Shown here: positions 1-64,000 of the stretch, one piece after another | Numbering within the stretch: position 1 is the stretch's first letter | How the letters are laid out: each line of letters begins with the position of its first letter | From: Nitrososphaeraceae archaeon | GTDB lineage: Archaea > Thermoproteota > Nitrososphaeria > Nitrososphaerales > Nitrososphaeraceae | NCBI GenBank assembly: GCA_035454925.1 | Contig: DATIFZ010000067.1 | Location: 2,960-66,959 of the forward strand | Length of the DNA: 64,000 nt | Direction: 5' to 3' | Notes under the pieces: model-generated | What the model was told of the DNA's origin: nothing | The model's input: the letters and a program-made list of their open reading frames with translations, nothing else | Databases searched by the model: none | Made by a program: the position numbers and the translations under genes

Positions 1-5
1 GAAAA

Positions 6-965
6 TTGCCTGAACCCAGTAGCACGTATCTATATGGATCCTATCAAAGTCTATTTATCGAGATTTTCAAATTTCTTTCAGACCAGATTTACAAAACCGA
101 CATTTTGCCTATCCCTTATGTGGGACCTAAGAACAAAGAGATAGAAGTGCTTAATGCCGCTAGGTCAGATTTTGCAAATCAAGATTATCCGTCAGTAATC
201 AGTAAAACAACATGTATGATTGAGACCAAGCTCCGTGATTTCATTTATTCAGTATTCCTGTTACAATATGGCGATAGAAATCACCGCATGCAAAGAATTC
301 CGATAAAATTACACGAATATATTAATAAAAATCCAGTTAAAGATAAAAGATATGCATTTGAATTTGTTGGAAATGAATTAACTTACCTGAATAGACATCA
401 ATATTATCCTATATTACTAGGTCCAGGAATCGGGTCTGATAACTGGGAACATACATTTTCTCATGTTTTCTTAGGATGGAATTATGCGATGATGGCATCA
501 TATATGCAAAGTTTTTTTAAATTTAATCTTACATCATCCCACAATAAAGTAGAAGTTCTGAGGAGGGCTCGTCCATCAGATATTTATGATTTTTTGATTA
601 ACTCCATAACTTTACTTGTAATGATCAATAAATCCTATTTTGCCTTTCTTGATAATGCAAAAAAGTTGGAAATCTCGGGATCCAAGGACTCAGGATATTA
701 TTTCTCGTTGGACAACTTAAAAGACAAGTTTTCATTACAGCCAGTTAGAGTTTCTAATGACAACGAAAGAAGAATTCTGGATTTATTTAAGAACAAAACT
801 AATACGATTGATTTTTCCGATCCATCATCACTTGAACAGAAATATGGGGTTAGTTACAGAGAATTATTTGCAATTATTTTTAGAATTCTTAAAGAAAAGC
901 GATCAAACTTTGATATCAAGAACGTAAAAGAGGATCCTCCTATTATTACTATTTCTATGAATTAG
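6..965 (+). CDS. hypothetical protein, possibly 5'-truncated by the window edge
   Basis: 319-aa ORF. The frame is open back to nt 3, so TTG at 6 is only the first possible start. I recognise no motif. Confidence 0.4.
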   Translation: MPEPSSTYLYGSYQSLFIEIFKFLSDQIYKTDILPIPYVGPKNKEIEVLNAARSDFANQDYPSVISKTTCMIETKLRDFIYSVFLLQYGDRNHRMQRIPIKLHEYINKNPVKDKRYAFEFVGNELTYLNRHQYYPILLGPGIGSDNWEHTFSHVFLGWNYAMMASYMQSFFKFNLTSSHNKVEVLRRARPSDIYDFLINSITLLVMINKSYFAFLDNAKKLEISGSKDSGYYFSLDNLKDKFSLQPVRVSNDNERRILDLFKNKTNTIDFSDPSSLEQKYGVSYRELFAIIFRILKEKRSNFDIKNVKEDPPIITISMN

Positions 966-1045
966 CCTATTGATATGGAATCCGACACCGCAAACATTAT
1001 CTTACTTGGTATGTATCGCAGTACATGAAGTATCATAAAAACTGA

Positions 1046-1603
1046 ATACGAACCGCAGGATTACCTCCTTCTTACAAACTCAAAGAAGGGTTGGAAGATT
1101 TCAGCAATTATGATTTTTTCTTTGAGGATAGTTTCAGATACGCTGTTGAAGTACGACATGCATCTTGGTTTAATGACTTGATACAGCTTTTTTAAAAATA
1201 ATAATATTGCAATGGTATGGAGTCAAATGGATAGATTACAAACTCCTCCAATAGTAACATCTGATTTCGTGTATCTTAGATTAATAGTAGACCGTAGGTT
1301 AGCTGAAGACCAGTTTGGTAAAATTCAAATTCATAGGATAGAAGAAATTAGAAATTGGGCTGGCAAATTGAAAGAGATAATGCAAAACGAAAAAGATGTC
1401 AAAGCAGCAATAGTGGCAGCAAATAACCATTATGGAGGATATGGACTGGAACTGTAGATATCTTCAGAGGCAATATGGACATGGAAAAATTATCCCATGA
1501 AAACGTAGACATAGAAAAAATAAATCATCAATTACAATTAGAGAAAAGATTCAACTGGAAACCACAAAGTAAATCAAGGCAAACAAGTTTATCAGATTTT
1601 TAG
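1046..1603 (+). pseudogene. DUF72 (UPF0759) family pseudogene, N-terminally truncated with at least two frameshifts
   Basis: Three frames joined read ...LPPSYKLKEGLEDF..FRYAVEVRHASWFNDL / YSFFKNNNIAMVWSQMD..SDFVYLRL..AANNHYGGYG / TVDIFRGNMD...QTSLSDF*. The xVExRHxSW and NNHY motifs are typical of DUF72. Frame changes lie near 1178 and 1445. Only the middle piece (1212-1457) is an intact ORF. Confidence 0.6.
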
Positions 1604-1780
1604 AAATCATAGAGAAAGAAAATAAAAATAGAGTAAACTGGCATGCTCAAAAACTATATCGAATCATTAATTAAAGACAAAACTGTCCTACAGATTGAGG
1701 AATTGTCTGGCAATAAAGGCGGTTTATTATACTTTATTTGATCTAAAAATGAAATATATTGTATCGAATCTCATGATTTT

Positions 1781-2440
1781 GTGTTGAAATATATTTTTAC
1801 GTCTATAATATGCATGGCTGCATTCATAATAATAGGGGTAATTCTTTCACCTAAAGTAGGATATCCAAACCAGGGAGTTATTGAATTTGATAAAGCAATG
1901 TCATCTTTTATCTATGATTCTCATTCCAACTTAATAGACCACTTTATGATAGTGTTGTCAACGTATGGAAGAGAAATAGTTTGGGTAGCTGTAATTGTGT
2001 TTATGAGTATATTTACGGGCTGGAAAGGGAAAAAAATTGCCATAATCATAGTAATTTCTTTTTTGATAATTATGCCTCTAAACACATTATTCAAGTATCT
2101 TTTTGAAAGACCTCGTCCATCAATAGAAGTCAAGGAACTTGATATTCTTCCAAAGAATGATTTTTCGTATCCTTCGGGTCATGCTTCTATCGTTAGTGGC
2201 GGTGCAGCGATTCTGTTAATATTGTTCAGAAAGGAAAAGGAGCTTTTATTTTCGTTAATACTGGCAGGTGAAGCAGCACTCGTATGTATTTCAAGAATTT
2301 ATGTAGGTGATCATTTTTTGTTTGATGCCGTAGGTGGTATATTACTTGGTGTTGGAATTTCGCTTTTGTCAATTTCATTTTCAAGGTATCTTGATCCCGT
2401 GATTGTTCGAGTACGTAAATATTATGATAAGGTCTCTTAA
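1781..2440 (+). CDS. PAP2-family membrane phosphatase (undecaprenyl/dolichyl-diphosphatase-like)
   Basis: All three PAP2 motifs are present: KYLFERPRP, PSGH, SRIYVGDHFLFD. Several hydrophobic helices. Confidence 0.85.
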   Translation: MLKYIFTSIICMAAFIIIGVILSPKVGYPNQGVIEFDKAMSSFIYDSHSNLIDHFMIVLSTYGREIVWVAVIVFMSIFTGWKGKKIAIIIVISFLIIMPLNTLFKYLFERPRPSIEVKELDILPKNDFSYPSGHASIVSGGAAILLILFRKEKELLFSLILAGEAALVCISRIYVGDHFLFDAVGGILLGVGISLLSISFSRYLDPVIVRVRKYYDKVS

Positions 2441-2450
2441 CCTCGAGTAT

Positions 2451-3326
2451 TTATCTTGAAAAGGGCTTTGCCTGAAATATACCATCACTTACCCATTTCA
2501 TGAATTTTCTATCGGATAGAGACTCTTTCTTTTGAATAGAATTTTTAGCGTCCATTCCAATCACATATCTAAAATCAGGATGCTTAGAATTCAATGCATG
2601 TAGTATGGTATTTGCTACTTGTCTGCTTGAAGTAGGGCTATTTTTCATTGCAGTTTTTAGGAATGAAACTCTCTTTTTCATTAATTCATGATATGCAGAC
2701 TTGGTATCAATACCTTTAATCTTTAGATTCTGAAAAAAATTAGTTTGTACAACTCCAGGTTCAACTACTATAACCTTTATACCAAACTCCGCTAATTCAT
2801 ATGAAATAGATTCAGATAGACCTTCTATTGCAAATTTACTAGACACATATGCAGCGTTAAGGGGAACTCCAAATCTCCCGACCATTGAACTAATGTTAGC
2901 AATGGTTCCGTATCCTTGTTTCCTCATAATGGGAACTATTGCCTTAATAAGTCTGATTACTCCAAAAAAGTTGGTCTCAAATTGTAGCTTGATATCATCA
3001 ATTGTAATATCTTCAATCGGACCAAACATACCATAACCGGCGTTATTGATTAGAACATCGATTTTTCCCGAATTGTAAAGAATGTCTCGAATAGCTTTTC
3101 TAATAGACTCTGGATCGTTTACGTCAAGAGGTATTATTTTCATAGGGAGTTTTTCTTTATCAATTACCTCTTGAATTTTTTTAGCTTTCGACAAATCTCT
3201 CACAGAGCCATATGTATTAAAGTTGTTACGAGCCAATAAGAGGCAAGTAGCGTATCCAATTCCAGAAGAACATCCGGTGACCAGTGCCGTTCTATTACCT
3301 TTCATACTTATGATTAAAGACGACAA
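2451..3326 (-). CDS. short-chain dehydrogenase/reductase (SDR)
   Basis: TGCSSGIG cofactor motif, NNAG, and catalytic YVSSK (YxxxK). Confidence 0.9.
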   Translation of the reverse strand: MSSLIISMKGNRTALVTGCSSGIGYATCLLLARNNFNTYGSVRDLSKAKKIQEVIDKEKLPMKIIPLDVNDPESIRKAIRDILYNSGKIDVLINNAGYGMFGPIEDITIDDIKLQFETNFFGVIRLIKAIVPIMRKQGYGTIANISSMVGRFGVPLNAAYVSSKFAIEGLSESISYELAEFGIKVIVVEPGVVQTNFFQNLKIKGIDTKSAYHELMKKRVSFLKTAMKNSPTSSRQVANTILHALNSKHPDFRYVIGMDAKNSIQKKESLSDRKFMKWVSDGIFQAKPFSR

Positions 3327-3418
3327 TTAAAAAATTTTCGGATAACTTGTTCCGTGGTTGAAAATAAGGAAGAATAAATTTAGTAATTTAATTATACTAC
3401 TGCAGACCAGATCTTTAT

Positions 3419-4096
3419 GTGCAACTTATACCAAAATTAGAAATAAAATCTTTCTCTAATATCGTTAACTTTCTCAATGAAGAAAAAGTTGGTAGGGTTG
3501 CGTCTATTGATGAAAATGGCTATCCGCAGATAATACCAATGAATTTTGCCTATGTTCGGAATAATCAGATTGATACTCAGTCAGATACTAAAAATTTTGG
3601 TTCAATATATATGCACTCTTACCCAATCGGAGAAAAAATTCACAACATCAACAGAAACTCAAAGGTCGGATTTGAGGTTGATTCTTATGTTTGTTTTTTG
3701 CCATCGTATTATTTTCATCCAACCGACGCTTCACAGGCTGATACATTGTACATTAGCGTAGTTATCAAAGGAACGGCATCTGTTGTTCAAAGTACTGATG
3801 AAAAGGCAATTGCTTTGAATGCATTAATGAAGAAATATCAAAAAGAGGGAGGCTATGAACCTCTTACTTCAAACATGGGCTCAGTTAGGGAAGTTGCAGT
3901 TTTGAAGGTCGTTCCAGTTGATCTTCGTGGTAAATATAAGATAGGACAGCATTGGATACCAAGATATAGGTTAAAAATGGCGAGGAATATTATAGAAAGA
4001 GAAAGAGAGACTGATGCCAAAAGAATTCTAGAAATAATGGGCATACAGATAAGGGAAGATGGTGGCCTAAAAGTCATTAAAGAACCCATCATGTAG
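3419..4096 (+). CDS. pyridoxamine 5'-phosphate oxidase-family FMN-binding protein
   Basis: GRVASIDENGYPQIIPMNFAY ... IYMHSYPIGEKIHNINRNSKVGFEVD pattern typical of the split-barrel PNPOx-like family. GTG start. Confidence 0.65.
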   Translation: MQLIPKLEIKSFSNIVNFLNEEKVGRVASIDENGYPQIIPMNFAYVRNNQIDTQSDTKNFGSIYMHSYPIGEKIHNINRNSKVGFEVDSYVCFLPSYYFHPTDASQADTLYISVVIKGTASVVQSTDEKAIALNALMKKYQKEGGYEPLTSNMGSVREVAVLKVVPVDLRGKYKIGQHWIPRYRLKMARNIIERERETDAKRILEIMGIQIREDGGLKVIKEPIM

Positions 4097-4377
4097 TAAA
4101 TATTCTATATTATGGTAATTAATAATATATGGCTCCTATAAAATTGGATTAAATATCAGAATAAATTGCGATTATTCTGGGCATTTTGAGTATTTATTAA
4201 TGTAGTGAATTATGGTTTTTATACTATTTGTAATAACATATCCTGCTATAGGAATAGTTTTCGATTGCTATGATTGGGCAAATTAGAACTCGAAACTATA
4301 TCATCTGTTTATCAAAAATATGGTCTTCCGCAGATTAACGGTAAATATATAACTAAAAAAGACGTATTATAATGTGA

Positions 4378-4920
4378 ATGCACTCAACCGAAAATGAAGA
4401 TCCATTTGTCAAGATAGCCAATCTGATAGGCGGGGAAGAATATCATAAAGTTGCAAGGGCCTTATTGAATACAGAAGATGCTACTGATGAGGAAATAGCT
4501 GGAGCTACGGGAATGCGAATTAATATAATCAGAAAAGTGTTGTATGACATGTTTGGTAAAGCATTAATTACGGGTATTCGAGTCAAGGACGAAAAAAAAG
4601 GATGGTTTGTGTATCGATGGAGAGCAAAAAGAGATCAAGCGGAAAACTTTATAGAAAATCAGAAAAAAAAGATTCTGGACAGGCTTCAGAAACGATTGGA
4701 ATATGAAGAATCCTCAGAATTTTACCATTGTGGGAGTACAAATTGTCCAAGAATAAAATTCGATTACGCAATGGAACTATTCTTCAAATGTCCAAACTGC
4801 AGAAATTCCCTAAATATGGTAAATAATGAAAAGGTTAAGGATGCTTTAAGATACAAGATAGAACAGATTTTATTGGATATTAGCTCCAAAGAAGAAATAT
4901 CATCTCAGACTATAGATTAA
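4378..4920 (+). CDS. tfe: transcription factor E (TFE alpha, TFIIE-alpha homologue)
   Basis: N-terminal winged helix (DEEIAGATGMRINIIRKVLYDM...GWFVYRW) followed by a zinc ribbon (HCGSTNC...CPNC). Size is typical at 180 aa. Confidence 0.85.
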   Translation: MHSTENEDPFVKIANLIGGEEYHKVARALLNTEDATDEEIAGATGMRINIIRKVLYDMFGKALITGIRVKDEKKGWFVYRWRAKRDQAENFIENQKKKILDRLQKRLEYEESSEFYHCGSTNCPRIKFDYAMELFFKCPNCRNSLNMVNNEKVKDALRYKIEQILLDISSKEEISSQTID

Positions 4921-5547
4921 AACAATTTCTTTTTTGTCTTGTATTATTGATTTTACCAGCTTCATTCTAATTGCATTATAGATGTAGGAAATACCTTCAC
5001 CCTCAACTAATGTCTTTGCATCTCTGCCGCCAATTACTATCGGTGCAATCGTAACAATTAATTCATTGACAAGACCCAATTTTAAGACAGACCAGTTAAT
5101 TTCTCCTCCTCCCTCGACGAGTATCTTTTTGAGACCTAACTTTTCTAAATGTTGGAATAGATTTATGAAGTTCACTTTTTCTCTACCCATTACTAATACT
5201 TTTACACCTTTCTTTTCTATTTCTTTAATTTTCTTTAAAGAAGCATCATGAGTTACGGCCACGAATGTTTGAATTTTCTTTGATGATCTCATAATCCTAG
5301 AGTCTAATGGAATTCTTGCTTTTGAATCAATAATAATTCTTGCGGGATTCTTTACCGCTCTTGCATATCTTACATTTAACATAGGATCATCTTTCAAGAC
5401 AGTTGATATCCCAATCACTATACCATCTACAGTCGACCTTAACTTGTGGACACGTACCCAATCAATTTTAGAAGAAATTGACGAATCGTTTTTCCTAGTA
5501 GTAATCTTACCATCTATTGACATTGCTGCGTTTAGGATTACATACAA
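4900..5547 (-). CDS. arfC: 2,5-diamino-6-ribosylamino-4(3H)-pyrimidinone 5'-phosphate reductase (RibD C-terminal domain type)
   Basis: YVILNAAMSIDGKI start and ...LVEGGGEINWS motif of the RibD_C/DHFR-like reductase family. TTG start. Last gene of the riboflavin operon. Confidence 0.85.
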   Translation of the reverse strand: MYVILNAAMSIDGKITTRKNDSSISSKIDWVRVHKLRSTVDGIVIGISTVLKDDPMLNVRYARAVKNPARIIIDSKARIPLDSRIMRSSKKIQTFVAVTHDASLKKIKEIEKKGVKVLVMGREKVNFINLFQHLEKLGLKKILVEGGGEINWSVLKLGLVNELIVTIAPIVIGGRDAKTLVEGEGISYIYNAIRMKLVKSIIQDKKEIVLIYSLR

Positions 5548-6779
5548 CTAAATTCATCTCCATCAACAAATTTACCATTTATCATAACATTGAGAATGCA
5601 GTTTGCATTTGCTCTGTGTATTACGGAAACATGAGGGTCATGCATGGGTGAAATATCCAAATTGTTTTTGTCAATAAATATAATATCCGCTGCCTTGCCA
5701 GTCATTATGGCTCCAGAATTTATGCCGAGTATTTTTCCTCCGTTAATTGTGGCCATTTTCAAGATTTCTCTTGCTGGAATTGGCCGACCCGCTGATGTCC
5801 GGGACACTTTCCAGATATAATCTAATTCCCGAAACATGTCCGGAGAATTAATCATAATGTTGTCTGTACCAATACCAACACAACATCCTGAACTTAACAT
5901 CTTGGCAATTCTTGGTATTCCAACTCCAAGGGTACTGTTTGCTCTAGGACAAACAACAATTCCAATTTTTTTTCTAGCAACAAGTTCAATATCAACATCA
6001 GATGCATGTGTTAAATGAACAACAAAATTTGGCAAGAGGTTTGATACTATTCTTTGAACCTCGCTTTTACCTGTTACAGTAATTGATTTCTTTGTTGTTT
6101 CAAGTGATTCAGCAGCATGGATACCTATCAAAATTTTTTTTTCCAAAGAATTTTTATGTATTACTTTTTCATACTCAATCAATGAATTATCTGTGTTCTC
6201 ATTAGCTCCACTTATGCCCAACCCATCAGCTACGCCGGCAATCTGAAAAACAAGTTCTATTACATCTGGGGGCAATTTTGGATTTTTGACAAAATCTTTC
6301 GATATGTCATGGTAAAATTCTGGTCTGCCTAATACAATACCTTTTATTGATAATCCTGATATTGCTTCTTTAATTTGGTCTATTCCTTCAAGTCCGCCCT
6401 CCCTGAAATCTGCAAATGCAACCATGCCATTTCTCATCATGGACATTGCAGAACTTCTCATAAAGTTGACTAAATGCTTTCTTTCGCTATTTCGCAGGAT
6501 CTTATTTTTGATACCATAAATCGGATGGATCCTTGTTTCAAATGCTGAGTCAACTCCAATGTCCTTTCCAAAGGAATCACCAATGTGTGTATGAGCATTA
6601 ATAAATCCAGGAATAGCTAATATGCCTTCTCCATCATAAATTGCGCCGTACGTTCTTCCCTTATAATCTCCTGTGCCGACACTTTCTATTATTCCATTTT
6701 TGACTACTATATATCCATTATCAATGTATTCAAGATTTTCGCCTATGAATAGACTAATGTTCCTAATATTTAGTGCCAT
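5538..6779 (-). CDS. amidohydrolase-superfamily protein (COG0402 chlorohydrolase / aminopurine-pyrimidine deaminase-like)
   Basis: PGFINAHTHIGDS (HxH metal motif), HAAES, VVHLTH and GIGTDN motifs. Overlaps arfA and arfC by 10 nt each. Confidence 0.8.
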   Translation of the reverse strand: MALNIRNISLFIGENLEYIDNGYIVVKNGIIESVGTGDYKGRTYGAIYDGEGILAIPGFINAHTHIGDSFGKDIGVDSAFETRIHPIYGIKNKILRNSERKHLVNFMRSSAMSMMRNGMVAFADFREGGLEGIDQIKEAISGLSIKGIVLGRPEFYHDISKDFVKNPKLPPDVIELVFQIAGVADGLGISGANENTDNSLIEYEKVIHKNSLEKKILIGIHAAESLETTKKSITVTGKSEVQRIVSNLLPNFVVHLTHASDVDIELVARKKIGIVVCPRANSTLGVGIPRIAKMLSSGCCVGIGTDNIMINSPDMFRELDYIWKVSRTSAGRPIPAREILKMATINGGKILGINSGAIMTGKAADIIFIDKNNLDISPMHDPHVSVIHRANANCILNVMINGKFVDGDEFSCM

Positions 6780-7558
6780 TCTATTTCATAAACAGGTTGA
6801 AGTATACCTTTATCTCTAAGACTTCGGATTGTATCCAAGGCCTCTGTTGCAGCTTGTACTGCTTTTCTACCGGTAACAGCTCTACCTATCCCACAGTTTA
6901 GTTTGACATTTTGAGAGTCTTGGATTTTATTAATTATTTCGGTTACTTTCTCTTTAGAAACAGCATTAGAAATCACCATAAAGTTATCACCACCGAGAAA
7001 AAATGTCATGGATTTTTGTTCGATAAACATCTGAATAAGCTTTGAAAACACCTCCGTGACTCTTGCTGTAATTTCATATGGGGAGAGCATATTACTAACT
7101 TTGGTGGAATTATCTATATCGATGTGTAAAACTTGAGCAAACAAATCCATGGGTGATTTTACTGAATTATTATACATTAATTGAATTTGTTCACTTGCAT
7201 ATACCAATTTGCTATTTTTGACCAATGTGTTGTTTTTACGTGAATTGTGTGCTGCAATGTTTGCATCCAAAGGAGTTTTGCCTATTCCGATAGCCATTGA
7301 AATCTCAATACCCTTGTACATATTGTTAATTTCCTGTTCAATAAATAAGTGATCATTAATGGATAATCCGTTACTAATTGCAATTAGTTCATCAAATCTA
7401 TTAAAGTATAAGATACAATTCCTCTTAGTGAAAAGATCTTGCAAATCGCTATAGAAACTTGCTTGGAATATTTGTAATTGGGCCTCCCTATCGCTTCCCA
7501 ATTTTAATGTCCATGGACCATAACCCTCGATCTTTATTATGGTAATTTGAATGGTCAT
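6770..7558 (-). CDS. arfA: GTP cyclohydrolase III (archaeal riboflavin/F420 pathway)
   Basis: IQITIIKIEGYGPWT N-terminus, FNRFDELIAISNG, VLHIDIDN, FFLGGDNFMVISN and CGIG, all remembered from MJ0145-type ArfA. Confidence 0.85.
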   Translation of the reverse strand: MTIQITIIKIEGYGPWTLKLGSDREAQLQIFQASFYSDLQDLFTKRNCILYFNRFDELIAISNGLSINDHLFIEQEINNMYKGIEISMAIGIGKTPLDANIAAHNSRKNNTLVKNSKLVYASEQIQLMYNNSVKSPMDLFAQVLHIDIDNSTKVSNMLSPYEITARVTEVFSKLIQMFIEQKSMTFFLGGDNFMVISNAVSKEKVTEIINKIQDSQNVKLNCGIGRAVTGRKAVQAATEALDTIRSLRDKGILQPVYEIEWH

Positions 7559-7575
7559 TGTTGACTACCCTTGTC

Positions 7576-8004
7576 CTAATTGTCTTCGAATTCCAACAAT
7601 CTCGTTACCATTTTGTATGCAGCTTCGACTCCTCTCTTGGGAACAATTCTGGCTCTTTGCTTGGCCTGCTTTAGTGTCATATCAGGTCCCGTTATTCCGA
7701 GTGTGACTGGCTTTTGATACTTTAAAGCTAAATCAGAAAGTAATCTAGCGGTATTATTTGCTATAACGTGATCATGGCCTGTCTCTCCCTTTATGACTGC
7801 ACCTAAAGTGACTACCACATCAATTTGTTCTTTTTTCAATAGTTTTTCGACAACCAAAGGCATGTCAAATGTTCCAGGTACATGACATATTTTTACAATA
7901 TGCAAGTTTAACTTCTTTGCATGCGATATGGCTGTTTTAAGCATTTCATTAGTGATCTCTTTGTTAAACTCAGCTACGACTATACCTAACCTTATTTTAC
8001 TCAA
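7576..8004 (-). CDS. ribH: 6,7-dimethyl-8-ribityllumazine synthase
   Basis: RLGIVVAEFNKEIT...VPGTFDMP...VVTLGAVIKGETGHDHVI, the classic lumazine synthase pattern. Confidence 0.9.
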   Translation of the reverse strand: MSKIRLGIVVAEFNKEITNEMLKTAISHAKKLNLHIVKICHVPGTFDMPLVVEKLLKKEQIDVVVTLGAVIKGETGHDHVIANNTARLLSDLALKYQKPVTLGITGPDMTLKQAKQRARIVPKRGVEAAYKMVTRLLEFEDN

Positions 8005-8011
8005 AATATAT

Positions 8012-8701
8012 TCAATTCACATATGATTCTTTAATTTGAAGGGATTCGACCAAGGGGATATTAAATCTTGAAGAATATTCCATTGCTTTGTCAACTGTTA
8101 ATGCATCACCTGTCTCAGAGTCGAGCATTTCACAAATTACGGCCGATTGGACCATATTTGCCAATTTCATTAAATGGATAGATAATTCGGTATGACCAGA
8201 TCTTTCCTTAAGCAATTCGTTTGCAGCGATTAGTAAAGGTACATGGCCTGGAGATCGAAACTTCTCAAAAAACTCATTCCTACCATAATTATCTATATCA
8301 GAACATACTTCTGCCATTTTCATAATTGTAAGGGCTCTATCTTTATCTGTTACACCTGTAAAGGTATCCATATGGTTTATTGTAATTGAAAATGAAGGTC
8401 GATCACCGTAGGGGGCAATAGAACTTATCATTTTAGATAAGGATGAGTAATTCTTGGAAGCCAAATGAAGCAAATCATGCATAAATATCAAATTTAATTT
8501 TGATGCAATTTCGCCTGATATGGCCAAGCATATTAGTCCGCCCGCATCAATTCGCATTGTTGCTATATCACGTGCGTTAACATATTGAGCAGGTTTCACC
8601 ATATCAACCTCGTTTTCTCGAGATTCGCTATCATGAATCAAGACAAATTTCCCTTCCCTTAGGCTCCGTATAGCATCTTCAATTGATTTCACTGGTTTCA
8701 A
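8012..8701 (-). CDS. ribB: 3,4-dihydroxy-2-butanone 4-phosphate synthase
   Basis: RENEVDMV, GGLICLA, RSPGHVPLL, RSGHTELS motifs. Confidence 0.9.
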   Translation of the reverse strand: MKPVKSIEDAIRSLREGKFVLIHDSESRENEVDMVKPAQYVNARDIATMRIDAGGLICLAISGEIASKLNLIFMHDLLHLASKNYSSLSKMISSIAPYGDRPSFSITINHMDTFTGVTDKDRALTIMKMAEVCSDIDNYGRNEFFEKFRSPGHVPLLIAANELLKERSGHTELSIHLMKLANMVQSAVICEMLDSETGDALTVDKAMEYSSRFNIPLVESLQIKESYVN

Positions 8702-8745
8702 AACACTATCTACAATTAAAAAGGTTACTGTTTTTCTGGTAATAA

Positions 8746-9351
8746 CTAAGAATGTGGTAATAATTTTGTGACATACTTGCTTAAAATGTCTGCCTCAATA
8801 TTAACTTTATCTCCTTTTCGCTTATTTTTAAAAGTGGTAACGGCAAGTGTATGAGGGACCAAAGCAACTGAAAATCTTGTATCTGCGACATCAACAATGG
8901 TAAAGCTTATGCCATCTAGTGCAACAGAACCTTTTGGTACCAAATACTTTGATATCTCCTTGCTCATATTTATCCACATTTTGGTCTCAGAGGGAATCTT
9001 CCTGATATCTTCTATTTTTCCAACGCCATCTACGTGACCCAAGACAATATGCCCTTCAAGTCTATCGTTTATCCTCAAACTCCTTTCTAGGTTTACTTTA
9101 TCTCCAACTTTCAAGATTCCTAAAGCAGTTCGTTTCATGGTTTCTTTTACGACTTCAAAATACGCTACGCTTTTCAAAATCCGTGTTGCGGTGAGGCATG
9201 TTCCATTGACATTTACACTGTCACCTACTTCTAGACCCTTGCTCAGTTTTCCTAGATCTATTTCGATCCTATTGTCGGCGGCTTTATCATTGTCATCTAT
9301 TTTGACCATTGATTTGATAATTCCAGTACCTTCTACGATACCAGTGAACAT
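8746..9351 (-). CDS. ribE: riboflavin synthase (bacterial/eukaryotic-type two-barrel alpha chain)
   Basis: MFTGIVEGTG start, NGTCLT and DGISFT repeat motifs, GHIVLGHVDG. Confidence 0.9.
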   Translation of the reverse strand: MFTGIVEGTGIIKSMVKIDDNDKAADNRIEIDLGKLSKGLEVGDSVNVNGTCLTATRILKSVAYFEVVKETMKRTALGILKVGDKVNLERSLRINDRLEGHIVLGHVDGVGKIEDIRKIPSETKMWINMSKEISKYLVPKGSVALDGISFTIVDVADTRFSVALVPHTLAVTTFKNKRKGDKVNIEADILSKYVTKLLPHS

Positions 9352-9494
9352 AAAGTATTGATAAACAATTGCTATCGCAAATAAAAATATTTCATAATCT
9401 GCGATAAGTAAGGTTATATCTGCATAACCTCATGAAATTATCATCTCCCCTGTGATTAGCTACACTATAATAACTTCAACTTGCAATAATTTCC

Positions 9495-10607
9495 ATGGGA
9501 TTTGTACAGACCATTAGGGAAGACGAATTAACCAATGGAACAAGTAAAGTAATTTCTGTAAAGGGTAAAGATATTGTGTTATTTAACATAGGTGACAGGA
9601 TTACCGCATTGGGCAATAGTTGCCTGCATAAGGGTGGTCCACTTGCAAAGGGAAAGATAGAAAAAAAATACGATGGCTTTTATGTTACTTGCCCATGGCA
9701 TGGGTGGGAATATAATATCTCGAATGGAAAGGCACCTCCTGGTTACGATGAACAACAATCGGTTTTTGATGTCAGAATAGTTAATGGAAAGATCTTTGTT
9801 TCAAGTCAACCTATCGTTTATTCGTCTAAGAAAAAATATGATAGCCCGTTGAAGGATCTAATAGAGCTTGAATTTCAGACCACAACTAATTCATTGAACA
9901 TTCTGGGAATATCTACTACAAATATGAACGACAATTTGAAAAGAGATTCTACTTCTGAAATATCGCTTAATAAAGCACTGTCCTATGCAAAGGAAAAATA
10001 CAAGGCATCCACAGTTCTCCTAAGACTCAGAGATCTTGAATTCAGACACTGTGAAGGGTATTACAGCATTAATGAACAGGCATGTACGTGGCCCTGCTCG
10101 ATTTCAGAGATGGATGAAAACGATGGGATGAATGAAGTTTATAGAAAGATGATACTCTGGGCGGATATTGTAATTATCTCTACGCCAATAAGATGGGGTA
10201 ATGCATCTTCATTATACCATAAAATGATAGAACGACTAAATTGCGTACAAAATCAGACCACACTTCACGATCGTGTGCTTGTCAAAAATAAGGTTGCATG
10301 TTTTATTATTACTGGAGGACAAGACAATATACAACATGTTGCAGGAAATATGATGATGTTTTTCACCGAGCTTGGATTTTCATTGCCTCCGTTTGCATTT
10401 ATGGGCTGGAGTAGAGGTTGGACCGCAGAGGATATGGAAAATAATGTAATTCAATTTTCAAAATCCCGATACATTAACAGGTCAGTTAAGGATCTTGTCG
10501 ACAACAGTATAAAATTACTTTATCAAATTAAGGCTAATCCATGTAAAGTTGTATCTTCCCCCCAGCCAAAAATTGTGGAGGCTCTGACAAAAACAAAGCA
10601 GGATTAA
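9495..10607 (+). CDS. Rieske [2Fe-2S] domain fused to a flavodoxin-like NADPH-dependent FMN reductase domain
   Basis: N-terminal CLHKGGPL...CPWHGWEY (CxH...CxxH). The C-terminal half has ILGISTT...ADIVIISTPIRWGNASS...FIITGG, typical of the FMN_red/iron-sulfur flavoprotein fold. Confidence 0.75.
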   Translation: MGFVQTIREDELTNGTSKVISVKGKDIVLFNIGDRITALGNSCLHKGGPLAKGKIEKKYDGFYVTCPWHGWEYNISNGKAPPGYDEQQSVFDVRIVNGKIFVSSQPIVYSSKKKYDSPLKDLIELEFQTTTNSLNILGISTTNMNDNLKRDSTSEISLNKALSYAKEKYKASTVLLRLRDLEFRHCEGYYSINEQACTWPCSISEMDENDGMNEVYRKMILWADIVIISTPIRWGNASSLYHKMIERLNCVQNQTTLHDRVLVKNKVACFIITGGQDNIQHVAGNMMMFFTELGFSLPPFAFMGWSRGWTAEDMENNVIQFSKSRYINRSVKDLVDNSIKLLYQIKANPCKVVSSPQPKIVEALTKTKQD

Positions 10608-10749
10608 GAATTGATGACCTATTAACTAATTGAGCGTAATTATTTTTCACTATTTATTGATTCTATACTAAGGCCATTTCTAATTCAATATTTCATTTAT
10701 TGGATGTCCAGATACAAAATTACATTTGTAAAATAATTTGTTTATGTCA

Positions 10750-12663
10750 CTATTTTTTTGAATCAACAGGTTTTTTTCTAAACTGATTATTCATATTATT
10801 CATTTCATCATTTTTTGCATCAATATTTGATCGGTTCATGACTTTGGTTATCTTTTGTACCTCCTTTTTATAGAGTGTTACTAAATCTGATATCGTAATA
10901 ATTCCGATAACCTTGCTCTCTTCATTTGATAACACTGGCATTTCTTGAAGATCATTTGAGGATAGTCTTACTAATGCGTCGTGAAGCGAGTCAGAGCTAT
11001 ACGCAAAAAAGGGATCCGTAATCATTATACTTTCTAACTTAACCGTCTTACGGTATTCTTCGGGAAATTCAAATATCTTGTGTTTGTATACTACACCCTG
11101 TAATATATCTTCGTCATTAACAACGAGTATCATTTTACTATTGTTACGATTCATTATTTGTAGGGTTTCTTCAATCGAAACATCCTTTGATAATTTATTT
11201 ATCGCGTCCTTGACCACATCTCTTACATATAGATCACTCAAGATGGGACGCTGGTATTCCATTCTGTGCGCGGGCGAATCGGATCTATTGAGTACCTGAC
11301 TTCGAAATATTGAATTATGCTGACCGGACATGATGTATGCAATAAATGTAGCTAGCATCATTGGTGCCAAAAGTGCATATCCTCCCGTCAATTCACTTCC
11401 CATAATAATTGATGAGATTGGTGTTTTTGCTGTTGCTCCAAAGAAAGAAACCATTGCCACAATTATGACAGACGAAACATCAATCCAAGTAAATAACCCT
11501 ATTAAGTGAAATGCTGTACCAATGAACGCTCCAACCAATCCTCCTATTACTAGGGAAGGTCCAAAAACACCTGCACTTCCACCAGAACCAATTGTCAATG
11601 AAGTAGCCAAAATCTTGAGAACAATTACGGTACCAAGAATGTATAGTGGCAACAAAGAATAATCCTTGTCAATTGCAATTTGCAACCATCCGTATGAGGT
11701 ACCTAAAATTTGAGGGAATACTATCCCAATCATTCCTACTAGAACGCCTCCCACAGCTGGCTTTAGATACTTTGGGATTCGAATTCTGCTAAAATAATCA
11801 GATATTATATAAAATGACTTTACATAGACAACACTTACTGCTGCCGAAGCTAATCCTACAATGGCATAAAGAATGAGCGAAGCAGGATGAGTATATTTCA
11901 CCAGATCAAGTGGAATCGAAAATAGACGATCCCATCCGAAGACAAATCCAAAAACGGTATAACCTGTTACAGACGCGACTAAACCAGGAATTAAAGCTCT
12001 CACTTCAAAATCTCTTCTGTAGAATACCTCCGCACTGAAAACCGCACCTCCAAGTGGAATCTTGAATATACTTCCGATTCCAGCTCCAAGACCCGCAGCT
12101 ACTGCAATTCTTCTTTCATCTTCATCTAATTTGAATAGTTTACCAATCAACGATCCGAATGCAGCCGCAATTTGGCCAGCAGGTCCTTCAGTTCCTCCAC
12201 TCCCACCACTTCCTATCGTTATAGAGGAAGCAACAGCTTTCACAAGAGGAACTCTTCCTCTAATATTCCCTCTCTTATGATGATAGGCATCTATTACAGC
12301 ATCTGTTCCATGACCTTCAGATTCTGGCGAGAATCTGGTTGTTATCAATCCTACTAAGAGACCTCCAAGTCCACATATCACTGGTATCAGCCAAGGTCTT
12401 TCGATTAATAGGGAATAGCTAAGATTGTCTTGGAATCCTCCCGGCAATGGTGGAGAATATCCTGTTCCTATTTGGAGAAATAAAGCTGTAAAAAATTCAA
12501 CCGATAGAAAAAGCGCAATTGCACCAAGACCCGCAACTACGCCTAATAGAAAACCTATTAGTATCCACTTTCTGAAATAACTAAAATCTAGATTCCATCT
12601 CATGGTTTTTAATGTTCTAATTATTGATACTAATTGAGAATAGTAAGGAAGATCGGTTTTCAC
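10750..12663 (-). CDS. ClC voltage-gated chloride channel/antiporter with C-terminal CBS pair
   Basis: GSGGSGGTEGP and GSGGSAGVFGPSL selectivity-filter motifs, about 10 TM helices, and a C-terminal CBS-like tandem (VVNDEDILQGVV / IGIITISDLV). Confidence 0.9.
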   Translation of the reverse strand: MKTDLPYYSQLVSIIRTLKTMRWNLDFSYFRKWILIGFLLGVVAGLGAIALFLSVEFFTALFLQIGTGYSPPLPGGFQDNLSYSLLIERPWLIPVICGLGGLLVGLITTRFSPESEGHGTDAVIDAYHHKRGNIRGRVPLVKAVASSITIGSGGSGGTEGPAGQIAAAFGSLIGKLFKLDEDERRIAVAAGLGAGIGSIFKIPLGGAVFSAEVFYRRDFEVRALIPGLVASVTGYTVFGFVFGWDRLFSIPLDLVKYTHPASLILYAIVGLASAAVSVVYVKSFYIISDYFSRIRIPKYLKPAVGGVLVGMIGIVFPQILGTSYGWLQIAIDKDYSLLPLYILGTVIVLKILATSLTIGSGGSAGVFGPSLVIGGLVGAFIGTAFHLIGLFTWIDVSSVIIVAMVSFFGATAKTPISSIIMGSELTGGYALLAPMMLATFIAYIMSGQHNSIFRSQVLNRSDSPAHRMEYQRPILSDLYVRDVVKDAINKLSKDVSIEETLQIMNRNNSKMILVVNDEDILQGVVYKHKIFEFPEEYRKTVKLESIMITDPFFAYSSDSLHDALVRLSSNDLQEMPVLSNEESKVIGIITISDLVTLYKKEVQKITKVMNRSNIDAKNDEMNNMNNQFRKKPVDSKK

Positions 12664-13035
12664 ACAGCTAAACCTGAATACAAATAATTTTCCTTGCTTT
12701 ATAACTGTTATAGCTTACAAAGCAAAAGACAGAACTTGCTTTAGCGGTTTCGCATTCATTTCAAAGTAGTAAATTAGGAATTATTATTTGAAACCACTTT
12801 AGTAATATAACCCTCATTGAACTATGTTACCTCAAGTTAATTAACTAAAACCTTGATTTGCAATGTGAGTGTGAAATGGACAATTTTCATAATTCCATAA
12901 AGAGGTTATTTTATTGCCCGTATTTCGGTCCAGTTATTTTGTATAATGATACTATTGGAGCAGAAAAAATGATAAATTTCCCAGGGGACTCCGTTGAACG
13001 ACTTGACCAGAATATAAATAATACAGTTTATTGTA

Positions 13036-13452
13036 TTGGTGATTATGACGCAGTCTCAAGACGATAAAGGAAATATCAGTTCAAACAGTACTGATATCTT
13101 GAGTTTGATAGATGGCTTTATCGACCAAATATCAGGAATAAAGAGTATCCTCAAGGGTGTTTCTGTATCTGCTCTCATACTAGCTCCGCTTGCAATTGCA
13201 CTTTCTGCATTCTTAATAACTCATTCTTCATTCTTTACCATTCTTCAAAAAGAGTATGATTTTGGGTTTGTGTTAATAATATTACTCGGATCAGTAATTG
13301 CTATTTCTTCTGTATGGATTGTTGCAGGTTTACGGCAATATCGTATGATTAGTGATTGGAATAAGAGATATGCCAATTATCTCACAAATAAGGAAGAAAT
13401 TCGCAAGAGCATTGAATCCGAATACAGCTTTACCGAGGATTCCGAAAATTAA
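13036..13452 (+). CDS. hypothetical membrane protein (2 TM helices)
   Basis: ORF with two clear hydrophobic helices. The real start may be ATG at 13045. Confidence 0.45.
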   Translation: MVIMTQSQDDKGNISSNSTDILSLIDGFIDQISGIKSILKGVSVSALILAPLAIALSAFLITHSSFFTILQKEYDFGFVLIILLGSVIAISSVWIVAGLRQYRMISDWNKRYANYLTNKEEIRKSIESEYSFTEDSEN

Positions 13453-13496
13453 CCAACAATCAGGAAATAAAATTCAGTTATGAAAATAGAACAGAA

Positions 13497-13859
13497 TTAG
13501 TGTCCGTTAACATCAACCGGTCTTGGAAAAAGTTTCTCGTACGGCTCTATAATACTTCTGCAAAAGTCCAACCCTTTTTGAGTTGCGCTATATACAGTTA
13601 CCGTTCTTTTACCTAAAGTTTTTTCTGTTCTAAAAATCAAACCATTGAGTTCCATTTTGTCAAATATTGATCTATGCTTCTTTAAGTTCAGTCCACAAAA
13701 ACTAACTAGGGCAGTCTGGTTAAGCTGGCCATATTCGACAAGCTTCATAATTATGTCTCGAACTATGTAGATTCTATCTCTGTGTGATTGTGAACTTGAC
13801 ACTACTTTAGATTGCAGCTGTTCAGTATATAGACTGTATTCTAGGAATTTGATTTTCAC
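13497..13859 (-). CDS. winged-helix DNA-binding protein (putative transcriptional regulator)
   Basis: IVRDIIMKLVEYGQLNQTALVSFCGLNLKKHRSIFDKMELNGLI...YSATQKGL, a wHTH layout. Confidence 0.55.
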   Translation of the reverse strand: MKIKFLEYSLYTEQLQSKVVSSSQSHRDRIYIVRDIIMKLVEYGQLNQTALVSFCGLNLKKHRSIFDKMELNGLIFRTEKTLGKRTVTVYSATQKGLDFCRSIIEPYEKLFPRPVDVNGH

Positions 13860-13915
13860 CCTATTTTTGTTGAAGCATCAAGAATTACGGAGACGGATAT
13901 AAAAAGTCAATTTGT

Positions 13916-14200
13916 TTATGACACTAGATCCAACATTAGTCTTAATTCATTTATTTCTGTCTGGATTAGTTCTAGTTCGTTGTTATCCCTTACATAAGCA
14001 ATCAATTTCTCACATGCGCTCAATTGATTCAATAAAATATCTCTTTTACCCAAATAAGTAATGGAATCAGCATTTTCCAGAGTATAGATAACCTTTCCAG
14101 AAGACGTATTTGACTTGCAAGTCTTTGCAACCATCAGCGATTCATACGAATTAGTCAATTTTGTAATCACTATTCTCCGTAATTGATTTGTTTTTGTCAT
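13916..14200 (-). CDS. hypothetical protein
   Basis: 94-aa ORF in an otherwise empty interval. No motif. Confidence 0.3.
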   Translation of the reverse strand: MTKTNQLRRIVITKLTNSYESLMVAKTCKSNTSSGKVIYTLENADSITYLGKRDILLNQLSACEKLIAYVRDNNELELIQTEINELRLMLDLVS

Positions 14201-14339
14201 TAATTTTTCTAAACTTCATCAACACTGATATTGTAGAATGAACTAATAAGCGTCGATTAACCTTGTTAACCTTGAAAATTATTTATTAGACAAGTTACAA
14301 ATCCTCTGAAAGAAACTACAATTAAGTTGATTAATTATT

Positions 14340-15200
14340 TTATTGGTTTGCTGCCTTTAATACGGCCTTTGCTTGCTTGTAATGTACGGCATCTATCATT
14401 TTACCATCTAAAAGTATTGCTCCTTTCGGATTCCCATTTTCAATAGAATCCTGTAAAGATGCTAACACTTTTTTTGCCCACTCTATTTGTTTCTTGGTGG
14501 GCCGAAAAATATCATGTACGGGATTAATGTGAGACGGATGAATCAATGTCTTGCCAGAATAACCCAGATTTTTTGCAACTGTAGCGTCCATAGCTAGGCC
14601 ATCAAGATCGCTAACCTGTTGCCAAATGCCGTCCAACGCATCTATTCCAGCAGCTTTTGCATCTACGGGAATTTTTGATCTAGCATAGTTGTAACTAATA
14701 GTTTCATCATATTCAGAGTCAATATTCATGTCATATAAATAATCAAAAACACCAAACACCAAAGCTACCACGTCTTCATGGGCTGAAGCGATAGAATTGG
14801 CATTAACCACTCCTTTTGCTGTTTCTATTGAAGGAATGATTTGGATTCTGGAGGTTAATTTTCTTTTTGATGCAATCATGTGAATTTTGTCAATTACTTG
14901 CATTACTTCCTTACTAGTACCAATCTTTGGTAAAACAATACCGTCCAATCCATTTCCTATGATGCTTTCAAGATCACCGTCAATTATTCCAGAATCCACT
15001 GAATTAATTCTGACATAAATCGGTGATAACTTGTCTTCTTGATACGCAAGATGTTCTGCTACTAAACGTCTCGCTGCTTCCTTTTCATTTGAGGGTACGG
15101 AATCTTCTAGATCAAAACACAGTATATCTGGTTGAAGACTTGCTGATTTCTTTAAGAATCTTTCACTGTTTCCAGGAATGAACAATAAACTCCTGAACAT
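14340..15200 (-). CDS. HpcH/HpaI aldolase - citrate lyase beta (CitE)-like acyl-CoA lyase
   Basis: FRSLLFIPGN..RF..K......D.LCFDLEDSV N-terminus and size are typical of CitE/malyl-CoA lyase-like enzymes. Confidence 0.85.
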   Translation of the reverse strand: MFRSLLFIPGNSERFLKKSASLQPDILCFDLEDSVPSNEKEAARRLVAEHLAYQEDKLSPIYVRINSVDSGIIDGDLESIIGNGLDGIVLPKIGTSKEVMQVIDKIHMIASKRKLTSRIQIIPSIETAKGVVNANSIASAHEDVVALVFGVFDYLYDMNIDSEYDETISYNYARSKIPVDAKAAGIDALDGIWQQVSDLDGLAMDATVAKNLGYSGKTLIHPSHINPVHDIFRPTKKQIEWAKKVLASLQDSIENGNPKGAILLDGKMIDAVHYKQAKAVLKAANQ

Positions 15201-15223
15201 TTAGGAACTAAAAAAATAAAAAG

Positions 15224-16273
15224 TTAGAGTTTTTGAGGTGTTGTCACAATCTTACCAATCTGTTCTGCATTTGCCATCATGGTGTGTCCTTTTGCCATAT
15301 CCGAGAACGGAAGAACTATACTAATCAGTGGCTTAATCTTCCCCTTGGCTGTCCAGTGAATCACCTGCTCTAGTTCTGCTTTAGTACCCTGAGTTGAACC
15401 GAGAAGATTGGTACCCTTGAAGAATAAATATCTTAAATCAATAGTCGAATCGTATCCTGTTGTTGCTCCTGTAGCCACTAAAGTCCCTCCCATCTTGAGA
15501 AGGCCAACTTCCTGTGGGAAAGTTGATTTTCCAATATGTTCGAAAACAACGTCGACTCCTTGTTTATTTGTTATTTCTCTGATTTTTTTATACCAATCTG
15601 TCTCTCTGTGATTTACAACGTGATCAGCGCCCAATTCAATACATTTGTCCATCTTTTCTTTATTACCTGCTGTCGCAATTACGTCGCAGCCATATAGTTT
15701 TGCTATCTGAATACCTGCCATTCCAACCCCACTAGTACCTCCCATGACGAGGACCGTTTGTCCAGGTGTTATTTTGGCTCTACCTACTAGCATATGCCAC
15801 GCAGTCATGCCAACCATTGATACTGCAGCCGCTGCTTCATATGATACGGTATCGGGAATCTTGGTGACATTTACTTCTGGTAAATGAGTATATTGGCAGA
15901 AGCCGCCCCAAAGCGGACCAGTTTGAAAACCCCAAATGAGTCGTTCATTACAATCATATTCTCTTCCCGAAGTACACATATTACAAACCCTACAGCTCAT
16001 GTTAGAATGAGAAACCACCCTATCGCCTACTTTCAATTTTGAAACTTCATTACCTGCTTCAACAATGGTGCCTGCTACATCACTACCTGAAATATGTGGT
16101 AGTGGTACCTTGACTGGGTCACCCCAAATTGCCCAAAGATCGTTGTAGTTGTATCCGGCTGCTTCCACTTTCATCATAACCTCGTTGGGTTTGATTTTGG
16201 GAGTGTCAACGTCGTCTATTTTCACAACTTTCAGAGGATCTTGACTATATTCTCTAAATACTGCTGCTTTCAT
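15224..16273 (-). CDS. zinc-type medium-chain dehydrogenase/reductase (enoyl-/acryloyl-CoA reductase-like)
   Basis: GroES-like N-domain (AAGYNYNDLWAIWG, GSDVAGTIVEAG), structural-zinc Cys cluster (CRVCNMCTSG..C) and Rossmann GGTSGVG. Confidence 0.85.
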   Translation of the reverse strand: MKAAVFREYSQDPLKVVKIDDVDTPKIKPNEVMMKVEAAGYNYNDLWAIWGDPVKVPLPHISGSDVAGTIVEAGNEVSKLKVGDRVVSHSNMSCRVCNMCTSGREYDCNERLIWGFQTGPLWGGFCQYTHLPEVNVTKIPDTVSYEAAAAVSMVGMTAWHMLVGRAKITPGQTVLVMGGTSGVGMAGIQIAKLYGCDVIATAGNKEKMDKCIELGADHVVNHRETDWYKKIREITNKQGVDVVFEHIGKSTFPQEVGLLKMGGTLVATGATTGYDSTIDLRYLFFKGTNLLGSTQGTKAELEQVIHWTAKGKIKPLISIVLPFSDMAKGHTMMANAEQIGKIVTTPQKL

Positions 16274-16417
16274 GAATTTTTTGAAAAGTTCTTAGACTAA
16301 TATAGTTATTTCTTTTAGCATCCACCTTCTAAATTGCTATGCGGAATTGACTAGTTCAAGCATAGTTCGACAGATAGCTCAGATGTTATAAAATGACACT
16401 TGAACTTGTTATTTTGA

Positions 16418-16990
16418 ATGTTTGACAGATTTGATGACATTAATCTCGATTCTATGAGAGTCGCTGGGAAGCTTTGGAATTTAGACATCATTACCACATC
16501 TCCTGTCGAAAGTCATTTAATAGACTATTTCTTGGCTAAATCCTATGTGTTTGAAAGTATTTTTTACACATCATCATCAACACATACAGCCGAAAAGGAC
16601 ACGATGGATATCTATAATCCCCTTCTTGAACAATATAGTGTTGATTTAGCACGGCAGGCACACAATCACAATTATCAGAGGACGCGTCTTATTTCATATA
16701 ATTCTGGTGATAGTTCCAAACCAACAATATCAAATCAATTTACTGCCAATTATAGTGGTCAATCTGATGGCATAGTTTTCGCAAAAGTAGGCATCGGTGG
16801 AGAAGGCTTCTGCCGATTAGAGAGTCGGGCAGCATTTACCGCTACCCCATTCACTATATTTGAATTTCTGAATATAGAGATTAGTAACGGGAGCCCTCAC
16901 ACCAAATTAACAGGAACTTTCTATCACAACAATGGTGACGAAGTGAGAGACCAGTCACTATTGAAAAGGAAATACAAGTTAAGAAGCTGA
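16418..16990 (+). CDS. hypothetical protein
   Basis: 190-aa ORF. No motif recognised. Confidence 0.4.
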   Translation: MFDRFDDINLDSMRVAGKLWNLDIITTSPVESHLIDYFLAKSYVFESIFYTSSSTHTAEKDTMDIYNPLLEQYSVDLARQAHNHNYQRTRLISYNSGDSSKPTISNQFTANYSGQSDGIVFAKVGIGGEGFCRLESRAAFTATPFTIFEFLNIEISNGSPHTKLTGTFYHNNGDEVRDQSLLKRKYKLRS

Positions 16991-17065
16991 TTGACAAGAA
17001 CTAGCTAATCTGGTAAACTTTGCTTAAATATCCTACAAGACGATGGACTTCAAAAATGTTGAAAA

Positions 17066-17347
17066 TCAAGCACGATTTATTCTAAATTTCTTTTTGGGCT
17101 GTTGGAGGTTTATCAAAAGCTGCTTTAGTTCTTCGTCTGATAAAGCCCTGTTCAATTTTCCGGAAGAAGCTGCTGTAATTAGATAATTTTCTACGGCCAT
17201 TGCTAGTTCGGGTTTTACCATTCTGATGTTCATAAGCCTTTGTCTTGCATCCTGGTCTAGCAAGACCATTAGTGCCTTTTGTCTCATCATTGCTTCGGCC
17301 TCGCGCCGCTTCGCCTCTTCGGGATTATCAGATGGTTGAACAGACAT
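17066..17347 (-). CDS. PDCD5/TFAR19-like dsDNA-binding protein
   Basis: EAKRREAEAMMRQKALMVLLDQDARQRLMNIRMVKPELA. The position next to rps19e is conserved in archaea. Confidence 0.85.
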   Translation of the reverse strand: MSVQPSDNPEEAKRREAEAMMRQKALMVLLDQDARQRLMNIRMVKPELAMAVENYLITAASSGKLNRALSDEELKQLLINLQQPKKKFRINRA

Positions 17348-17369
17348 TTATAACCACAATTAATAATTA

Positions 17370-17822
17370 CTAGCCGTATCTTTGGAGCTCTGGTCTTGAG
17401 TTTGCGAGATTCTTGTATATTTCGGTAGCCATTCTGTCGACCTTTTTCATCCCTTCATCAGAAATTGTTCTCCCCTTGCTTTTTTTCGTTATGTAGCCCG
17501 CACCTTCCAACTGCTGCAAAGCCTTTCTTACAATGGCACCACCAGCTTTCTTGTGATGCGCAATATTGTAGCCAGATTGTTTCTTACCTCCGTACTCGCT
17601 TCTAAGATCAGAAATGCCAATAGGACCGTTAATGTACACTTTTCTTAACAACGATGCACACCTGATATACCACCAATCTCTATTCTGTGGAATTTTTTCT
17701 ACATGAGAGCCAGTCTTTACGAATTGGGACCACTGAGGAGCCTCAATTTTTTTATCCTTTTTCAAATTTTCTGCCAAATGAGTTATTAGATCATCGGCAG
17801 GAATATCATAAGCCTTAGCCAT
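17370..17822 (-). CDS. rps19e: 30S ribosomal protein eS19
   Basis: PQWSQFVKTGSHVEKIPQNRDWWYIRCASLLRKVY...GGAIVRKALQQLE. Confidence 0.95.
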   Translation of the reverse strand: MAKAYDIPADDLITHLAENLKKDKKIEAPQWSQFVKTGSHVEKIPQNRDWWYIRCASLLRKVYINGPIGISDLRSEYGGKKQSGYNIAHHKKAGGAIVRKALQQLEGAGYITKKSKGRTISDEGMKKVDRMATEIYKNLANSRPELQRYG

Positions 17823-18093
17823 AAGATTCTATAACATTCTTGGAAATTCCCTTATAAATCATTTTATTCAAATTGCCCACATATTCAACGAGCAGCTCCG
17901 TAATTAGTCAGAATTTTAGAGCACACACAGACAAATAATCCCAATATGCGCCGTCAGTTTTTAAAATAAAATGCCGAGTTCAGATTATAGATAGAATGGT
18001 ATGAATTAACTGATAATCTTTAACATAGTAAAGAAATAAGAGCAATTATTCTAAATTATCGGCCTTCAGTGAAATGAAATCTATTCCATCAAA

Positions 18094-18399
18094 TTAAACC
18101 GCTATTATTTTCCGATAAACATGATTGCATTTCATACAAGTAATTCTTATGCATTTTACCCTGCTTCTACCAATTCTTATTCTTGAATTAACTCCAGGGA
18201 CTATGAATTGTTTACATTTTCTGCAAAACAGTTGATGGATAGAATACGGCATTCTTACTCTTACACGCATTCCGATTTTTAGGGCAAGTTTTGCATACGT
18301 CTGAGATAATTTTTCATCGCTATTTATTTCGTTCAAAGCTTTATCTACCAATATTTCTATTCTTTCAGTCGCTATTCTTTCAATATTCTTCTTATTCAA
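18094..18399 (-). CDS. rnp4: RNase P protein component 4 (Rpp21/Rpr2)
   Basis: IATERIEILVDKA..., then CRKCKQFIVPGVNSRIRI...CMKCNH zinc ribbon. Confidence 0.85.
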   Translation of the reverse strand: MNKKNIERIATERIEILVDKALNEINSDEKLSQTYAKLALKIGMRVRVRMPYSIHQLFCRKCKQFIVPGVNSRIRIGRSRVKCIRITCMKCNHVYRKIIAV

Positions 18400-18503
18400 T
18401 ACAATTCAATCCAGACTAATTATCGATTAGATATTGGTTGTCATCTTGCATTAAAATGCTATGAAATAAATTTAATATTTCGATACGAATTCTGTTATTT
18501 TGA

Positions 18504-19187
18504 TTGTATTCACTTGTGATTATTGAAGCAGCAATAGAACTGGTACCACAAACTCTCAGAAACCATCCATCTGTGAAGAACCATTGCAAGAGAGCAGGTA
18601 GAGATTCTAGCGAAATTCTCCTTGACATTAGTTATCATCATAGAGCAATGGTGGAACAAAACATTAAGCAATGGTGGAAACGAGGCAGACCGGACATAGT
18701 ACATTTCGATCTGGTTGAAGCTCTATCTACCCCTCTATATAAGGAGAAAAAATTGCAAGTTTACGTATCTACGTTTGACAACAACTTACTAATCATGCAT
18801 CAAGATTTGAGAATACCAAAGAATTATCTCAGATTTGAAAGATTAATGATCAGTATTTTTAACAAAACCAGGAGTACGGAGGGTTCAGATTTAATAGAAC
18901 TTAGAGAAAATGTGAGTTTTACTGATCTAGTGCAGAAAATAATTAAACCTCAAGTAGTATTTGGGTTCTCTGTAAAGGGAACAAGAACCAAATTGAGCGA
19001 TATCTTGCACAATAATGAATCCAATTATTCAAAGGATTACTGTTTTGTGGTAGGTGGCTTCCAACGGGGACATTTCTCGGAATCAATTACTCGACTGTGC
19101 AATAATGTATATTCCATTAGTCCTTTTAGTTTGGAATCCCACGTGGTTATAGCAAGATTACTGTACGAATGTGAAAATCATGGTTAA
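18504..19187 (+). CDS. nep1: rRNA small-subunit pseudouridine methyltransferase Nep1 (EMG1)
   Basis: LVIIEAAIELVP..., RGRPDIVHFDL, SPOUT-like C-terminus. TTG start. Confidence 0.85.
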   Translation: MYSLVIIEAAIELVPQTLRNHPSVKNHCKRAGRDSSEILLDISYHHRAMVEQNIKQWWKRGRPDIVHFDLVEALSTPLYKEKKLQVYVSTFDNNLLIMHQDLRIPKNYLRFERLMISIFNKTRSTEGSDLIELRENVSFTDLVQKIIKPQVVFGFSVKGTRTKLSDILHNNESNYSKDYCFVVGGFQRGHFSESITRLCNNVYSISPFSLESHVVIARLLYECENHG

Positions 19188-20071
19188 TGAAATATCGCAT
19201 CTACCATGAATGCAACAAATAGTGCCGTCAGATAGGGACTGGATATTTTGAAAAGTAACCACGAAGCCTTCTCACTTGGTTTCATCAGTAGCCACAGTGA
19301 GGTGACTATCATTATAATTCCTCCTGCAATGGCAGTAATAAAGTAAATCAACCCAAACTGATTCAAGAAGAAAGGTATTATGCTAAATACCACCATTAAG
19401 AGAGTCGTACCGGCTATCACTTGAACAGATCTTTTTTCGCCGGCAACTACAGGCAACATGGGAACACCAGCTTTTGTATAATCTTTCCTTACATGCAGTG
19501 CCAAGCTCCAAATATGCGTTGGTATCCATAGGAGAACTAAGCCTGCCATTGCCAATCCAATTTCTAGGTGTTCTGTCGTGACCGCTACATATCCTATTAA
19601 AGCTGGAACACCACCAGAGAATCCTCCAAGGATAATGTTGGTCTGACTCTTTCTTTTTAGCCATTTACTGTATACTATAATATTATCGAAAAGACCGAAC
19701 GCCATGAGTCCCAAAGTTATGTAATTTATCGACCAGGCACAAAATAACGATATAGCGGCCAAGAGCAAACCAAAAATAAGCGCATTCCTGGGTGAAATTC
19801 TTCCAGATGGGATAGGACGAGCCTTAGTTCTATCCATGATGGCATCTATATCACGATCATTATACCCTGTTAAGGCATCTGCAGCTGCCGATCCAGTAAC
19901 TATGCCGACAAGTAGAAAGACCCACTGAAGAGGTGACAGAAAAGTGTCTGTCGAATACGAAGCAGTAATGGCTGAACCAAAAGCAGTAAAAACTAAGAGA
20001 TACCAAATTTTCGGCTTTGTAAGTTCATAATAATTCTTTAACCGATCGGTTACAGTAACTTGTGGAATCAA
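19184..20071 (-). CDS. ctaB: protoheme IX farnesyltransferase (heme O synthase)
   Basis: UbiA-family: YYELTKPKI, GYNDRDIDAIMDRTKARPIPSGRIS, about 8 TM helices. Confidence 0.9.
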   Translation of the reverse strand: MIPQVTVTDRLKNYYELTKPKIWYLLVFTAFGSAITASYSTDTFLSPLQWVFLLVGIVTGSAAADALTGYNDRDIDAIMDRTKARPIPSGRISPRNALIFGLLLAAISLFCAWSINYITLGLMAFGLFDNIIVYSKWLKRKSQTNIILGGFSGGVPALIGYVAVTTEHLEIGLAMAGLVLLWIPTHIWSLALHVRKDYTKAGVPMLPVVAGEKRSVQVIAGTTLLMVVFSIIPFFLNQFGLIYFITAIAGGIIMIVTSLWLLMKPSEKASWLLFKISSPYLTALFVAFMVDAIFH

Positions 20072-20381
20072 TAGTATGTACCTCGAGACTTATGGTTAGA
20101 GGCAATATGAATGCTCATTTATTTAAACATGAATTAGTTTGGAAATATTCAGTTGTGCCTTTTTCCTACTAAGGAAGAAAATAAAATACTATATCACAAA
20201 TACCTCATACATATCTTGTGCCATTCAAATTTCCTGCTACGAAAAAATTCGAGTTATGGACTTGGAGTTTTCAATTATGACAAGCTAAACTGCCATCATA
20301 TATTATATTCATAATTGTAACTAAATTCATTTTTTTAAAACTATAAAAGAGGCATGATAAAATCTATGGTATTATATTAAG

Positions 20382-22106
<1,725 letters not shown>

Positions 22107-22222
22107 GTATAACTCTATCTTCATTTCAAATTTTTAAAAATCAGTTTAAGGAATATTTATCTTCTTTTTTTGAGTATTGACACATTTTAAATAAAGACCT
22201 GTGCATATACTCATTTTAGTAA

Positions 22223-23263
22223 ATGTTCGAAAAATTAGAACAGCTCAACTTCGATCAAAAAGTAGTTGTACTTCCAGATTTTTTCTTGGATAGGATCATT
22301 AAGATAAATTCCAAAGATGAGCTTTTTAGAATGATTAATAGCAAGACAACAATCGGAGGAGGAAGTATAAGGGGAGTGGATACTTTTGATATTAAAGGGG
22401 GGAATGCTGTTAATGTCGCATACTGTTTGGCTAAATTGGGCTTATCTGTCAACCTATTTACCATTGCAGACGATATTGGCAAATCAGTACTCCATGCGGT
22501 ATTCTCGAAGTTTGGACAAAGCGTTGATTTGAAAATAAAAAATGGTAAACATGGGTCTACTACGTCGTTTGAGTTTCATGACGATGAAAAATCATTTGCC
22601 AATGTAATGATAAGTGATGTTGGTGATAATAAGAATTTTGGTCCTCATCTGATTAGTCAGCCGTCCGATCTGGAGATAATAAATTCTGCAAAAGCCATTG
22701 TCCTGACTAATTGGGGGAGTAACCTTAAAGGGACCGATTTAGCTCAGCACATTTTCAGTAATTCACCCAAGGCTTTTCATTTCTTGGATCCAGCTGATAT
22801 AGAAACCAGAAAAGAAGAATTTAGAGACTTGCTAAAGAAGCTTAATCAAGTGATAGACGTGTTAAGTATAAACGAAAATGAATGTACTTCTCTTCTAAAA
22901 GTATGTAATCTTGATTCTAGAGCGTCTATAGGACAGTCTGATGCCGAAAGTGTAAAAAAATGTGCAAAATTATTGTCTTCTGAGTTTGACCTAATGATCG
23001 ATCTTCATACGAGGATCGGGTCTGCATGGTCTGATGGCAAGGAAGTAATATTTGCAGAATCGTTTCACATAAATCCCAAGAAACTGACGGGGTCTGGCGA
23101 TTGTTGGGATGCCGCAGATCTCGCCGGGTATTTTGCAGGTCTTGAACCATGGGAAAGATTAACATTTTCAAACGCATACGCCTCATTGTACATTGGAAGA
23201 AGTGAATTTGAACCACCTACGATGGTAGAAACAATGGAATTCATTAGAACAAAGAGTCGGTAG
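22223..23263 (+). CDS. PfkB-family carbohydrate/nucleoside kinase
   Basis: Ribokinase-like layout: GGNAVNVA near the N-terminus and TGSGDCWDAADLAGY near the C-terminus. Confidence 0.7.
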   Translation: MFEKLEQLNFDQKVVVLPDFFLDRIIKINSKDELFRMINSKTTIGGGSIRGVDTFDIKGGNAVNVAYCLAKLGLSVNLFTIADDIGKSVLHAVFSKFGQSVDLKIKNGKHGSTTSFEFHDDEKSFANVMISDVGDNKNFGPHLISQPSDLEIINSAKAIVLTNWGSNLKGTDLAQHIFSNSPKAFHFLDPADIETRKEEFRDLLKKLNQVIDVLSINENECTSLLKVCNLDSRASIGQSDAESVKKCAKLLSSEFDLMIDLHTRIGSAWSDGKEVIFAESFHINPKKLTGSGDCWDAADLAGYFAGLEPWERLTFSNAYASLYIGRSEFEPPTMVETMEFIRTKSR

Positions 23264-23264
23264 G

Positions 23265-24797
23265 TTATTGCGGTTCAATAGTGGCTGGTGGTTTACTTGA
23301 TACCGAGTACGCCACCCAAGTTACTCCATTAACTTCATTAGTTATTTTGTTACTAATTTTAGATATCAAATCATAAGGTATTCTTACCCAATCTGCTGTC
23401 ATAGCATCTAAAGATTCTACAATCCTTATTGTAACCATATGACCATATACTCTTTCATCGCCGAGGACACCTACTGCCAAGTCGTCCCCAACTGCAGCAT
23501 ATGCTTGCCACACCTTATCATACCAACCAGAAATTAGTAATTCATTTTCTACAATACTGCTAGCATGTCTAGCAATCCTAAGTTTGTCATCTGTCACTTC
23601 ACCAATAATTCTCACCGCCAATCCTGGGCCTGGAAAAGGGTGCCTTTTCAAAAATTGATTTGGGATATTTAACAGAGCAGCAATTTGTCTTACTTCATCC
23701 TTGTACAAACTCCTAAATGGTTCTAATACCTTCAAATCAAGCCATTCAGGTAATCCACCAACGTTATGATGCGTCTTAATAACTGCGGCAGGACCCTTTG
23801 AGAAACCACTTTCAATTACATCAGGATAAAGGGTGCCCTGTGCGAGCCACTGAAATGGTCCATGTTCTTTTGTTACCTCCAAAAAGACTTGAGCAAATTC
23901 CTCTCCAATAATTTTTCTCTTTTGTTCCGGTTCACTTATTCCTTTTAACTTTGACAAAAATCGGTCCTCGGCATTAATAGTAATAGTGGTAATACCTAGA
24001 TGTTTGCTTATTAATTCAGGAACTAATGTTTCTTCATTTAATCTTAACAACCCATTATTCACAAAAACACAAGTCAAATTCTTACTTATCGAACTGTTTA
24101 GCAGAACAGCCAAAGTAGTCGAATCAATCCCGCCGCTGATGGCGCATAATACTTTTTCATCGCGGACTTTGCTTCTAATATCCTTTATGGAAAATTCAAT
24201 AAAGCTTTGCATTGTCCACTCTGGTTTTGCATTACTTATTATCTGTGAAAAATTTGTTAGAATTCGATTTCCTTCTTCTGTATGTGATACCTCTGGATGG
24301 AACTGAATTCCATAAAATTTTCTATCTCGATTGGCTATCGCGGCAGAAAGGGAGTTATTAGTATGAGCCAAGATCTCAAAATCTGTTGGGACTTTTTCGG
24401 CCGCATCAGCGTGGCTCATCCAACATTTTATTTTCTTATTAATACCTTTAAACAAGTCTGAATTATCATCAACGACCAAGTCAGCATATCCATATTCCTT
24501 GTTGTCAAATCGTTTTATTTTTCCATCAAATTTATCGACAATGAGTTGGTGACCGTAGCAGATTCCCAAAACAGGAATTCCCATTTCAAAAATCTTTTTG
24601 TCTGGTTTTGGAGAATCTTTCAGATATACACTGGAAGGACCACCAGATAGTACAATTCCTTTTGGCTCCAACTTTTCAATCAAGCTGATAGGTGAATTAT
24701 ATGGTAAAAGTTCGCAGTATACATTTGCTTCTCGAATACGTCTGCAAATTAGGTGGCTGTATTGAGATCCAAAATCAAGTACGATAATCTTATCCAT
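23265..24797 (-). CDS. guaA: GMP synthase (glutamine-hydrolysing), fused GATase + ATP-PPase
   Basis: IIVLDFGSQY, GICYGHQL, FHPE, SGGIDST PP-loop, C-terminal ATIEPQ. Confidence 0.95.
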   Translation of the reverse strand: MDKIIVLDFGSQYSHLICRRIREANVYCELLPYNSPISLIEKLEPKGIVLSGGPSSVYLKDSPKPDKKIFEMGIPVLGICYGHQLIVDKFDGKIKRFDNKEYGYADLVVDDNSDLFKGINKKIKCWMSHADAAEKVPTDFEILAHTNNSLSAAIANRDRKFYGIQFHPEVSHTEEGNRILTNFSQIISNAKPEWTMQSFIEFSIKDIRSKVRDEKVLCAISGGIDSTTLAVLLNSSISKNLTCVFVNNGLLRLNEETLVPELISKHLGITTITINAEDRFLSKLKGISEPEQKRKIIGEEFAQVFLEVTKEHGPFQWLAQGTLYPDVIESGFSKGPAAVIKTHHNVGGLPEWLDLKVLEPFRSLYKDEVRQIAALLNIPNQFLKRHPFPGPGLAVRIIGEVTDDKLRIARHASSIVENELLISGWYDKVWQAYAAVGDDLAVGVLGDERVYGHMVTIRIVESLDAMTADWVRIPYDLISKISNKITNEVNGVTWVAYSVSSKPPATIEPQ

Positions 24798-24804
24798 AAC
24801 CGCT

Positions 24805-25536
24805 TTAATTTCCCTTTTCTAACATTCTTGAAAATACCCAAGTTGCTGTATTAAAAATTTCATTAAGCCGTTCTTTTTCTCTATAGTTTGTAATTATAAC
24901 GCTGCTGAGATTTCCATCTTGATCGCTATCTACTTTGTAATCGATGACTTCGGATGCATTGATTTCCCCTTTTTGGTTCTTTTCTTTATCTTTCGTCCTC
25001 ATACCTTCCAAGATGCGGTTTAGGAAGAATGACTTGAAAGGCGGTGTATTAATATTTAGATTGATATCATCTACCAATGGTATTCTTACATATGTCGAAG
25101 TGTATTCAGCATTAGATATGAGAAAGTTATCTTTTGCACGTTTTAAGGCTCTAGTTTCTATAGTCTGATTGCTAACATCATGAACATCATGAACATCATA
25201 GTCTACATCTGTTGATTTGGTCGTTGACTCTATACCAGATTTGCTTCTTGGGATCTCTTCTTTATGACTTGATTCGTACTCTGTTTTAATTTCATCCTTC
25301 AAATTAGTACCAGAAGATTCAAGACGTGATGCGGTTATGAAGCTAGTTCTTTTTAGCAAAGAATCGACGATCGAAAGCGTATCACGAAGCTTATCGAGTT
25401 CCTCTTTCTTGTTGGTAACCTCTTTAATCAACCATTCTCGCACTTCTGCAGCACGACGAATATCCTCTTCTGAAAAACCGGACATGACAGGATTCAATGT
25501 ATCAAAAACATATAATAGTTTTTCACATATTTGCAA
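24805..25536 (-). CDS. hypothetical protein (N-terminal coiled coil)
   Basis: 243-aa ORF. No motif. The start may be the internal MSGF. Confidence 0.4.
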   Translation of the reverse strand: MQICEKLLYVFDTLNPVMSGFSEEDIRRAAEVREWLIKEVTNKKEELDKLRDTLSIVDSLLKRTSFITASRLESSGTNLKDEIKTEYESSHKEEIPRSKSGIESTTKSTDVDYDVHDVHDVSNQTIETRALKRAKDNFLISNAEYTSTYVRIPLVDDINLNINTPPFKSFFLNRILEGMRTKDKEKNQKGEINASEVIDYKVDSDQDGNLSSVIITNYREKERLNEIFNTATWVFSRMLEKGN

Positions 25537-25589
25537 GTGACTAGTATGTTTAAGTTGTCAAGCTAATTGCGAAAATCTAATTGAAGCTC

Positions 25590-26312
25590 TCATGGTTCAG
25601 ACTTTATACCTTTAATTCTTGTATTTGACTTGTTGATCAATTTGGATTTAGATTGCTTCCCTAACATTTCAAGCAATCTTTTCGCGGCCATTAACTTCTT
25701 TCTTTTAATGTCTATCTCGCTATCTTGATCGCTTGCCGCAAATTTTCTTGGCTTATTATCGAGATCCATACCTACCAAAGTAATACTCTTTGCCTTCATT
25801 TCTTCAGCAAGAAACACACCCCTGTCACCGTCAGTAAACCCCCCAAAATTATACACATTCTCTGTTGGCATAACCTGAGTTGTACCTATTACTTTTCTAA
25901 ATTTAGGAACATTTTTTTGTAAATTTTCCATGTTATCTCCATGTGCGTGGATAACCATTATCGCTCCCATTTTTTCTGCCATTCTTAGGTACTTTGGATT
26001 TCCATCAAGATCCGATACTACTATATCCGGCTTTATCTTATTATTCAATAAAATCTCTACTACACCATCTGCGGCAATCTTTATGTATTTTTTATTCTTC
26101 TTGATAAACTCAATGTTTTTTTCCAGGCTAGGACCTGCTCCAATTACAAGCACATGCTTTCCTTGAATCTTTTTTTGGATTTTAGGCACCAGTAACGCCT
26201 TGTCCTTTATCATATTGCTTAGCATTTCAGCCGCTTTTTGATCTTTTTCGGTGCTATATCCAAACTCGGTTCTAATTTGCTGATAGAAAGGAAACCATTC
26301 TATGAACTTCAC
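25590..26312 (-). CDS. mptE: 6-hydroxymethyl-7,8-dihydropterin pyrophosphokinase, archaeal MptE type (DUF115)
   Basis: VLVIGAGPSL...ADG...VVSDLDG...HAHGDN motif series. Confidence 0.75.
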   Translation of the reverse strand: MKFIEWFPFYQQIRTEFGYSTEKDQKAAEMLSNMIKDKALLVPKIQKKIQGKHVLVIGAGPSLEKNIEFIKKNKKYIKIAADGVVEILLNNKIKPDIVVSDLDGNPKYLRMAEKMGAIMVIHAHGDNMENLQKNVPKFRKVIGTTQVMPTENVYNFGGFTDGDRGVFLAEEMKAKSITLVGMDLDNKPRKFAASDQDSEIDIKRKKLMAAKRLLEMLGKQSKSKLINKSNTRIKGIKSEP

Positions 26313-26541
26313 ATTAAGAAATAAAAGAAGGTTATTAATAGATTGTTTGATCGGCCAAAAAAGAGTCTAAAAATTGGACTAGTTCAAAGATTTTTTCCTT
26401 AAATAACTACTAACTGAATCTAATCTAAATATTATTACTATTTTAATTGCGCGAAAAGAAACTAGAACTATTTCCAGTTAAAAGAATTGATGAGAAATGT
26501 CTATATTGCATATATTTATGGCTATGGGATAATTCATTGAG

Positions 26542-26913
26542 ATGTTTGTTGATTTTAGCTCTCTAGCTACCTCAATAGGAATCGGGGGCTTAGCTACCTC
26601 TGTAGGGATAGGGGGATTTTTGGGCTTCTTGATGGGATATGCCGTTAAGAAAATATTAAAAATAATTATCATAGTTTCCGGATTATTGGTAGGCCTCTTG
26701 TACTATCTTCAATACAATGGGCTAATTGCACTAAATTGGCCAAAGGTGCAAGAAACCTTCGGATCCGCAATGACTAATTTTAACGGGTTTAGTCTGAATA
26801 CACCATTCTTTCCAGGTATCAGCGACCAGATTTTTGACGCAATCTCAAATTCTGGTATCCCGCTCACTGGAGGTTTTGCGGCTGGATTTGCATTCGGCTT
26901 CAGCAAAGGCTAG
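26542..26913 (+). CDS. FUN14-like small membrane protein
   Basis: Gly-rich TM segments and GFLMGYAVKKILK pattern. Confidence 0.45.
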   Translation: MFVDFSSLATSIGIGGLATSVGIGGFLGFLMGYAVKKILKIIIIVSGLLVGLLYYLQYNGLIALNWPKVQETFGSAMTNFNGFSLNTPFFPGISDQIFDAISNSGIPLTGGFAAGFAFGFSKG

Positions 26914-26994
26914 AATATAGATACAAAAACACTTCTCGATGAGCTTTTAATATTCGTGTAACAATTATAACTACTTCAATGTCATATCTTTGAT

Positions 26995-27588
26995 ATGAAA
27001 AACAAGACATCTGGAATGGTCTTTCCGGGTGAATACATAGCAGAGATTGAAGAATTCCAAGGTGGAAATAATACTTTCACACTTGATGGAACTATTAGAT
27101 CAAGTGCCATGGGTAAAAAAGAATATGATTTTAAAAGAAGGGCAATTAAGATAGCTGCGGTAAATTCTTTACAAATACCCAAGATAGGAGATGTTGTTAT
27201 AGGATACGTGGAAATGTTATTTGGATCGATGATTTCAGTAAAGTTACTTTCCATAAATAACAAGTTATACAAGTCAGGTTTATCTGCCATTGCATCGGCG
27301 AGAACTGGAAATAATAAAGGATGGAATCGAGATCGATACAATAGAAAACCAAAATCGATATATAGATATGGTGATATTATCCGCGGTCAAATTACCAGTC
27401 TCATGAATTCCTCGATTCATCTTGCTGTAGATGGAACTAATTTTGGTTTATTGTACTCTTTATGTCTGAATTGTGGTGGGGACACGGTCAAAATTAACAA
27501 TGGCATAAAATGCATAGAATGTAGCACATATGAAGAGAAGAGGGTAGCAAGTGATTATGGAACTAGCTCTATCAAACCAGTACACTAA
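26995..27588 (+). CDS. csl4: exosome complex RNA-binding protein Csl4
   Basis: N-terminal domain, S1-like core (GDVVIGYV..., GDIIRGQI) and C-terminal zinc ribbon CLNCG...CIEC. Confidence 0.8.
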   Translation: MKNKTSGMVFPGEYIAEIEEFQGGNNTFTLDGTIRSSAMGKKEYDFKRRAIKIAAVNSLQIPKIGDVVIGYVEMLFGSMISVKLLSINNKLYKSGLSAIASARTGNNKGWNRDRYNRKPKSIYRYGDIIRGQITSLMNSSIHLAVDGTNFGLLYSLCLNCGGDTVKINNGIKCIECSTYEEKRVASDYGTSSIKPVH

Positions 27589-27677
27589 TTTTTATGGCAA
27601 ATAAACATGTCTAGCGGTTCAAATTAATCAAGTTAACTTTAGATAAAATTTTTAATACCTTTTATGTATCCTAATGG

Positions 27678-28751
27678 GTGAACGGCGCACATTCATTTAC
27701 AGGGAAAAAGATTGACCCTCCAATTATTTCTAAAAATATGACAATATCGCAGTTGGTTCATTTTTTCGGATCAACAGGGTATAATGCGAGGCGACTTTTT
27801 GAAGCAGCAAATATAATGAAAGAAATGATTGATAATAAGTGTACAACTTGCTTGACGCTTGCAGGTGCATTAACACCAATAGGAATGGGGAATACGATCA
27901 AAACTCTTATCGAGAATGGTTTTGTAGATTGGATAGTAACAACTGGCGCCAATGTCTACCATGATCTTCATTTTGCCTATGGTCTACCCGTGAGGCAAGG
28001 CCATTTTCAAGTTGATGATGATCTGCTTTACGCAAAGCAAATCGTACGTATTTATGATGTATATATAAAGGAAATAGGAACTCTACAGGCACAGGATATT
28101 ATCATTCAGAGAGAAATTAAGAATCTTGAAAGCAACAATAATTCTGAATGGTACTCTACGGCTGATATGTCTTACGAGCTTGGCAAGGCAGCGTATGAAA
28201 ATTCAAAATATCCAAATAAATCATTCCTTGTTTCGGCATATAAAAATGACATACCCGTTTTCATTCCAGCAATCAGTGATTCTTCTATTGGACTCAATAT
28301 GCTACCTTTGATATTTGAAGACGTCAAAACCTTTCCAAACGTTATGTTGGATATAGCTGAATCAACAGCGATACTGTGGAAAAGTAAAGCTTCAGGGGGT
28401 ATTGAATTGGGCGGTGGAGTTCCAAAGAATTTTTTCCAACAAACAGGACCAGCCTTGTACCAAATATTAAAACTAAAAGACGGAGGGCACGACTATGTAA
28501 TACAAATAACCGATGCCCGGCCTGACACAGGAGGCTTATCTGGAGCAACAATACAAGAAGGAAAAAGTTGGGGAAAAATAAAGACCTCTCACAAAAACAA
28601 TGTAATAGTTTATGGAGACTCTTCAATTTGCTTTCCTATTATTTCGTCTTACGTTTTATCTGAATGCAAGAAACGTCCCGGTAAGAGATTATACTCAAAG
28701 AAAAATAAATGGGTGGAGGAAATGAAAAGAGAGTACCTGAAAAATAAATAA
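27678..28751 (+). CDS. dys: deoxyhypusine synthase
   Basis: GYNARRL, TLAGALTPIGMG, WIVTTGANVYHDL, QITDARPDTGGLSGAT, EGKSWGKI. GTG start. Confidence 0.9.
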   Translation: MNGAHSFTGKKIDPPIISKNMTISQLVHFFGSTGYNARRLFEAANIMKEMIDNKCTTCLTLAGALTPIGMGNTIKTLIENGFVDWIVTTGANVYHDLHFAYGLPVRQGHFQVDDDLLYAKQIVRIYDVYIKEIGTLQAQDIIIQREIKNLESNNNSEWYSTADMSYELGKAAYENSKYPNKSFLVSAYKNDIPVFIPAISDSSIGLNMLPLIFEDVKTFPNVMLDIAESTAILWKSKASGGIELGGGVPKNFFQQTGPALYQILKLKDGGHDYVIQITDARPDTGGLSGATIQEGKSWGKIKTSHKNNVIVYGDSSICFPIISSYVLSECKKRPGKRLYSKKNKWVEEMKREYLKNK

Positions 28752-29072
28752 AAATCATCAAAAAATAAACTAAATACTAATTACAAAACAAAACTATCAT
28801 ATTCATTCAACATAGAAGGATGGCATTTTTAATCAGTCGAGGTGTTCAAATAACACCAATTACTGAATATTGTAAGCCTTCACCGTTATGCCTATGTTGA
28901 AAACCATTACGGTATGTTTTATTTCATTATTATCATATATAACTATATTCAAAATTAACTATATTGATATATACACATTCGGTAGTCTTTTAGATTTGTA
29001 ATTGGCGTCAGCAAGTATATTAAAAATTAGAAAAACATAAAGACAAGTCGCAGTTTAAGGAAGAAAAGACTA

Positions 29073-30878
29073 ATGCTAAATTACTCAGATATCAAGTTAG
29101 GAAAATGGGATCTTTCAGACTTAGTCGATGGGAGTCCAAGAAAAGAATTTGCAGAATTAGTTGATAATATTAAAAGGAACGTCAAGGAATTTGAAGAGAG
29201 TAGACAACTCTTAAAACCCGATCTCAACACTTCGACGTTCGAATCATTAATTCACAAGATTGAGAATATTTTGGAAAAACTTAGTACAGTAAGTAGTTTT
29301 GCTAATCTTAGGTACGCTGCCGATACTGCATCTAACGAAGCGGCAGCTCTTATTCTTCAAACAGAACAATTAGGTTCTCAGATTAGTAACCAGATTTTGT
29401 TTTTTGATTTATGGTTTAAAAAGATACTTGGTAATGATAACGCACAGAGATTAATTGATGGTATTTCTGCTGTTTATGGGGAATATTTAAGGCACAAAAG
29501 GTTAGTCGCAAAGTATTCATTAAATGAATCAGAAGAGAAGATTATCAACACTCTCGAAGTAACAGGTCCAAGTGCGCTTGTAAAAATATATGATAGAATG
29601 ACTAATAATTTTGAATATACCTTTATCAAGAAACGAGGAAATAAGAAGACTATTAAGACTTTTACCAACAAGGAAAAATTACTTTCATTAGTAAGGAGCT
29701 CAAATGCGAATGAGAGGGAATATGCCTACAAGGCATTATTCAAAACATATGAAAAAAATAGCGGGGTGCTAGGAGACATTTACCAAAACTTAGTTACTCA
29801 GTGGAGAGATGAAAATATTTCCATTAGAGGGTTCAAATCTCCAATATCAGTTAGGAATATTTATAATAATATAGATGATTCTACGGTAGAGACACTTTTA
29901 TCAGTTTGTAAAAAAAATGTAACTTTGTTTCATGATTACTTCATAGAAAAAGCAAAACTAATTGGCGTTAAGAAATTACGACGTTACGATCTATATGCAC
30001 CAATTGCAACGAATAATGCTCTCAAATTTAGTTTTAAGAATTCCGCTAAATTGGTTTTGGATACTTTTTACAAGTTTGATCCAAGATTTGGTACCTATAC
30101 TGAGCGCTTATTTAAGGAAGGGCATATTGATTCTGAAATTAGGAAAGGAAAAACGAGTGGCGCTTTTTGTTATACAGTTTCTCCTCAGAGGACTCCTTAC
30201 GTACTCTTGAATTTTGATGGAAAGATGAGAGATGTTTCAACAATGGCACATGAATTTGGCCATGCAATACATAGTATGTTCGCATCAGATAAACCCATTT
30301 TGGTATCACATGCTCCACTTCCATTGGCCGAAACTGCTTCTGTTTTTGGAGAGATGCTTCTTAATGAACAAATTTACAAGAAACTAAACAGAAAAAAGAA
30401 AAAGATCTTCTTGGCTGAACAAATTGATGATATGTATGCGACTATTATGAGACAGGCATTTTTTACAATTTTTGAAATTGAAGCTCACAAATACATAGCA
30501 GAACAGAGCGTTACTATTGATAATATCTCGGACTTGTATATGAATAATCTGAAAACCCAATTTGGAAATTCATTAGGTATTTCGGATGATTTCAAATGGG
30601 AATGGCTTTATATCCCTCATTTTTTCCACACTCCGTTTTATTGTTATGCTTATTCCTTTGGGAATTTACTTGTACTTTCACTTTACCAGCAATATATGGA
30701 AGAGGGTAAATCCTTTGTTTCAAAATATTGCGAGATATTGTCTGCAGGAGGATCTGAAAAACCAGAAATTCTGCTCGGGGATGCTGGATTTAATATCACT
30801 GAGGAATCTTTCTGGCAACAAGGTTTTGATCTTGTAAAGACGAAAATTGATAAATTAAGAGTAGATGATGATTTATGA
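29073..30878 (+). CDS. pepF: oligoendopeptidase F (M3B metallopeptidase)
   Basis: HEFGHAIH zinc motif plus downstream E (LAETASVFGE). About 600 aa. Confidence 0.9.
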   Translation: MLNYSDIKLGKWDLSDLVDGSPRKEFAELVDNIKRNVKEFEESRQLLKPDLNTSTFESLIHKIENILEKLSTVSSFANLRYAADTASNEAAALILQTEQLGSQISNQILFFDLWFKKILGNDNAQRLIDGISAVYGEYLRHKRLVAKYSLNESEEKIINTLEVTGPSALVKIYDRMTNNFEYTFIKKRGNKKTIKTFTNKEKLLSLVRSSNANEREYAYKALFKTYEKNSGVLGDIYQNLVTQWRDENISIRGFKSPISVRNIYNNIDDSTVETLLSVCKKNVTLFHDYFIEKAKLIGVKKLRRYDLYAPIATNNALKFSFKNSAKLVLDTFYKFDPRFGTYTERLFKEGHIDSEIRKGKTSGAFCYTVSPQRTPYVLLNFDGKMRDVSTMAHEFGHAIHSMFASDKPILVSHAPLPLAETASVFGEMLLNEQIYKKLNRKKKKIFLAEQIDDMYATIMRQAFFTIFEIEAHKYIAEQSVTIDNISDLYMNNLKTQFGNSLGISDDFKWEWLYIPHFFHTPFYCYAYSFGNLLVLSLYQQYMEEGKSFVSKYCEILSAGGSEKPEILLGDAGFNITEESFWQQGFDLVKTKIDKLRVDDDL

Positions 30879-31041
30879 AATGGTAATTTTTTCAAGATTT
30901 TGTCTGTGCTGAATTCTTGAAGTATACGAAAGGAAGATACATCAGGATTTGACTATACCTACTATTCAAATTTTTTCTATAAATGACTAACTTTATCAAG
31001 TATATACTATATTTTTATGTTGTGTAATAGTCGGGCGAGGT

Positions 31042-31455
31042 GTGAACGAACTTTCATTATTCCTAGAGAAATGCAAAAGTCAAGAAACAAAACACGTCTA
31101 TTCATGTTACCTCAAAAAATACTTTGAATTTGCGGGTGAATTACCATTTGATAAAAAAGTAGCTGAGGACAAGATAATTGAATTCATCATTAATTTAAAA
31201 AAAGAAGGCAAATCATTTTCGGCAATTAGTAATTATCTCGCGCCTGTAAAGTCGTTTTATGCCATAAATGATGTTCCATTAAATATCAAAAAGATAGACA
31301 AATTCATTCCTGAGCGCAGAAAAGTAAAAAACGAATGGGCTACACACATCAAGAAATTTCTTATGTGATCATGCATCAATGGAATGCGGATAGAAAACCT
31401 TGGAAATTAGATTATGGTAACAACCATCGCAAACGAAAATATCTAGAAATGGATT
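31042..31455 (+). pseudogene. tyrosine recombinase/integrase remnant (N-terminal SAM-like domain only, frameshifted and truncated)
   Basis: KIIEFIINLKKEGKSFSAISNYLAPVKSFYAINDVPLNIKKIDKFIP is a typical integrase N-domain. After a frameshift near 31330 the next frame reads GYTHQEI (the usual aYTxeEI start of the catalytic domain) and then dies. No R-H-R-Y catalytic domain is present. Confidence 0.6.
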
Positions 31456-31673
31456 AGTTGAATCGACATGTCTATTACAGGCATCACATTTCATTTGATG
31501 CAATAACGTCGTGGTTGTCAGATAAAAACATTTTTCAAATATCATCGTAACTATTTTTACGTACTAATCTTCTATACGATTACTGAACCGATTTCAAACT
31601 ACCAGGATCTGATGAATAATTGGTTTCAATAACCGGAAATTACTCATGTCACTTTTATTCTTCAACATCTTTT

Positions 31674-31861
31674 TTACCTTCGAAAGCCAGAAGTATTTGC
31701 TGGAACCGTTTTTTTTATCAAACCGATTTTGTCAAGGTCATTGACGATGTCATCAGTCTGACTATTAGATACACCAACCTCTTCTTCCACTTTGTATTTT
31801 TCAATGATTTTGAACTCTCCGTCAGATTATTTGTACAACTTCCTCAGAAGTTGGTCAGACA
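31674..31861 (-). pseudogene. small wHTH-like gene interrupted by an in-frame TAA
   Basis: The minus strand reads MSDQLLRKLYK*SDGEFKIIEKYKVEEEVGVSNSQTDDIVNDLDKIGLIKK.... The TAA is at 31826-31828. Confidence 0.3.
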
Positions 31862-32010
31862 TAGTTTGTATTTTAGAAAAGAAGGTTATAAGGATATATT
31901 TAATAAAGTAACATCTGAGAGAATATCCGTATTTGAATATTTAATATGGTAACTGCACGACGTTTAAGAAATTTTTGCATCTGGAATACATTTAGTTACG
32001 TTTGAGGCGA

Positions 32011-32250
32011 TTATCCATCATCAGATTTTCTATTCTCTCCACCATTTTCTGTAGTTGTATGTCCTGCACACCAGTAGAAGTCAAAGTTATTGTGACAATT
32101 ATCGCATCTAATTTGATCTCTGATATTATGATCCTTCTGGCCTTCGTTATCATTACAAGGTTGGTAGACGACTTCTTTGTATTTTTCATCTGGGCATGTT
32201 GCCATGTTAGAAAAGTTGCATTGAGGACAGGCGATCGGAAAATTACTCAA
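32011..32250 (-). CDS. small cysteine-rich (double zinc-ribbon-like) protein
   Basis: CPQC...C...C and CDNC...C..H spacing. An alternative frame (31992-32189) is less structured. Confidence 0.4.
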   Translation of the reverse strand: MSNFPIACPQCNFSNMATCPDEKYKEVVYQPCNDNEGQKDHNIRDQIRCDNCHNNFDFYWCAGHTTTENGGENRKSDDG

Positions 32251-32273
32251 TGTTCATTCCTCTATTCTTAGGA

Positions 32274-32420
32274 TTACACCTTTACAAATCCCAGACAAAC
32301 ATTGCAACTTGGACATGAGCATATTGCATAACGAAATTGTTTTCCTGTATCTTCTCTTCCATCGCGGAAGTCTATTTCCGGGTTAGAAAATTCTTGCTTG
32401 CATTCTGGGCACTTTACCAT
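32274..32420 (-). CDS. 48-aa zinc-ribbon protein (not in the supplied ORF track)
   Basis: Hand translation gives MVKCPECKQEFSNPEIDFRDGREDTGKQFRYAICSCPSCNVCLGFVKV*. A TATA-like TTTAAAATATTATTAAA lies about 40-55 nt upstream on the minus strand. Confidence 0.45.
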   Translation of the reverse strand: MVKCPECKQEFSNPEIDFRDGREDTGKQFRYAICSCPSCNVCLGFVKV

Positions 32421-32580
32421 GCTAATCTCTTAATTGTTACTTATTAAATATCTAGTGGCACATTTAATAATATTTTAAACCGGTGGGAAGAATCGTAGTT
32501 TCTGACAAATTAATTTCCCACCCGCATTGTTGGTAATTATGGCACTTACCCTCCACTGCACAATAAATTATAAAATAGTT

Positions 32581-32628
32581 CAAGACTGGTGGGAGATAGA
32601 AGCAGACAGGAGATCCCACCAGTTCTTG
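32581..32628. repeat. 14-bp-stem inverted repeat (CAAGACTGGTGGGA / TCCCACCAGTTCTTG, one bulge, 19-nt loop)
   Basis: Read directly. It shares the GGTGGGA core with a second inverted pair at 32482-32489 / 32515-32522. Confidence 0.8.
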
Positions 32629-33085
32629 CATGATGGTCACAAAGCCTTTCAAAGTGTTGCGAGGAAGTATAATAACATGGCTTAACTAAGTTTACTCTGT
32701 AAGGATGCTTGTTGATTAATACATACCTGATAAAATATCCAATCTAAAATTCAATTCACTATGTAGTTTATCAGACTCAAATATTGAATACGTTTGATTA
32801 ATTGTTAATATAATTTCATTCATTTTAAATTCAATAAGACTACAAATTTTGATATCAGGATTTTTCATATTTTCTAGAACCCAATTTATCAATTCAATCC
32901 TTTTTTTGAGATCTCGTTTGTATGCGCACTCATCTTTTTCACGACAAAGTCAAATTTCTTGTTGTAATACTTGATTGACAGGCATGAAATTAATTCGGGT
33001 AATGAGGATTTAATACACAACGTTCGTTAAAGGGAGGGACTGGTAAAACTTAATGCCGGTGGGAATAGCGGAGTTAACTTCTAAT

Positions 33086-34029
33086 TTATTCTGATCTTAC
33101 TGGAGCAAATTTTTGTATGTCATTATTTTTTCTATCAGAGACATAGACATTTCCGTCATGATCTACGGCTAAATGTTCTGGATCTCTGAATTGTCCTTGG
33201 CCTTTACCAACGGATCCAAATTCGGTAATAAAATCACCCATACTATCAAATTTGGGAATGCGAGGTTGGTTGCCACAACCGGGATCCGATTGTGGATCTG
33301 TAACATACACATTATCGTGTTTATCCAGTGCTATGTGTTCCATATGACAGAACTGGTTGTTCTTACTTCCTTTAGATCCCCACATAAGAATAGGATTTCA
33401 ATTACTGTCAAATTTCTGAACTCGTTCATTATCTCGCTCATTAACAAAGAAATTACCTTTTGAATCCTGCTCAATTGTGGTGGGAAGATTAAACTCACCA
33501 GGTTTATTCCCTAACTCTCCGATGGCCCTTGCAAATATACCGTTTATATCAAATTGTTGAATACGGTTATTTTTAGAGTCTGCAACATATACATATTTTA
33601 GTTGTTTATCTACTTCTACATGCCTTGGATTATCAAATTTCTGAACCCTTGATTTCCCCTATCAGCAACCCAAACATCCCCAGCTCTATCTACATCTAAT
33701 CCATATGGGACTAAAAACTGTCCATCAGCATTTCCCTTTTGTCCAAACGTAAACAGAAAGGTTCCGTTCTTATCAAATACCTGTATACGATTTCCATCCC
33801 TGTCAACAGCGTATAATATCTTGTTGTTGTTATCAAATTCTAAATCACGTGGACGTAAAAATTGACCATCACCCTTACCCTTAGAACCCCATTCAGTAAC
33901 AAAAGAGTACTCATGTGGCTTATCTATAGAACTTTGAACCTGAGCAAAAATATAGCCAGAATAAACCGACAAAGATCCTAATAAAAATACTAAAGTTCCA
34001 AGTATTATTAACAGAATGCAAATTTGCAT
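33086..34029 (-). pseudogene. NHL-repeat beta-propeller protein, disrupted (one frameshift, one in-frame TGA)
   Basis: N-terminal TM/signal plus repeated G.G.GQF..P..l.vD..gn.YVaD..NnRiQ.F units in three consecutive pieces. The frameshift is near 33650 and the TGA is at 33398-33400, where a Gly codon is expected (FDSN*NPILMWGSKG). Confidence 0.7.
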
Positions 34030-34254
34030 CGCAGCTAGTCTATATCTACACTCATGCTAAATCTAAGATATGGTACAACTGTCAAAATGTCCCTATAATT
34101 GGGGCTTTTTAATGATTGGATCAATTTATTCCAATTTAGATACTCGTATTAGAAATTTTAAATAAAAATTTTCACCTAACAATACGCCTGCCTTTCACTT
34201 CATTATTAGACAATGGTTGGTGCATCTGTGTTTCACCGCAAACGCACCAACCAA

Positions 34255-34491
34255 TTAATAGTCATGCGATTCGGAATTCTTGGCCAGCGTCCAGGCCTCT
34301 ATATATAATTCTCTTGCCTCTTTACCATATGCTTGCACTAAGTAGTTAGTGCCTTCATTGGATTTTAATCCTACACAACAATACTCTACTCCGTTACTCA
34401 GGGAATAATCTTTAGGGGAAATTTTTACTATGTCTTTATCTTTCGATAGCATCAACTGTCTAAGCGCATCCGTACTACTCATATACGTCAA
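34255..34491 (-). CDS. hypothetical protein
   Basis: 78-aa ORF. No motif. Confidence 0.3.
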   Translation of the reverse strand: MTYMSSTDALRQLMLSKDKDIVKISPKDYSLSNGVEYCCVGLKSNEGTNYLVQAYGKEARELYIEAWTLAKNSESHDY

Positions 34492-34668
34492 TTTTTACAC
34501 CCCATTCTATCACGCCAACTTTTTGATGAGTATTATAAAGGTGTGTAATGCTTTAAAATTTGCTTATGACTCGATGACTTATTATCTGATCAGTATTTTA
34601 TATTTGCAGAAATAGAATATCTTGTAAAGACAAAGAAGACTTAATAGATATTCCTTTCTAAGAGGAAC

Positions 34669-34926
34669 ATGAAGACCCTTTACTCTGTATTGGCAATACT
34701 GGCCGCATCGGTTATTATCGGAATGGTAACAATAGGCGGTCAGCAAATCTATGCACCTAGAGATTGTGGAGCTTGCGCCGAATTCAAAAAACTGACAGAT
34801 GAATTTGAAAAGGATGTATTGGATGCTGCATCCGTACAACCGCCTGAACCAGATAGAATACAAACATTACTTGATCAATACAATCGTGACGTCTTGGAAC
34901 TATTTCCATCTACATCGCCTAGTTAA
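34669..34926 (+). CDS. small secreted/membrane-anchored protein
   Basis: N-terminal signal/anchor MKTLYSVLAILAASVIIGMV. Preferred over the overlapping antisense ORF 34582-34863. Confidence 0.45.
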   Translation: MKTLYSVLAILAASVIIGMVTIGGQQIYAPRDCGACAEFKKLTDEFEKDVLDAASVQPPEPDRIQTLLDQYNRDVLELFPSTSPS

Positions 34927-35202
34927 ATTATAACTGATGGGCCGATTTGTAAAAGGCGCACCAGCATTCAGATTGCTTTCTGGACTTAATCTAATTTGTA
35001 ATAAATTATCATACACAACAAATAATAAAAAAGTTTAACCGGTCGGGAGTGAGAACAGCAATTGATAAATGCTTAGCGGTAAATATCCTGTATGATTCTA
35101 GTAAATAATTGATTTGAAATTAATTACTCACAAGTCTTCTATGTTATTAACTAAAGAAAAAGGTATTGTAGGCAGCACTTCGTTACCTGTTACTATTTAA
35201 GA

Positions 35203-35571
35203 CTATGGTATATCTGGAATTAATGAAGTAGGTCCGAATACCTCGTCTACTAATACCTCGTCTACTAATATCTCGTGTGTGAATTCATTGTCATCGCCGT
35301 TAGCCGGAGACGTAAGGCCGTTGTCACAACTGAATTGGTTGTTGTTGACGGGGCTGCCCATGCTGTCTATACGCTCATATTCATTCTTTGCCTTACAATC
35401 GTTATCCTGTATTATTTTGTGGGTCCTCTCGTTACAGTTGTTGTCGTCATTGTCTTCACACTGTTCCTTGTCGGCAAATGCTGGTGCTACCTGTGATGTT
35501 CCTGTTCCGGTTAGCGCTGTCAATATTCCTATAGACAGTGCTATTAACATTAACACGTTTTTTGTGTCCAA
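35203..35571 (-). CDS. secreted acidic Cys-containing protein
   Basis: Signal peptide MDTKNVLMLIALSIGILTALTG..AFA, an Asp/Asn-rich body with 4 Cys, and an internal LVDEV duplication. Confidence 0.5.
   Translation of the reverse strand: MDTKNVLMLIALSIGILTALTGTGTSQVAPAFADKEQCEDNDDNNCNERTHKIIQDNDCKAKNEYERIDSMGSPVNNNQFSCDNGLTSPANGDDNEFTHEILVDEVLVDEVFGPTSLIPDIP
35240..35269. repeat. 15-nt tandem duplication (acctcgtctactaat x2, plus a diverged partial third copy extending to about 35280)
   Basis: Read directly. It encodes LVDEVLVDEV in the minus-strand gene. Confidence 0.8.
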
Positions 35572-35883
35572 GTTTGTTATCGTGAAGTGGTACTAAACAA
35601 AGTATAAGTGGAGTGAGTAAGAACAAGCGCTAAAAAACGGAGAGAGTCTTCTTTACTATGTTAAATCTGAATTTAAATATAGAATATTATTCATTCATCT
35701 TATTGTGTATAATGCAAATATTATGTATGATTCTCGTAGATACAAAAGACTTAATAAATATTAGATTCTAAAATACGCATGAAGCCACTTTATTTCTCAT
35801 CTTTGGTAATTTTATATGCTAATAGTAATTGGTGAAATAAAGTGAAATGTCCTAAATGTGGTCACGAGACTTCTTCTGAAGAT

Positions 35884-36228
35884 TTAGTTAAAGATATAGC
35901 AGAATGTCCTTGTGATTGTCATACAGTAACCCCTTGGTCTAATCCATCCAGCATCAATAAGTTTTTTTGTTTCTAAATTTAACTCGTCTTTTGACTGCTC
36001 GCCTTCCGCATCGGCAATCCGATTACTAAAGTCTTCAATCCAGTTAAGCATCTCATCAAGATAATTTCCCTCCGTAACTTTAAAGAATGAAGCATCGAAG
36101 ACTCGTCTATACTCTGGATTATCGACCCGGTCGTCCACCTTTTTCATTCTTAGCATATCGCGTAAATCTACTGAAAGTGACTTGAGTGCATGTTTGTCCT
36201 TTGCTGTAATATCGAGTTCCATTAACAT
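35884..36228 (-). CDS. hypothetical protein
   Basis: 114-aa ORF. Its 3' end overlaps a plus-strand zinc-ribbon mini-ORF (35842-35976), so the true end is uncertain. Confidence 0.35.
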   Translation of the reverse strand: MLMELDITAKDKHALKSLSVDLRDMLRMKKVDDRVDNPEYRRVFDASFFKVTEGNYLDEMLNWIEDFSNRIADAEGEQSKDELNLETKKLIDAGWIRPRGYCMTITRTFCYIFN

Positions 36229-36453
36229 GTAGTCCTGCCAACATATTATAAAACAGTTAAAACCGGTTTAAAGAACTGACAAAAAATGCAAGTACAACTC
36301 CTCACCAATTCTAGGAACCGTATATTAATTTAATCAACAAGGTATAAAATAATTTAAACTGACGGGCGGAGATAAAATCTTATACAAAATGAAAAATGCA
36401 ATGCACTACATTCCTGTAGATTAAATTCTAGTCCATATTCATAATTATGTCAC

Positions 36454-36924
36454 ATGAGTATCAGTACCCGCCGAAAAACTCTCAGTGAGGAAAAGTTAGT
36501 AGCGATTGGAGTAATTGGAGGGATTGCTGCCCTAATACTATTCTTCGTATTAATTAGCGGGGGCCTAGTGAGACATGTTCCAATTACTTGGAAAGAAAAA
36601 ATAGAAACTTCTATAGCATTCAAGACAATTAATGGTAAAATGAACGTTATTGGAATTATCGGCAATAGTGGCATTAATCCAACTTTGTTAATGAGGACAA
36701 AAGACTTTGCCATGGTTTTGACTGTAATAAATCAGGATAATGTTCCTCACATGCTCTATATTGATGGACTTGGTATTAACTCAAAAATTCTAAAGGCTGG
36801 AGAAAATCAAACAATTATATTTTATTCGCCAACGGAAGGCACATACAATTACTATGACAGACTATCATCATCAACCAAGCCCATAGGTCAGATAAAGGCG
36901 GTGAAGATCACGCCATTTGAATAG
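36454..36924 (+). CDS. membrane-anchored cupredoxin-like domain protein lacking the Cys/His/Met copper ligands
   Basis: N-terminal TM helix, then a plastocyanin-like pattern: VLTVINQDNVPHML...AGENQTIIFYSPTEGTYNYYD...GQIKAV. YNYYD replaces the usual Y.Y.C..H motif. Confidence 0.4.
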   Translation: MSISTRRKTLSEEKLVAIGVIGGIAALILFFVLISGGLVRHVPITWKEKIETSIAFKTINGKMNVIGIIGNSGINPTLLMRTKDFAMVLTVINQDNVPHMLYIDGLGINSKILKAGENQTIIFYSPTEGTYNYYDRLSSSTKPIGQIKAVKITPFE

Positions 36925-37287
36925 TCATTTAATCGTCTGACTTTCAATTTTTTTCAATTGCTTGTAATGTTCAAAAATTATAGAGATAAGTATCGGCTGT
37001 AACGGGACAGGGTTACAGGCCATGACTCCCGAGGTGTTATGCAAGTGTGAATAAGACATCATCTCCATCAAAGATCTTTCTTTCGCTTTTATCTAGTTCT
37101 TGTCTAAATATTTTCCACTTTCACCTTACTCTTTCTGATGCAAGTCTATACGAAGGAATTGTTCGGCCCAGAGTTTATTATTGCGAATTATTCAATTTAA
37201 TATCTAAATCACTAATTACGGGAGGAGAGGATAGTATGATTCTAGTCGGTAGAAACAAATTCAATACTTATGATTTGTTCTAGGTGT

Positions 37288-37470
37288 TTATAGTCTGATT
37301 TCCCAAAATGCACCAGTTTTGCAGTGTCTGCAAGGCGGAAAAGTTTCTCCAGCGGTTAGTGGTATTCTTTTTTCGTTTTCTGTGGGTTGACATGTGCTGT
37401 TTTCCATATGTCCCGCAAAATGGTACGTGCCTGTAGAGGGTACAGATTGGCTCGTATGAAATTTTCCCAT
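37288..37470 (-). CDS. small hypothetical protein (C-terminal CxxC)
   Basis: 60-aa ORF ending ...FPPCRHCKTGAFWE. An overlapping ORF in another frame (37280-37477) competes with it. Confidence 0.3.
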   Translation of the reverse strand: MGKFHTSQSVPSTGTYHFAGHMENSTCQPTENEKRIPLTAGETFPPCRHCKTGAFWEIRL

Positions 37471-38177
37471 TACACAAAATATTATTTTGTTTGTTATAAG
37501 GTTTGGAATTAAAATTGAAGGAGAAAATAAGTGGATAACAAAAATATAATTTAAGTAGTATTCAAATAACTAGAACATATATGATACTAATACGGTTCAG
37601 TCTGGATTTCAGACTAGGAAGACACCCTAAAAAGTGAGGCTCCGGAATCTGCTCTTATACTTCATAATTCCCCCTTCTACGTGAATTATATGACAGAAAG
37701 TACTGGACCTAACGCTATAATTTAGATTAACTCAAGTTTAAACACGGTAGATGGCTAACTTTATAGATTAGTTTTTCGAATTTGAAACTATTGAAAAAGT
37801 TTTGCAGCGTTTGCAGAAGAGAATTACCCACAAGTAGTGAGTATTATTTATGCGAGAAATGTCACAAGGATTTAATTATTTCAGAAGATAAATTTGATTA
37901 CATTGAGAATTCAAGACTTTATTATTAGTCTAATCGAAACATGAATTTTTAGGAATTTGCTGATGTGAAAAACTTTACTGCCTTGGGTATGTTTCAATTG
38001 GCACCACTTTACCATGTTACCATCGTTCGTCAGCACTTTAGAATTAACTAACAAATATGATCTAAACTGGGGCTGTATAGCAATGACATTAGGGAAGGTT
38101 ATATTTTGCGAATTTTATTACACCATTGTGGTTATGCGATATGTTAAAAGCTTTCATGATTCAATTTTCGAGATATT

Positions 38178-38600
38178 ATGAAAGCTTCTGAACAAGGGGA
38201 ACTAGACTTATATAAAATAGACAACCAACATTCCCCAACAGGTTATGATGAATTGCTAATGAAAATTGATGATAAATCAATCGATGAACTGGATTTTGTA
38301 AAAAGAGGCGGATTAATCCCAGTTGTGGTTCAGGATATTACTACAAAGGACATTTTAATGCTGGCTTATGCAAATAGAATTGCAATAGAAAATACAGTCA
38401 AGACAGGCAATGCTTGGTTTTGGAGTGTTTCCCGAAATAAACTATGGATGAAAGGAGAAGAATCTGGAAATATTCAAGAAGTGAAGGATATCCTAGTTGA
38501 CTGTGATCAGGACTCGGTGATCTACCTAGTTAATTCAAAAAATCCTGCATGTCATACGGGAAACAGATCCTGTTTCCATAATAGGCTATACCCTCAATAA
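38178..38600 (+). CDS. hisI: phosphoribosyl-AMP cyclohydrolase
   Basis: GLIPVVVQD...LMLAYANRIA...WFWSVSRNKLWMKGEESGN...DCDQD...ACHTGNRSCF. Confidence 0.9.
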   Translation: MKASEQGELDLYKIDNQHSPTGYDELLMKIDDKSIDELDFVKRGGLIPVVVQDITTKDILMLAYANRIAIENTVKTGNAWFWSVSRNKLWMKGEESGNIQEVKDILVDCDQDSVIYLVNSKNPACHTGNRSCFHNRLYPQ

Positions 38601-38773
38601 ATTGATGATAGTTCTTACAATTGTGTAATATTTCTATCGATTTCTCGATTCTTAACATTTTTGATCTAATTCATATTTATTATTTATAAAATTTCCAATT
38701 AAAAAAATTAAGTAATACTAAAATTACGATTAGTGATATTTATTACTATACAATTGTTGATAGTTGAATATAC

Positions 38774-40000
38774 ATGGGTTCTATACGATTTCTAAAATGT
38801 AGGGAATGTGGTGCTGAATATACTCCGGTATTCAAATACATTTGTGAAGAGTGTTTCGGCCCACTGGATGTCATATATGATGTTCCTAAGGATTTAAACA
38901 GAGACACGTTTTCATCAAGAACCGATAAAACATATTGGCGTTATTTTGAGCTATTGCCAATTGCTGATAAGGATTGCATAGTAAACATCCATGCTGGTTA
39001 TACACCTTTGCAATATGCGGAAGAGTTGGGAACACAAATTGGAAACCTCAAGAATCTCTTTATAAAGAACGATTCTGTCAATCCAACTTTTTCATTCAAA
39101 GACAGACCTGCAGGTGTAGCCATTTCGAAATCAAGAGAAATCAAACTCAAGGCAGTTGGATGTGCGTCTACTGGAAATTTGGCTTCTGCAACAGCCGCTC
39201 ATGCTGCCAAGGCACATTTGCCATGTTTTATTTTTGCTCCTTTTGATATCGAAAAAGTCAAGATTGTGCAGGCATTATCCTATGGTGCTAAATTTGTTGC
39301 AGTTGAAGGTACCTATGACGACGCCAATAGAGTTGCGTCGATAATAGGTGATTCTAAGGGAATAGGGATTGTAAATATCAATATGAGACCATATTATGTA
39401 GAAGGGTCTAAAACATTGGCGTATGAGGTAGCTGAACAACTTAACTGGGATGTTCCAGATCATCTCATCATTCCCGTTGGTAGTGGTGCGATGTTGAATG
39501 CAATTTGCAAAGGATTTGAAGAGCTACATGATATAGGATTAATTGGCGATATCTCAAATCTAAAAGTTACTGCTGCACAACCACATGGTTGCGCTCCAAT
39601 AGTTGATGCATTTAAGAAAAATGCAAGCGATATTGTTCCTGTAGAAAGACCGGAGACAATAGCAAAGAGTTTGGCTATTGGGGATCCTGGAGATGGCGTT
39701 TATGTTCTAAAAAGATTAAAACAATACGGCGGGATTGCTGAAGAAGCAAATGATAATGAAATTATTGAAGGCATTTTGACTCTGGCGAAGACAGAAGGGA
39801 TTTTTACTGAACCTGCAGGAGGTGTTTCTGTTGCAGTACTGAAAAAGTTAGTTGACGATGGATTTATAGAAAGAAATGAAAAAGTAGTATGTTATGTTAC
39901 AGGTAATGGACTGAAATCTACTGAAGCAATTATGAGTGCATTGCCTAAACTTGATATTGTAAAGCCAGACGTACAAACTGTGTCTGCAATGATTTCATAG
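38774..40000 (+). CDS. thrC: threonine synthase-family PLP enzyme with N-terminal zinc ribbon
   Basis: CRECGAEY...CEECFGPLD ribbon, PLP-lysine motif NPTFSFKDRPA, ASTGN, GSGAM. Confidence 0.85.
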   Translation: MGSIRFLKCRECGAEYTPVFKYICEECFGPLDVIYDVPKDLNRDTFSSRTDKTYWRYFELLPIADKDCIVNIHAGYTPLQYAEELGTQIGNLKNLFIKNDSVNPTFSFKDRPAGVAISKSREIKLKAVGCASTGNLASATAAHAAKAHLPCFIFAPFDIEKVKIVQALSYGAKFVAVEGTYDDANRVASIIGDSKGIGIVNINMRPYYVEGSKTLAYEVAEQLNWDVPDHLIIPVGSGAMLNAICKGFEELHDIGLIGDISNLKVTAAQPHGCAPIVDAFKKNASDIVPVERPETIAKSLAIGDPGDGVYVLKRLKQYGGIAEEANDNEIIEGILTLAKTEGIFTEPAGGVSVAVLKKLVDDGFIERNEKVVCYVTGNGLKSTEAIMSALPKLDIVKPDVQTVSAMIS

Positions 40001-40014
40001 GAAGGAGTGATAGA

Positions 40015-41361
40015 ATGACAAATATTGAATTTATTATTCCATCTGTTCTCATAAAAGGTAGCGGAGAAAAAAAAATTCCATTAGATGCCATAGATCTGCA
40101 AGATGCATTTGCAAAGGTAACCGAACAGCTCGGAGAAGATTTCAAACGCAAAGTATTGGACCTGAATGGAAAACCAAGATCATTAATCAACATTTACATA
40201 AATGGAAAAAATATGCGATTTAGTAATGATGGTATGGCCACGAAACTAAACAAAGGAGATTCTATTTATATTCTCCCTGCAGTTGCAGGTGGTTCTGAAC
40301 TTAAGAACGAAGATTTGCAACGATACTCCCGACAGATAATGCTCGATGAAATAGGATTCAATGGGTTAGAAAAACTAAGGAAGGCAAAAATCTGTGTAGT
40401 TGGAGTTGGAGGCATTGGCAATCCTGTAGTTACACTGCTAACAGCTATGGGTGTCGGAAAATTGAAGATAGTAGATAGAGATATTATAGAAATCTCTAAT
40501 TTACATAGGCAGCATCTGTATACAGAAAATAATATAGGTAGTGTGAAAGTTGAAGCTGCAAAAGAACGACTTCAAAAAATCAATTCGAGTGTTGAGATTG
40601 AAGCTCTTCCGAATTCTGTTACTAAATATACTGCCGAAAGCATTGTTAATGGATGTGACATAGTTGTAGACGCACTAGATAGTATAGATGCCAGATATGC
40701 ATTAAATGATGCGTGCATTAAACTGAACATCCCACTTATCTACGCAGGCGCATTGGGAATGTTAGGTTCTATTTGCACTATTATTCCAAATAAAACAGCT
40801 TGCCTTAGATGCATCTTTCCGGCGTTAGCTGAAGATGATATGCCTACTTGTAGCACTGAAGGTGTTCACCCATCGATATTATACTTAGTAGGCGGTATTC
40901 AAGTTTCCGAGGTAGTCAAGATTATCCTAGGCGAAAAACCAACTCTAGAAAATAAACTCTTGTATATTGATCTGAACGATCTCTCAATGGAGAAAATTAC
41001 GGTCTTTAGACAAGAAGAATGTCCTTCATGTGGAACAAAAAGAATAGATAGAGATCAGCCGCAAGTACAGCAACTAATAATTGAAGAACTATGCGGTCGT
41101 GACCGCGGAAAAAGAACGTACACTGTTACACCCGCCCAAATTTCATCACCGATAGACCTCATTGGAATTGAAAAGAATGCGAGTAAATTGGGGTATACAA
41201 TCAAGACGAAAGGCGAACTAGGATTAACCGTCCTTAGTAATAATTCTGAATATCTTTCAATAAGCTTTATGACCAGTGGTGCGGCCACAATTGTTGGAGC
41301 TAAAAGCGAAGATGAGGTACTATCAATTTACAAGAGCTTTGTGAAAGACCACAATTCATAA
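40015..41361 (+). CDS. fusion protein: MoaD/ThiS-like beta-grasp (ends AVAGG at aa 89-93) + ThiF/MoeB E1-like adenylyltransferase + about 100-aa C-terminal domain
   Basis: aa 1-93 are MoaD-like (..GDSIYILPAVAGG). The E1 domain has YSRQIML, VVGVGGIGNPV, VDRDIIEISNLHRQ, CLRC (263-266), PTCSTEGV and CPSC (336-339). The C-terminal SGAATIVGAKSEDEV segment follows. Confidence 0.8.
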   Translation: MTNIEFIIPSVLIKGSGEKKIPLDAIDLQDAFAKVTEQLGEDFKRKVLDLNGKPRSLINIYINGKNMRFSNDGMATKLNKGDSIYILPAVAGGSELKNEDLQRYSRQIMLDEIGFNGLEKLRKAKICVVGVGGIGNPVVTLLTAMGVGKLKIVDRDIIEISNLHRQHLYTENNIGSVKVEAAKERLQKINSSVEIEALPNSVTKYTAESIVNGCDIVVDALDSIDARYALNDACIKLNIPLIYAGALGMLGSICTIIPNKTACLRCIFPALAEDDMPTCSTEGVHPSILYLVGGIQVSEVVKIILGEKPTLENKLLYIDLNDLSMEKITVFRQEECPSCGTKRIDRDQPQVQQLIIEELCGRDRGKRTYTVTPAQISSPIDLIGIEKNASKLGYTIKTKGELGLTVLSNNSEYLSISFMTSGAATIVGAKSEDEVLSIYKSFVKDHNS

Positions 41362-41413
41362 TTTTTACAAGCGTTACGGTACAAGATTCTGCGAAAAAAA
41401 GTTAAGGTTAAGA

Positions 41414-41821
41414 TTAATCATTTAGACTTTCGGAACGAAATTTGTTCCTATTCTTATTAATAAATGGAATTATCTTTTCCTTAATCATGTCATCATAATT
41501 TTTCTCCTTATCTATGGTCAGCAGTAAAAAATAATCATTGCTTATGGGAATGGTAATCCTAGTTACATTTTCATATCTGCCAACAGCATAGTTTAGTTTC
41601 CCGATTTTTGTTTGAAACTTAACCCTAGTTCTATATCTTGAAACTGCAGTAGCGGCATATTCTTCACTCTCCTCTTCTGACATTAATGGTTCTAAATCTT
41701 TGCGTTGCTCTACGTTAATTAGAACGCCGTATTTGTTTGAAATACCTATCCATCGTAAGGAATTATCTAGATTCAATAACTCTTCACTAAACCTATAAAC
41801 GAACTCATAATCTATTGCCAT
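41414..41821 (-). CDS. hypothetical protein (possibly roadblock/LC7-like fold)
   Basis: 135-aa ORF. Only a weak pattern resemblance. Confidence 0.35.
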   Translation of the reverse strand: MAIDYEFVYRFSEELLNLDNSLRWIGISNKYGVLINVEQRKDLEPLMSEEESEEYAATAVSRYRTRVKFQTKIGKLNYAVGRYENVTRITIPISNDYFLLLTIDKEKNYDDMIKEKIIPFINKNRNKFRSESLND

Positions 41822-41905
41822 TATATTATTGATCCTTGATATTTCTAATATTTAAGCAAAATCAAATCAAAATCAAATAAACAAAGTTCGCAATAAAAGA
41901 AAAAA

Positions 41906-43450
41906 TCATGGAAGATGATCGATAATGTCATCAGTATATTTGTAAATCTTGATCTTGGATTCTAACTGTACGTCCCGGAGTATGCTGTCGAGGAATTCAT
42001 CAGCCACGATTATCACATCATCAAAAGAATTGTTTGATAGGAATTTTTCCAATGAATTAACAAACGTTGGATATTCACTTGAGTTGCTGAATTCATATTT
42101 TCTCTTGGCTATCAAATTGTGAGCGGCCGGATAAATGTCTGAAATTTCAGCAGGAATGATTCCAATAAAAGGATTATAAGCGCAAATTTGATAACCCGAA
42201 AATCTCACTGACAATTTATGATATTCTTGAGTACAATAAAACGGAGAAACCTGCGTATCAGGATATAGAACAAGCTTTTTCTTGTTGGTAATAAATGAAT
42301 TGAAAACCTTTCTTAATCTGGATGCTTCTGGTCGATACTGGTCGATAGAATCCATAAAAAAAATTGCTTTTTTCTTGAACATAGGAGTGCTATCTTCTAA
42401 ATATTCATAGTTCATAAATAATTTGAAGGCCTCCATTAGCTTAGGATGAGCTCGCGACTTTTGTCCAACATATTCCCAAAGCCTACCATCCATAATAGCT
42501 TGTCTTACCGACAGAACCTCGGATCTTAAAACATACAGATTATGCTTTGCCAATTTATCTACCCTCTCAACTTGTTCTAGATCAAGAAATTCTTTAGCTT
42601 TCAAATTAATACAAATTGGACATTGGCATGAAAGATAGTTTAACTTGTCTAATTTTGACGTTCCATTGGGATGCATGTATCTGTCGTCTCTTGCATAAAG
42701 CATGTAAGATGCAGAATCGAACGTATCACATCCTAACGCTACCACTAAAGGTATCGTTAGGGGATGACCAGCTCCAAATAGATGAACGGGCTTGGATATA
42801 ACTACTGATTTCAAGGCGGCTATCATTTCGGACAAAATTCCAAATTCATAGGACTCTAGTAATTGCACAGGGCTCCCCAGGGCCATCATTTCATATCCCA
42901 TTTCATCGAGTAACCCCGCAGACCTCCTGACCAAATCAAGATGTTCGGCGCCCTGCACGGGACCCACCCAAACAGAATTTCCGTCATTGTTACTCTTAAT
43001 GAGATTTAGGGTTTCTTGAGAATTTTTGATAGTTTCATTAACGTACATTTCGGCTACCTCATGTCGCAAGCCGTATCCTGTCGGCTTATCGAGCGGGACA
43101 CAAATATCACTCTTAATATCAGACTCAAATTGGGCTATGAAGGAAGGCTCAGGTTCAATGGAACCGTATTCAAGAACTTGGTAACCACCCGAATCTGTCA
43201 TTATCGGACCATCAAAGTTTATTATTTCATGAATTCCTTTTTCTCGTGCGCTATCGCCATATTCTTTCAACGTGATATACGCGTTTGTGATAACTGCTTC
43301 AAAACCTAATTTTTTTAGAAAGTTTATGTCTACAGATTGCGAAACAGGATGAATTACAGGTATGAATGCGGGAGTCTCAAAAGTCCCACTAGGGGTCTTG
43401 ATTTTACCTATCCTTCCTGCTAGGTCAGAATACCTGACCTCAAATAACAA
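41906..43450 (-). CDS. tgtA: archaeosine tRNA-guanine transglycosylase (tRNA-guanine(15) transglycosylase)
   Basis: FEVRYSDLAGRIGKIKTPSGTFETPAFIPV, MTDSGGYQ, zinc site CQCPIC...H. Confidence 0.9.
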   Translation of the reverse strand: MLFEVRYSDLAGRIGKIKTPSGTFETPAFIPVIHPVSQSVDINFLKKLGFEAVITNAYITLKEYGDSAREKGIHEIINFDGPIMTDSGGYQVLEYGSIEPEPSFIAQFESDIKSDICVPLDKPTGYGLRHEVAEMYVNETIKNSQETLNLIKSNNDGNSVWVGPVQGAEHLDLVRRSAGLLDEMGYEMMALGSPVQLLESYEFGILSEMIAALKSVVISKPVHLFGAGHPLTIPLVVALGCDTFDSASYMLYARDDRYMHPNGTSKLDKLNYLSCQCPICINLKAKEFLDLEQVERVDKLAKHNLYVLRSEVLSVRQAIMDGRLWEYVGQKSRAHPKLMEAFKLFMNYEYLEDSTPMFKKKAIFFMDSIDQYRPEASRLRKVFNSFITNKKKLVLYPDTQVSPFYCTQEYHKLSVRFSGYQICAYNPFIGIIPAEISDIYPAAHNLIAKRKYEFSNSSEYPTFVNSLEKFLSNNSFDDVIIVADEFLDSILRDVQLESKIKIYKYTDDIIDHLP

Positions 43451-43452
43451 AT

Positions 43453-43866
43453 TTACTTCTTGAACTCCCTCATGAACTCTTCATAAATTGACTTAACCCT
43501 GTCAGCAGCCAAACCCGTACCTTCCTCTATCCCATGTTCTGTTACTTTGATCTTATCCATCACTACTATCGCTTTCACATCTTCCCTGATTTTTACTAGC
43601 CCTGGAAATACTCTTGACAGACGATCTGCAAGACCCTTAAGATCAAATGGTTTTTCCAAGAGCTTTATTTCTTTGACAAACGATCCATTTATGACAATTC
43701 TCAATATTCCTTGACCTTCTACATTTTCAAGAACAGTGTCTAATCTTTCATCGATAGCACTTAATGTTCCACTATAGTTCTTGTCATAGGAGGTCTCTAT
43801 AGAAACTTTTTTTCCTACAAATTGGAGTATTTCTTCATAAAACTTTCTTATAGTTAACGCAGACAT
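43453..43866 (-). CDS. Sm-like (LSm) domain protein with C-terminal extension
   Basis: VGKKVSIETSYDKNYSGTLSAIDERLDTVLENVE...IVINGSFVKEI fits the Sm1/Sm2 layout. An extra domain of about 65 aa follows. Confidence 0.55.
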   Translation of the reverse strand: MSALTIRKFYEEILQFVGKKVSIETSYDKNYSGTLSAIDERLDTVLENVEGQGILRIVINGSFVKEIKLLEKPFDLKGLADRLSRVFPGLVKIREDVKAIVVMDKIKVTEHGIEEGTGLAADRVKSIYEEFMREFKK

Positions 43867-43995
43867 TTTTTCAACTAGGAATGTTTCTTAAAGTTCTATA
43901 TATGAGTTTCAATAACACGTTCAGGGTTTACAGACGCTAATATCATTTTAATTTCCTTGTTATGATTTCAAACAACCGACCAGGGTTAGTATAAA

Positions 43996-44406
43996 TCAAC
44001 TTTTTTTAGGGAACGTACGCAATTCATTACTCTTACACCTTAAACAGAGCCTTTCTTCCAAATTTCCGAGATAACAAGTGTAATAGCATTTACCACATTG
44101 CAGGCGCGAAATACCATCTCTTATTTTTACGAATTTATCTCTCCGTTCTAGGAATTTACATGATATTAGATTTTCCATTACTACTTTTAAGTTTGAAGCA
44201 ATATGCCCTGATTCTGCATTTCTATACCTGAGATAAGTTTTAACCATGTTGTCCGCGATATGTTCCATATCAAATTGCAATATTCCCCCATTATAATTTC
44301 GAAACATGAAATCTCTAAAGTACCACTCCGTTTCATTTATTTCAATATCGGTCATCTTGTCAATCGTATTATTGAGAGAAGAATATGATTGAATATGTTT
44401 ACGCAT
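43996..44406 (-). CDS. hypothetical protein with C-terminal zinc ribbon
   Basis: CGKC...CLRC near the C-terminus. Confidence 0.4.
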   Translation of the reverse strand: MRKHIQSYSSLNNTIDKMTDIEINETEWYFRDFMFRNYNGGILQFDMEHIADNMVKTYLRYRNAESGHIASNLKVVMENLISCKFLERRDKFVKIRDGISRLQCGKCYYTCYLGNLEERLCLRCKSNELRTFPKKS

Positions 44407-44460
44407 TAGTATTTGAGGAACTATTTAAAAATAATTAATTGACTAAGTAAGTGAACAAGT

Positions 44461-45060
44461 ATGCAATGGAATTTGAATAATTTTACAAAAATAGCTTTTA
44501 CCAAGTTAATTCAACCATTTGGAGAAGACCTTAATGACGTTGTGAAGATTACCAAAGCTTTTGGTTTCGCTGCTAATGTGTATTCGGGACTTTTCAGAAA
44601 TGAAAGTCACGAGCCCTACATCAATCACGCCATGAAGGTGGCACTAATATTGTCTGACGAACTAAAAGTGCGAGACGTAGATACAATTTGTGCAGCTATT
44701 CTACACGATGCCATTGATAAAGGTAAGGACGTCAATGAAATTGTTGAAGAATTGAAATTGAATTTTGGAGAAAGTGTTTACGACACTATCAGGAGCTTGA
44801 CTGAGCCGAAAACAAATGAAGAAAACAGAGAAAAATTACTTGTCAATTATTTTGATAATATTTCAAAAGGTCCAAAAATGCCCCGATTTATAAAACTTGC
44901 CGATCGTTTAGACAACGCTCGATTTTTGAAAAATGACAGGAAGAAGGAAAAGGCACTACGATATAAGGAAGAAACGCAGAAATACATATTGCCTCTCGCA
45001 GAAAAAACAGACGATACTATGGCATTGAAATTATCTATTGCATTGTATGAAATAAAATAA
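44461..45060 (+). CDS. HD-domain metal-dependent phosphohydrolase (RelA/SpoT-hydrolase-like)
   Basis: YINHAMKVA ... AAILHDAIDKG (H...HD) ... LADRLDN. Confidence 0.7.
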   Translation: MQWNLNNFTKIAFTKLIQPFGEDLNDVVKITKAFGFAANVYSGLFRNESHEPYINHAMKVALILSDELKVRDVDTICAAILHDAIDKGKDVNEIVEELKLNFGESVYDTIRSLTEPKTNEENREKLLVNYFDNISKGPKMPRFIKLADRLDNARFLKNDRKKEKALRYKEETQKYILPLAEKTDDTMALKLSIALYEIK

Positions 45061-45579
45061 TATAAAAATTACTTCTCTTGACAACGTCCATCACTATTTT
45101 TTTTGTGATTTAGCCAATGTCTTCCACAACCAAATAATTTGTGCTGTGTACAACCGCATATTGGACACCTTTTCATATTCTATAATCTGATATTGGCGCT
45201 TATCAAATTTACTCCACTTTTATTGTATCAATTGGTTTTGAACTAGATTTGCAATGATCTGAGAGGCAGAGCGATGAAAAGAAAGATAAAAGTAACCAAG
45301 TTAGGTATTTCATTACATGACGGAAAACTCTGTGAGACACATAAACACATTGAGGGAAATGGATTCCATGAAAAAAGAATATCAAATTAGATGTAGCCAT
45401 TATGAGCTGGAATTAACGAAAAATGAAAATCGTATTACTTGTGTTATATGTGGTAAGAATTGGGTTTTTCTCGAAGAAAGAGGTTATTCACATAAGAAAC
45501 AAGCATATTCTGCTGAGAGAGATTGAATGTTTTTTGCTTTCAAGATTTGCGTTAGAAAGAGGTCTATAATATTCTACAG

Positions 45580-46434
45580 GTGAACTGGGTGAAGAAAAAA
45601 TTTAGAGCTGCATTAGTTCAAATGAAATCGTCAATTGATAAGAATAAAAATTTATCTTATTCTTTAAAATTAATAAGTAGAGCTACACAGAACAACGCCC
45701 AATTAATTTGCTTTCCCGAGTTTCAGATGGCTTATTCTCCAGTTGAACAAAAGCCAGAAACATTACATGAGATTGCCGAAAAAATAAATGGTGACTTCAT
45801 ATCAGCACTCTCAAATTCCGCCAAACAAAATAAGATCAATGTGGTAGCGACAATATATGAAATTATCAATACCAATAAACAGAATCAAAAGGTTTTTGAT
45901 ACAGCTGTAATCATCAACGAGCGGGGAAAAATACTATCCGTTTATAGAAAGATTCATCTTTACGATGCGTTAGGATTCAAAGAATCTAGGAAGCTATTAG
46001 CCGGAAATATTATTGAGAAACCGACACGAACATCTGTAGGCAATCTTGGTTTGCAAATATGCTATGATATGAGATTTCCAGAAATTTCCAGAATACTCAC
46101 TGTAAATGGCGCTAACATTCTTGTATCCCCGTCTGCTTGGGTAGCTGGATTTATGAAACAGGAACACTGGGAAATTACGCTAAAATCAAGAGCGATAGAA
46201 AATGGCGTTTATGTGATAGCACCAAATCAACTTGGCAATATTTATTGCGGTCATAGTATGGTGATAGAACCATTTGGTGCGACCCTCGTTGACATGGGAA
46301 ATAGAGAAGGGATGGAAATTTTGGATATAGATAGTTCTAGAATAGATACCGTAAGGAGAACACTTCCACTCTTAAGGAATAGAAGAACGGATGTCTACAA
46401 AAATTATATTAAAGCATTTGATTCCGAGTCATAA
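45580..46434 (+). CDS. carbon-nitrogen hydrolase (nitrilase superfamily)
   Basis: Catalytic E-K-C context: CFPEF, YRKIHLYD, LQICYDMRFPE. Confidence 0.85.
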   Translation: MNWVKKKFRAALVQMKSSIDKNKNLSYSLKLISRATQNNAQLICFPEFQMAYSPVEQKPETLHEIAEKINGDFISALSNSAKQNKINVVATIYEIINTNKQNQKVFDTAVIINERGKILSVYRKIHLYDALGFKESRKLLAGNIIEKPTRTSVGNLGLQICYDMRFPEISRILTVNGANILVSPSAWVAGFMKQEHWEITLKSRAIENGVYVIAPNQLGNIYCGHSMVIEPFGATLVDMGNREGMEILDIDSSRIDTVRRTLPLLRNRRTDVYKNYIKAFDSES

Positions 46435-48566
46435 TGATGAGCAATATTATACCTGTTTTTTGAACAAATTCTATTCACGCAAGTTGTCCGCAACTTTTTT
46501 CTTGCAAACATAATACGCAAGATCGGCCATCCACAATGGCAAGTACTATCTTTTTTAATCGGACCCTTTTGGGGGACCGCAGCCATTGCATTACAACCAG
46601 TTACTCTATATTGAGAACACGCTAAGAATCGTTTTTTGGTTTTAGACGACCTGATAAGGATCATTTCACCTTTTTGACATTTCGGGCATTTTCCAACTGA
46701 CATCTTATTTTCAAAACTGGTCAGTACATTCTGTATTTCATTTCCAATCGTAGATTCATTCAATTTAAACTCATTTATGGGATTCGATAATGCCTTTTCC
46801 AGGTAATCACGTACATCACCAATTTCAAGATCTCCTTCCTGTATTTTCTTGATACTGGACTCGAGGGTGCTGGTCAATTTAGTTGAAATAATGTCAGAAA
46901 CAAATTTTTTCATTGTATTAAGTATCGTAAACCCCAATTCCGTCGGTTCTAAACCGTTCTCGTCTTCAAAGATGTATTTTCGTTTTATTAATAAATTTAT
47001 TATTGCAGCCCGTGTAGATTTTGTTCCAACTCCTTCGGATTCCATTTTATCCAAAAGGCTGGCCTGGTTATATCTGGCAGAAGGTTTCGTATAATCTTCT
47101 GACGCTTTGATTTCACTAACTATTATAGGCTCACTTATCTTAAGTTCAGGCAAATTCGATTCATTGATACTAAAATAAGGTTCATAAAGAGGAATCCAAC
47201 CCTTGTTCAAGATGCCATTAGCCTTAGCTAGAAAATAATTTCCCTTTACATTTATCGTCACTTCGCTGTATTTTGTTATAGCATTGTTTCCAAATGTTGA
47301 TAAGAATCTCTTAATAATGAGATCTAAAATTTTTTGTTGGAGGGCGTTAAGTTTCTTTTGTTTTACACCAGTAGGATAAATAGCTGGATGGGCAGAGTCT
47401 TCTTCCTTACCCTGATATGGAGTCAAATATTCTCTTTTCAATATGTCATCTACAATATTTTCATTCGACTTCAAATAATTCATTTTTAAACGCTCTAGTA
47501 TCTGTTTGTATCCTATCGAAGGCGGAAGTTTTTGACTTGAAGTGCGTGGGTATGAAATTAGCGCAGCTAAGTAAAGCGATTCTGCTATCGAAAGAGTCGT
47601 GGCTGGAGACATCCTGAAAACTCGATAAGCTTCCTTTTGTAGATTACTAACATTAAATGGCATTGGGGGACTAATGATTTTGTCCACTTTTACAATATTG
47701 TCAATAATACCACTCTGCCTTTTGCACGCAGAGAGAATTTTATCTGTGTCAGATGAATTGTGAATTACAGAAATCAAATTAGCTTTGAAGAAAGTACCAT
47801 CTTTCTCAAATTTTCCTGAAATGTACCAAATAGGATCTGGCACATGCCCACTAATTTTTATCTCTCTATCTACTACAAATCTCAGGGTTGGCCCTTGGAC
47901 TCTTCCAATAGTCAAGTTATAATACGTATTATCATGATTGGTAACGTTGAGGCTACTAGCAAGTGCCCTAGACAAATTTATTCCAAAAATAAAATCGACT
48001 AAATGCCTAGCTTTTCCTGCATTAGCATTTCTTATATTGGTAAGTTGTAAATTCCTGAATGATTTGGTTAATTCAGAATCAGTAAGGGATGAAAATTTGG
48101 CCCTTTTTGAAACTTCATATTTATTGTCACAAGCAAATTGAAGAATATTATACCCAATTAGTTCTCCCTCAAGATCATAGTCACAGGCATGAATAAATCC
48201 AGAAGCGCCTTGTGAAATATTTGATATGATTTGCAAGGTTTGAGAAATCCTGTTCTTCTCTCTTACAATTCTTGAATATCGAGGAGACCATTTAACATCG
48301 TATATTGGATATTTTTTTCGATTTTTTTCTACTGGAAATATGCCATATAAATGCCCTAGTGCAGAGCAAACGATATAGCGTTGATTGTCATCTGAAATAA
48401 CGTCAAAAATAACTACTCCAGGCGCAGGTTCTCTCTTTGCCAATTTTTTAGATCCTAGGACTTCAGATATTCTCTTTGCTGCAAGGGGTTTTTCGCAAAT
48501 TACAACTTGATACTCTCCGGGCCCTAATTGAAATTCTCCTGGCAATTCAAAATACTTTGGAGTCAT
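46404..48566 (-). CDS. topA: type IA DNA topoisomerase with C-terminal zinc ribbons
   Basis: Toprim start (VVICEKPLAAKRI), DYDLEGE, GRVQGPTL, ISYPRTSSQ active-site Tyr context, C-terminal CPKC...C..C modules. Confidence 0.9.
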   Translation of the reverse strand: MTPKYFELPGEFQLGPGEYQVVICEKPLAAKRISEVLGSKKLAKREPAPGVVIFDVISDDNQRYIVCSALGHLYGIFPVEKNRKKYPIYDVKWSPRYSRIVREKNRISQTLQIISNISQGASGFIHACDYDLEGELIGYNILQFACDNKYEVSKRAKFSSLTDSELTKSFRNLQLTNIRNANAGKARHLVDFIFGINLSRALASSLNVTNHDNTYYNLTIGRVQGPTLRFVVDREIKISGHVPDPIWYISGKFEKDGTFFKANLISVIHNSSDTDKILSACKRQSGIIDNIVKVDKIISPPMPFNVSNLQKEAYRVFRMSPATTLSIAESLYLAALISYPRTSSQKLPPSIGYKQILERLKMNYLKSNENIVDDILKREYLTPYQGKEEDSAHPAIYPTGVKQKKLNALQQKILDLIIKRFLSTFGNNAITKYSEVTINVKGNYFLAKANGILNKGWIPLYEPYFSINESNLPELKISEPIIVSEIKASEDYTKPSARYNQASLLDKMESEGVGTKSTRAAIINLLIKRKYIFEDENGLEPTELGFTILNTMKKFVSDIISTKLTSTLESSIKKIQEGDLEIGDVRDYLEKALSNPINEFKLNESTIGNEIQNVLTSFENKMSVGKCPKCQKGEMILIRSSKTKKRFLACSQYRVTGCNAMAAVPQKGPIKKDSTCHCGWPILRIMFARKKLRTTCVNRICSKNRYNIAHHYDSESNALI

Positions 48567-48709
48567 TATAATTTAGATTTTAGGTCTTCAAAAATACCAA
48601 TAGATGCGGATTGTAGAACTATGTTGCTCATTTTGTTTTTGGATATACCTTCTGGATCTTTGGTTTTCTCGAACATTTTTATATTCTTAAAGTAATATTT
48701 TTTATATAA

Positions 48710-49867
48710 ATGGTAAATAGTGTATGCGTTCTTGGGGCTGGCAGTACGAAATATGGTAAACTAAGTCAAAGCGTTATTGAGTTGGGACTAGATGCGGCAA
48801 AAAACGCGATTGAATCAGCTGGAATTACACCAAAAGATATCCAGGCAGGTTATATCTCAAATGTATTTGGAGTTGCGGATAAACAAGTACATATGGCGCC
48901 CGTATTGATGAGCAACCTTGGAATTCCTCACATCCCAGGGCTAACAATTGAATCTGCTTGCGGTTCAGGGTCTGTGATGTTTAGAGAGGCCTACGCAAAC
49001 GTCGCTGCCGGCTTTTACGATTGTGTACTAGCCGTTGGTGTGGAAAAGGTAACTCATACTGGAACTGCTCTTAGTACCACACTCTTTTCATATTGTTCAG
49101 ACTTTTTTTATGAAGGGGGAAATGGTGCTTCCTTCCCCGGCTTGTTTGCGTCTATCGCCAGAGCTTACCTAACGAAATACAAAGCGACAGAAGAGGACTT
49201 GGCACATGTTGCAATTAAAAATCACGAAAATGGATTCCTAAATCCAAAGGCACACATTAGAAAAAGAATCACAGTAGAGGATGTTTTGAACTCGCCAGTT
49301 GTAGCATCACCCCTAAAGGTTTATGATTGCTGTCCATTTTCTGATGGTGCTTCCGCTGTCATCTTGTGCAGTGAAGACTTTGCAAAGAAGAATGGTAACA
49401 ATTATGTAAAAGTAATTGGTTCAGGAAGAGGTGGTTCGCCTGCTGCAGTACAATCGAGGGAGGATATCACGACAATACCAAGTACGCTAATTGCTGCAAA
49501 CCAAGCATATAAGATGGCAGGAGTGACTCCTAAAGACATTGATTTTGCAGAGGTTCATGATTGCTTTACCATTGCAGAAATTATTGATATAGAGGACTTG
49601 GGATTTTTTAAAAAGGGTATGGGTGGCAATGCTGCAAAGGAAGGAATTACCAAACGTAACGGTGAGATCCCAATTAATCCGTCAGGGGGACTAAAATCCA
49701 AAGGTCACCCAATTGGCGCGACTGGCGTTGGACAAGTTGTCGAAGTTTTCGAACAATTCACCGGAGGAGCTGGAGAAAGAACTGTAGATAATGCTGAGAT
49801 AGCCTTGACGCATAACTTTGGTGCTACTGGAGCAAGTGCAGCAGTTCATATCTTTCAAAAAGTTTAA
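48710..49867 (+). CDS. thiolase (acetyl-CoA C-acetyltransferase, SCP-x/archaeal type)
   Basis: ESACGSGS active-site Cys, EVHDCFT, NPSGGLKSKGHPIGATG. Confidence 0.9.
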   Translation: MVNSVCVLGAGSTKYGKLSQSVIELGLDAAKNAIESAGITPKDIQAGYISNVFGVADKQVHMAPVLMSNLGIPHIPGLTIESACGSGSVMFREAYANVAAGFYDCVLAVGVEKVTHTGTALSTTLFSYCSDFFYEGGNGASFPGLFASIARAYLTKYKATEEDLAHVAIKNHENGFLNPKAHIRKRITVEDVLNSPVVASPLKVYDCCPFSDGASAVILCSEDFAKKNGNNYVKVIGSGRGGSPAAVQSREDITTIPSTLIAANQAYKMAGVTPKDIDFAEVHDCFTIAEIIDIEDLGFFKKGMGGNAAKEGITKRNGEIPINPSGGLKSKGHPIGATGVGQVVEVFEQFTGGAGERTVDNAEIALTHNFGATGASAAVHIFQKV

Positions 49868-49882
49868 TTTTGGTGCAACAGA

Positions 49883-50269
49883 GTGGATAAGAATTCCAGT
49901 ACACATGAGCGATTCATTGAGACTGCAAAGAACGGAAAAATTCTCGCCAGTAAATGCAGGAATTGTGGTAAAGTTATGCTTGAGACAATGTATTACTGCA
50001 GTGGGTGCTCCAAAAGTGATTTTGAATTTGTTGAATTTCCGGGTATTGGCACAGTAGTGACTCATACAATTCAGTCAGTAGCGCCCGAAGGTTTTGAGGA
50101 TGTCAACTCGTACGCCTGGGTAGTCTTCAAGCTGAAGGATGCTCCATTTTCAGCTTCAGGCTTTCTGCCAGGAATTAAAATACCTTCTGATTTACCGATA
50201 GGCTCAAAGGTCATAGTAAAAGGATATGATGCCAAACATGGACTTACATTAGAAAAACAAGCAGACTAA
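49883..50269 (+). CDS. DUF35 zinc-ribbon + OB-fold protein (thiolase partner)
   Basis: CRNCGKV...C..C ribbon followed by an OB-like segment. Starts 16 nt after the thiolase stop. Confidence 0.85.
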   Translation: MDKNSSTHERFIETAKNGKILASKCRNCGKVMLETMYYCSGCSKSDFEFVEFPGIGTVVTHTIQSVAPEGFEDVNSYAWVVFKLKDAPFSASGFLPGIKIPSDLPIGSKVIVKGYDAKHGLTLEKQAD

Positions 50270-50410
50270 CTGCATTTTTTTTGAGTCCCCTATTTTCCTT
50301 ATCCTGAAGAAGGTTTCGATATGTACTAGAAATCACTTTGATTAGCTTTATGTTACTTCTTTGTTGACAGACACTGACAATTATTCTTACATTCATGCAA
50401 AACAATATTT

Positions 50411-51016
50411 TTGTTGATGCAGCATAGTACACAGCTTCAGAACGATCTGTCAAGTGCTGCTCAAGTTATTAGTAATCAGATTACAAAATTAAACAAGCTC
50501 TCAAAGAAATTTGATATTATGGATACTCACTTTAGAAAACAAATTGTACAAAACATTAAAGGGGGTAACAATGTTCGCGCCAAGGCATTAGCCAATGAGC
50601 TTGTAAACATACATAGAATCCAACACACTACAAAAAATATGGCAATGTCCCTTGAAGTTGTAGCTCTCCGCTCTGCAATAATAGGTGAATTTGCAATTAT
50701 CATGGATACGATAAATCCAACTATAGATTTGATAAAAGATATCGAGAGAGATATTTCAATGGTAATCCCCACTGCACATGAGGTGTTAAACGATGTTACA
50801 AAAGCTTCATCTGAAATTTTGAATTACAATGTTAATCCCGAGCTCAAAATATCTATGCCTGTAGACGAGGAGGCACTAAAAATTCTAGGAGAAGTTGAAG
50901 AGAGTGTTGAAGAAGAGACTAGACAAAAGCTACCTGACATACCTGCTACAATTAATGTGGTGAAAAAGAGAAATGAATTAGAATCCCTATTAGAGGAAAA
51001 TGAAGTTATGATATAA
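50411..51016 (+). CDS. cdvB: ESCRT-III/Snf7-family protein (CdvB paralogue)
   Basis: Helical hairpin with KGGNNVRAKALANELVNIHRI (the CdvB-like kGn..rAk.yA.El..iRk pattern) and an acidic C-terminal tail. Confidence 0.65.
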   Translation: MLMQHSTQLQNDLSSAAQVISNQITKLNKLSKKFDIMDTHFRKQIVQNIKGGNNVRAKALANELVNIHRIQHTTKNMAMSLEVVALRSAIIGEFAIIMDTINPTIDLIKDIERDISMVIPTAHEVLNDVTKASSEILNYNVNPELKISMPVDEEALKILGEVEESVEEETRQKLPDIPATINVVKKRNELESLLEENEVMI

Positions 51017-51131
51017 TTTTGATTTTCTAACATAAGTTGGTATATTGTTTAGTGGGTTAATTGTTTTGTACTGTTAGTCAATAACTATTTACGACCCAAT
51101 TTTAAATTATCTCAAGATAATATCGGGTGAG

Positions 51132-53255
51132 ATGGAGATAGAGGCGAGCCATGATCTAATAACTCAATCTGAAACTAAGCCTAGTGGCATTTTACAAGCA
51201 GCAAAAAGAGTTAGAATGATTTTCTCTGTTATGGCGAGTCCTAACAGAATCGATATTTTGCGAATCTTAAATTCAAAAGGACCTTTAACTTATTCTGAAT
51301 TAAAATCGTTAGCTGGTTTCAAATCTAAAAAGGAATCAGGTAAATTTGCTTACCATTTAAGGAAGCTCTTGAGGCAGTCACTTGTCGCATTAAATAAGGC
51401 GGAAAGGAGGTACACGATTACCAATCTCGGAAAACTTGTCCTGAGTCTGGCAAGACAAATTGAAGAGAGATCCATTATTGAAAGCGGCAAAATGTACGTG
51501 CGAACTTCTAGACATTCAATCGAAGAATTTAATTCTAATAGAATAACTCAATCATTGGTCCGGGAAGCCAACATGCCTCTTGAACAGGCGCATAAGATAA
51601 CTGAAGAAGTGGAAAACAAAGTTTACAAATTCCAAACGGTCTATCTTACTTCCTCTCTCATTAGAGAGACTGTCAATTCGATATTAATTGAGCATGGTTA
51701 TGAGGAATTCAGATCAAAACTAGCTAGACTAGGTCTTCCGGGCTCCGATATCTCTGAAATGTTTAACAATCCTTTATATAGCAAAAATGGTGTGGAAGGA
51801 ATTTTATCAGAAACATCTCTTGCAGTTTTTTCCGAAAATCTGCTATTCAACACGTTACCTAAGGATATAACTGATATGCATCTTGCCGGCGAACTAAATA
51901 TTTCAAACACCGGGCTTTGGAACTTGGTGCCTGACACCGTATTTATTGATACTCGCAATATCATTGAAAATGGTCTAGACTTTAAAGGAAAATACTTGAA
52001 TGTTTCAAGATTAAAGCCAATTCGGACACTTGATGACATTACAGAGGTTCTACCGGTATTGATTTCGGTCTTAAGCAGAGAAACTTCAAGGGAGATAATA
52101 CTTGATAATTTTGTTTCTAGCATTTCGAAGAGGATTCAGGAGAGTAGTGAATCAATAGAGGCTGCATTTTCTAGGGCATTTATATCATCATCCATTTCAA
52201 GGTCATTTTCATCTTCAGGTTTTCCAGTAGTTACTTTTCCTATCTATCTTGATGAAAGCTCGATAACCAGATCTATTTTGGTGGCCTACATGAAATATTT
52301 AGACCACACGCCTATTCCAACTATTGCGTTATCTCTTGTTGGTAAGGATCATGAGTCTCTAGGTACAAATTCGAATCTAATAGCTAGCATAGTCAAAAAT
52401 GGTGGAATTCTGTCCGCATCCAAGAACTTCAGAAGCCATATGGGGATTGTAAAAAATGCGGCTGACGAGAAAGCTAGTTCTATTGTAAGCTTGCAGTCCT
52501 TAGCAATAAATCTGCCAAGACTAGCCTATCAGTCAAATAAAGATGAAACCTATTTCAGAGCCAGATTAGCACTGATGATAAAGCCAGCTATTTCAGCTCT
52601 GTTGGCAAGAAAGAACTCCATACTGGAAATGATTCGAAGAGAAATGCTTCCTGTAGTGGCCAACATTACCCAAATGATGCAGTTAAGCAGGATGAATCTG
52701 GTAATTAACCTGACTGGAGTTAGGGAGTCGGTTTACAATATACTAGGACATGAATTTGACGGAGAAGAAATAATTCAAAAGGTATTACATACTGCTGTTG
52801 ATGTTGCTTCAGATCAAGGGAAACAATTTGGAGATGATTCCATAAGAATTGCTATGATCACAGATGACAGCAGTAATAGACTAGCTTCTTTAGACTCTGA
52901 AAAATATGGGAACATGTATCGACAAGCTGGTGATAAAATGATGATAAAGTCTTATTCACAAGGTCTTCTTGTAAACGGGCGAGATTTACTTGCAAATAGC
53001 GGTCCTATAATAGAATCAACTAACTCAATTGACGGATTACTGAATGGTGGCGTTTCTATCAATGTTGACACTAGTGATCTGGAGGATAACGAATTCATAG
53101 AGTCCGTTAACAAATCTTGCGGTTTCAATTTCTTCAGGCCAATATACAGGAACAAAATTTGTAGCTCGTGCGGCACCAAGATTTCTATGTCGTCCGAAGT
53201 TTGTAAAAGCTGCGGATCTACCAATTTTTCCAATATAATAATGCCGAATCAATAA
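51132..53255 (+). CDS. wHTH (ArsR-like) + ATP-cone + degenerate NrdD-like (class III RNR) body + C-terminal zinc ribbon; no glycyl-radical segment
   Basis: The wHTH reads SPNRIDILRILNSKGPLTYSELK..FAYHLRKL..RYTITNLG. The ATP-cone reads MYVRTSRHSIEEFNSNRITQSL...LTSSLIRETVNSILIEHGY. NrdD-like landmarks are MHLAGELNISN, ENGLDFKG...LKPIRTLDDI and LQSLAINLPRLAY. The ribbon is CSSCG...CKSCG, and the protein ends 14 aa after it. Confidence 0.7.
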   Translation: MEIEASHDLITQSETKPSGILQAAKRVRMIFSVMASPNRIDILRILNSKGPLTYSELKSLAGFKSKKESGKFAYHLRKLLRQSLVALNKAERRYTITNLGKLVLSLARQIEERSIIESGKMYVRTSRHSIEEFNSNRITQSLVREANMPLEQAHKITEEVENKVYKFQTVYLTSSLIRETVNSILIEHGYEEFRSKLARLGLPGSDISEMFNNPLYSKNGVEGILSETSLAVFSENLLFNTLPKDITDMHLAGELNISNTGLWNLVPDTVFIDTRNIIENGLDFKGKYLNVSRLKPIRTLDDITEVLPVLISVLSRETSREIILDNFVSSISKRIQESSESIEAAFSRAFISSSISRSFSSSGFPVVTFPIYLDESSITRSILVAYMKYLDHTPIPTIALSLVGKDHESLGTNSNLIASIVKNGGILSASKNFRSHMGIVKNAADEKASSIVSLQSLAINLPRLAYQSNKDETYFRARLALMIKPAISALLARKNSILEMIRREMLPVVANITQMMQLSRMNLVINLTGVRESVYNILGHEFDGEEIIQKVLHTAVDVASDQGKQFGDDSIRIAMITDDSSNRLASLDSEKYGNMYRQAGDKMMIKSYSQGLLVNGRDLLANSGPIIESTNSIDGLLNGGVSINVDTSDLEDNEFIESVNKSCGFNFFRPIYRNKICSSCGTKISMSSEVCKSCGSTNFSNIIMPNQ

Positions 53256-53299
53256 GTTTAAACCTTCATTGTGTTATTTTTAATTAAATAATATTTTTA

Positions 53300-53314
53300 A
53301 GCTAGGCTCTAGCT
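53300..53314. promoter_or_regulatory. palindrome AGCTAG-gct-CTAGCT between a TATA-like box and the nrdJ start codon
   Basis: Read directly. The TATA-like aaataatattttta is at about 53286-53299 and the ATG is at 53327. Confidence 0.3.
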
Positions 53315-53326
53315 GTATAGAACGTT

Positions 53327-56050
53327 ATGGCAAAGGAAATTACCGAAATTGATGATTCTTCGCACGCAAATAAAAAAGCTATCGCGCAAATTAGGAAGAG
53401 GGACAAAGGACTAGTTGATTTTAATAATTCAAAGATTTCTAATGCCATCTACAAAGCGTTAATGGCAGCAGGTAAAACAGATTACAAGCTTGCTGAAAGA
53501 TTATCAGAAAAAGTTGTCCAAAAAATGGATCAACAATTTTCTATTTTAGATACCAACCGAATTCCGAGTGTAGAAGATGTCCAGGATATGGTTGAATCAA
53601 TCTTGATTGAAGAAGGACTATCAGAAACTGCAAAGGCATATATTCTATACAGACATGAACGCCGCAAGGTTAGAGATGAAAAGAAGAAAATTCTAAATAA
53701 GAAGGATTTGGACGAAGTTGATAAGTCATTTGACATTAATTCTCTACGAGTGCTAGCTTCACGCTACTTGTTAAGAGATAACAATAATGATATAATAGAA
53801 GATCCTAAATTGCTTTTTGAACGGGTCGCAATTCTCGTAACAATCCCCGATATACTGCATGATGCAGAATTGTATTCAAATAGTGAAGTAGTAGTTCAAA
53901 ATATTACTGAAGCTGAAGAATATTACAAAAAAATTGATGATTTTCACATGAAACTAAAAATTGGCAATCACTATCTTAACCGATTTCATTTTGAATCAAT
54001 GATTAGGCATTACATTAACTTGGCAAAAAGTGGACGTATGAAAGTTAGCTTTAAGGACCTTTTGCGACTTATTGCCGAGGGGCGCCTGTCGAAGTACTCT
54101 GATAGAATTATTGAATATAATAATCTGATGGTTACAAAGGACTTTTTACCAAACACTCCAACTCTTATGAATGCTGGAGCAAAACTTGGCCAGCTGTCAG
54201 CATGTTTTGTATTGGATATGAAAGACGACATGACGGAGATTATGAAATCTTCCACTGACGCAGCAATGATTTTCAAATCTGGAGGAGGAGTTGGAATTAA
54301 TTACTCAAAACTTCGTCCCGAAGGTGATATCGTAGCATCAACCTCTGGTGTTGCTTCGGGACCGATCTCGTTCATGAGAATCATAGACACAATTACTGAT
54401 GTAGTAAAACAGGGCGGAAAAAGAAGGGGAGCAAACATGGGAATCATGGAATCATGGCATCCGGATATTGAAAAGTTCGTGACCGCCAAAACTAAGCCAG
54501 GCATATTCGAGAACTTTAACGTAAGCGTTGGAATTTGGAGTGATTTCTGGGAATCGATAATTAATGAAAATAATCATCGATACACACTGAAGAATCCTAC
54601 TACCAATGAACCCGTCAAGCAAATTGACTCACATCAGCTCTTGGATTTAATTACTTTTAGTGCATGGAAAAGTGCAGAGCCAGGCGTTATATTCTTTGAT
54701 AATATCAATAAATATAATCCGTGTATCAACGTAAAGGAAGGACCACTTAGAGCAACAAATCCCTGTGGGGAGCAATCATTATACCCATATGAGTCATGCA
54801 ATTTAGGATCCATCAATTTAGCAAACTTTGTGAAGCGTAATATAGATGGAAAGTATGAATTTGATTGGCAACGTTACGAGCAAGCAATACGTCTTTCGAC
54901 CCGATTTTTGGATAATGTAATAGACATGAACAAATATCCGGTTGAAGAAATCGAACATAATACACAGTTAACAAGGAGAATCGGACTAGGAATAATGGGT
55001 ATTGCTGATCTCCTATTTACTTTAGAGATACCATACAATTCGAAAGAAGGTTACGAGTTTATGAACAGAGTAGCTGAAGCACTTTCTTATTATAGCATGG
55101 AAGAAAGCGTTGCGATTGCAAAAGCAAGAGGCGCATTTCCATTATTCAACCAGACTGATTATGTTGAAGGAAAAATGATACCAGTGGCTGGATACTATGA
55201 AATTCCAAAACGATACCATTCTTATGACTGGGATTCATTAGTTGAGAAGATTGGTAAATATGGAATCAGAAACTCATGGACTACTACAATCGCACCTACC
55301 GGAACATTGTCTATGATAGCTGACACTTCGAACGGAGTCGAACCAGTTTTTGCACTAGTTTTCGAAAAACGGGTCACCGTAGGAAGATTCTTTTACACAA
55401 ATAGAATATTTGAAAATATGCTTAAAGAAAATGGCTTGTATAATGATGAAATTTTAACGAAAATTGCAAATAACTATGGTTCTGTGAGAGGATTGGCAGA
55501 AATCCCAGAAAGGCTACAGAAAATATTTGTAACAGCCATTGATGTGCATTGGACGGATCATCTTATGGCACAAGCAATTTGGCAAAAATGGATTAGCAAC
55601 GCAATAGCAAAAACTATTAACATGCCGTCTGATGTCACGGTCGAAGATATCAAGGCTGCCTATCTATTGTCTCATGAAATGGGATTGAAGGGCGTTACGG
55701 TCTACAGAGATGGCTCTAGGCATGAACAGGTGCTACATATAACTGGAAATGACAAAGAGAAAAAATTCATTGTAAAGCCAAGCTCTCATGTGGTTGACCA
55801 TATTCATAGTAACATTAAGCAAGATTATGTGATGAGCCAGGTTGAAAAAGTGTTTAGAGATACAGAAGAAATAGAGGCAACTGAAACCACAGTAAATGTA
55901 TCTCAATCCAAGCTGAAAATGAACATGAATGCACTGCCTAATGACTATCAGGAGCACGAAACGTGTCCGTCATGTAATGCAAGGCTGATAATAACTGAAG
56001 GCTGCAATATGTGCATTGAATGTGGATTTAGCTCTTGTATGTCAGGTTAA
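53327..56050 (+). CDS. nrdJ: adenosylcobalamin-dependent ribonucleotide reductase (class II) with N-terminal ATP-cone and C-terminal zinc ribbon
   Basis: ATP-cone (IRKRDKGLVDFNNSKISNAIYKA), PTLMNAG, SACFVL, NPCGEQSLYPYESCNLGSINL, TIAPTGT, C-terminal CPSC...CNMCIEC. Confidence 0.92.
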   Translation: MAKEITEIDDSSHANKKAIAQIRKRDKGLVDFNNSKISNAIYKALMAAGKTDYKLAERLSEKVVQKMDQQFSILDTNRIPSVEDVQDMVESILIEEGLSETAKAYILYRHERRKVRDEKKKILNKKDLDEVDKSFDINSLRVLASRYLLRDNNNDIIEDPKLLFERVAILVTIPDILHDAELYSNSEVVVQNITEAEEYYKKIDDFHMKLKIGNHYLNRFHFESMIRHYINLAKSGRMKVSFKDLLRLIAEGRLSKYSDRIIEYNNLMVTKDFLPNTPTLMNAGAKLGQLSACFVLDMKDDMTEIMKSSTDAAMIFKSGGGVGINYSKLRPEGDIVASTSGVASGPISFMRIIDTITDVVKQGGKRRGANMGIMESWHPDIEKFVTAKTKPGIFENFNVSVGIWSDFWESIINENNHRYTLKNPTTNEPVKQIDSHQLLDLITFSAWKSAEPGVIFFDNINKYNPCINVKEGPLRATNPCGEQSLYPYESCNLGSINLANFVKRNIDGKYEFDWQRYEQAIRLSTRFLDNVIDMNKYPVEEIEHNTQLTRRIGLGIMGIADLLFTLEIPYNSKEGYEFMNRVAEALSYYSMEESVAIAKARGAFPLFNQTDYVEGKMIPVAGYYEIPKRYHSYDWDSLVEKIGKYGIRNSWTTTIAPTGTLSMIADTSNGVEPVFALVFEKRVTVGRFFYTNRIFENMLKENGLYNDEILTKIANNYGSVRGLAEIPERLQKIFVTAIDVHWTDHLMAQAIWQKWISNAIAKTINMPSDVTVEDIKAAYLLSHEMGLKGVTVYRDGSRHEQVLHITGNDKEKKFIVKPSSHVVDHIHSNIKQDYVMSQVEKVFRDTEEIEATETTVNVSQSKLKMNMNALPNDYQEHETCPSCNARLIITEGCNMCIECGFSSCMSG

Positions 56051-56098
56051 ATCTCATTCAATTTTTTCTACTAGAACAGTTCCGTGGTATGGGGACTT

Positions 56099-56137
56099 AA
56101 AACAAATAGTCAAAACAAATAGTCAAAACAAATAGTC
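56099..56137. repeat. perfect 13-nt tandem repeat (aaaacaaatagtc x3)
   Basis: Read directly. It lies about 50 nt downstream of the nrdJ stop and about 130 nt upstream of eif6. Confidence 0.9.
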
Positions 56138-56264
56138 ATGGTAGTATCTGATTCATTGCCTTGATTTTTAAATGAAGAACCAAAATAGATAGTTTCTTAT
56201 TTTAGTCGTCCATAAGAAAAATATTGTCTTATGATGTTCACATAGTGGAGAGGATAACCACCTC

Positions 56265-56927
56265 TTGATCCACAAGTATGATGTCTACAGAAGTCCAAAT
56301 GTGGGTCTATTCTTACGAGCAAATGATAACACACTTCTACTTCCCTTTGGGTTTGCAGATACTAAAACTAAAAAACTTCAGGAATATCTAAATGTTAAAA
56401 AAATAATACATGTTTCTATTGCTGGGACCAGATTGATTGGCCCCATGACCGTCATGAATAACAATGGAATGTTATTACCATCGACAGCTTCAGATGAAGA
56501 GATTCGTATCCTTAAGCAGACAGGATTGAATGTAGAACGACTACAAAGTAAGTTTACCGCAATCGGAAACTTAATTCTAGCCAACGATAAAGGAGCAATA
56601 GTTTCAAGTTTATTCAATAGTGAAGTGCATCAAAGTATTAGAGATGTTTTGGGCGTTCCTATTCAAACAATGTCCATAGGTGGGTATGTTCAGGTTGGAT
56701 CAATGGTTGTGACTACAAACGCTGGAGCTATTGTTTATCCAAATGCCAATGATCGGGAAATCAAGAGCATAGCAGAAATACTTCAGGTCGAAGCAGAACC
56801 AGCAACCATTAATGGTGGTTCACCGTTTCTGTCATCGGGTATCATCGCTAATTTCAAATCAGCAATAGTAGGAAGTTTAACTACTGGACCTGAATTAATA
56901 ATGTTAACTAGGGCGCTAAAGATATGA
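56265..56927 (+). CDS. eif6: translation initiation factor 6 (aIF6)
   Basis: Five-fold pseudo-repeat with SPNVGLF, IAGTRLIGPMTVMNNNGMLLP, IGNLILANDKGAIVS. TTG start. Confidence 0.9.
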   Translation: MIHKYDVYRSPNVGLFLRANDNTLLLPFGFADTKTKKLQEYLNVKKIIHVSIAGTRLIGPMTVMNNNGMLLPSTASDEEIRILKQTGLNVERLQSKFTAIGNLILANDKGAIVSSLFNSEVHQSIRDVLGVPIQTMSIGGYVQVGSMVVTTNAGAIVYPNANDREIKSIAEILQVEAEPATINGGSPFLSSGIIANFKSAIVGSLTTGPELIMLTRALKI

Positions 56928-57016
56928 TTCGTTTCGTAAAATTCTATATGTGAATTGACTTTACATCTATTTGTATAATTTATTGTAGAATTACAACTGA
57001 ATCATTTGTTCAAATT

Positions 57017-57946
57017 TTACTTAAGGTATATGTTGGGACTGAGACGCGAAGATGATATAGCGTGATCATCAGTGGGAAAAAGAGCGTCTATACTAGAATC
57101 CTCTATTTTGATACTAGTAGCGTTGATTTCAGAGTCAGATAAACTATATGTTTCCTTTAATAGAGAATTTATGCGAGATAATTGATCGTAAATTTGATTA
57201 GTATTGGAAGCTAATGAAACTTCCAATACTTGCCCTAATAATTCCTTAGGTATTTTTCCGCTAGAATCATTTACTATTCTAAAATCAATTTTACTGAAAA
57301 GCATTTCACTGGGAAGTTGGGGCAATGCGTTTGCGGTATAAAAAACTTGCACGTCAATCAGATTTGATTGCTGTTCATTAACAGATCTTAAAATTGACAC
57401 TTGAGGATTATTTGGATCGGGGAACGCACTAATCATGCCATCGCTAATAGGTAAAGACAATAATATAAATCCCTCTAACAAGTTCTTACTAATGGTAACT
57501 AATGGAAGAATGTCTTTGCATGTGATACCTGTAGAGCTTTCAGGTTTAAGGATCTTGATGATTGAATTTGAAGAATTTGCATCATTAGGTATGACATTCC
57601 AAAATATTTTAATCGGATAATCTTGCTTGTTAAGTATGCTTATGTCAGTATCATAATGACCTGGTCTTACGGGCCCTTCATTAGAGGATACATTACCACA
57701 AAGAAATTTTGGAGTGTAAGTTACAGTCTTAACGGAGTAGTTTTTTAGATCTGATAGAACAGGTGATTGAAATTTGGATTTAGTACCTAGCACCACAGTA
57801 TTGTTCATGGGTCTAGTAGCATCAGTATCATTTTTTGTTGTTGGATCCATGTTTTGACCAAATGCGTACCCAATATCCTTTTGTGTCATAAATCCAAATG
57901 TCAACATCAAAAAAAGAAATAATGAAAATAATCCAATCTTATTCAA
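57017..57946 (-). CDS. secreted hypothetical protein
   Basis: Signal peptide MNKIGLFSLFLFLMLTFGFM..AFG. No other motif. Confidence 0.5.
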   Translation of the reverse strand: MNKIGLFSLFLFLMLTFGFMTQKDIGYAFGQNMDPTTKNDTDATRPMNNTVVLGTKSKFQSPVLSDLKNYSVKTVTYTPKFLCGNVSSNEGPVRPGHYDTDISILNKQDYPIKIFWNVIPNDANSSNSIIKILKPESSTGITCKDILPLVTISKNLLEGFILLSLPISDGMISAFPDPNNPQVSILRSVNEQQSNLIDVQVFYTANALPQLPSEMLFSKIDFRIVNDSSGKIPKELLGQVLEVSLASNTNQIYDQLSRINSLLKETYSLSDSEINATSIKIEDSSIDALFPTDDHAISSSRLSPNIYLK

Positions 57947-58064
57947 ACTGCAGACTTTATTAAAAATCTCTAATATATGCTATAGAGAAAAATAATCAAT
58001 TAATCGAAAATAGATGAGAATCTTTTTGTAAAAGCGTTATAACATAATATGATGGTGGTCATCA

Positions 58065-59003
58065 ATGAAGACTAATAGATTCTTCAATCGAGATGTTGTT
58101 TCAATTAAGGATTTTAAAAGAGAGGATCTTGAATATTTATTTGAAAAAACGGATAAGATGAAGAAGCTTAATCCCAAAGAAAAGGACGAATTAGGAAAAG
58201 CCAGGATAATGGGATATCTGTTTTATGAACCAAGTACCAGAACCAGAATGAGTTTTGAGGCTGCAATGGCATCGATAGGCGGTAGCTCCATTGGAATATC
58301 TGACCTGAAATCATCTTCAATAGAAAAGGGAGAGAGTTTGCAAGACACTGTGAGGGTTATGGATCTTTATTCAGATATCATGATTCTGCGTCATCAACTT
58401 GATGGATCGAGCAAATTTGCAGCAGAAATTTCTGATCATCCTATCATTAATGGTGGTAGCGGAAGTGAAGAGCATCCAACACAAGCTATGCTGGATTTAT
58501 ATACAATAACAAAGGAAAAAAAGAAAATTGATGGATTAAAAATTTGTATATTGGGAGACTTGAAATATGGCAGAACAATTTACTCCTTATTATACGGACT
58601 TTCTAATTATGATGTAGAAATCATTTTAGTTTCACCGCCAACATTACAAATTCGACAAGAGTCCATTTATGGTTTAAAAGATAAAATGAAAATTATAGAA
58701 TTAACAGAATTAAACGACACAGTTTTTCAAAATTCAGACATATTATACGTGACTAGGATACAAAAGGAAAGATTTTCAGACCCACAGGAATATGAAAAAG
58801 TTAAAGGCACGTATACAATAGATAGTAACATCCTGAAGCGGTTTAAATCTGATATCTCTATTATGCATCCCTTGCCTAGAATAGATGAAATATCGCAGGA
58901 TATAGACAGTAGATCAAATGCAATTTATTTTAAGCAAGCATCTTATGGCAAGGATTTAAGATCAGCACTGTTGGCATTAATATTAAATGAATCTCCCCTT
59001 TAA
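58065..59003 (+). CDS. pyrB: aspartate carbamoyltransferase catalytic subunit
   Basis: FYEPSTRTRMSFE, HPTQ, HPLPR. Confidence 0.95.
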   Translation: MKTNRFFNRDVVSIKDFKREDLEYLFEKTDKMKKLNPKEKDELGKARIMGYLFYEPSTRTRMSFEAAMASIGGSSIGISDLKSSSIEKGESLQDTVRVMDLYSDIMILRHQLDGSSKFAAEISDHPIINGGSGSEEHPTQAMLDLYTITKEKKKIDGLKICILGDLKYGRTIYSLLYGLSNYDVEIILVSPPTLQIRQESIYGLKDKMKIIELTELNDTVFQNSDILYVTRIQKERFSDPQEYEKVKGTYTIDSNILKRFKSDISIMHPLPRIDEISQDIDSRSNAIYFKQASYGKDLRSALLALILNESPL

Positions 59004-59071
59004 GGGATTTCTGTTATTTTATTTTTTTATTTGTGAAGATTAGATGCATGTTGAAATAATTCTTCAATTTG

Positions 59072-59986
59072 TTAATTGATATACGTTAACCATTTCTCAA
59101 ATTTTTCATTCTTGCCGTGGACTATTTGATTGTAAACATCCTGCAGCCGCGTTGCTATTTTCCCAGTTTTTCCATCAGCAATTTTAATATTGTCAATTTC
59201 ACCTATTGATTTAATTCCAGCTGCTGTTCCAGTTAGGAAGACCTCATCTGCGTTATACAATTCATCACGAGATATGTCGCTGATTTGGAAGTCAATGCCC
59301 AAATCTTCTGCAATTTCCAGTACGCTGGATCTTGTAATCCCGTCCAATGCACCTGATGTTAATGGTGGTGTTACCAGGATTTTATTTTTTACCATAAAAA
59401 TATTTTCGGCAGTTCCTTCTACAACCATACCCCTCATATTCAACATTATCGCCTCATCTGCTCCTGATTTTATTGCTTCTATCCGTGCTAATGCCGAATT
59501 TGCATAATTTGCCGCGGCCTTCGCATGAATAGGTAAACTTCTGGAATCTATTCTGATCCACGATGAAACGATAACTCTTATTCCTGCGTTGTTTTTTGTT
59601 TTTATATGATCTTCCCAGTCCCATATAGCGACGGATGTTGATACTTTATTGGGTAAGGGATTTACTCCCATCTTTCCATATCCATAGTAACAAATGGGTC
59701 GTATATAACAATCCTTTACACCATTTATTTTTATAGTTTGGATAATAGCCTCTCTAATCTCTTTCTCCGAAAATTCCAAATTCATATGATACATTTTGCA
59801 ACTATTCGTTAGTCTCTTGAGATGTTCTTCTAGTCGAAAAATTGCAGGACCTTTCTTTGTGTGGTAACAACGGATTCCTTCGAATACGGACGTTCCATAG
59901 TGCAATGCATGAGTTAGAACATGTATTTTTGCATTATTCCAACTAACAAATTTACCATCCATCCAAATCTTATTTTTATCATTCAT
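59072..59986 (-). CDS. ilvE: branched-chain amino acid aminotransferase (fold type IV)
   Basis: IWMDGKFVSW..AKIHVLTHALHYGTSVFEGIRCY, EGTAENIF, and typical length. Confidence 0.9.
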   Translation of the reverse strand: MNDKNKIWMDGKFVSWNNAKIHVLTHALHYGTSVFEGIRCYHTKKGPAIFRLEEHLKRLTNSCKMYHMNLEFSEKEIREAIIQTIKINGVKDCYIRPICYYGYGKMGVNPLPNKVSTSVAIWDWEDHIKTKNNAGIRVIVSSWIRIDSRSLPIHAKAAANYANSALARIEAIKSGADEAIMLNMRGMVVEGTAENIFMVKNKILVTPPLTSGALDGITRSSVLEIAEDLGIDFQISDISRDELYNADEVFLTGTAAGIKSIGEIDNIKIADGKTGKIATRLQDVYNQIVHGKNEKFEKWLTYIN

Positions 59987-61407
59987 TAAAATTCATCTCT
60001 ATCAATTCTGTTTCTCTTATCATGAATTGCCCTGATTGCATCTGCGACCTTAGTATCGTCTACAATAATCAGTATACGAGAAGTTTCCTCTTGGGCGTCC
60101 AAATTCAATATATTAATTCCATGTTCTCCAACCGTGCTGCTTGTAGTAGAGGCAATTTTGGGCTTTTTCCACATATTATCTCCAATTAAAGTAACAACAC
60201 CTCTATCATATACTATTTCGGTCTTAGAATAGTATGCCCTAAAATGATGTTCGTTACGACGAACGTAGTCTCCATCAAGAAATAAGATTCGAGTGATTTC
60301 AATTCCTTCTTTCTTATAGGGAGATAATTTAAGAAAGTCATGATATTGCTTATCACTTTCAAGTGATGCCAATAGGTGTGATGCTGCAATACTTTCCATA
60401 CGAACTATGGCACAGTTTCTCTTACCAGTAACAATCTTAACAAGGTTACCTGCTTGATCGGCGGAGGTTTTTGATATTGTTGTTGTGTTAGATGGATTAT
60501 TCATATTAGTGATTACAATTGGTATATCCATATTGTTATTGTCGATTTCCTTAATTGCCAGAGGATCGAGAATCTTCATACCAAACATGCCAGCCAATCT
60601 TGCCTCATTATAAGACAAAAATTTGATATTGTCTAACTCCTTTTTTACTATTTTTGGATCTGCACTCAATACAGCATTGTCTTTTTCAAAATCCAATTCT
60701 GCCTTGTAATTTTCGTTCAACAATATGGCAACATCAGCAGCGGATCTATCAGAACCTCCTCTCTCATAAGTTGTTTCTAATCCGTCGATAGTTTTACCTA
60801 TGAAACCCCCTATAGTTACTACATTATTTTTTTCAATTAATTGATAGAAATGCTCAGATCTTGCCCTAGATTCATCTATCAAAAAATTAGCAGCTTCAAA
60901 ATTATCATCCGTTATTATTGGCCATCGTTCTAATTCTACATGAGCCGACCTAATGTTCTTACTTTTTAAAACATAGTCCATTAAATATGACATAGGTATC
61001 TCGCCGCTATATGCGAGAGTTCTTGATCTAGTAACATCAACAAATCTGCGATTTTCTGCCGCTTGTTTGAGAGATACAATTACTTCTTTGTGAAACTTAT
61101 TGATTTCATCAGAAAATTTTTTGTGATACTCCTCAGTAAGGTTACTTGATGCAATGTTTTCATACACATCGCGTAGTACATCAATTTCAATTGGATTGGA
61201 TTGTGCATAATTCTTTCCAATGTGAATTGCTATATCCGTCATTGAGCTTAGTTTGTCTCTGTATCTAATTAGGGGTGCAGAAAAAACGGCAACCACTTTA
61301 CTTCGCTTTTTTATCTTTTCGTTTATTCTCTCGATTATTTTGTCGATGCACGCACCATCCTCTCCTAGGGTGCTACCTCCAAACTTCATTATTGTAACCG
61401 GTCCCAA
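59986..61407 (-). CDS. aspartate kinase (AAK domain + ACT domains)
   Basis: MKFGGSTLG, ERGGSDRSAADVA, C-terminal ACT-like VTLIGDNM...INILNL. The stop overlaps the ilvE start (TAATG). Confidence 0.85.
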   Translation of the reverse strand: MGPVTIMKFGGSTLGEDGACIDKIIERINEKIKKRSKVVAVFSAPLIRYRDKLSSMTDIAIHIGKNYAQSNPIEIDVLRDVYENIASSNLTEEYHKKFSDEINKFHKEVIVSLKQAAENRRFVDVTRSRTLAYSGEIPMSYLMDYVLKSKNIRSAHVELERWPIITDDNFEAANFLIDESRARSEHFYQLIEKNNVVTIGGFIGKTIDGLETTYERGGSDRSAADVAILLNENYKAELDFEKDNAVLSADPKIVKKELDNIKFLSYNEARLAGMFGMKILDPLAIKEIDNNNMDIPIVITNMNNPSNTTTISKTSADQAGNLVKIVTGKRNCAIVRMESIAASHLLASLESDKQYHDFLKLSPYKKEGIEITRILFLDGDYVRRNEHHFRAYYSKTEIVYDRGVVTLIGDNMWKKPKIASTTSSTVGEHGINILNLDAQEETSRILIIVDDTKVADAIRAIHDKRNRIDRDEF

Positions 61408-61555
61408 CTAATTATCTTGAAAATGGAATAATCTATACCTTATATTAGGCAACCTGTTTGTCGATTTGTCTAATGATCAATTGATGATTGTCATCTTATC
61501 CTTTTAGGAGATCACAAACTACTAGGGATCAAATAATCGCAGATATTAATGAGCA

Positions 61556-62503
61556 ATGGACACAAACAAAATCTTTGTAAATAAGGTTGTACAAATATTT
61601 GAAGTGAATAATTCCAACTCCGTCAAGTTATCTATATTTTTCACTTTCACCCTCATTTTCATCTCCAGTTTCTTACATCAGACTTCCTTTTCTTCTCTAT
61701 CTGACGGTACCACTAGACCACAGTATCTGTACGACAACGCGAATTTAATAAATAACAAATACAGATCGTTGATCGATGGATATCTTCGTAATTTGGACAA
61801 GCAAACCTCCGCAGAAATAGTAATATACACTATTCCAAGTTTTGTTGGTCACGGAATAAAAAAAGACGGAGTAGAAATCAATGATAGGGACACTCTTGCA
61901 AATTATTTGTTTAATGAAGTTACTTTAGATGGATTGAAAGGGATCGGGAAAAAAGGGAAGGATAACGGTGTTCTGATCCTATTTTCCTCTGAACGTGATG
62001 CGGCTGGAGGGTCAATGAGAATAGAGGTTGGTAGAGGACTGGAGGGAAATATTACCGATGGGACTGCAGGCGCAATCTTAGACTCTTATCTTGTTCCAGC
62101 AAGACAAGATTATGAAGCAACACGAGATCTCGAAGTTCTTGATAAAGCATTCCTAACTACAGTGATAGCACTTGGAGAGAAGATTGGATATAATAGCGAG
62201 GATCAGATATATCGAGAATATGAACCTAGCTCAGAGGCAGACACTTGGCAGGTCTTGATACCATTCATAATGGTTATTTGCTTTATTGGTCTGTCAATCT
62301 ATTTAGGTAGAAAACGCAGAGGAAGGGGCTTTGGTCTAGGAGGACGAGGCAGAGGTGGATTAGGCGGCAGCGGATTTGGTCTGGGAGGAATTCTGGGAGG
62401 CGGACTAGGTTGGTCAAGTGGCGGAGGTTCAGCAGGAGGTTACATCGGTAGAGGTTGGGGTGGCGGAGGCGGCAGTTCCGGAGGAGGTGGCGCAGGGAGA
62501 TAA
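61556..62503 (+). CDS. TPM-domain (TLP18.3/Psb32/YgcG-like) membrane protein with Gly-rich tail
   Basis: N-terminal anchor, TSAEIVIYTIPS, MRIEVGRGLEGNITDG, a TM helix, then the GRGFGLGGRGRGGLGG... tail. Confidence 0.8.
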   Translation: MDTNKIFVNKVVQIFEVNNSNSVKLSIFFTFTLIFISSFLHQTSFSSLSDGTTRPQYLYDNANLINNKYRSLIDGYLRNLDKQTSAEIVIYTIPSFVGHGIKKDGVEINDRDTLANYLFNEVTLDGLKGIGKKGKDNGVLILFSSERDAAGGSMRIEVGRGLEGNITDGTAGAILDSYLVPARQDYEATRDLEVLDKAFLTTVIALGEKIGYNSEDQIYREYEPSSEADTWQVLIPFIMVICFIGLSIYLGRKRRGRGFGLGGRGRGGLGGSGFGLGGILGGGLGWSSGGGSAGGYIGRGWGGGGGSSGGGGAGR

Positions 62504-62588
62504 CAATCACGCTTTTTGATTTGGCAAATGAGACAATGCAGAGTTTAATAAGGTCCTATGAATTGAAAGAAAGTAATAGTGAAATGAT

Positions 62589-63200
62589 TTGAGAACTGGA
62601 CTAAAAGTTGGTATCGGAATTGTAGCACTAGTGATTATAGTACTTGCAAGTCTCTATTCTATGTATATATCAGGATATAATGGCGTACAGGCAAAAGATG
62701 AATCTGTAAAGAAAAGAGCTGCAGATGTAGACACCCAACTACAAAGGAGATATGACCTAATACCCAATTTGGTATCGTCAGTCAAGGGCTATATGCAGTT
62801 TGAACGTCAAACATTAGAGGATATTACTGAGCTTAGATCACAGTGGATGAAAACACCAGATACGGCCCAACGCGTTAACCTAAGCAATCAACTTGAAGCT
62901 ACTCTGAGCAAGATCATTGCAACTTATGAGGCATATCCTGAGCTAAAATCGGACAGTACGGTAACAAGATTAATGGACGAATTGGCTGGTACCGAAAATA
63001 GAATTTCTGTTAGCAGGACAGCATACAATGATGGTGTACGAGATTATAATCTTCATATTCGAACATTTCCAAATAATGTGTTCAATGAAAATGGCTTTCT
63101 TGGTGCAAAAGCTTGGGGGTATAAACAATATCCTCAGTATGAAGCCACGCTTCTGGCCAGAACCGTCGTTCCTCAGGTCAACTTAACTTTAACTGGTTAG
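62589..63200 (+). CDS. LemA-family protein
   Basis: N-terminal TM, DVDTQLQRRYDLIPNLV, YPELKSD, ENRISVSRTAYND, IRTFPNNVF. Confidence 0.9.
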   Translation: MRTGLKVGIGIVALVIIVLASLYSMYISGYNGVQAKDESVKKRAADVDTQLQRRYDLIPNLVSSVKGYMQFERQTLEDITELRSQWMKTPDTAQRVNLSNQLEATLSKIIATYEAYPELKSDSTVTRLMDELAGTENRISVSRTAYNDGVRDYNLHIRTFPNNVFNENGFLGAKAWGYKQYPQYEATLLARTVVPQVNLTLTG

Positions 63201-63419
63201 CTGATTGATAAAAGTAACCAGAGAAATTTTTTTTACCCTTTAATAGTAAAGATTGCATTTGAAGTGGAATATGTCGCTTAACCATTCACTCGTCAATTTA
63301 TGAGATGCCTGGAATTTCATCATTATAGTCTCACACCTATTATTTTAGAGATTTGTAACTTGATGTGAGATTAGATGAATTTCAAGGATTCCATATTAAC
63401 CTTAAAATAGTTGTGGTTA

Positions 63420-64000
63420 ATGACTAAACATGAAATGATGCGAAAATGTATGCTTATGTTTTCTTTCATTTATATTTCATATGTGGTAGTCTTAGGAAAT
63501 TCCCAAATGTATCAAATTCAAGTTTTGGGCCAAGTTATTGATACTCCTGCAGCAGATCAAGCCTCATCTGGTTCTAATATGACCTTACCAAATCTGTTTT
63601 CAGCAGCGTCTAAGTCTGTGGTTCAGGTTACTATTTTAGATCCCCGAACAAACAGTCAAGAGGGGCTAGGTTCAGGGTTTGTTTATGATTCGGCGGGAAA
63701 TATTGTTACAAATAACCATGTTGTAGCCTTTAATAGGGGTGAAAGTGAATTTATCGTGACATTCCTGAATGGAAATGCATATCAAGCAACATTGGTAGGG
63801 AATGATCCGTTTAGTGACCTAGCTGTTCTGAAGTTGATAAATCCAAAGGCGAGCGATGTACACCCATTAACTCTAAGTAATTCTTTACCACTTGTCGGCG
63901 ACGCAGCAATCGCGATAGGAAATCCATTTGGATTATCGGGTTCTTTAACGGTAGGTGTAATAAGCGCTGTTGGTAGGCTGCTTCCTTCTTCTGAAGGTGA
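63420..64000 (+). CDS. HtrA/DegP-family trypsin-like serine protease (3' partial, runs off the window)
   Basis: Hand translation from ATG 63420 shows a signal/anchor, then SVVQVT..GLGSGFVYDSAGNIVTNNHVV (catalytic His), DLAVLKL (Asp) and AIGNPFGL. Absent from the ORF track because no stop lies in the window. Confidence 0.85.
   Translation, partial: MTKHEMMRKCMLMFSFIYISYVVVLGNSQMYQIQVLGQVIDTPAADQASSGSNMTLPNLFSAASKSVVQVTILDPRTNSQEGLGSGFVYDSAGNIVTNNHVVAFNRGESEFIVTFLNGNAYQATLVGNDPFSDLAVLKLINPKASDVHPLTLSNSLPLVGDAAIAIGNPFGLSGSLTVGVISAVGRLLPSSEG

What the first reader, a model, noticed from the sequence alone, without database searches (positions are those of the whole stretch)
5538..6779. COG0402-type amidohydrolase translationally coupled between arfA and arfC in the riboflavin operon: candidate for the missing archaeal pathway step
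Six minus-strand genes form ribE-ribB-ribH-arfA-amidohydrolase-arfC (9351 down to 4900). The amidohydrolase start overlaps the arfA stop by 10 nt (6770-6779). Its stop overlaps the arfC TTG start by 10 nt (5538-5547), so the three genes are almost certainly co-translated. In the archaeal pathway ArfA (GTP cyclohydrolase III) produces a formamido-pyrimidine. That product needs a formamide hydrolase (ArfB, creatininase-fold in Methanocaldococcus), then the reductase ArfC, then a pyrimidine 2-amino deaminase. As far as I know, the gene for that deaminase has been unclear in archaea. No ArfB-like or RibD-deaminase (CDA-fold) gene is in the cluster. This protein carries the HxH / HAAE / H / TDN metal-site series of the guanine/cytosine/MTA-deaminase branch of the amidohydrolase superfamily. 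It could plausibly perform either the deformylation or the deamination.
Basis: partly seen in the sequence, partly recalled or inferred. Interest (0 to 1): 0.7.

Follow-up and report, generated by a model that had tools for sequence, protein, structure and literature searches.

The report
Predicted archaeal riboflavin-pathway pyrimidine deaminase gene
The gene wedged between arfA and arfC in this soil ammonia-oxidising archaeon is a metal-dependent deaminase of the MJ0699 family; this family was proposed in 2010, and has not been tested as far as I could find, as the missing deaminase of archaeal vitamin B2 synthesis, so the finding is real but a rediscovery.

Summary
On the minus strand lie ribE, ribB, ribH, arfA, a 413-aa amidohydrolase (5538-6779) and arfC. 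The amidohydrolase overlaps each neighbour by 10 nt and carries the HxH / HAAE / H / TDN metal-site residues.

The gene order arfA-amidohydrolase-arfC is kept wherever the contig reaches, in all 80 Nitrososphaeria genome loci fetched. The same family sits in riboflavin operons of Asgard archaea and Methylarchaceae. In a Bathyarchaeia genome it is followed by arfC and the FO-synthase genes cofG and cofH.

Three of those operons also encode a creatininase-fold (ArfB-like) protein. This argues against the deformylase reading and for the deaminase reading. The AlphaFold model (pLDDT 91.7) best matches an isocytosine deaminase, which removes the 2-amino group from the same 2-amino-4-oxopyrimidine core.

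The idea is not new. The protein belongs to the same family (NCBIfam NF005552/PRK07213) as M. jannaschii MJ0699. MJ0699 is the "PyrD" candidate proposed in 2010 (Osterman, Overbeek, Rodionov), described as untested in 2017 and still listed as an open issue in 2021. One genome's deposited annotation already calls it "Pyrimidine deaminase archaeal predicted". I found no experimental test.

Verdict: a sound, well-supported but already published prediction, of modest interest.

The parts
8746..9351 (-). ribE, riboflavin synthase of the bacterial (Lum_binding) type, 201 aa; first gene of the cluster
   Evidence: PF00677 E 4.6e-46; NF006767 220.8 bits (cut-off 155).
8725..8760 (-). Two adjacent RbkR-type operator sites, TTAC-N10-GTAA. 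The site at 8725-8742 is exact; the site at 8743-8760 has one mismatch. They span the ribE stop and the ribE-ribB spacer, about 24 nt upstream of the ribB start.
   Evidence: An exact site lies between ribE and ribB in 42 of 58 AOA loci, against a background of 0.086 sites per kb. The motif and its tandem arrangement in Thaumarchaeota are described in PMC5397151.
8012..8701 (-). [quoted passage not shown]
   Evidence: PF00926 E 6.6e-53; TIGR00506 213.7 bits (cut-off 177.45).
7576..8004 (-). ribH, 6,7-dimethyl-8-ribityllumazine synthase, 142 aa
   Evidence: PF00885 E 2e-37; TIGR00114 141.5 bits (cut-off 84.6).
6770..7558 (-). arfA, GTP cyclohydrolase III, 262 aa; its stop overlaps the amidohydrolase start by 10 nt
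   Evidence: PF05165 GCH_III E 2.3e-57. NF002587 scores 184.5 bits, below its cut-off of 306.
5538..6779 (-). MJ0699-family amidohydrolase (NF005552/PRK07213), 413 aa. Predicted 2,5-diamino-6-ribitylamino-4(3H)-pyrimidinone 5'-phosphate 2-aminohydrolase, the 'archaeal PyrD'. Metal and catalytic residues: H63, H65, H221, E224, H255, D306. Family signature motifs: D68, K91, DFREGG 124-129, CPR 277-279.
   Evidence: (325.9 bits against cut-off 294).
4900..5547 (-). arfC, 2,5-diamino-6-ribosylamino-4(3H)-pyrimidinone 5'-phosphate reductase, 215 aa; its TTG start overlaps the amidohydrolase stop by 10 nt
   Evidence: PF01872 E 5e-48; TIGR01508 214.2 bits (cut-off 186.45), aligned from residue 1.

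Best explanation
The 413-aa protein is the thaumarchaeal orthologue of M. jannaschii MJ0699 and of the haloarchaeal candidate HVO_2483. These belong to a distinct subfamily of the COG0402 branch of the amidohydrolase superfamily.

It most likely catalyses the step of the archaeal riboflavin/F420 pathway that has no assigned enzyme. That step is hydrolytic removal of the 2-amino group of 2,5-diamino-6-ribitylamino-4(3H)-pyrimidinone 5'-phosphate, giving 5-amino-6-ribitylamino-uracil 5'-phosphate and ammonia. In the pathway order ArfA (ring opening of GTP), a creatininase-fold deformylase, then ArfC (reduction), it acts after ArfC.

Inferred mechanism:
- One divalent metal is held by H63, H65, H221 and D306.
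- The metal activates water, with H255 and E224 (HxxE motif) shuttling protons.
- Hydroxide attacks C2 of the pyrimidine and ammonia leaves, as in guanine, cytosine and isocytosine deaminases.
- Residues invariant or nearly so in this family (D68, K91, R126-E127 of DFREGG, R279, R389) are candidates for holding the ribityl phosphate tail.

The gene is probably transcribed from an RbkR-controlled promoter as ribB-ribH-arfA-AH-arfC and translated in step with its neighbours.

Shown here: family identity, active-site residues, fold, synteny, operator site. Inferred: substrate, reaction order, metal, tail-binding residues, coupling.
For: Family identity:
- NF005552 is the only NCBIfam model above its cut-off for the window protein (325.9 against 294; the next model scores 120.8 against 609).
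- NF005552 is also the top model for MJ0699 (589 bits), for Methanotorris and M. maripaludis members, and for the Asgard and Bathyarchaeia members.
- The window protein is 35% identical to MJ0699 over 369 residues, E 6e-58.
- MJ0699 is Q58110, and a sister cluster is annotated 'Pyrimidine deaminase archaeal predicted'.

Synteny:
- arfA-AH-arfC is kept, wherever the contig reaches, in all 80 Nitrososphaeria loci.
- ribB-ribH-ribC-arfA-AH-arfC-creatininase in Freyarchaeum, Lokiarchaeota and Methylarchaceae.
- ribB-ribH-ribC-arfA-AH-arfC in Jordarchaeales.
- ribB-ribH-ribC-AH-arfC in Helarchaeota, with cofG/cofH-type radical SAM genes nearby.
- AH-arfC-cofG-cofH in Bathyarchaeia. FO synthase uses the dephosphorylated product of the proposed reaction (established pathway knowledge).

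Chemistry:
- H63, H65, D68, E224, H255 and D306 are invariant, and H221 is in at least 90%, across 33 representatives down to 27% identity.
- The AlphaFold model has pLDDT 91.7 and pTM 0.92.
- The best fold match is the isocytosine (2-amino-4-oxopyrimidine) deaminase Vcz, TM 0.84 and E 1.3e-28. It is followed by AtzA, TrzN, adenosine/MTA deaminases and guanine deaminases.

Regulation: an RbkR-type operator lies upstream of ribB and is conserved in 42 of 58 AOA loci.

Literature: the candidate was proposed from clustering and co-occurrence with riboflavin genes (PMC5397151; PMC8305020).
Against: - I found no biochemical or genetic test of any family member in the literature library.
- In Methanotorris, Methanobacterium and a Thermoplasmatales MAG the gene is not next to riboflavin genes.
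- Paenibacillaceae members that also pass the NF005552 cut-off sit in a different cluster that looks like nucleoside catabolism or salvage. The family therefore does not have one universal context.
- The fold-search margin between the isocytosine deaminase and the other COG0402 enzymes is small.
- I did not measure genome-wide co-occurrence with arfA/arfC or anti-correlation with CDA-type RibD.
- The substrate form (ribityl or ribosyl) cannot be told from sequence.
Confidence: 0.75

Rival explanations
1. The amidohydrolase is the formamide hydrolase of ammonia-oxidising archaea. On this reading it replaces ArfB by deformylating the ArfA product, or it does both deformylation and deamination.
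For: - No creatininase-fold gene lies in the AOA operon or anywhere in the 64-kb window.
- The gene sits directly after arfA.
- The amidohydrolase superfamily as a whole includes amide hydrolases (general knowledge).
Against: - Three distant lineages have this family and a creatininase-fold gene in the same riboflavin operon.
- M. jannaschii has MJ0699 as well as ArfB, which was characterised there (PMC5397151).
- The HxxE signature and nearly all close sequence and fold relatives are deaminases or dechlorinases acting on amidine or guanidine-type carbons, not formamidases.
- A creatininase-family gene exists in at least one Nitrososphaeraceae genome, about 5 kb from the operon (L026).
- Sponge AOA are reported to carry creatininase genes annotated arfB (PMC11812461).
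Confidence: 0.07
2. It is a deaminase for an unrelated substrate, such as a nucleobase, nucleoside, pterin or damaged metabolite. On this reading it only travels with the riboflavin genes, or acts in repair or salvage around the pathway rather than in the main line.
For: - Bacterial family members lie between a PfkB kinase and a PsuG-like (Indigoidine_A) gene, with an ABC transporter, a PNP_UDP_1 phosphorylase, an amidase and PTPS.
- Euryarchaeal members are unlinked to riboflavin genes and lie next to CTP synthase or carAB.
- COG0402 enzymes vary widely in substrate.
Against: - The position between arfA and arfC is kept over at least 54% sequence divergence within Nitrososphaeria, while the flanking genes change.
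- The family turns up again in Asgard, Methylarchaceae and Bathyarchaeia operons.
- The window protein scores far below the cut-offs of the models for MTA/SAH, 5'-deoxyadenosine, guanine and 8-oxoguanine deaminases.
- The deaminase is an enzymatic step up to lumazine with no gene in these operons. The phosphatase is the other unassigned step. This is inference from operon content.
Confidence: 0.12
3. It deaminates the ribosyl intermediate before ArfC acts (the bacterial order of steps), not the ribityl intermediate after it.
For: - In the operon the gene lies upstream of arfC.
- Nothing in the sequence distinguishes ribosyl from ribityl substrates.
Against: The archaeal pathway described in M. 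jannaschii has the deamination and reduction steps in the reverse order to bacteria, with ArfC acting directly after ArfB (PMC5397151, citing Graupner et al. 2002). Gene order is a weak guide to reaction order.
Confidence: 0.15

Closest known systems
MJ0699 (UniProt Q58110) / HVO_2483 family: the 'PyrD' archaeal pyrimidine deaminase candidate (Osterman, Overbeek and Rodionov 2010, as cited in PMC5397151; PMC8305020). NCBIfam NF005552/PRK07213, named 'chlorohydrolase'.
   Same: - Same NCBIfam equivalog model, above its cut-off.
- 35% identity to MJ0699 over nearly the full length.
- Same invariant residues and signature motifs.
- Same kind of evidence: clustering with riboflavin genes.
   Different: - The thaumarchaeal proteins are about 30-40 residues longer, with an insertion after the fourth barrel strand (around residues 155-175, the lower-confidence part of the model).
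- They are more tightly embedded in the operon than the methanococcal genes, which stand alone.
Isocytosine-specific deaminase Vcz (PDB 7WW2, 8IS4)
   Same: - Best structural match: TM 0.84, E 1.3e-28.
- Same (β/α)8 barrel and metal-site layout.
- Removes the 2-amino group of a 2-amino-4-oxopyrimidine, the core of the riboflavin intermediate.
   Different: - Only about 20% sequence identity.
- The NCBIfam model for its relatives (8-oxoguanine deaminase, NF006055) scores 98 bits against a cut-off of 532.
- It acts on a free base, with no ribityl phosphate tail.
- It lacks the DFREGG motif.
RibD N-terminal domain / yeast Rib2 / plant PyrD (cytidine-deaminase-fold riboflavin deaminases)
   Same: The proposed reaction is the same type (EC 3.5.4.26-like): zinc-activated water replaces the 2-amino group of the diaminopyrimidinone nucleotide.
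   Different: - Unrelated fold and no sequence similarity.
- No H/CAE…PCxxC motif.
- This would be a non-homologous replacement.
Guanine deaminase, the MTA/SAH and 5'-deoxyadenosine deaminases (TM0936 family), AtzA/TrzN
   Same: - Same superfamily branch (COG0402).
- Same HxH, HxxE, H and D catalytic set.
- TM-scores of 0.77-0.85.
   Different: - Scores far below each family's curated cut-off (for example 105.8 against 522, and 69.3 against 375.4).
- Family-specific motifs differ.
ArfB (MJ0116) and bacterial BrbF, creatininase-fold formamide hydrolases
   Same: Neighbouring step in the same pathway. Encoded in the same operon as this family in three lineages.
   Different: Different fold (PF02633), different chemistry (amide hydrolysis) and not homologous. 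The window protein has no similarity to them.

Membership tests
MJ0699 / NF005552 (PRK07213) family, the predicted archaeal pyrimidine deaminase | Whole-protein score above the curated NCBIfam cut-off, with no competing model above its own cut-off | tested here: met
   325.9 bits against 294, covering profile positions 5-379 of 382. The next model scores 120.8 against 609. The margin above the cut-off is small; MJ0699 itself scores 589.
MJ0699 / NF005552 (PRK07213) family, the predicted archaeal pyrimidine deaminase | Full-length homology to MJ0699 (Q58110) | tested here: met
   35% identity, E 6e-58, 369 aligned residues. The identity of P0537 with Q58110/AAB98692.1 is shown.
MJ0699 / NF005552 (PRK07213) family, the predicted archaeal pyrimidine deaminase | Family signature motifs beyond the generic metal site: HxHxxD, G-x-K-H, DFREGG, CPRxN, GTDN | tested here: met
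   D68, K91, D124, R126, E127 and N281 are invariant, and C277, P278 and R279 are in at least 90%, of 43 members that include Methanococcales, Asgard, Bathyarchaeia and bacteria. The solved COG0402 structure 3LNP has 'FaDmy' in place of DFREGG.
MJ0699 / NF005552 (PRK07213) family, the predicted archaeal pyrimidine deaminase | Chromosomal clustering with riboflavin biosynthesis genes (the basis of the published prediction) | tested here: met
   Not met in Methanotorris, Methanobacterium or a Thermoplasmatales MAG.
MJ0699 / NF005552 (PRK07213) family, the predicted archaeal pyrimidine deaminase | Deaminase activity on 2,5-diamino-6-ribitylamino-4(3H)-pyrimidinone 5'-phosphate | not testable with these tools
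No published assay was found.
Amidohydrolase superfamily, COG0402 mononuclear deaminase branch | (β/α)8 barrel with an N-terminal β-sandwich, and the residues HxH (strand 1), HxxE (strand 5), H (strand 6) and D (strand 8) | tested here: met
   PF01979 E 1.6e-40; model pLDDT 91.7. TM 0.77-0.85 to many COG0402 structures. H63, H65, E224, H255 and D306 invariant, H221 in at least 90%.
ArfB formamide hydrolase (creatininase fold, NF033501 / PF02633) | Creatininase fold | tested here: not met
   no PF02633 or NF033501 hit for the window protein.
RibD / Rib2 deaminase (cytidine deaminase fold, PF00383) | CDA fold with the H/C-A-E … P-C-x-x-C zinc site | tested here: not met
   no PF00383 hit; the motif is absent from the protein and from every ORF of the window.
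MTA/SAH, 5'-deoxyadenosine, guanine and 8-oxoguanine deaminases | Score above the respective NCBIfam equivalog cut-off | tested here: not met
   NF012037 84.4 against 779; NF005557 105.8 against 522; TIGR02967 69.3 against 375.4; NF006055 98.3 against 532.

The most novel reading that the evidence does not exclude
In ammonia-oxidising archaea no ArfB gene lies in the operon or in the 64-kb window. There, the amidohydrolase might carry out both hydrolytic steps around ArfC: deformylation of the ArfA product and the 2-deamination. That would make it a bifunctional enzyme that collapses two pathway steps into one protein.
Probability: 0.05. Interest if true: 0.6.

Novelty: already known. Interest (0 to 1): 0.3.

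Why it matters
The deaminase and the phosphatase are the steps of archaeal riboflavin and F420-precursor synthesis that still lack a proven enzyme.

If the MJ0699 family is that deaminase, a TIM-barrel amidohydrolase has replaced the cytidine-deaminase-fold enzyme used by bacteria, fungi and plants. It would also allow correct annotation of a gene that databases still call 'chlorohydrolase' or 'amidohydrolase family protein' in thousands of archaeal genomes, including the globally abundant ammonia oxidisers.

The hypothesis was published in 2010, repeated in 2017 and 2021, and already appears in some deposited genome annotations. What this analysis adds is wider synteny evidence (Nitrososphaeria, Asgard, Bathyarchaeia, Methylarchaceae), evidence against the deformylase alternative, and a structural parallel with isocytosine deaminase.

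Tried and rejected
- The search for related loci with the 33-sequence alignment failed because no stretch was conserved enough. The repeat with 10 sequences returned only Nitrososphaeria, so contexts outside that class came from single-protein look-ups.
- The genome-wide check for ArfB and CDA-type RibD in this organism could not be done.
- As a partial substitute I searched the window and all fetched loci with an operon-encoded creatininase. The window had nothing. Among the AOA loci there was one hit, in Nitrososphaeraceae locus L026.
- The supplementary tables of Rodionova et al. 2017, which would list the thaumarchaeal PyrD genes, are not held. I established the link to MJ0699 through cluster membership instead.
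- A PAP2 phosphatase at 1781-2440 was considered as the missing pathway phosphatase. It is kept only in the closest relatives, so I dropped it.
- TTAC-N10-GTAA sites were sought upstream of ribE and none was found.
- The operon-linked creatininase-fold proteins were tested for ArfB membership. They score 33-40 bits against a cut-off of 180, so I call them ArfB-like by context only.
Full report
**1. The observation.** The minus strand between 9351 and 4900 holds six back-to-back ORFs. Pfam and NCBIfam identify them:

| Gene | Coordinates | Evidence |
|---|---|---|
| ribE | 8746-9351 | Lum_binding type |
| ribB | 8012-8701 | DHBP_synthase |
| ribH | 7576-8004 | DMRL_synthase |
| arfA | 6770-7558 | GCH_III, E 2.3e-57 |
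| amidohydrolase | 5538-6779 | Amidohydro_1, 413 aa |
| arfC | 4900-5547 | TIGR01508, 214 bits against cut-off 186 |

The sequence shows the amidohydrolase ATG inside the last codons of arfA, and its TAA inside the first codons of arfC, which starts with TTG. The exact protein is on record from a Nitrososphaeraceae metagenome-assembled genome.

**2. Is the arrangement meaningful?** A scan of one genome per species returned 80 loci, all Nitrososphaeria, with proteins 46-93% identical to the query. I searched their six-frame ORFs with the window's proteins. Every locus keeps arfA-AH-arfC, and ribE-ribB-ribH upstream, wherever the contig reaches. The outer neighbours (TFE, a PNPOx-like gene, a Rieske/FMN-reductase gene, a ClC channel) come and go.

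Outside this class, look-ups of individual family members gave these contexts:

| Lineage | Gene order |
|---|---|
| Freyarchaeum | ribB-ribH-ribC-arfA-AH-arfC-creatininase |
| Lokiarchaeota | ribB-ribH-ribC-arfA-AH-arfC-creatininase |
| Methylarchaceae | ribB-ribH-ribC-arfA-AH-arfC-creatininase |
| Jordarchaeales | ribB-ribH-ribC-arfA-AH-arfC |
| Helarchaeota | ribB-ribH-ribC-AH-arfC, with cofG/cofH-type radical SAM genes nearby |
| Bathyarchaeia | AH-arfC-cofG-cofH |

The Bathyarchaeia case is telling. FO synthase consumes 5-amino-6-ribitylamino-uracil, the dephosphorylated product of the proposed deaminase reaction (established pathway knowledge). In Methanotorris, Methanobacterium and a Thermoplasmatales MAG the gene stands apart from riboflavin genes.

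**3. What kind of enzyme?** The only NCBIfam model above its cut-off is NF005552/PRK07213 'chlorohydrolase' (325.9 against 294). Models for MTA/SAH, 5'-deoxyadenosine, guanine and 8-oxoguanine deaminases score far below theirs.

An exhaustive search of 1.84 billion cluster representatives found about 200 clusters at E ≤ 1e-30, set apart from a long tail of other COG0402 proteins. Across 33 representatives down to 27% identity, H63, H65, D68, E224, H255, C277, D306 and T344 are invariant. H221, K91, the DFREGG motif (124-129), P278, R279 and R389 are nearly so.

No solved structure belongs to the family; the best profile match to a PDB sequence is 3LNP at E 4.7e-45. The AlphaFold model is confident (pLDDT 91.7, pTM 0.92). 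Its best PDB fold match is the isocytosine-specific deaminase Vcz (TM 0.84, E 1.3e-28). AtzA, TrzN, adenosine/MTA deaminases, TM0936 and guanine deaminases follow closely. Isocytosine is 2-amino-4-oxopyrimidine, and the riboflavin intermediate is a 5,6-substituted isocytosine. The margin over the other matches is small, so this is a parallel, not proof.

**4. Deaminase or deformylase?** Three distant operons carry this family together with a creatininase-fold gene. M. jannaschii has the family member MJ0699 as well as ArfB, which was characterised there (PMC5397151). The closest sequence and fold relatives are almost all deaminases or dechlorinases. I therefore rate the deformylase reading at about 0.07.

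Three caveats apply:
- The operon-linked creatininase-fold proteins do not reach the NCBIfam ArfB cut-off (33-40 bits against 180). They look more like the MftE and creatininase models, so they are ArfB-like by context only. A creatininase-fold formamidase outside the ArfB family, BrbF, is known in bacteria (PMC9478397).
- The window has no creatininase-fold or CDA-motif ORF, but 64 kb cannot speak for the genome.
- One related Nitrososphaeraceae locus has a creatininase-family gene about 5 kb from the operon (L026). Sponge-associated AOA are reported to carry creatininase genes annotated arfB (PMC11812461).

**5. Comparison with what is known.** Rodionova et al. 2017 state that RibD-type deaminase orthologues are missing in Archaea. 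[quoted passage not shown] Pfeiffer and Dyall-Smith 2021 name the candidates as HVO_2483 and MJ0699 (Q58110) and list them as an open issue (PMC8305020).

Starting from the Methanotorris family member, I recovered the Methanocaldococcus clusters. They contain Q58110 'Uncharacterized protein MJ0699' (also deposited as 'atrazine chlorohydrolase isolog') and entries named 'Pyrimidine deaminase archaeal predicted'. MJ0699 is 35% identical to the window protein (E 6e-58) and hits the same NCBIfam model. Full-text searches found no experimental test.

**6. Regulation.** The same 2017 paper gives TTAC-N10-GTAA as the RbkR operator consensus in Thaumarchaeota, usually as two adjacent sites. The window has one exact site at 8725-8742 and an adjacent one-mismatch site at 8743-8760. 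Both lie between ribE and ribB.

One exact match per window is what chance would give. The position, however, is conserved: 42 of 58 AOA loci have an exact site in the ribE-ribB junction, and none has one upstream of ribE. This places the amidohydrolase in a predicted flavin-responsive unit, ribB-ribH-arfA-AH-arfC.

**7. Verdict.**
- The gene belongs to the MJ0699 family: about 0.97.
- The family is the pathway deaminase: about 0.75.

The main rivals are an unrelated or repair-type deaminase (0.12) and the deformylase or bifunctional reading (0.07). The question of whether it acts before or after ArfC is a variant of the main explanation, not a rival to it. Interest is modest (0.3): the function is still unproven and easy to test, but it has been an explicit, published candidate since 2010.

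Noticed in passing
window 8725-8760; the ribE-ribB junction of AOA loci L001-L080: Tandem RbkR-type operator (TTAC-N10-GTAA) between ribE and ribB, not upstream of ribE. An exact site is present at this junction in 42 of 58 AOA loci. ribE may therefore be transcribed separately from ribB-ribH-arfA-AH-arfC.
   Followed up: partly
L084 1124-15570 (Paenibacillaceae) and L089 1-13258 (Cohnella): Bacterial members that pass the same NCBIfam cut-off sit in a conserved cluster: creatininase-fold gene, ABC transporter, PNP_UDP_1 phosphorylase, PfkB kinase, AH, Indigoidine_A (PsuG-like), cupin, amidase, isochorismatase, FAA_hydrolase, PTPS. This looks like uptake and breakdown or salvage of a ribosylated aminopyrimidine or pterin-like compound. 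The substrate is unknown.
   Followed up: partly
L081 9845-10558, L088 7887-8573, L091 8894-9634: The creatininase-fold genes at the end of the Asgard and Methylarchaceae riboflavin operons score only 33-40 bits on the NCBIfam ArfB model (cut-off 180). They score better on the MftE and creatininase models. They may be a separate class of pathway deformylase, like bacterial BrbF.
   Followed up: partly
window 9495-10607 (+): A 370-aa fusion of a Rieske [2Fe-2S] domain with an FMN_red (NADPH-dependent FMN reductase) domain, transcribed divergently from ribE. It is kept at this position in the closest relatives (L001, L002, L003, L010) and is absent from the fetched flanks of the more distant loci.
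   Followed up: no
window 8746-9351, compared with L081, L082, L088, L090 and L091: Ammonia-oxidising archaea use a bacterial-type riboflavin synthase (RibE, Lum_binding). The Asgard and Methylarchaceae operons have two DMRL_synthase-family genes (RibH plus archaeal RibC) instead.
   Followed up: no
window 3419-4096 (+): A PNPOx-like (Pyridox_ox_2) putative FMN-binding protein lies about 0.8 kb beyond arfC, on the far side of the TFE-alpha gene. It is kept near the operon in many Nitrososphaeraceae loci but not in Nitrosopumilaceae.
   Followed up: no
window 51132-53255 (+): A 707-aa protein combining HTH, ATP-cone and NRDD-like (anaerobic ribonucleotide reductase) regions lies directly upstream of a 907-aa ribonucleotide reductase large subunit (53327-56050).
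   Followed up: no

What the first reader, a model, noticed from the sequence alone, without database searches (positions are those of the whole stretch)
38774..41361. ThrC-type PLP enzyme operonically linked to a ubiquitin-like/E1 fusion: possible protein-thiocarboxylate-dependent amino-acid sulfur chemistry
The threonine-synthase-family gene has a zinc ribbon, the PLP motif FSFKDRPA and ASTGN. It ends 14 nt before a gene encoding a MoaD/ThiS-like beta-grasp fused to a ThiF/MoeB-type adenylyltransferase. Established precedents pair a sulfur-carrier protein thiocarboxylate with a PLP beta/gamma-replacement enzyme: CysO/CysM in Mycobacterium tuberculosis and HcyS/MetY in Wolinella. As I recall, there is also a ThrC-homologue/sulfur-carrier pair making homocysteine from O-phosphohomoserine in Streptomyces. 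ThrC homologues also catalyse replacement chemistry, for example cysteate synthase in methanogens. The tight linkage raises the possibility that this ThrC-like enzyme uses an E1-activated thiocarboxylate to make homocysteine or cysteine rather than, or in addition to, threonine. Aspartate kinase is also in the window (59986-61407) but is not adjacent.
Basis: partly seen in the sequence, partly recalled or inferred. Interest (0 to 1): 0.8.

Follow-up and report, generated by a model that had tools for sequence, protein, structure and literature searches.

The report
Carrier-protein-dependent homocysteine synthesis operon
A soil ammonia-oxidising archaeon carries a two-gene operon that most likely makes homocysteine, the precursor of methionine, by passing sulfur from a small ubiquitin-like carrier protein to a threonine-synthase look-alike; here the carrier is unusually made as one polypeptide with the enzyme that activates it.

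Summary
A 408-aa ThrC-family PLP enzyme (38774-40000) lies 14 nt, with a Shine-Dalgarno-like site, upstream of a 448-aa ThiS/MoaD-like domain fused to a ThiF-type E1 (40015-41361).

The ThrC-like protein is only 36-38% identical to biochemically canonical threonine synthases, which are about 60% identical to each other. It lacks their STGNTS, NSVNPxR and GNAGN motifs.

It falls in a separate clade with three kinds of context:
- Archaeal members are followed at once by a free-standing ThiS ending in GG (9 of 9 proteins examined), often with ThiF, homoserine kinase or homoserine dehydrogenase.
- Bacterial members sit behind SAM riboswitches (3 of 3).
- A canonical-motif control sits in a thrB-thrC-hom operon with no ThiS.

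This is the signature of the MetM/MetO pathway described in Streptomyces in 2024.

The window's carrier domain and E1 align end to end with the separate ThiS and ThiF of those clusters. The carrier's best solved relative is CysO. Nitrososphaera viennensis has another thrC at a different locus.

New here: the carrier is fused to its E1, with an invariant internal GG that must be cleaved; the E1 tail is TBP-like instead of rhodanese; and there is a conserved upstream palindrome. Biochemistry is untested.

The parts
38708..38751 (+). Conserved upstream element: near-palindrome TTAAGTAATACTAAA (38708-38722), then TTAGTGA, then a TATA-like ATTTATTAC, 25-65 nt before the start codon. Candidate operator and promoter of the operon.
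   Evidence: Conserved in 19 diverse Nitrososphaeraceae loci while the rest of the hisI-thrC spacer does not align. A degenerate form occurs in 55/74 loci 20-90 nt before the gene and nowhere else in 1.22 Mb. One exact copy in the window. No Rfam match.
38774..40000 (+). ThrC-fold PLP enzyme of the MetM-like clade (408 aa): the proposed O-phosphohomoserine plus carrier-thiocarboxylate homocysteine synthase.
38798..38851 (+). N-terminal four-cysteine zinc ribbon (aa 9-26, CxxC...CxxC-FGPL). Shared with the clade but also with some canonical-motif ThrCs, so it is not diagnostic.
   Evidence: Alignment. Tree labels (P0181, P0205 and P0177 have the ribbon plus canonical motifs).
39083..39112 (+). 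PLP-lysine motif PTFSFKDRPA (aa 104-113). Canonical ThrC has PTGSFKDRG.
40001..40014 (+). 14-nt spacer with a Shine-Dalgarno-like GGAG, so the two genes are read as one transcript.
   Evidence: In locus L060 the E1 start overlaps the thrC stop.
40015..40293 (+). ThiS/MoaD-type beta-grasp sulfur-carrier domain (aa 1-93) ending in an invariant ILPAVAGG. It is the equivalent of MetO/CysO.
   Evidence: Pfam ThiS. End-to-end alignment with free-standing ThiS of ThrC-like clusters, 33-45% identity, E 1e-16 to 1e-23. Best PDB hit is CysO 3dwg_C, E 8e-9. GG is invariant in 81 sequences.
40294..40323 (+). Variable linker (aa 94-103) between the GG and the E1 RYSRQ helix. This is the proposed cleavage site after Gly93.
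   Evidence: Length varies, with 0-9 residue inserts, and only 1 of 10 positions is invariant.
40324..41034 (+). ThiF/MoeB-type adenylating E1 core (aa 104-340) with a nucleotide-binding GxGxxG, two CxxC zinc pairs (C263/C266, C336/C339) and invariant Cys279 at the position of ThiF's conserved loop cysteine.
   Evidence: Pfam ThiF E 6e-77. PDB ThiF 1zfn E 2e-43 and MoeB 1jw9 E 3e-36. Cysteine conservation.
41035..41361 (+). E1 C-terminal extension (aa 341-448 plus stop): invariant Cys360 (ELCGR) followed by a single TBP-like alpha/beta domain. It stands where MoeZ and Uba4 carry a rhodanese domain.
   Evidence: Also present in the separate ThiF of L081 and L089. Profile hits archaeal TBPs at E 4e-5. 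Pfam TBP E 0.015, below cutoff. Low-confidence models give beta-alpha-beta4-alpha topology, and TBPs are the top Foldseek hits.

Best explanation
The two genes form an operon for protein-thiocarboxylate-dependent homocysteine synthesis of the MetM/MetO type, in a Nitrososphaeraceae ammonia oxidiser.

Proposed steps:
1. Inferred: the second gene is translated as a carrier-E1 precursor. A peptidase encoded elsewhere, most likely of the JAMM/Mec type, cuts after Gly93. This frees a 93-aa carrier with a C-terminal Gly-Gly and a 355-aa E1.
2. Inferred from family chemistry: the ThiF-type E1 adenylates the carrier's C-terminal glycine with ATP. Sulfur is then transferred to give carrier-COSH. The sulfur donor is unknown because there is no rhodanese domain. 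Invariant Cys279 and Cys360 are candidate relay residues.
3. Inferred by homology to MetM, and to CysM/CysO chemistry: the ThrC-like PLP enzyme eliminates phosphate from O-phosphohomoserine and adds the carrier thiocarboxylate at C-gamma. After an acyl shift and hydrolysis, homocysteine is released and the carrier is regenerated.

Shown here: the gene anatomy, clade membership, conserved linkage, regulatory and pathway context in relatives, and the fusion's origin from adjacent ThiS and ThiF genes.

Not shown: any enzymatic step, the cleavage, and the sulfur source.
For: 1. Not a canonical ThrC. The protein is 36-38% identical to Aquifex, B. subtilis and M. tuberculosis ThrC, which are 60-61% identical to each other. 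It is 43-58% identical to the linked clade. Its motifs are STGNLA / NINMRPYYVEGSKT / GSGAML / IAKSLAIGDP, against canonical STGNTS / NSVNPxRxEGQKT / GNAGN / IATAIxIGNP.

2. NJ tree of 117 sequences. The window groups with the Bathyarchaeia/Nezhaarchaeales family at 96% bootstrap. The clade including the SAM-riboswitch proteins has 66%.

3. Context of clade members. ThiS lies immediately downstream in 9 of 9 non-actinobacterial proteins examined (10 loci: L081-L084, L087-L089, L092-L094). ThiF is in the cluster in L081 and L089. Homoserine kinase is present in L089 and L094, and homoserine dehydrogenase in L084, L092 and L094. A sulfate-assimilation cluster lies upstream in L081. Prok-JAB lies nearby in L087 and L088.

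4. SAM riboswitch RF00162 (69-73 bits, cutoff 44) lies directly upstream in Micromonospora, Actinoplanes and a bacterial metagenome contig; the last also has ThiS downstream. S. albulus metM also has a SAM riboswitch (PMC12172450).

5. Negative control. A zinc-ribbon ThrC with canonical motifs sits in thrB-thrC-hom-ask with no ThiS.

6. Origin of the fusion. It equals ThiS plus ThiF of these clusters, aligned end to end. GG is invariant and the carrier domain is as conserved as the E1 core in 81 sequences.

7. The carrier domain is closest to CysO (E 8e-9), against SAMP1 at 3e-4 and MoaD at 1e-3.

8. Some free-standing carriers in the clade also carry tails after GG (L092, L093 and L082), so post-GG processing is normal for this family. 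GapMind lists Mec as needed for MetO maturation.

9. N. viennensis has a thrC1 at another locus, plus thrB, hom and sat.
Against: - No enzyme assay or genetics exists for any archaeal member.
- The S. albulus MetM sequence itself could not be obtained, so orthology to the characterised enzyme rests on SAM-riboswitch-linked actinobacterial proxies and on matching identity levels (35% against the reported 33% to B. subtilis ThrC).
- The protein passes NCBI's thrC equivalog cutoff.
- No JAMM/Mec, ThiI, TusA or rhodanese gene lies in the window or within 10 kb in 80 relatives, so the cleavage and the sulfur donor are unaccounted for.
- Within the family hisI is as syntenic as the E1, so local synteny alone proves little.
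- A second thrC was shown only by annotation in N. viennensis, not in this genome.
- The 66% bootstrap for the wider clade comes from a simple NJ tree.
Confidence: 0.7

Rival explanations
1. Ordinary housekeeping genes that happen to be neighbours: a true threonine synthase next to a MoaD-MoeB fusion that serves molybdenum-cofactor synthesis and/or tRNA thiolation.
For: TIGR00260 thrC scores 291 bits, above its cutoff, and every database name is 'threonine synthase'. The fusion has been catalogued as MoaD-MoeB in 61/98 Thaumarchaeota assemblies (PMC11237513). The E1 core is equally similar to ThiF, MoeB and UbaA models. The unrelated hisI is as syntenic as the E1 within the family.
Against: Linkage of this ThrC clade to ThiS persists across archaeal phyla and into bacteria where all other neighbours differ. 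SAM riboswitches mark the bacterial members as methionine genes. The canonical motifs are missing. The carrier is closest to CysO, not MoaD. No Moco, thiazole or tRNA-thiolation gene lies in the 64-kb window. No E1 equivalog model reaches its cutoff. A separate thrC1 exists in N. viennensis.
Confidence: 0.1
2. The chemistry is the same but the product differs. The ThrC-like enzyme uses O-phosphoserine and the carrier thiocarboxylate to make cysteine (like CysM/CysO), or makes another sulfur amino acid such as cysteate.
For: ThrC homologs include cysteate synthase, which uses O-phosphoserine. The carrier's best solved relative is CysO of the M. tuberculosis cysteine pathway. One relative (L081) sits beside sulfate-assimilation genes and a CysK-like PALP gene. 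A ThiS-PALP fusion lies nearby in L082.
Against: Relatives are linked to homoserine kinase and homoserine dehydrogenase, not to serine-pathway genes. Bacterial members are under SAM, not cysteine, control. The cysteate synthase model scores 72 bits against a cutoff of 325. CysM is a CysK-family enzyme, not ThrC-like.
Confidence: 0.08
3. The enzyme is bifunctional. It makes threonine when no thiocarboxylate is available and homocysteine when it is, serving both branches from O-phosphohomoserine.
For: A cyanobacterial MetM homolog showed weak threonine formation and threonine deaminase side activities in vitro (PMC12172450). The presence of a second thrC was not verified in this genome.
Against: The residues that differ from canonical ThrC lie in the STGNT, NPxR and GNAGN loops. 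From my recollection of the Thermus thermophilus structures, these hold the phosphate needed for water addition. N. viennensis expresses a separate thrC1.
Confidence: 0.1

Closest known systems
MetM/MetO (with Mec and MoeZ) homocysteine pathway of Streptomyces albulus (Hasebe et al. 2024, as cited)
   Same: A ThrC-homologous PLP enzyme is paired with a ThiS/MoaD-type carrier ending in GG that needs an E1 and C-terminal processing. The substrate pool is O-phosphohomoserine. Bacterial members of the same clade carry the SAM riboswitch reported for metM.
   Different: The carrier is translated fused to its E1. The E1 has a TBP-like C-terminal domain instead of MoeZ's rhodanese. There is no riboswitch; a conserved DNA palindrome sits upstream instead. 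No Mec/JAMM gene is nearby. The host is an archaeon. Identity to actinobacterial proxies is only 43%.
CysM/CysO/Mec/MoeZ cysteine pathway of Mycobacterium tuberculosis
   Same: A carrier thiocarboxylate is the sulfur donor to a PLP replacement enzyme acting on an O-phospho amino acid. The window's carrier domain is most similar to CysO.
   Different: CysM belongs to the CysK family, not the ThrC family. It uses O-phosphoserine and makes cysteine. The carrier and E1 are separate proteins.
Canonical threonine synthase (class I: Aquifex, B. subtilis, M. tuberculosis, T. thermophilus)
   Same: Same fold and PLP-lysine motif, the same likely substrate, and it passes TIGR00260.
   Different: 36-38% identity. 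The STGNTS, NSVNPxR and GNAGN motifs are replaced. It is never found in a thrB-thrC-hom context and is always linked to a sulfur carrier.
MoaD-MoeB (molybdopterin synthase sulfuration) and ThiS-ThiF (thiazole)
   Same: A beta-grasp carrier with GG plus a ThiF-fold adenylating enzyme with zinc CxxC pairs.
   Different: No MoaE, ThiG or other pathway genes nearby. The carrier is closer to CysO. The partner gene is a PLP enzyme.
HcyS/HcyF/HcyD/MetY of Wolinella succinogenes
   Same: Homocysteine is made from a carrier thiocarboxylate, and the carrier is made as a precursor that a metalloprotease trims (from my own knowledge, not checked here).
   Different: The PLP enzyme there is MetY (O-acetylhomoserine sulfhydrylase, Cys/Met-metabolism fold), not a ThrC homolog.

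Membership tests
MetM/MetO-type homocysteine synthesis | PLP enzyme of the ThrC fold that groups with MetM rather than with canonical ThrC | tested here: inconclusive
   It groups with ThiS-linked and SAM-riboswitch-linked proteins and away from PDB ThrCs. The S. albulus MetM sequence itself was not available, and support for the wider clade is 66%.
MetM/MetO-type homocysteine synthesis | Adjacent ThiS/MoaD-type sulfur carrier with a Gly-Gly at the carrier's end | tested here: met
   The carrier domain (aa 1-93) ends in an invariant AVAGG and aligns end to end with free-standing ThiS of related clusters. Here the GG is internal to a fusion.
MetM/MetO-type homocysteine synthesis | E1 that adenylates and sulfurates the carrier (MoeZ, with a rhodanese domain) | tested here: inconclusive
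   A ThiF-type E1 is present and fused. There is no rhodanese domain; the tail is TBP-like. The MoeZ model scores 151 bits against a cutoff of 647.
MetM/MetO-type homocysteine synthesis | JAMM/Mec hydrolase for carrier maturation and product release | tested here: not met
   None in the window or within 10 kb in 80 relatives. Prok-JAB genes lie near the cluster in L087 and L088. A genome-wide search was not possible.
MetM/MetO-type homocysteine synthesis | Methionine-pathway regulation or context | tested here: met
   SAM riboswitches precede 3 of 3 bacterial clade members. Homoserine kinase or dehydrogenase is in the cluster in 4 archaeal loci. In the window itself there is only a conserved palindrome of unknown regulator.
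MetM/MetO-type homocysteine synthesis | Homocysteine formation from O-phosphohomoserine plus carrier thiocarboxylate | not testable with these tools
   Needs enzymology or genetics.
Canonical threonine synthase (TIGR00260) | Score above the curated model cutoff | tested here: met
   291.2 bits against 167.1. GapMind notes that MetM is often misannotated as ThrC.
Canonical threonine synthase (TIGR00260) | Conserved active-site loops STGNT(S), NSVNPxR and GNAGN, shared by the solved class I enzymes | tested here: not met
   The window has STGNLA, NINMRPYY and GSGAML.
Canonical threonine synthase (TIGR00260) | It is the genome's threonine synthase (single copy, thr-operon context) | tested here: inconclusive
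   N. viennensis annotation has thrC1 at a different locus. This genome could not be searched. The context here is hisI upstream and the E1 downstream, not thrB or hom.
MoaD-MoeB / ThiS-ThiF / SAMP-UbaA | E1 reaches an equivalog cutoff, or the carrier is closest to MoaD, ThiS or SAMP | tested here: not met
   MoeB 222 bits against 449, ThiF 218 against 275, UbaA 207 against 450. Carrier: CysO 8e-9, against SAMP1 3e-4, MoaD 1e-3 and no ThiS hit.
MoaD-MoeB / ThiS-ThiF / SAMP-UbaA | Pathway partners nearby (MoaE/MoaA/MoaC, ThiG/ThiH, NcsA) | tested here: not met
   None among the 63 ORFs of at least 110 aa in the window.
Cysteate synthase (TIGR03844) | Score above the model cutoff | tested here: not met
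   71.7 bits against 324.9.

The most novel reading that the evidence does not exclude
In ammonia-oxidising archaea, all homocysteine, and hence methionine and SAM, is made through this protein-thiocarboxylate route. Its carrier is synthesised as an N-terminal fusion to its own activating enzyme and must be released by cleavage after an invariant Gly-Gly. That would be a prokaryotic counterpart of ubiquitin-fusion precursors in which the fusion partner is the E1 itself. A TBP-like domain would replace rhodanese in sulfur delivery, and a dedicated DNA operator would replace the SAM riboswitch.
Probability: 0.3. Interest if true: 0.72.

Novelty: new variant of a known kind. Interest (0 to 1): 0.6.

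Why it matters
Ammonia-oxidising archaea are among the most abundant microbes in soil and ocean. Their route to homocysteine is not spelled out in the papers I could read.

If this operon is that route:
- 'Threonine synthase' and 'MoaD-MoeB' annotations across Nitrososphaerota and many other archaea are wrong, and metabolic models need correcting.
- It would extend a pathway described only in 2024 in Streptomyces to several archaeal phyla.
- It would provide a natural carrier-E1 precursor for studying how ubiquitin-like proteins are matured in prokaryotes.
- The conserved upstream palindrome gives a handle on sulfur and methionine regulation in an organism with no known riboswitches.

Tried and rejected
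- The Hasebe et al. 2024 paper (by DOI and PMC id) and Kerou et al. 2016 are not held. MetM facts are therefore second-hand.
- The first homolog search returned only relatives at 78% identity or more, which was useless for phylogeny. The representative search was needed.
- The one genome-contig scan returned only Nitrososphaeraceae, so Nitrosopumilales and other orders were never sampled.
- Within-family synteny was rejected as evidence once hisI proved equally conserved.
- The zinc ribbon was rejected as a marker of the clade, because canonical-motif ThrCs also have it.
- Long ThrC-like representatives turned out to be fused to PadR or LeuA_dimer domains, not to carriers.
Single-sequence models were poor, with pLDDT 32 and 54, and are used only for the topology of the C-terminal domain.
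- N. viennensis supplementary tables are truncated. thrC2, moeB and the met genes could not be confirmed or excluded.
- No riboswitch or other Rfam family is present in the window.
- No JAMM, ThiI, TusA, ThrB or CysK-like gene lies near the pair in 80 relatives.
- Literature searches for homocysteine synthesis in Thaumarchaeota gave nothing specific.
Full report
**What is there**

The window has about 35% G+C. Its closest relatives are soil Nitrososphaeraceae, which are ammonia-oxidising archaea.

- ORF 38774-40000 (+) encodes 408 aa. ORF 40015-41361 (+) encodes 448 aa.
- They are separated by 14 nt holding a Shine-Dalgarno-like GGAG.
- The next gene downstream is on the other strand, so the pair is a two-gene unit.
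- Gene 1 is a PALP-fold enzyme (E 2e-68). It passes NCBI's thrC model at 291 bits against a cutoff of 167. It is far below the cysteate synthase model, at 72 bits against 325.
- Gene 2 has a ThiS domain (aa 32-93), a ThiF domain (aa 104-337) and about 110 further residues.
- The carrier's Gly-Gly is at aa 92-93 and is followed directly by the E1.

**Is the linkage conserved?**

A scan of one genome per species with the E1 fusion gave 80 loci, all Nitrososphaeraceae, at 67-96% identity.

- The ThrC-like gene lies directly upstream in 79 of the 79 loci that contain upstream DNA.
- As a control I mapped the other neighbours. hisI upstream is just as conserved (73/80), while the downstream genes are kept in only about half.
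- Within-family synteny alone is therefore weak evidence, and I looked further afield.

**Where the ThrC-like protein belongs**

An exhaustive search of cluster representatives gave the nearest families.

- One family is 55% identical and comes from Bathyarchaeia, Nezhaarchaeales and allies.
- Others are 43-46% identical, from Thermoplasmatota, Euryarchaeota and Micromonosporaceae.
- Pairwise identities split cleanly into two groups. Solved canonical ThrCs from Aquifex, Bacillus and Mycobacterium, plus two zinc-ribbon representatives, are 49-61% identical to each other. The window protein is 36-38% identical to them and 43-58% identical to the other group.
- The split coincides with active-site motifs. 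The window group has STGNLA, N[IV]NxRP[YF]YxEGSKT, [GA]SGxxL and IAKSLxIGDP. The canonical group has STGNTS, NSVNPxRxEGQKT, GNAGN and IATAIxIGNP.
- A bootstrapped NJ tree (117 sequences, 344 columns, 60 replicates) joins the window to the Bathyarchaeial family at 96%. It places both in a 45-leaf clade at 66% with the actinobacterial proteins. The canonical ThrCs lie outside.
- The N-terminal zinc ribbon is not diagnostic, because canonical-motif proteins also have it.

**What the clade does, judged from context**

- In nine of nine non-actinobacterial clade members examined (ten loci), a 92-114 aa ThiS gene follows the ThrC-like gene at once, often overlapping it.
- L081 continues with ThiF and ThiI, and sits behind PAPS reductase, ATP sulfurylase, sulfite reductase and TusA.
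- L089 reads ThrC-like, ThiS, homoserine kinase, small ORF, ThiF.
- L094 reads ThrC-like, ThiS, homoserine dehydrogenase, homoserine kinase.
- L084 and L092 carry homoserine dehydrogenase. L087 and L088 have a Prok-JAB gene a few kb away.
- In Micromonospora, Actinoplanes and a bacterial metagenome contig, a SAM riboswitch (69-73 bits, cutoff 44) lies directly in front of the gene. The metagenome contig also has ThiS behind it.
- As a negative control, a canonical-motif zinc-ribbon ThrC sits in thrB-thrC-hom-ask-ilvD with no ThiS.

This combination matches what is reported for metM/metO of Streptomyces albulus. There a ThrC homolog makes homocysteine from O-phosphohomoserine and MetO thiocarboxylate. 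MoeZ is the activating enzyme and Mec matures the carrier. A SAM riboswitch sits upstream, and MetM is 'often misannotated' as threonine synthase. MetM is reported to be 33% identical to B. subtilis ThrC. My Micromonospora proxy is 35% identical.

**The fusion**

- The window's aa 1-93 align end to end with the free-standing ThiS proteins of these clusters (33-45% identity, E 1e-16 to 1e-23) and stop exactly at their C-terminal GG.
- Residues 94-448 align end to end with the L081 ThiF, at 41% over 352 residues including the C-terminal extension.
- The fusion therefore arose by joining the adjacent carrier and E1 genes of a MetM-type cluster.
- In 81 fused sequences ILPAVAGG is invariant.
- The carrier domain is about as conserved as the E1 core.
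- The linker varies in length.
- A carrier can be adenylated only at a free carboxylate, so cleavage after Gly93 is required for the proposed function.
- Such processing seems normal in this family. The carriers in L092, L093 and L082 have 27-, 16- and 1-residue tails after GG.
- The best solved relative of the carrier domain is M. tuberculosis CysO (3dwg_C, E 8e-9, full length). SAMP1 scores 3e-4, MoaD 1e-3, and ThiS gives no hit.
- No E1 equivalog model (MoeB, ThiF, UbaA, MoeZ) reaches its cutoff.
- This speaks against the catalogued reading of the fusion as MoaD-MoeB for molybdenum cofactor. So does the absence of any Moco, thiazole or tRNA-thiolation gene in the 64 kb.

**A second thrC**

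N. viennensis tables list thrC1 = NVIE_004780 beside trpE and ilvD, and it is detected in the proteome. hisI is NVIE_020580. Exactly two genes separate hisI from NVIE_020610, which fits the hisI, ThrC-like, E1 order seen in all Nitrososphaera loci. thrB, hom and sat are also present. The tables are truncated, so the second paralog's name and the presence of other met genes could not be read.

**Mechanism and confidence**

I put 0.7 on a MetM/MetO-type homocysteine operon with a carrier-E1 precursor.

- Shown: the anatomy, clade, context and origin of the fusion.
- Inferred: the cleavage, adenylation, sulfur transfer and gamma-replacement.
- Weak points: no JAMM/Mec or sulfur-donor gene nearby, no rhodanese domain, no direct comparison with the characterised MetM, and no sampling of Nitrosopumilales.

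**Rivals**

- Canonical ThrC plus Moco or tRNA E1: 0.1.
- Cysteine or another product: 0.08.
- Bifunctional ThrC/MetM: 0.1.

**Novelty**

The kind of system is known since 2024. The variant features here are:
- an archaeal host;
- a carrier fused to its own E1;
- a TBP-like E1 tail in place of rhodanese;
- a conserved palindromic DNA element in place of the riboswitch.

Noticed in passing
window 41092-41349 (E1 aa ~360-445); also L081:7534-8649 and L089:6745-7800: The C-terminal domain of this ThiF subfamily looks like a single TATA-binding-protein repeat, with the motif F..SG....V.GAK[SD]E. The profile hits archaeal TBPs at E 4e-5. Pfam TBP gives E 0.015. Low-confidence models have beta-alpha-beta4-alpha topology, and TBPs are the top Foldseek hits at E about 0.05. 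An invariant Cys (ELCGR, aa 360) precedes it. Its role is unknown.
   Followed up: partly
window 38708-38751: A conserved near-palindrome TTAAGTAATACTAAA, then TTAGTGA and a TATA-like box, lies upstream of the operon. A degenerate form is found in 55/74 relatives at the same place and nowhere else in 1.22 Mb. It is a possible operator for a methionine or sulfur regulator.
   Followed up: partly
L082:10150-11772 and L083:10168-11790 (Nezhaarchaeales): A 540-aa protein fuses a ThiS domain (…AVSGG, then SEVE…) to a CysK-like PALP enzyme, a few kb from the ThrC-like/ThiS pair. This is a second kind of carrier fusion with an internal GG, possibly a CysO-CysM-type fusion.
   Followed up: no
proteins P0150, P0171, P0231 (about 490-500 aa) and P0147, P0157, P0175 (about 615-625 aa): Some zinc-ribbon ThrC-family proteins carry a C-terminal PadR DNA-binding domain or a LeuA allosteric (LeuA_dimer) domain. 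Their function is unknown.
   Followed up: no
L092:7260-7604, L093:7432-7758: Free-standing carriers next to ThrC-like genes have 27- and 16-residue tails after the GG (GGCE…, GGHCGQ…). They are therefore made as precursors that need trimming.
   Followed up: partly
window 4900-9351 (- strand): A riboflavin biosynthesis cluster: RibD C-terminal reductase, an amidohydrolase, GTP cyclohydrolase III, lumazine synthase, DHBP synthase and riboflavin synthase.
   Followed up: no
window 51132-53255 (+) and 53327-56050 (+): A 707-aa protein combines an N-terminal winged-helix/HTH domain, an ATP-cone and an NrdD-like region. It lies directly upstream of a 907-aa ribonucleotide reductase with ATP-cone. 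This is an unusual pairing.
   Followed up: no
window 38178-38600 (+): hisI (phosphoribosyl-AMP cyclohydrolase) is kept immediately upstream of the operon in 73/80 relatives, with no evident functional link. It served as a synteny control.
   Followed up: yes

Follow-up and report, generated by a model that had tools for sequence, protein, structure and literature searches.

The gene upstream of nrdJ and its product

The 64,000 nt of DNA analysed here (the window) contain an ATG-initiated open reading frame (ORF) of 707 aa, hereafter the candidate regulator, and, 71 nt past its stop codon on the same strand, nrdJ, which encodes a class II ribonucleotide reductase (RNR) (Table 1). The nrdJ product matches the ATP-cone, Ribonuc_red_lgN and lgC barrel families of Pfam, and scores 773 bits against the NCBIfam NrdJ model (TIGR02504; cut-off 400). 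A preliminary description of the locus had given the same 71-nt gap and had called nrdJ the only RNR present, a statement that holds for the window and reaches no further. It had also noted the absence of the NrdG activase: neither NrdG nor a second RNR was detected by Pfam among 50 of the larger ORFs in the window, and the radical-SAM motif CxxxCxxC occurs in none of its real ORFs. A UbiA-family gene (19184-20071) is compatible with heme O synthase, the enzyme that had been cited in favour of an aerobic host, with the match holding at the level of the family only.

Table 1. Positions of genes, domains and promoter elements in the window
Feature	Position	Strand	Basis
Upstream region of candidate regulator	51017..51131	.	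sequence; block conserved in close relatives
Box GTCAATAACTATTTAC	51077-51092		sequence
TATA-like TTTTAAAT	51100-51107		sequence
Perfect palindrome TTATCTCAAGATAA, putative role	51107-51120		sequence
SD-like GGGTGA	51126-51131		sequence
Candidate regulator gene, 707 aa (winged helix, ATP-cone, catalytically dead NrdD-like body), stop included	51132..53255	+	ORF list, Pfam, AF2, dN/dS
ArsR/SmtB-type winged helix-turn-helix, aa 19-117	51186..51482	+	Pfam, PDB profile matches, AF2 and Foldseek, dN/dS
ATP-cone, aa 118-198	51483..51725	+	Pfam PF03477, identity to archaeal NrdD, dN/dS
Linker and helical N-terminal part of NrdD body, aa 199-290	51726..52001	+	alignment with E. coli and archaeal NrdD
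Decayed 10-stranded α/β barrel, aa 291-665	52002..53126	+	Foldseek, residue mapping, Pfam NRDD, dN/dS
Zn(Cys)4 ribbon C677, C680, C691, C694	53160..53213	+	alignment to E. coli NrdD, Pfam zinc-ribbon matches
Box ATCAATAAGTTTAAAC, overlapping stop codon of candidate regulator	53248-53263		sequence
Intergenic region with presumed nrdJ promoter	53256..53326	.	sequence
TATA-like TTTTTAA before nrdJ	53294-53300		sequence
Palindrome AGCTAGGCTCTAGCT between TATA and nrdJ ATG, candidate operator	53300-53314		sequence
nrdJ, adenosylcobalamin-dependent class II RNR with its own ATP-cone, 907 aa	53327..56050	+	Pfam, NCBIfam TIGR02504
pyrB-like aspartate carbamoyltransferase	58065..59003	+	Pfam OTCace_N and OTCace

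The preliminary description had divided the protein into an ArsR-like winged helix, an ATP-cone and a degenerate body resembling the class III anaerobic RNR, NrdD, and profile and fold searches recovered all three (AF2 model of the whole protein: pLDDT 90.4, pTM 0.87). The N-terminus matches Pfam DUF7347 and HTH_20 above threshold over aa 30-104 (E 4e-10 and 1e-7, respectively), and when searched against PDB profiles it returned almost exclusively ArsR-family regulators (ArsR, HlyU, NmtR, SmtB and CzrA), including ArsR 6j05 at E 2e-4. Its model (pLDDT 89.6) superimposes on CzrA/SmtB with TM 0.65-0.75 and an rmsd of 2.5 Å (0.73-0.75 and 2.5 Å for CzrA), and follows the ArsR/SmtB order α1-α2-α3-αR-β1-β2-α5 (DSSP: H19-34, H37-49, H54-61, H66-81, E85-88, E93-96, H98-117). 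The recognition helix carries a family-wide motif, GKFAYHLRxL (G70-L79), that agrees with the HL+xL signature of ArsR/SmtB proteins, and residues H75, Y94 and G100 are invariant in the family alignment. The NCBIfam HTH_metalloreg model scored 23 bits, relative to a cut-off of 55. In ArsR/SmtB proteins, allosteric sites near α5 tune DNA affinity. Unlike those small stand-alone dimers, the winged helix here is the first 117 of 707 aa, its α5 continues straight into the ATP-cone and a 500-aa body, and a nucleotide is its expected effector.

The ATP-cone is recognised by Pfam (PF03477, aa 121-193, E 7e-12, 46 bits, cut-off 25.8), on which its assignment relies, a single-sequence PDB query with the cone alone having yielded no match; it shares 31% identity with the cone and linker of an archaeal NrdD. 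From the cone through the C-terminal Zn ribbon the protein is homologous to NrdD. The helical part retains TRLGLP and the H250-x2-G253 motif, where MHLAGELNISN aligns with AHERGDIHYHD of E. coli NrdD and MHMKGAIHIHE of an archaeal NrdD, as had been proposed. Pfam NRDD (PF13597) covers aa 445-698, corresponding to profile positions 270-531 of 562, above its gathering threshold (E 2e-16, 60 bits against 26), and every one of the 36 best Foldseek matches of the model in the PDB is a class III RNR (E 1e-17 to 1e-9; TM, normalised to target, 0.46-0.68); the barrel has the 10-stranded fold of those enzymes. An RxxxxD motif is shared with NrdD, and NLPR is retained at aa 460-463 (52509-52520), in the position suggested earlier, with N460 invariant in 72 family members. 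The ribbon (C677-x2-C680-x10-C691-x2-C694) aligns with C644/C647/C662/C665 of E. coli NrdD and is all that remains of the glycyl-radical domain.

Catalytic residues, selection and origin of the family

In class III RNRs the thiyl-radical cysteine lies in an MGCR or MCCR motif of the finger loop, a cysteine of strand βA is conserved in 92.6% of sequences (PMC9669993), and an NxN substrate flap lies between cone and core (PMC11226230). The candidate regulator lacks each of these. E. coli C384 aligns with F433 (52428-52430), a column that holds S, N, I, T or V across the family and no conserved Cys; E. coli C175 aligns with T269; and the flap is affected by a 7-residue deletion, with Asn at neither position. 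The RVxGY glycyl-radical loop is also absent, the protein ending 13 residues past C694; the preliminary description had counted 14 and had rightly seen no room for the loop. The NCBIfam NrdD model TIGR02487 gave 56.8 bits (cut-off 326) and all other NrdD equivalogs fell even further below theirs, the scores ranging from 5- to 50-fold under the cut-offs. The specificity-site residues of T4 NrdD, Gln114 and Glu181 (PMC12662201), have no conserved Gln/Glu counterparts in the aligned family columns, a region in which the alignment is unreliable.

The same residues were followed in 124 relatives of the long type (Bathyarchaeia-type, with the tail kept). No intact glycyl-radical domain was found among them: the radical Gly is replaced by Ala (92), Ser (16) or Thr (9) in 117 of the 124, and the Tyr that follows it by Lys or Arg in 113. 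At the βA position Glu occupies 102 sequences and Cys none, and a Cys anywhere in the finger-loop window was seen in nine. The three relatives that still have the radical Gly have lost both the βA Cys and the next Tyr, and an apparent RxxGY in one sequence (P0360) proved spurious, as the match sits upstream of the ribbon. Four real NrdDs encoded next to family members have all of these catalytic residues intact. On sequence comparison and structure prediction, then, the candidate regulator is an NrdD-derived, ArsR-headed, cone-bearing protein without catalytic residues.

The gene is under strong purifying selection, centred on the winged helix and the cone. Compared with six orthologues, at synonymous divergence that is saturating, overall dN/dS is 0.06-0.09; by domain it is 0.008 for the winged helix, 0.001 for the cone, 0.039 for the N-terminal part of the body and 0.119 for the barrel. 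The cone is likewise the most conserved module family-wide (mean pairwise identity 54%, relative to 43% for the winged helix and 23% for the barrel). The family spans Nitrososphaeria and Bathyarchaeia; its members come from at least 598 GTDB species and, at 50% identity, fall into 880 clusters. Its hosts include aerobic ammonia oxidisers. We found no description of a protein combining winged helix, ATP-cone and NrdD-like body in the full-text literature or in surveys of RNR families, a search in which subscription journals were thinly covered; surveys of HTH or ATP-cone domain architectures may mention it.

In Bathyarchaeia, family members are paralogous over their full length to the NrdD encoded beside them, with the radical Gly mostly changed to Ala; one such protein (P0163) is 32% identical to its neighbour over 720 aa (E 2e-122). 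NRDD profile scores fall from 483 bits for real NrdD to 308, 110, 60 and 33 bits for family members. We propose that an archaeal, ATP-cone-bearing class III RNR was duplicated, and that one copy would have shed its radical chemistry and acquired an N-terminal winged helix of the ArsR/SmtB type. The family would thus offer an evolutionary series, running from real NrdD, through an HTH-fused dead paralogue beside it with a relic radical loop, to the truncated form encoded beside a B12-dependent RNR in aerobes, in which an enzyme turns into a regulator of its own pathway.

Gene neighbourhood and candidate operators

In 61 of the 68 species of ammonia-oxidising archaea (AOA) whose loci were compared, nrdJ is the next gene downstream and runs on the same strand. 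An RNR gene occupies this slot in 40/59 Bathyarchaeia-type loci (NrdD in 39, a class II RNR in one), and the arrangement recurs in individual loci (L001, L003 and L091-L093). The class of the RNR differs between lineages, being III in Bathyarchaeia and II in AOA and in L001/L158; the adjacency that the preliminary description had noted for a single genome is strong and crosses RNR classes. No adjoining RNR gene is present in seven AOA loci, in 19 of the Bathyarchaeia-type loci, or in four distant members (L004, L005, L006 and L088). Presumably, nrdJ is the regulated gene in the window.

Both promoter regions of the window contain a perfect palindrome. Each is unique in the window, as compared with chance expectations (≤1 mismatch) of about 0.8 for TTATCTCAAGATAA and about 1.6 for AGCTAGGCTCTAGCT; they are mutually unrelated and individually no rarer than chance, and were retained as candidates only. 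The outer AGCTA...TAGCT of AGCTAGGCTCTAGCT is kept in seven of eight nrdJ-adjacent relatives from the window's clade and is degenerate in the eighth (L015). A different candidate operator, the inverted repeat TGTYAA-N5-6-TTGA, recurs ahead of RNR genes in two lineages. In Nitrosopumilaceae it is found between -87 and -123 relative to nrdJ; in Bathyarchaeia it comes 22-197 nt past the stop codon of the family member, upstream of grx/nrdD. It was observed in 10/62 and 5/43 cases, relative to 0.29 expected from composition-matched nulls, for a motif drawn by eye from the same sequences, and the window's own clade lacks it.

Searches for an operator common to all lineages found none. The best ungapped 16-mer shared by the promoters of the candidate regulator and nrdJ never exceeded shuffled controls in any genome, and k-mer enrichment in four sets (promoters of the family member and of nrdJ in AOA, and of the family member and the RNR in Bathyarchaeia) yielded TATA-like words alone in common. 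An 18-mer, [AG]TACAGAATTTTATACAA, follows the gene in about 33 Bathyarchaeia-type loci; it fits an archaeal BRE (cRnaAnt) plus TATA, even though a second TATA-like block occurs about 25 nt downstream, and is not counted among the candidate operators. No Rfam match to a riboswitch or other known RNA was obtained in the long spacers before nrdJ of four Nitrosopumilaceae loci, or in the window.

Proposed role and alternatives

We consider it probable that the protein is a nucleotide-sensing transcription factor controlling the adjoining RNR gene (nrdJ here, nrdD in Bathyarchaeia); it may control further genes of nucleotide metabolism as well. By analogy, it would most likely be the archaeal counterpart of NrdR, the dNTP-sensing repressor of bacteria. 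These data support the idea of a nucleotide-sensing RNR regulator put forward in the preliminary description, and we infer a regulatory function from them; of the four outcomes that the description had listed as contrary to its idea, each was looked for and none was obtained. The premise given there that archaea lack NrdR needs correction, as NrdR is “rare in archaea” (PMC9110341) and not absent.

In the mechanism that we envisage, the dead NrdD barrel and the helical N-terminal part would hold the protein as a dimer, like real NrdD, and its two ATP-cones would sense the ATP/dATP ratio, pairing with dATP and being freed by ATP as those of NrdD do. Pairing of cones by dATP has been described in a real NrdD (PMC12662201). 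Helix α5 (aa 98-117) could relay cone movement to both ArsR-like heads, thereby fixing the spacing of their recognition helices. NrdR binds DNA with dATP plus ATP and not with ATP alone (PMC9110341; 10.1101/2024.05.27.596032); by the same logic, the dATP-loaded form would repress the RNR promoter by occupying an inverted-repeat operator there, and the ATP-only form would release that operator. We infer that the protein dimerises and that it binds nucleotide and DNA, as well as the sense of its response and which sequence serves as its operator.

The relationship to NrdR is one of analogy and not of membership, and the NCBIfam NrdR model does not match the protein. Both fuse a DNA-binding module to an ATP-cone and are linked in genomes with RNR genes of several classes, and the reading of ATP/dATP and the switching of DNA binding by quaternary structure, known for NrdR (PMC9110341), are expected here. 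NrdR, however, reads DNA with an N-terminal Zn-ribbon, to which the ArsR/SmtB winged helix is not homologous; the Zn ribbon of the candidate regulator is C-terminal, a relic of the NrdD glycyl-radical domain and not a DNA reader, and its cone descends from an archaeal NrdD cone. The 707 aa compare with about 150 aa in NrdR because the protein carries a whole dead NrdD. A simple repressor model gives no explanation for the retention of the 480-aa barrel.

Archaeal transcription factors built from an enzyme or a dead enzyme include ThiR. Another is RbkR, reported as a riboflavin kinase/regulator in archaea (PMC5397151). With these the candidate regulator would share the combination of a winged helix and an enzyme-derived ligand sensor controlling that enzyme's pathway. 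It differs in pathway and in scaffold, a large radical enzyme whose activity is entirely lost, and its sensing would probably reside in the accessory ATP-cone and not in the old active site. A bolder proposal, which we advance tentatively and think less than likely, is that in Bathyarchaeia and Nitrososphaeria the main transcription factor that senses dNTPs has a complete, retired class III RNR for its body, an independent invention of the NrdR principle. In the boldest form of this proposal the barrel would be more than a scaffold: its conserved pocket residues (NLPR, R583, D588, Y608 and G640) would still bind a nucleotide, and the ATP/dATP ratio read by the cones would be integrated with this second signal, so as to co-ordinate RNR with pyrimidine synthesis (pyrBI) and possibly with genes of the cell cycle.

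Ammonia oxidisers and Bathyarchaeia rank among the most abundant groups of archaea worldwide, and to our knowledge little has been established about the control of RNR expression in archaea. The family represents a concrete candidate RNR regulator for the ammonia oxidisers of soil and ocean and for sediment Bathyarchaeia. It would also constitute a natural experiment on the ATP-cone, with its movement rewired from an active-site flap to a DNA-binding head.

Other functions are conceivable. The protein could be a DNA-binding nucleotide sensor whose main job is not nrd transcription, such as a wider regulator or a chromatin or replication factor through which pyrimidine synthesis (pyrBI), DNA repair or the cell cycle would respond to dNTP or ATP status. 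Genes for pyrB/pyrI occur near family members in distant lineages; pyrB lies within 5 kb in L003, L087, L090 and L091-L093. Among Bathyarchaeia-type loci the same holds for 20 of the 39 with an adjacent NrdD and for eight with no adjoining RNR, and the presence of pyrB/pyrI beside members that have no RNR neighbour (L087, L090 and these eight) favours a wider role. So do (i) the Snf7/CdvB-like cell-division gene directly upstream in Nitrososphaeraceae, (ii) the UDG and ERCC4 genes that follow where nrdJ is absent, and (iii) the four distant members, which have no nucleotide-metabolism neighbour at all. Further, the gene order thiolase - ChsH2-like - candidate regulator - ... - pyrB is common to the window and a distant contig, suggesting that the synteny with RNR genes may be partly inherited gene order instead of functional coupling. 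Nevertheless, the downstream slot is kept across RNR classes, which inertia alone hardly explains and which leads us to favour an RNR-linked function; moreover, the sensor domain, the ATP-cone, is specific to RNRs, and an RNR provides the scaffold. We therefore judge a main role outside nrd transcription to be unlikely.

We regard as more doubtful still that the protein acts mainly through protein contacts, its NrdD-like body pairing with or docking on the real RNR and the HTH being secondary, in which case it would be a non-catalytic, ATP-cone-bearing regulatory subunit. The full-length identity of Bathyarchaeial members to the adjoining NrdD does extend over the helices of the NrdD dimer interface, and in L091 and L093 an ATP-cone is missing from the real NrdD and kept by the dead paralogue, so that a cone could be supplied in trans, as has precedent in NrdB-borne cones (PMC5794259). 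In the AOA loci examined, however, there is no NrdD partner and NrdJ has its own cone, yet the protein is under strong selection regardless, and the winged helix is among its two most constrained parts, with a recognition helix that is nearly invariant family-wide.

Public databases (NCBI and JGI) label the family “anaerobic ribonucleoside-triphosphate reductase” in thousands of entries. A working reductase, possibly of unusual mechanism, would fit these names, the NRDD match and the NrdD fold, but it is refuted at the defining residues (thiyl Cys, βA Cys, NxN flap and glycyl-radical loop) and we give it very little credence. The equivalog scores, the aerobic ammonia oxidisers among the hosts and the lack of an activase in the loci searched also speak against it: no NrdG was found in the window, and a search of 80 related loci with E. 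coli NrdG as the sole query, which is of low sensitivity, found no similar gene within 5-6 kb. The label can lead aerobic ammonia oxidisers to be wrongly credited with anaerobic DNA synthesis, and can cause double counting of RNRs in Bathyarchaeia. Least credible of all is a decaying, functionless nrdD remnant, as the stepwise drop in NRDD scores might suggest; overall dN/dS is low, at saturating synonymous divergence, and that of the barrel itself is 0.12, which refutes decay, and at least 598 species have kept an intact reading frame.

Architecture and family origin

The preliminary description had recognised a winged helix-turn-helix (wHTH), an ATP-cone and a decayed NrdD-like body in one ORF ending 71 nt before nrdJ, a class II ribonucleotide reductase (RNR) gene. 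The architecture was confirmed by Pfam, fold and residue mapping, and the gene arrangement by ORF calling, Pfam and NCBIfam. The 707-aa regulator has three Pfam-significant parts: HTH_20/DUF7347 (aa 30-104, E 1e-7 / 4e-10), ATP-cone (aa 121-193, E 7e-12) and NRDD (aa 445-698, E 2e-16). The nrdJ product, an adenosylcobalamin-dependent class II RNR, also carries an ATP-cone; Pfam identifies this cone together with the lgN and lgC barrel, and the protein scores 773 bits against TIGR02504 (cut-off 400).

Coordinates of features in the window and in loci of other family members
Feature	Sequence	Coordinates	Strand
Riboflavin cluster	window	4900-9351	-
Rieske/FMN reductase fusion, 370 aa	window	9495-10607	+
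ORF-poor stretch	window	~31950-38180	
NHL-repeat fragment	window	33616-34029	-
Small cupredoxin-like ORF	window	36454-36924	
Thiolase/ChsH2-like pair	window	48710-50269	
Snf7/ESCRT-III (CdvB-like) gene	window	50411-51016	+
Perfect palindrome TTATCTCAAGATAA	window	51107-51120	
Regulator ORF, ATG start, 707 aa	window	51132-53255	+
Perfect palindrome AGCTAGGCTCTAGCT	window	53300-53314	
nrdJ, 907-aa ORF	window	53327-56050	
pyrB	window	58065-59003	
Counterpart of thiolase-to-pyrB order	L087	3090-10019	
Uracil-DNA glycosylase	L016	9527-10135	-
ERCC4/XPF nuclease	L030	8239-8973	-
Real NrdD	L091	8709-10919	
Real NrdD	L093	8922-11093	
Inverted repeat	L113	4810	
Inverted repeat	L140	4817	-
Inverted repeat	L143	1670	

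A family alignment of 72 sequences was followed by AlphaFold2 modelling of the window protein, which yielded a confident model (pLDDT 90.4, pTM 0.87). When the whole model was compared with the PDB by Foldseek, the first 36 matches were all class III RNRs (E 4e-17 to 2e-9, target TM 0.46-0.68), from S. thermophilus, T. maritima, P. copri and phage T4, bearing out the proposed alignment of the body to this class; class I R1 proteins and other glycyl-radical enzymes followed. The N-terminal 118 residues, modelled separately (pLDDT 89.6), have the topology a1-a2-a3-aR-b1-b2-a5 and, in line with the ArsR-like wHTH proposed earlier, superpose on CzrA, SmtB, HlyU and CadC (TM 0.65-0.75, rmsd ~2.5 A). 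Almost all PDB matches to the sequence profile of this domain were ArsR/SmtB-family regulators (top match ArsR 6j05, E 2e-4). In the AlphaFold2 models a5 (aa 98-117) leads straight into the ATP-cone.

Catalytic residues were mapped by aligning the window protein to E. coli NrdD and to the bona fide archaeal NrdD adjoining a homologue (locus L003). The thiyl-radical cysteine of the NrdD finger loop (E. coli C384), which sits in an MGCR/MCCR motif (PMC9669993), is replaced by Phe433, and the betaA cysteine (E. coli C175) by Thr269. The NxN substrate flap (PMC11226230) falls within a 7-residue deletion and there is no room for the glycyl-radical loop; all four zinc cysteines of NrdD are retained. 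The motif-level remarks made earlier held throughout, save that the chain ends 13 residues, not 14, after the last zinc cysteine. Because the catalytic residues are missing and the score for the NCBIfam NrdD equivalog is 57 bits (cut-off 326), the protein shares the fold and ancestry of NrdD but is not an NrdD in the functional sense. The window was said to hold no NrdG; indeed, no radical-SAM motif occurs in any of its real ORFs, and Pfam scans of 50 of its larger ORFs found housekeeping genes only, with neither NrdG nor a second RNR.

NCBI holds the identical protein as 'MAG TPA: anaerobic ribonucleoside-triphosphate reductase [Nitrososphaeraceae archaeon]', and NCBI (PGAP) and JGI label thousands as 'anaerobic ribonucleoside-triphosphate reductase' or 'ribonucleoside-triphosphate reductase (formate)', aerobic ammonia oxidisers included. 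The reductase name conflicts with the absence of the catalytic residues, and this widespread misannotation gives the regulator finding a high practical side-value.

HMMER, run exhaustively over 1.8 billion cluster representatives, returned 880 clusters at E <= 1e-3, of which 159 also reach E <= 1e-30, and the recognition-helix pattern [EDN][AS]G[KR]F[AGV]YHL[RK] alone finds at least 598 GTDB species representatives. Family members measure ~660-720 aa (Nitrososphaeria, query-like, the chain stopping after the ribbon), ~740-800 aa (Bathyarchaeia, the long type, with a 30-residue tail retained and the database names 'anaerobic RNR', 'HTH domain-containing' or 'hypothetical') or ~560-650 aa (without the ribbon). 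P0163, a long-type protein, has a real NrdD encoded as its immediate downstream neighbour; the two share 32% identity over 720 residues (E 2e-122) and are collinear from cone to C-terminus, which makes the family an archaeal NrdD paralogue to which a wHTH was added.

Among 124 long-type proteins, the betaA cysteine site is Glu in 102 and Cys in none; at the radical glycine site, 92 have Ala, 16 Ser, 9 Thr and 3 still Gly, and at the tyrosine that follows it, 98 have Lys and 15 Arg. In the three proteins with the glycine, the other catalytic residues have been lost. All four real NrdDs adjoining long-type members read C...NxN...SR[IV][TV]GY. Pfam NRDD scores drop stepwise, from 483 bits in real NrdD through 242-308 (long type), 110 (intermediate) and 56-60 (type of the ammonia-oxidising archaea, AOA) to 33 (short type), while HTH and cone scores stay level across the family. 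By Pfam, the real NrdDs of the Bathyarchaeia loci L091 and L093 are without an ATP-cone and the dead paralogue has one; in L003 and L092 both proteins carry it. The cone may have passed from enzyme to regulator in some lineages.

Genomic context and candidate operators

We compared (i) 80 GTDB species loci of AOA, all Nitrososphaeria, 68 of which extend at least 1.5 kb downstream of the gene, with (ii) 80 Bathyarchaeia-type metagenome loci, 59 of which have enough downstream sequence. In the AOA set, nrdJ is the next same-strand gene in 61/68 loci, at a gap of 60-1331 nt. In the Bathyarchaeia-type set, a real nrdD lies downstream on the same strand in 39/59, and 29 of these 39 have a glutaredoxin- or thioredoxin-like ORF close downstream, mostly between regulator and nrdD; a class II RNR lies downstream in one locus, pyrB only is nearby in eight, and nrdD, class II RNR and pyrB are all absent nearby in 11. 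On individual inspection, the regulator was found with a class II RNR in L001 and with a class III RNR in L003, L091, L092 and L093. The suggested synteny with RNR genes was thus borne out and, since the partner is nrdJ in AOA and nrdD in Bathyarchaeia-type loci, the pairing outlasts a switch of RNR class; no other feature of the context argues as strongly that the genes are functionally linked.

Both pyrB/pyrI, found near family members in many lineages, and a recurrent thiolase/ChsH2 pair are also present in the window, which shares the order thiolase, ChsH2-like zinc-ribbon/OB protein, regulator and, further on, pyrB with the distant long-type contig L087. Because these genes recur beside distant members, some of the neighbourhood's gene order is ancient and inherited. 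Several family members, moreover, lack any neighbour from nucleotide metabolism. The regulator is directly preceded on the same strand by a Snf7/ESCRT-III (CdvB-like) gene, whose Pfam Snf7 match (E 3e-5) falls just under the gathering score. Virtually every Nitrososphaeraceae locus has this arrangement, which is not seen in Nitrosopumilaceae; a cell-division paralogue beside dNTP-supply genes may hint at cell-cycle coupling. Where nrdJ does not adjoin the regulator, L016 and L030 each have a DNA-repair gene on the opposite strand, within ~0.1-1.4 kb downstream; in L016 a 129-aa ORF without annotation lies in between.

TATA-like sequences lie ~30 nt ahead of the ATGs of both regulator and nrdJ in the window, each followed, before the ATG, by one of the two palindromes, which are mutually unrelated and individually unremarkable. 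No word shared by the two promoters rose above shuffled controls, and none linked them across lineages. The one recurring element is an inverted repeat, TGT[CT]AA-N5-6-TTGA. Twelve of its 27 matches in the AOA loci (0.97 Mb) lie just upstream of nrdJ on the coding strand, in Nitrosopumilaceae, 11 of them at -87 to -123 of the called ATG; the twelfth (L081) has a doubtful ATG call. In the Bathyarchaeia-type loci (0.70 Mb), 8/19 lie 22-197 nt past the regulator stop codon, upstream of grx/nrdD, and three loci (L113, L140 and L143) carry the repeat at a constant ~185-190 nt upstream of the regulator, where it may be an autoregulatory site or part of a divergent neighbour. Counts of 10/62 and 5/43, against 0.29 per set in composition-matched nulls, come from phylogenetically related loci and from a pattern drawn by eye from the same sequences. 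The repeat is absent from the window's own clade and, as a candidate operator, is a lead, not a result.

The regulator-nrdJ spacer measures 70-90 nt in the window, L007, L009, L014 and L054, and ~380-400 nt in L008, L010, L012, L019 and L022. The long spacers of close relatives contain a ~300-nt insertion, with the proximal ~70-nt nrdJ promoter block intact; this block includes a copy of the stretch overlapping the regulator stop codon in the window. A small mobile element or a duplication could account for the insertion.

Proposed mode of action, alternatives and constraint

The window protein would resemble NrdR in its mode of working, but it lacks the zinc ribbon that defines NrdR; NrdD is its ancestor, yet five NrdD-defining features are missing, and its head is ArsR-like. 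As an archaeal enzyme-derived regulator it is conceptually akin to RbkR (PMC5397151). The literature searched, including the main RNR family surveys, contained no description of a wHTH, ATP-cone and NrdD-like architecture, and earlier mention elsewhere is possible; in a broad survey of RNR insertions and extensions, the terms helix-turn-helix, DNA-binding and transcription are all absent. We regard the family as a candidate, and a reasonably probable one, for an ATP-cone-coupled regulator of RNR genes.

ArsR/SmtB proteins dimerise via a1/a5, and ligands near a5 alter the spacing of their recognition helices. In real NrdDs, the cones pair with dATP and part with ATP, shifting the connector that joins them to the core (PMC12662201), and tetramers of P. 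copri NrdD are driven by dATP (PMC11226230). With dATP plus ATP, NrdR is a DNA-binding tetramer; with ATP alone, it assembles into oligomers that do not bind DNA (PMC9110341; 10.1101/2024.05.27.596032). In an economical four-step model, of which we infer everything beyond the architecture, (i) the NrdD-like body would hold the dimer, (ii) the cones would report the ATP/dATP ratio, (iii) the ArsR heads would turn cone pairing into operator binding, and (iv) high dATP would repress RNR transcription.

The nucleotide-sensing RNR regulator put forward in the preliminary description is supported as a candidate, and a transcription factor of this kind acting on RNR genes is probably the best explanation. 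A different or wider DNA-binding role is considerably less likely. Regulation through protein-protein contacts is more doubtful still. An active enzyme, which would have to work without the NrdD catalytic residues, is very improbable, and a decaying remnant is scarcely credible: dN/dS for the regulator is 0.06-0.09 against six orthologues, with synonymous divergence up to saturation.

By domain, dN/dS is 0.008 in the wHTH, 0.001 in the ATP-cone, 0.039 in the helical N-body and 0.119 in the barrel; the family mean pairwise identities of these four are 43, 54, 35 and 23%, respectively. Invariant family positions concentrate in the recognition helix (GKFAYHLRxL) and the cone. This clustering and the domain values suggest that the predicted DNA-binding head and nucleotide sensor are the parts that matter most; constraint on the barrel is present but looser, as expected of a scaffold.

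Other features of the window

A 6-kb stretch of low coding density is almost without ORFs of at least 110 aa; a Pfam scan that left out three ORFs of 110-122 aa matched the NHL-repeat fragment and the cupredoxin-like ORF there. No tRNA was detected, because Rfam at gathering thresholds gave no match anywhere in the window. The riboflavin cluster is archaeal and looks complete (RibD_C reductase, amidohydrolase, GTP cyclohydrolase III, lumazine synthase, DHBP synthase and riboflavin synthase); its GTP cyclohydrolase III weakly matches the minimal CRISPR polymerase domain (mCpol, E 2e-7) because the two have the cyclase/polymerase palm fold in common. The fusion protein joins an N-terminal Rieske [2Fe-2S] domain to an NADPH-dependent FMN reductase/flavodoxin-like domain, an unusual pairing in a single chain.
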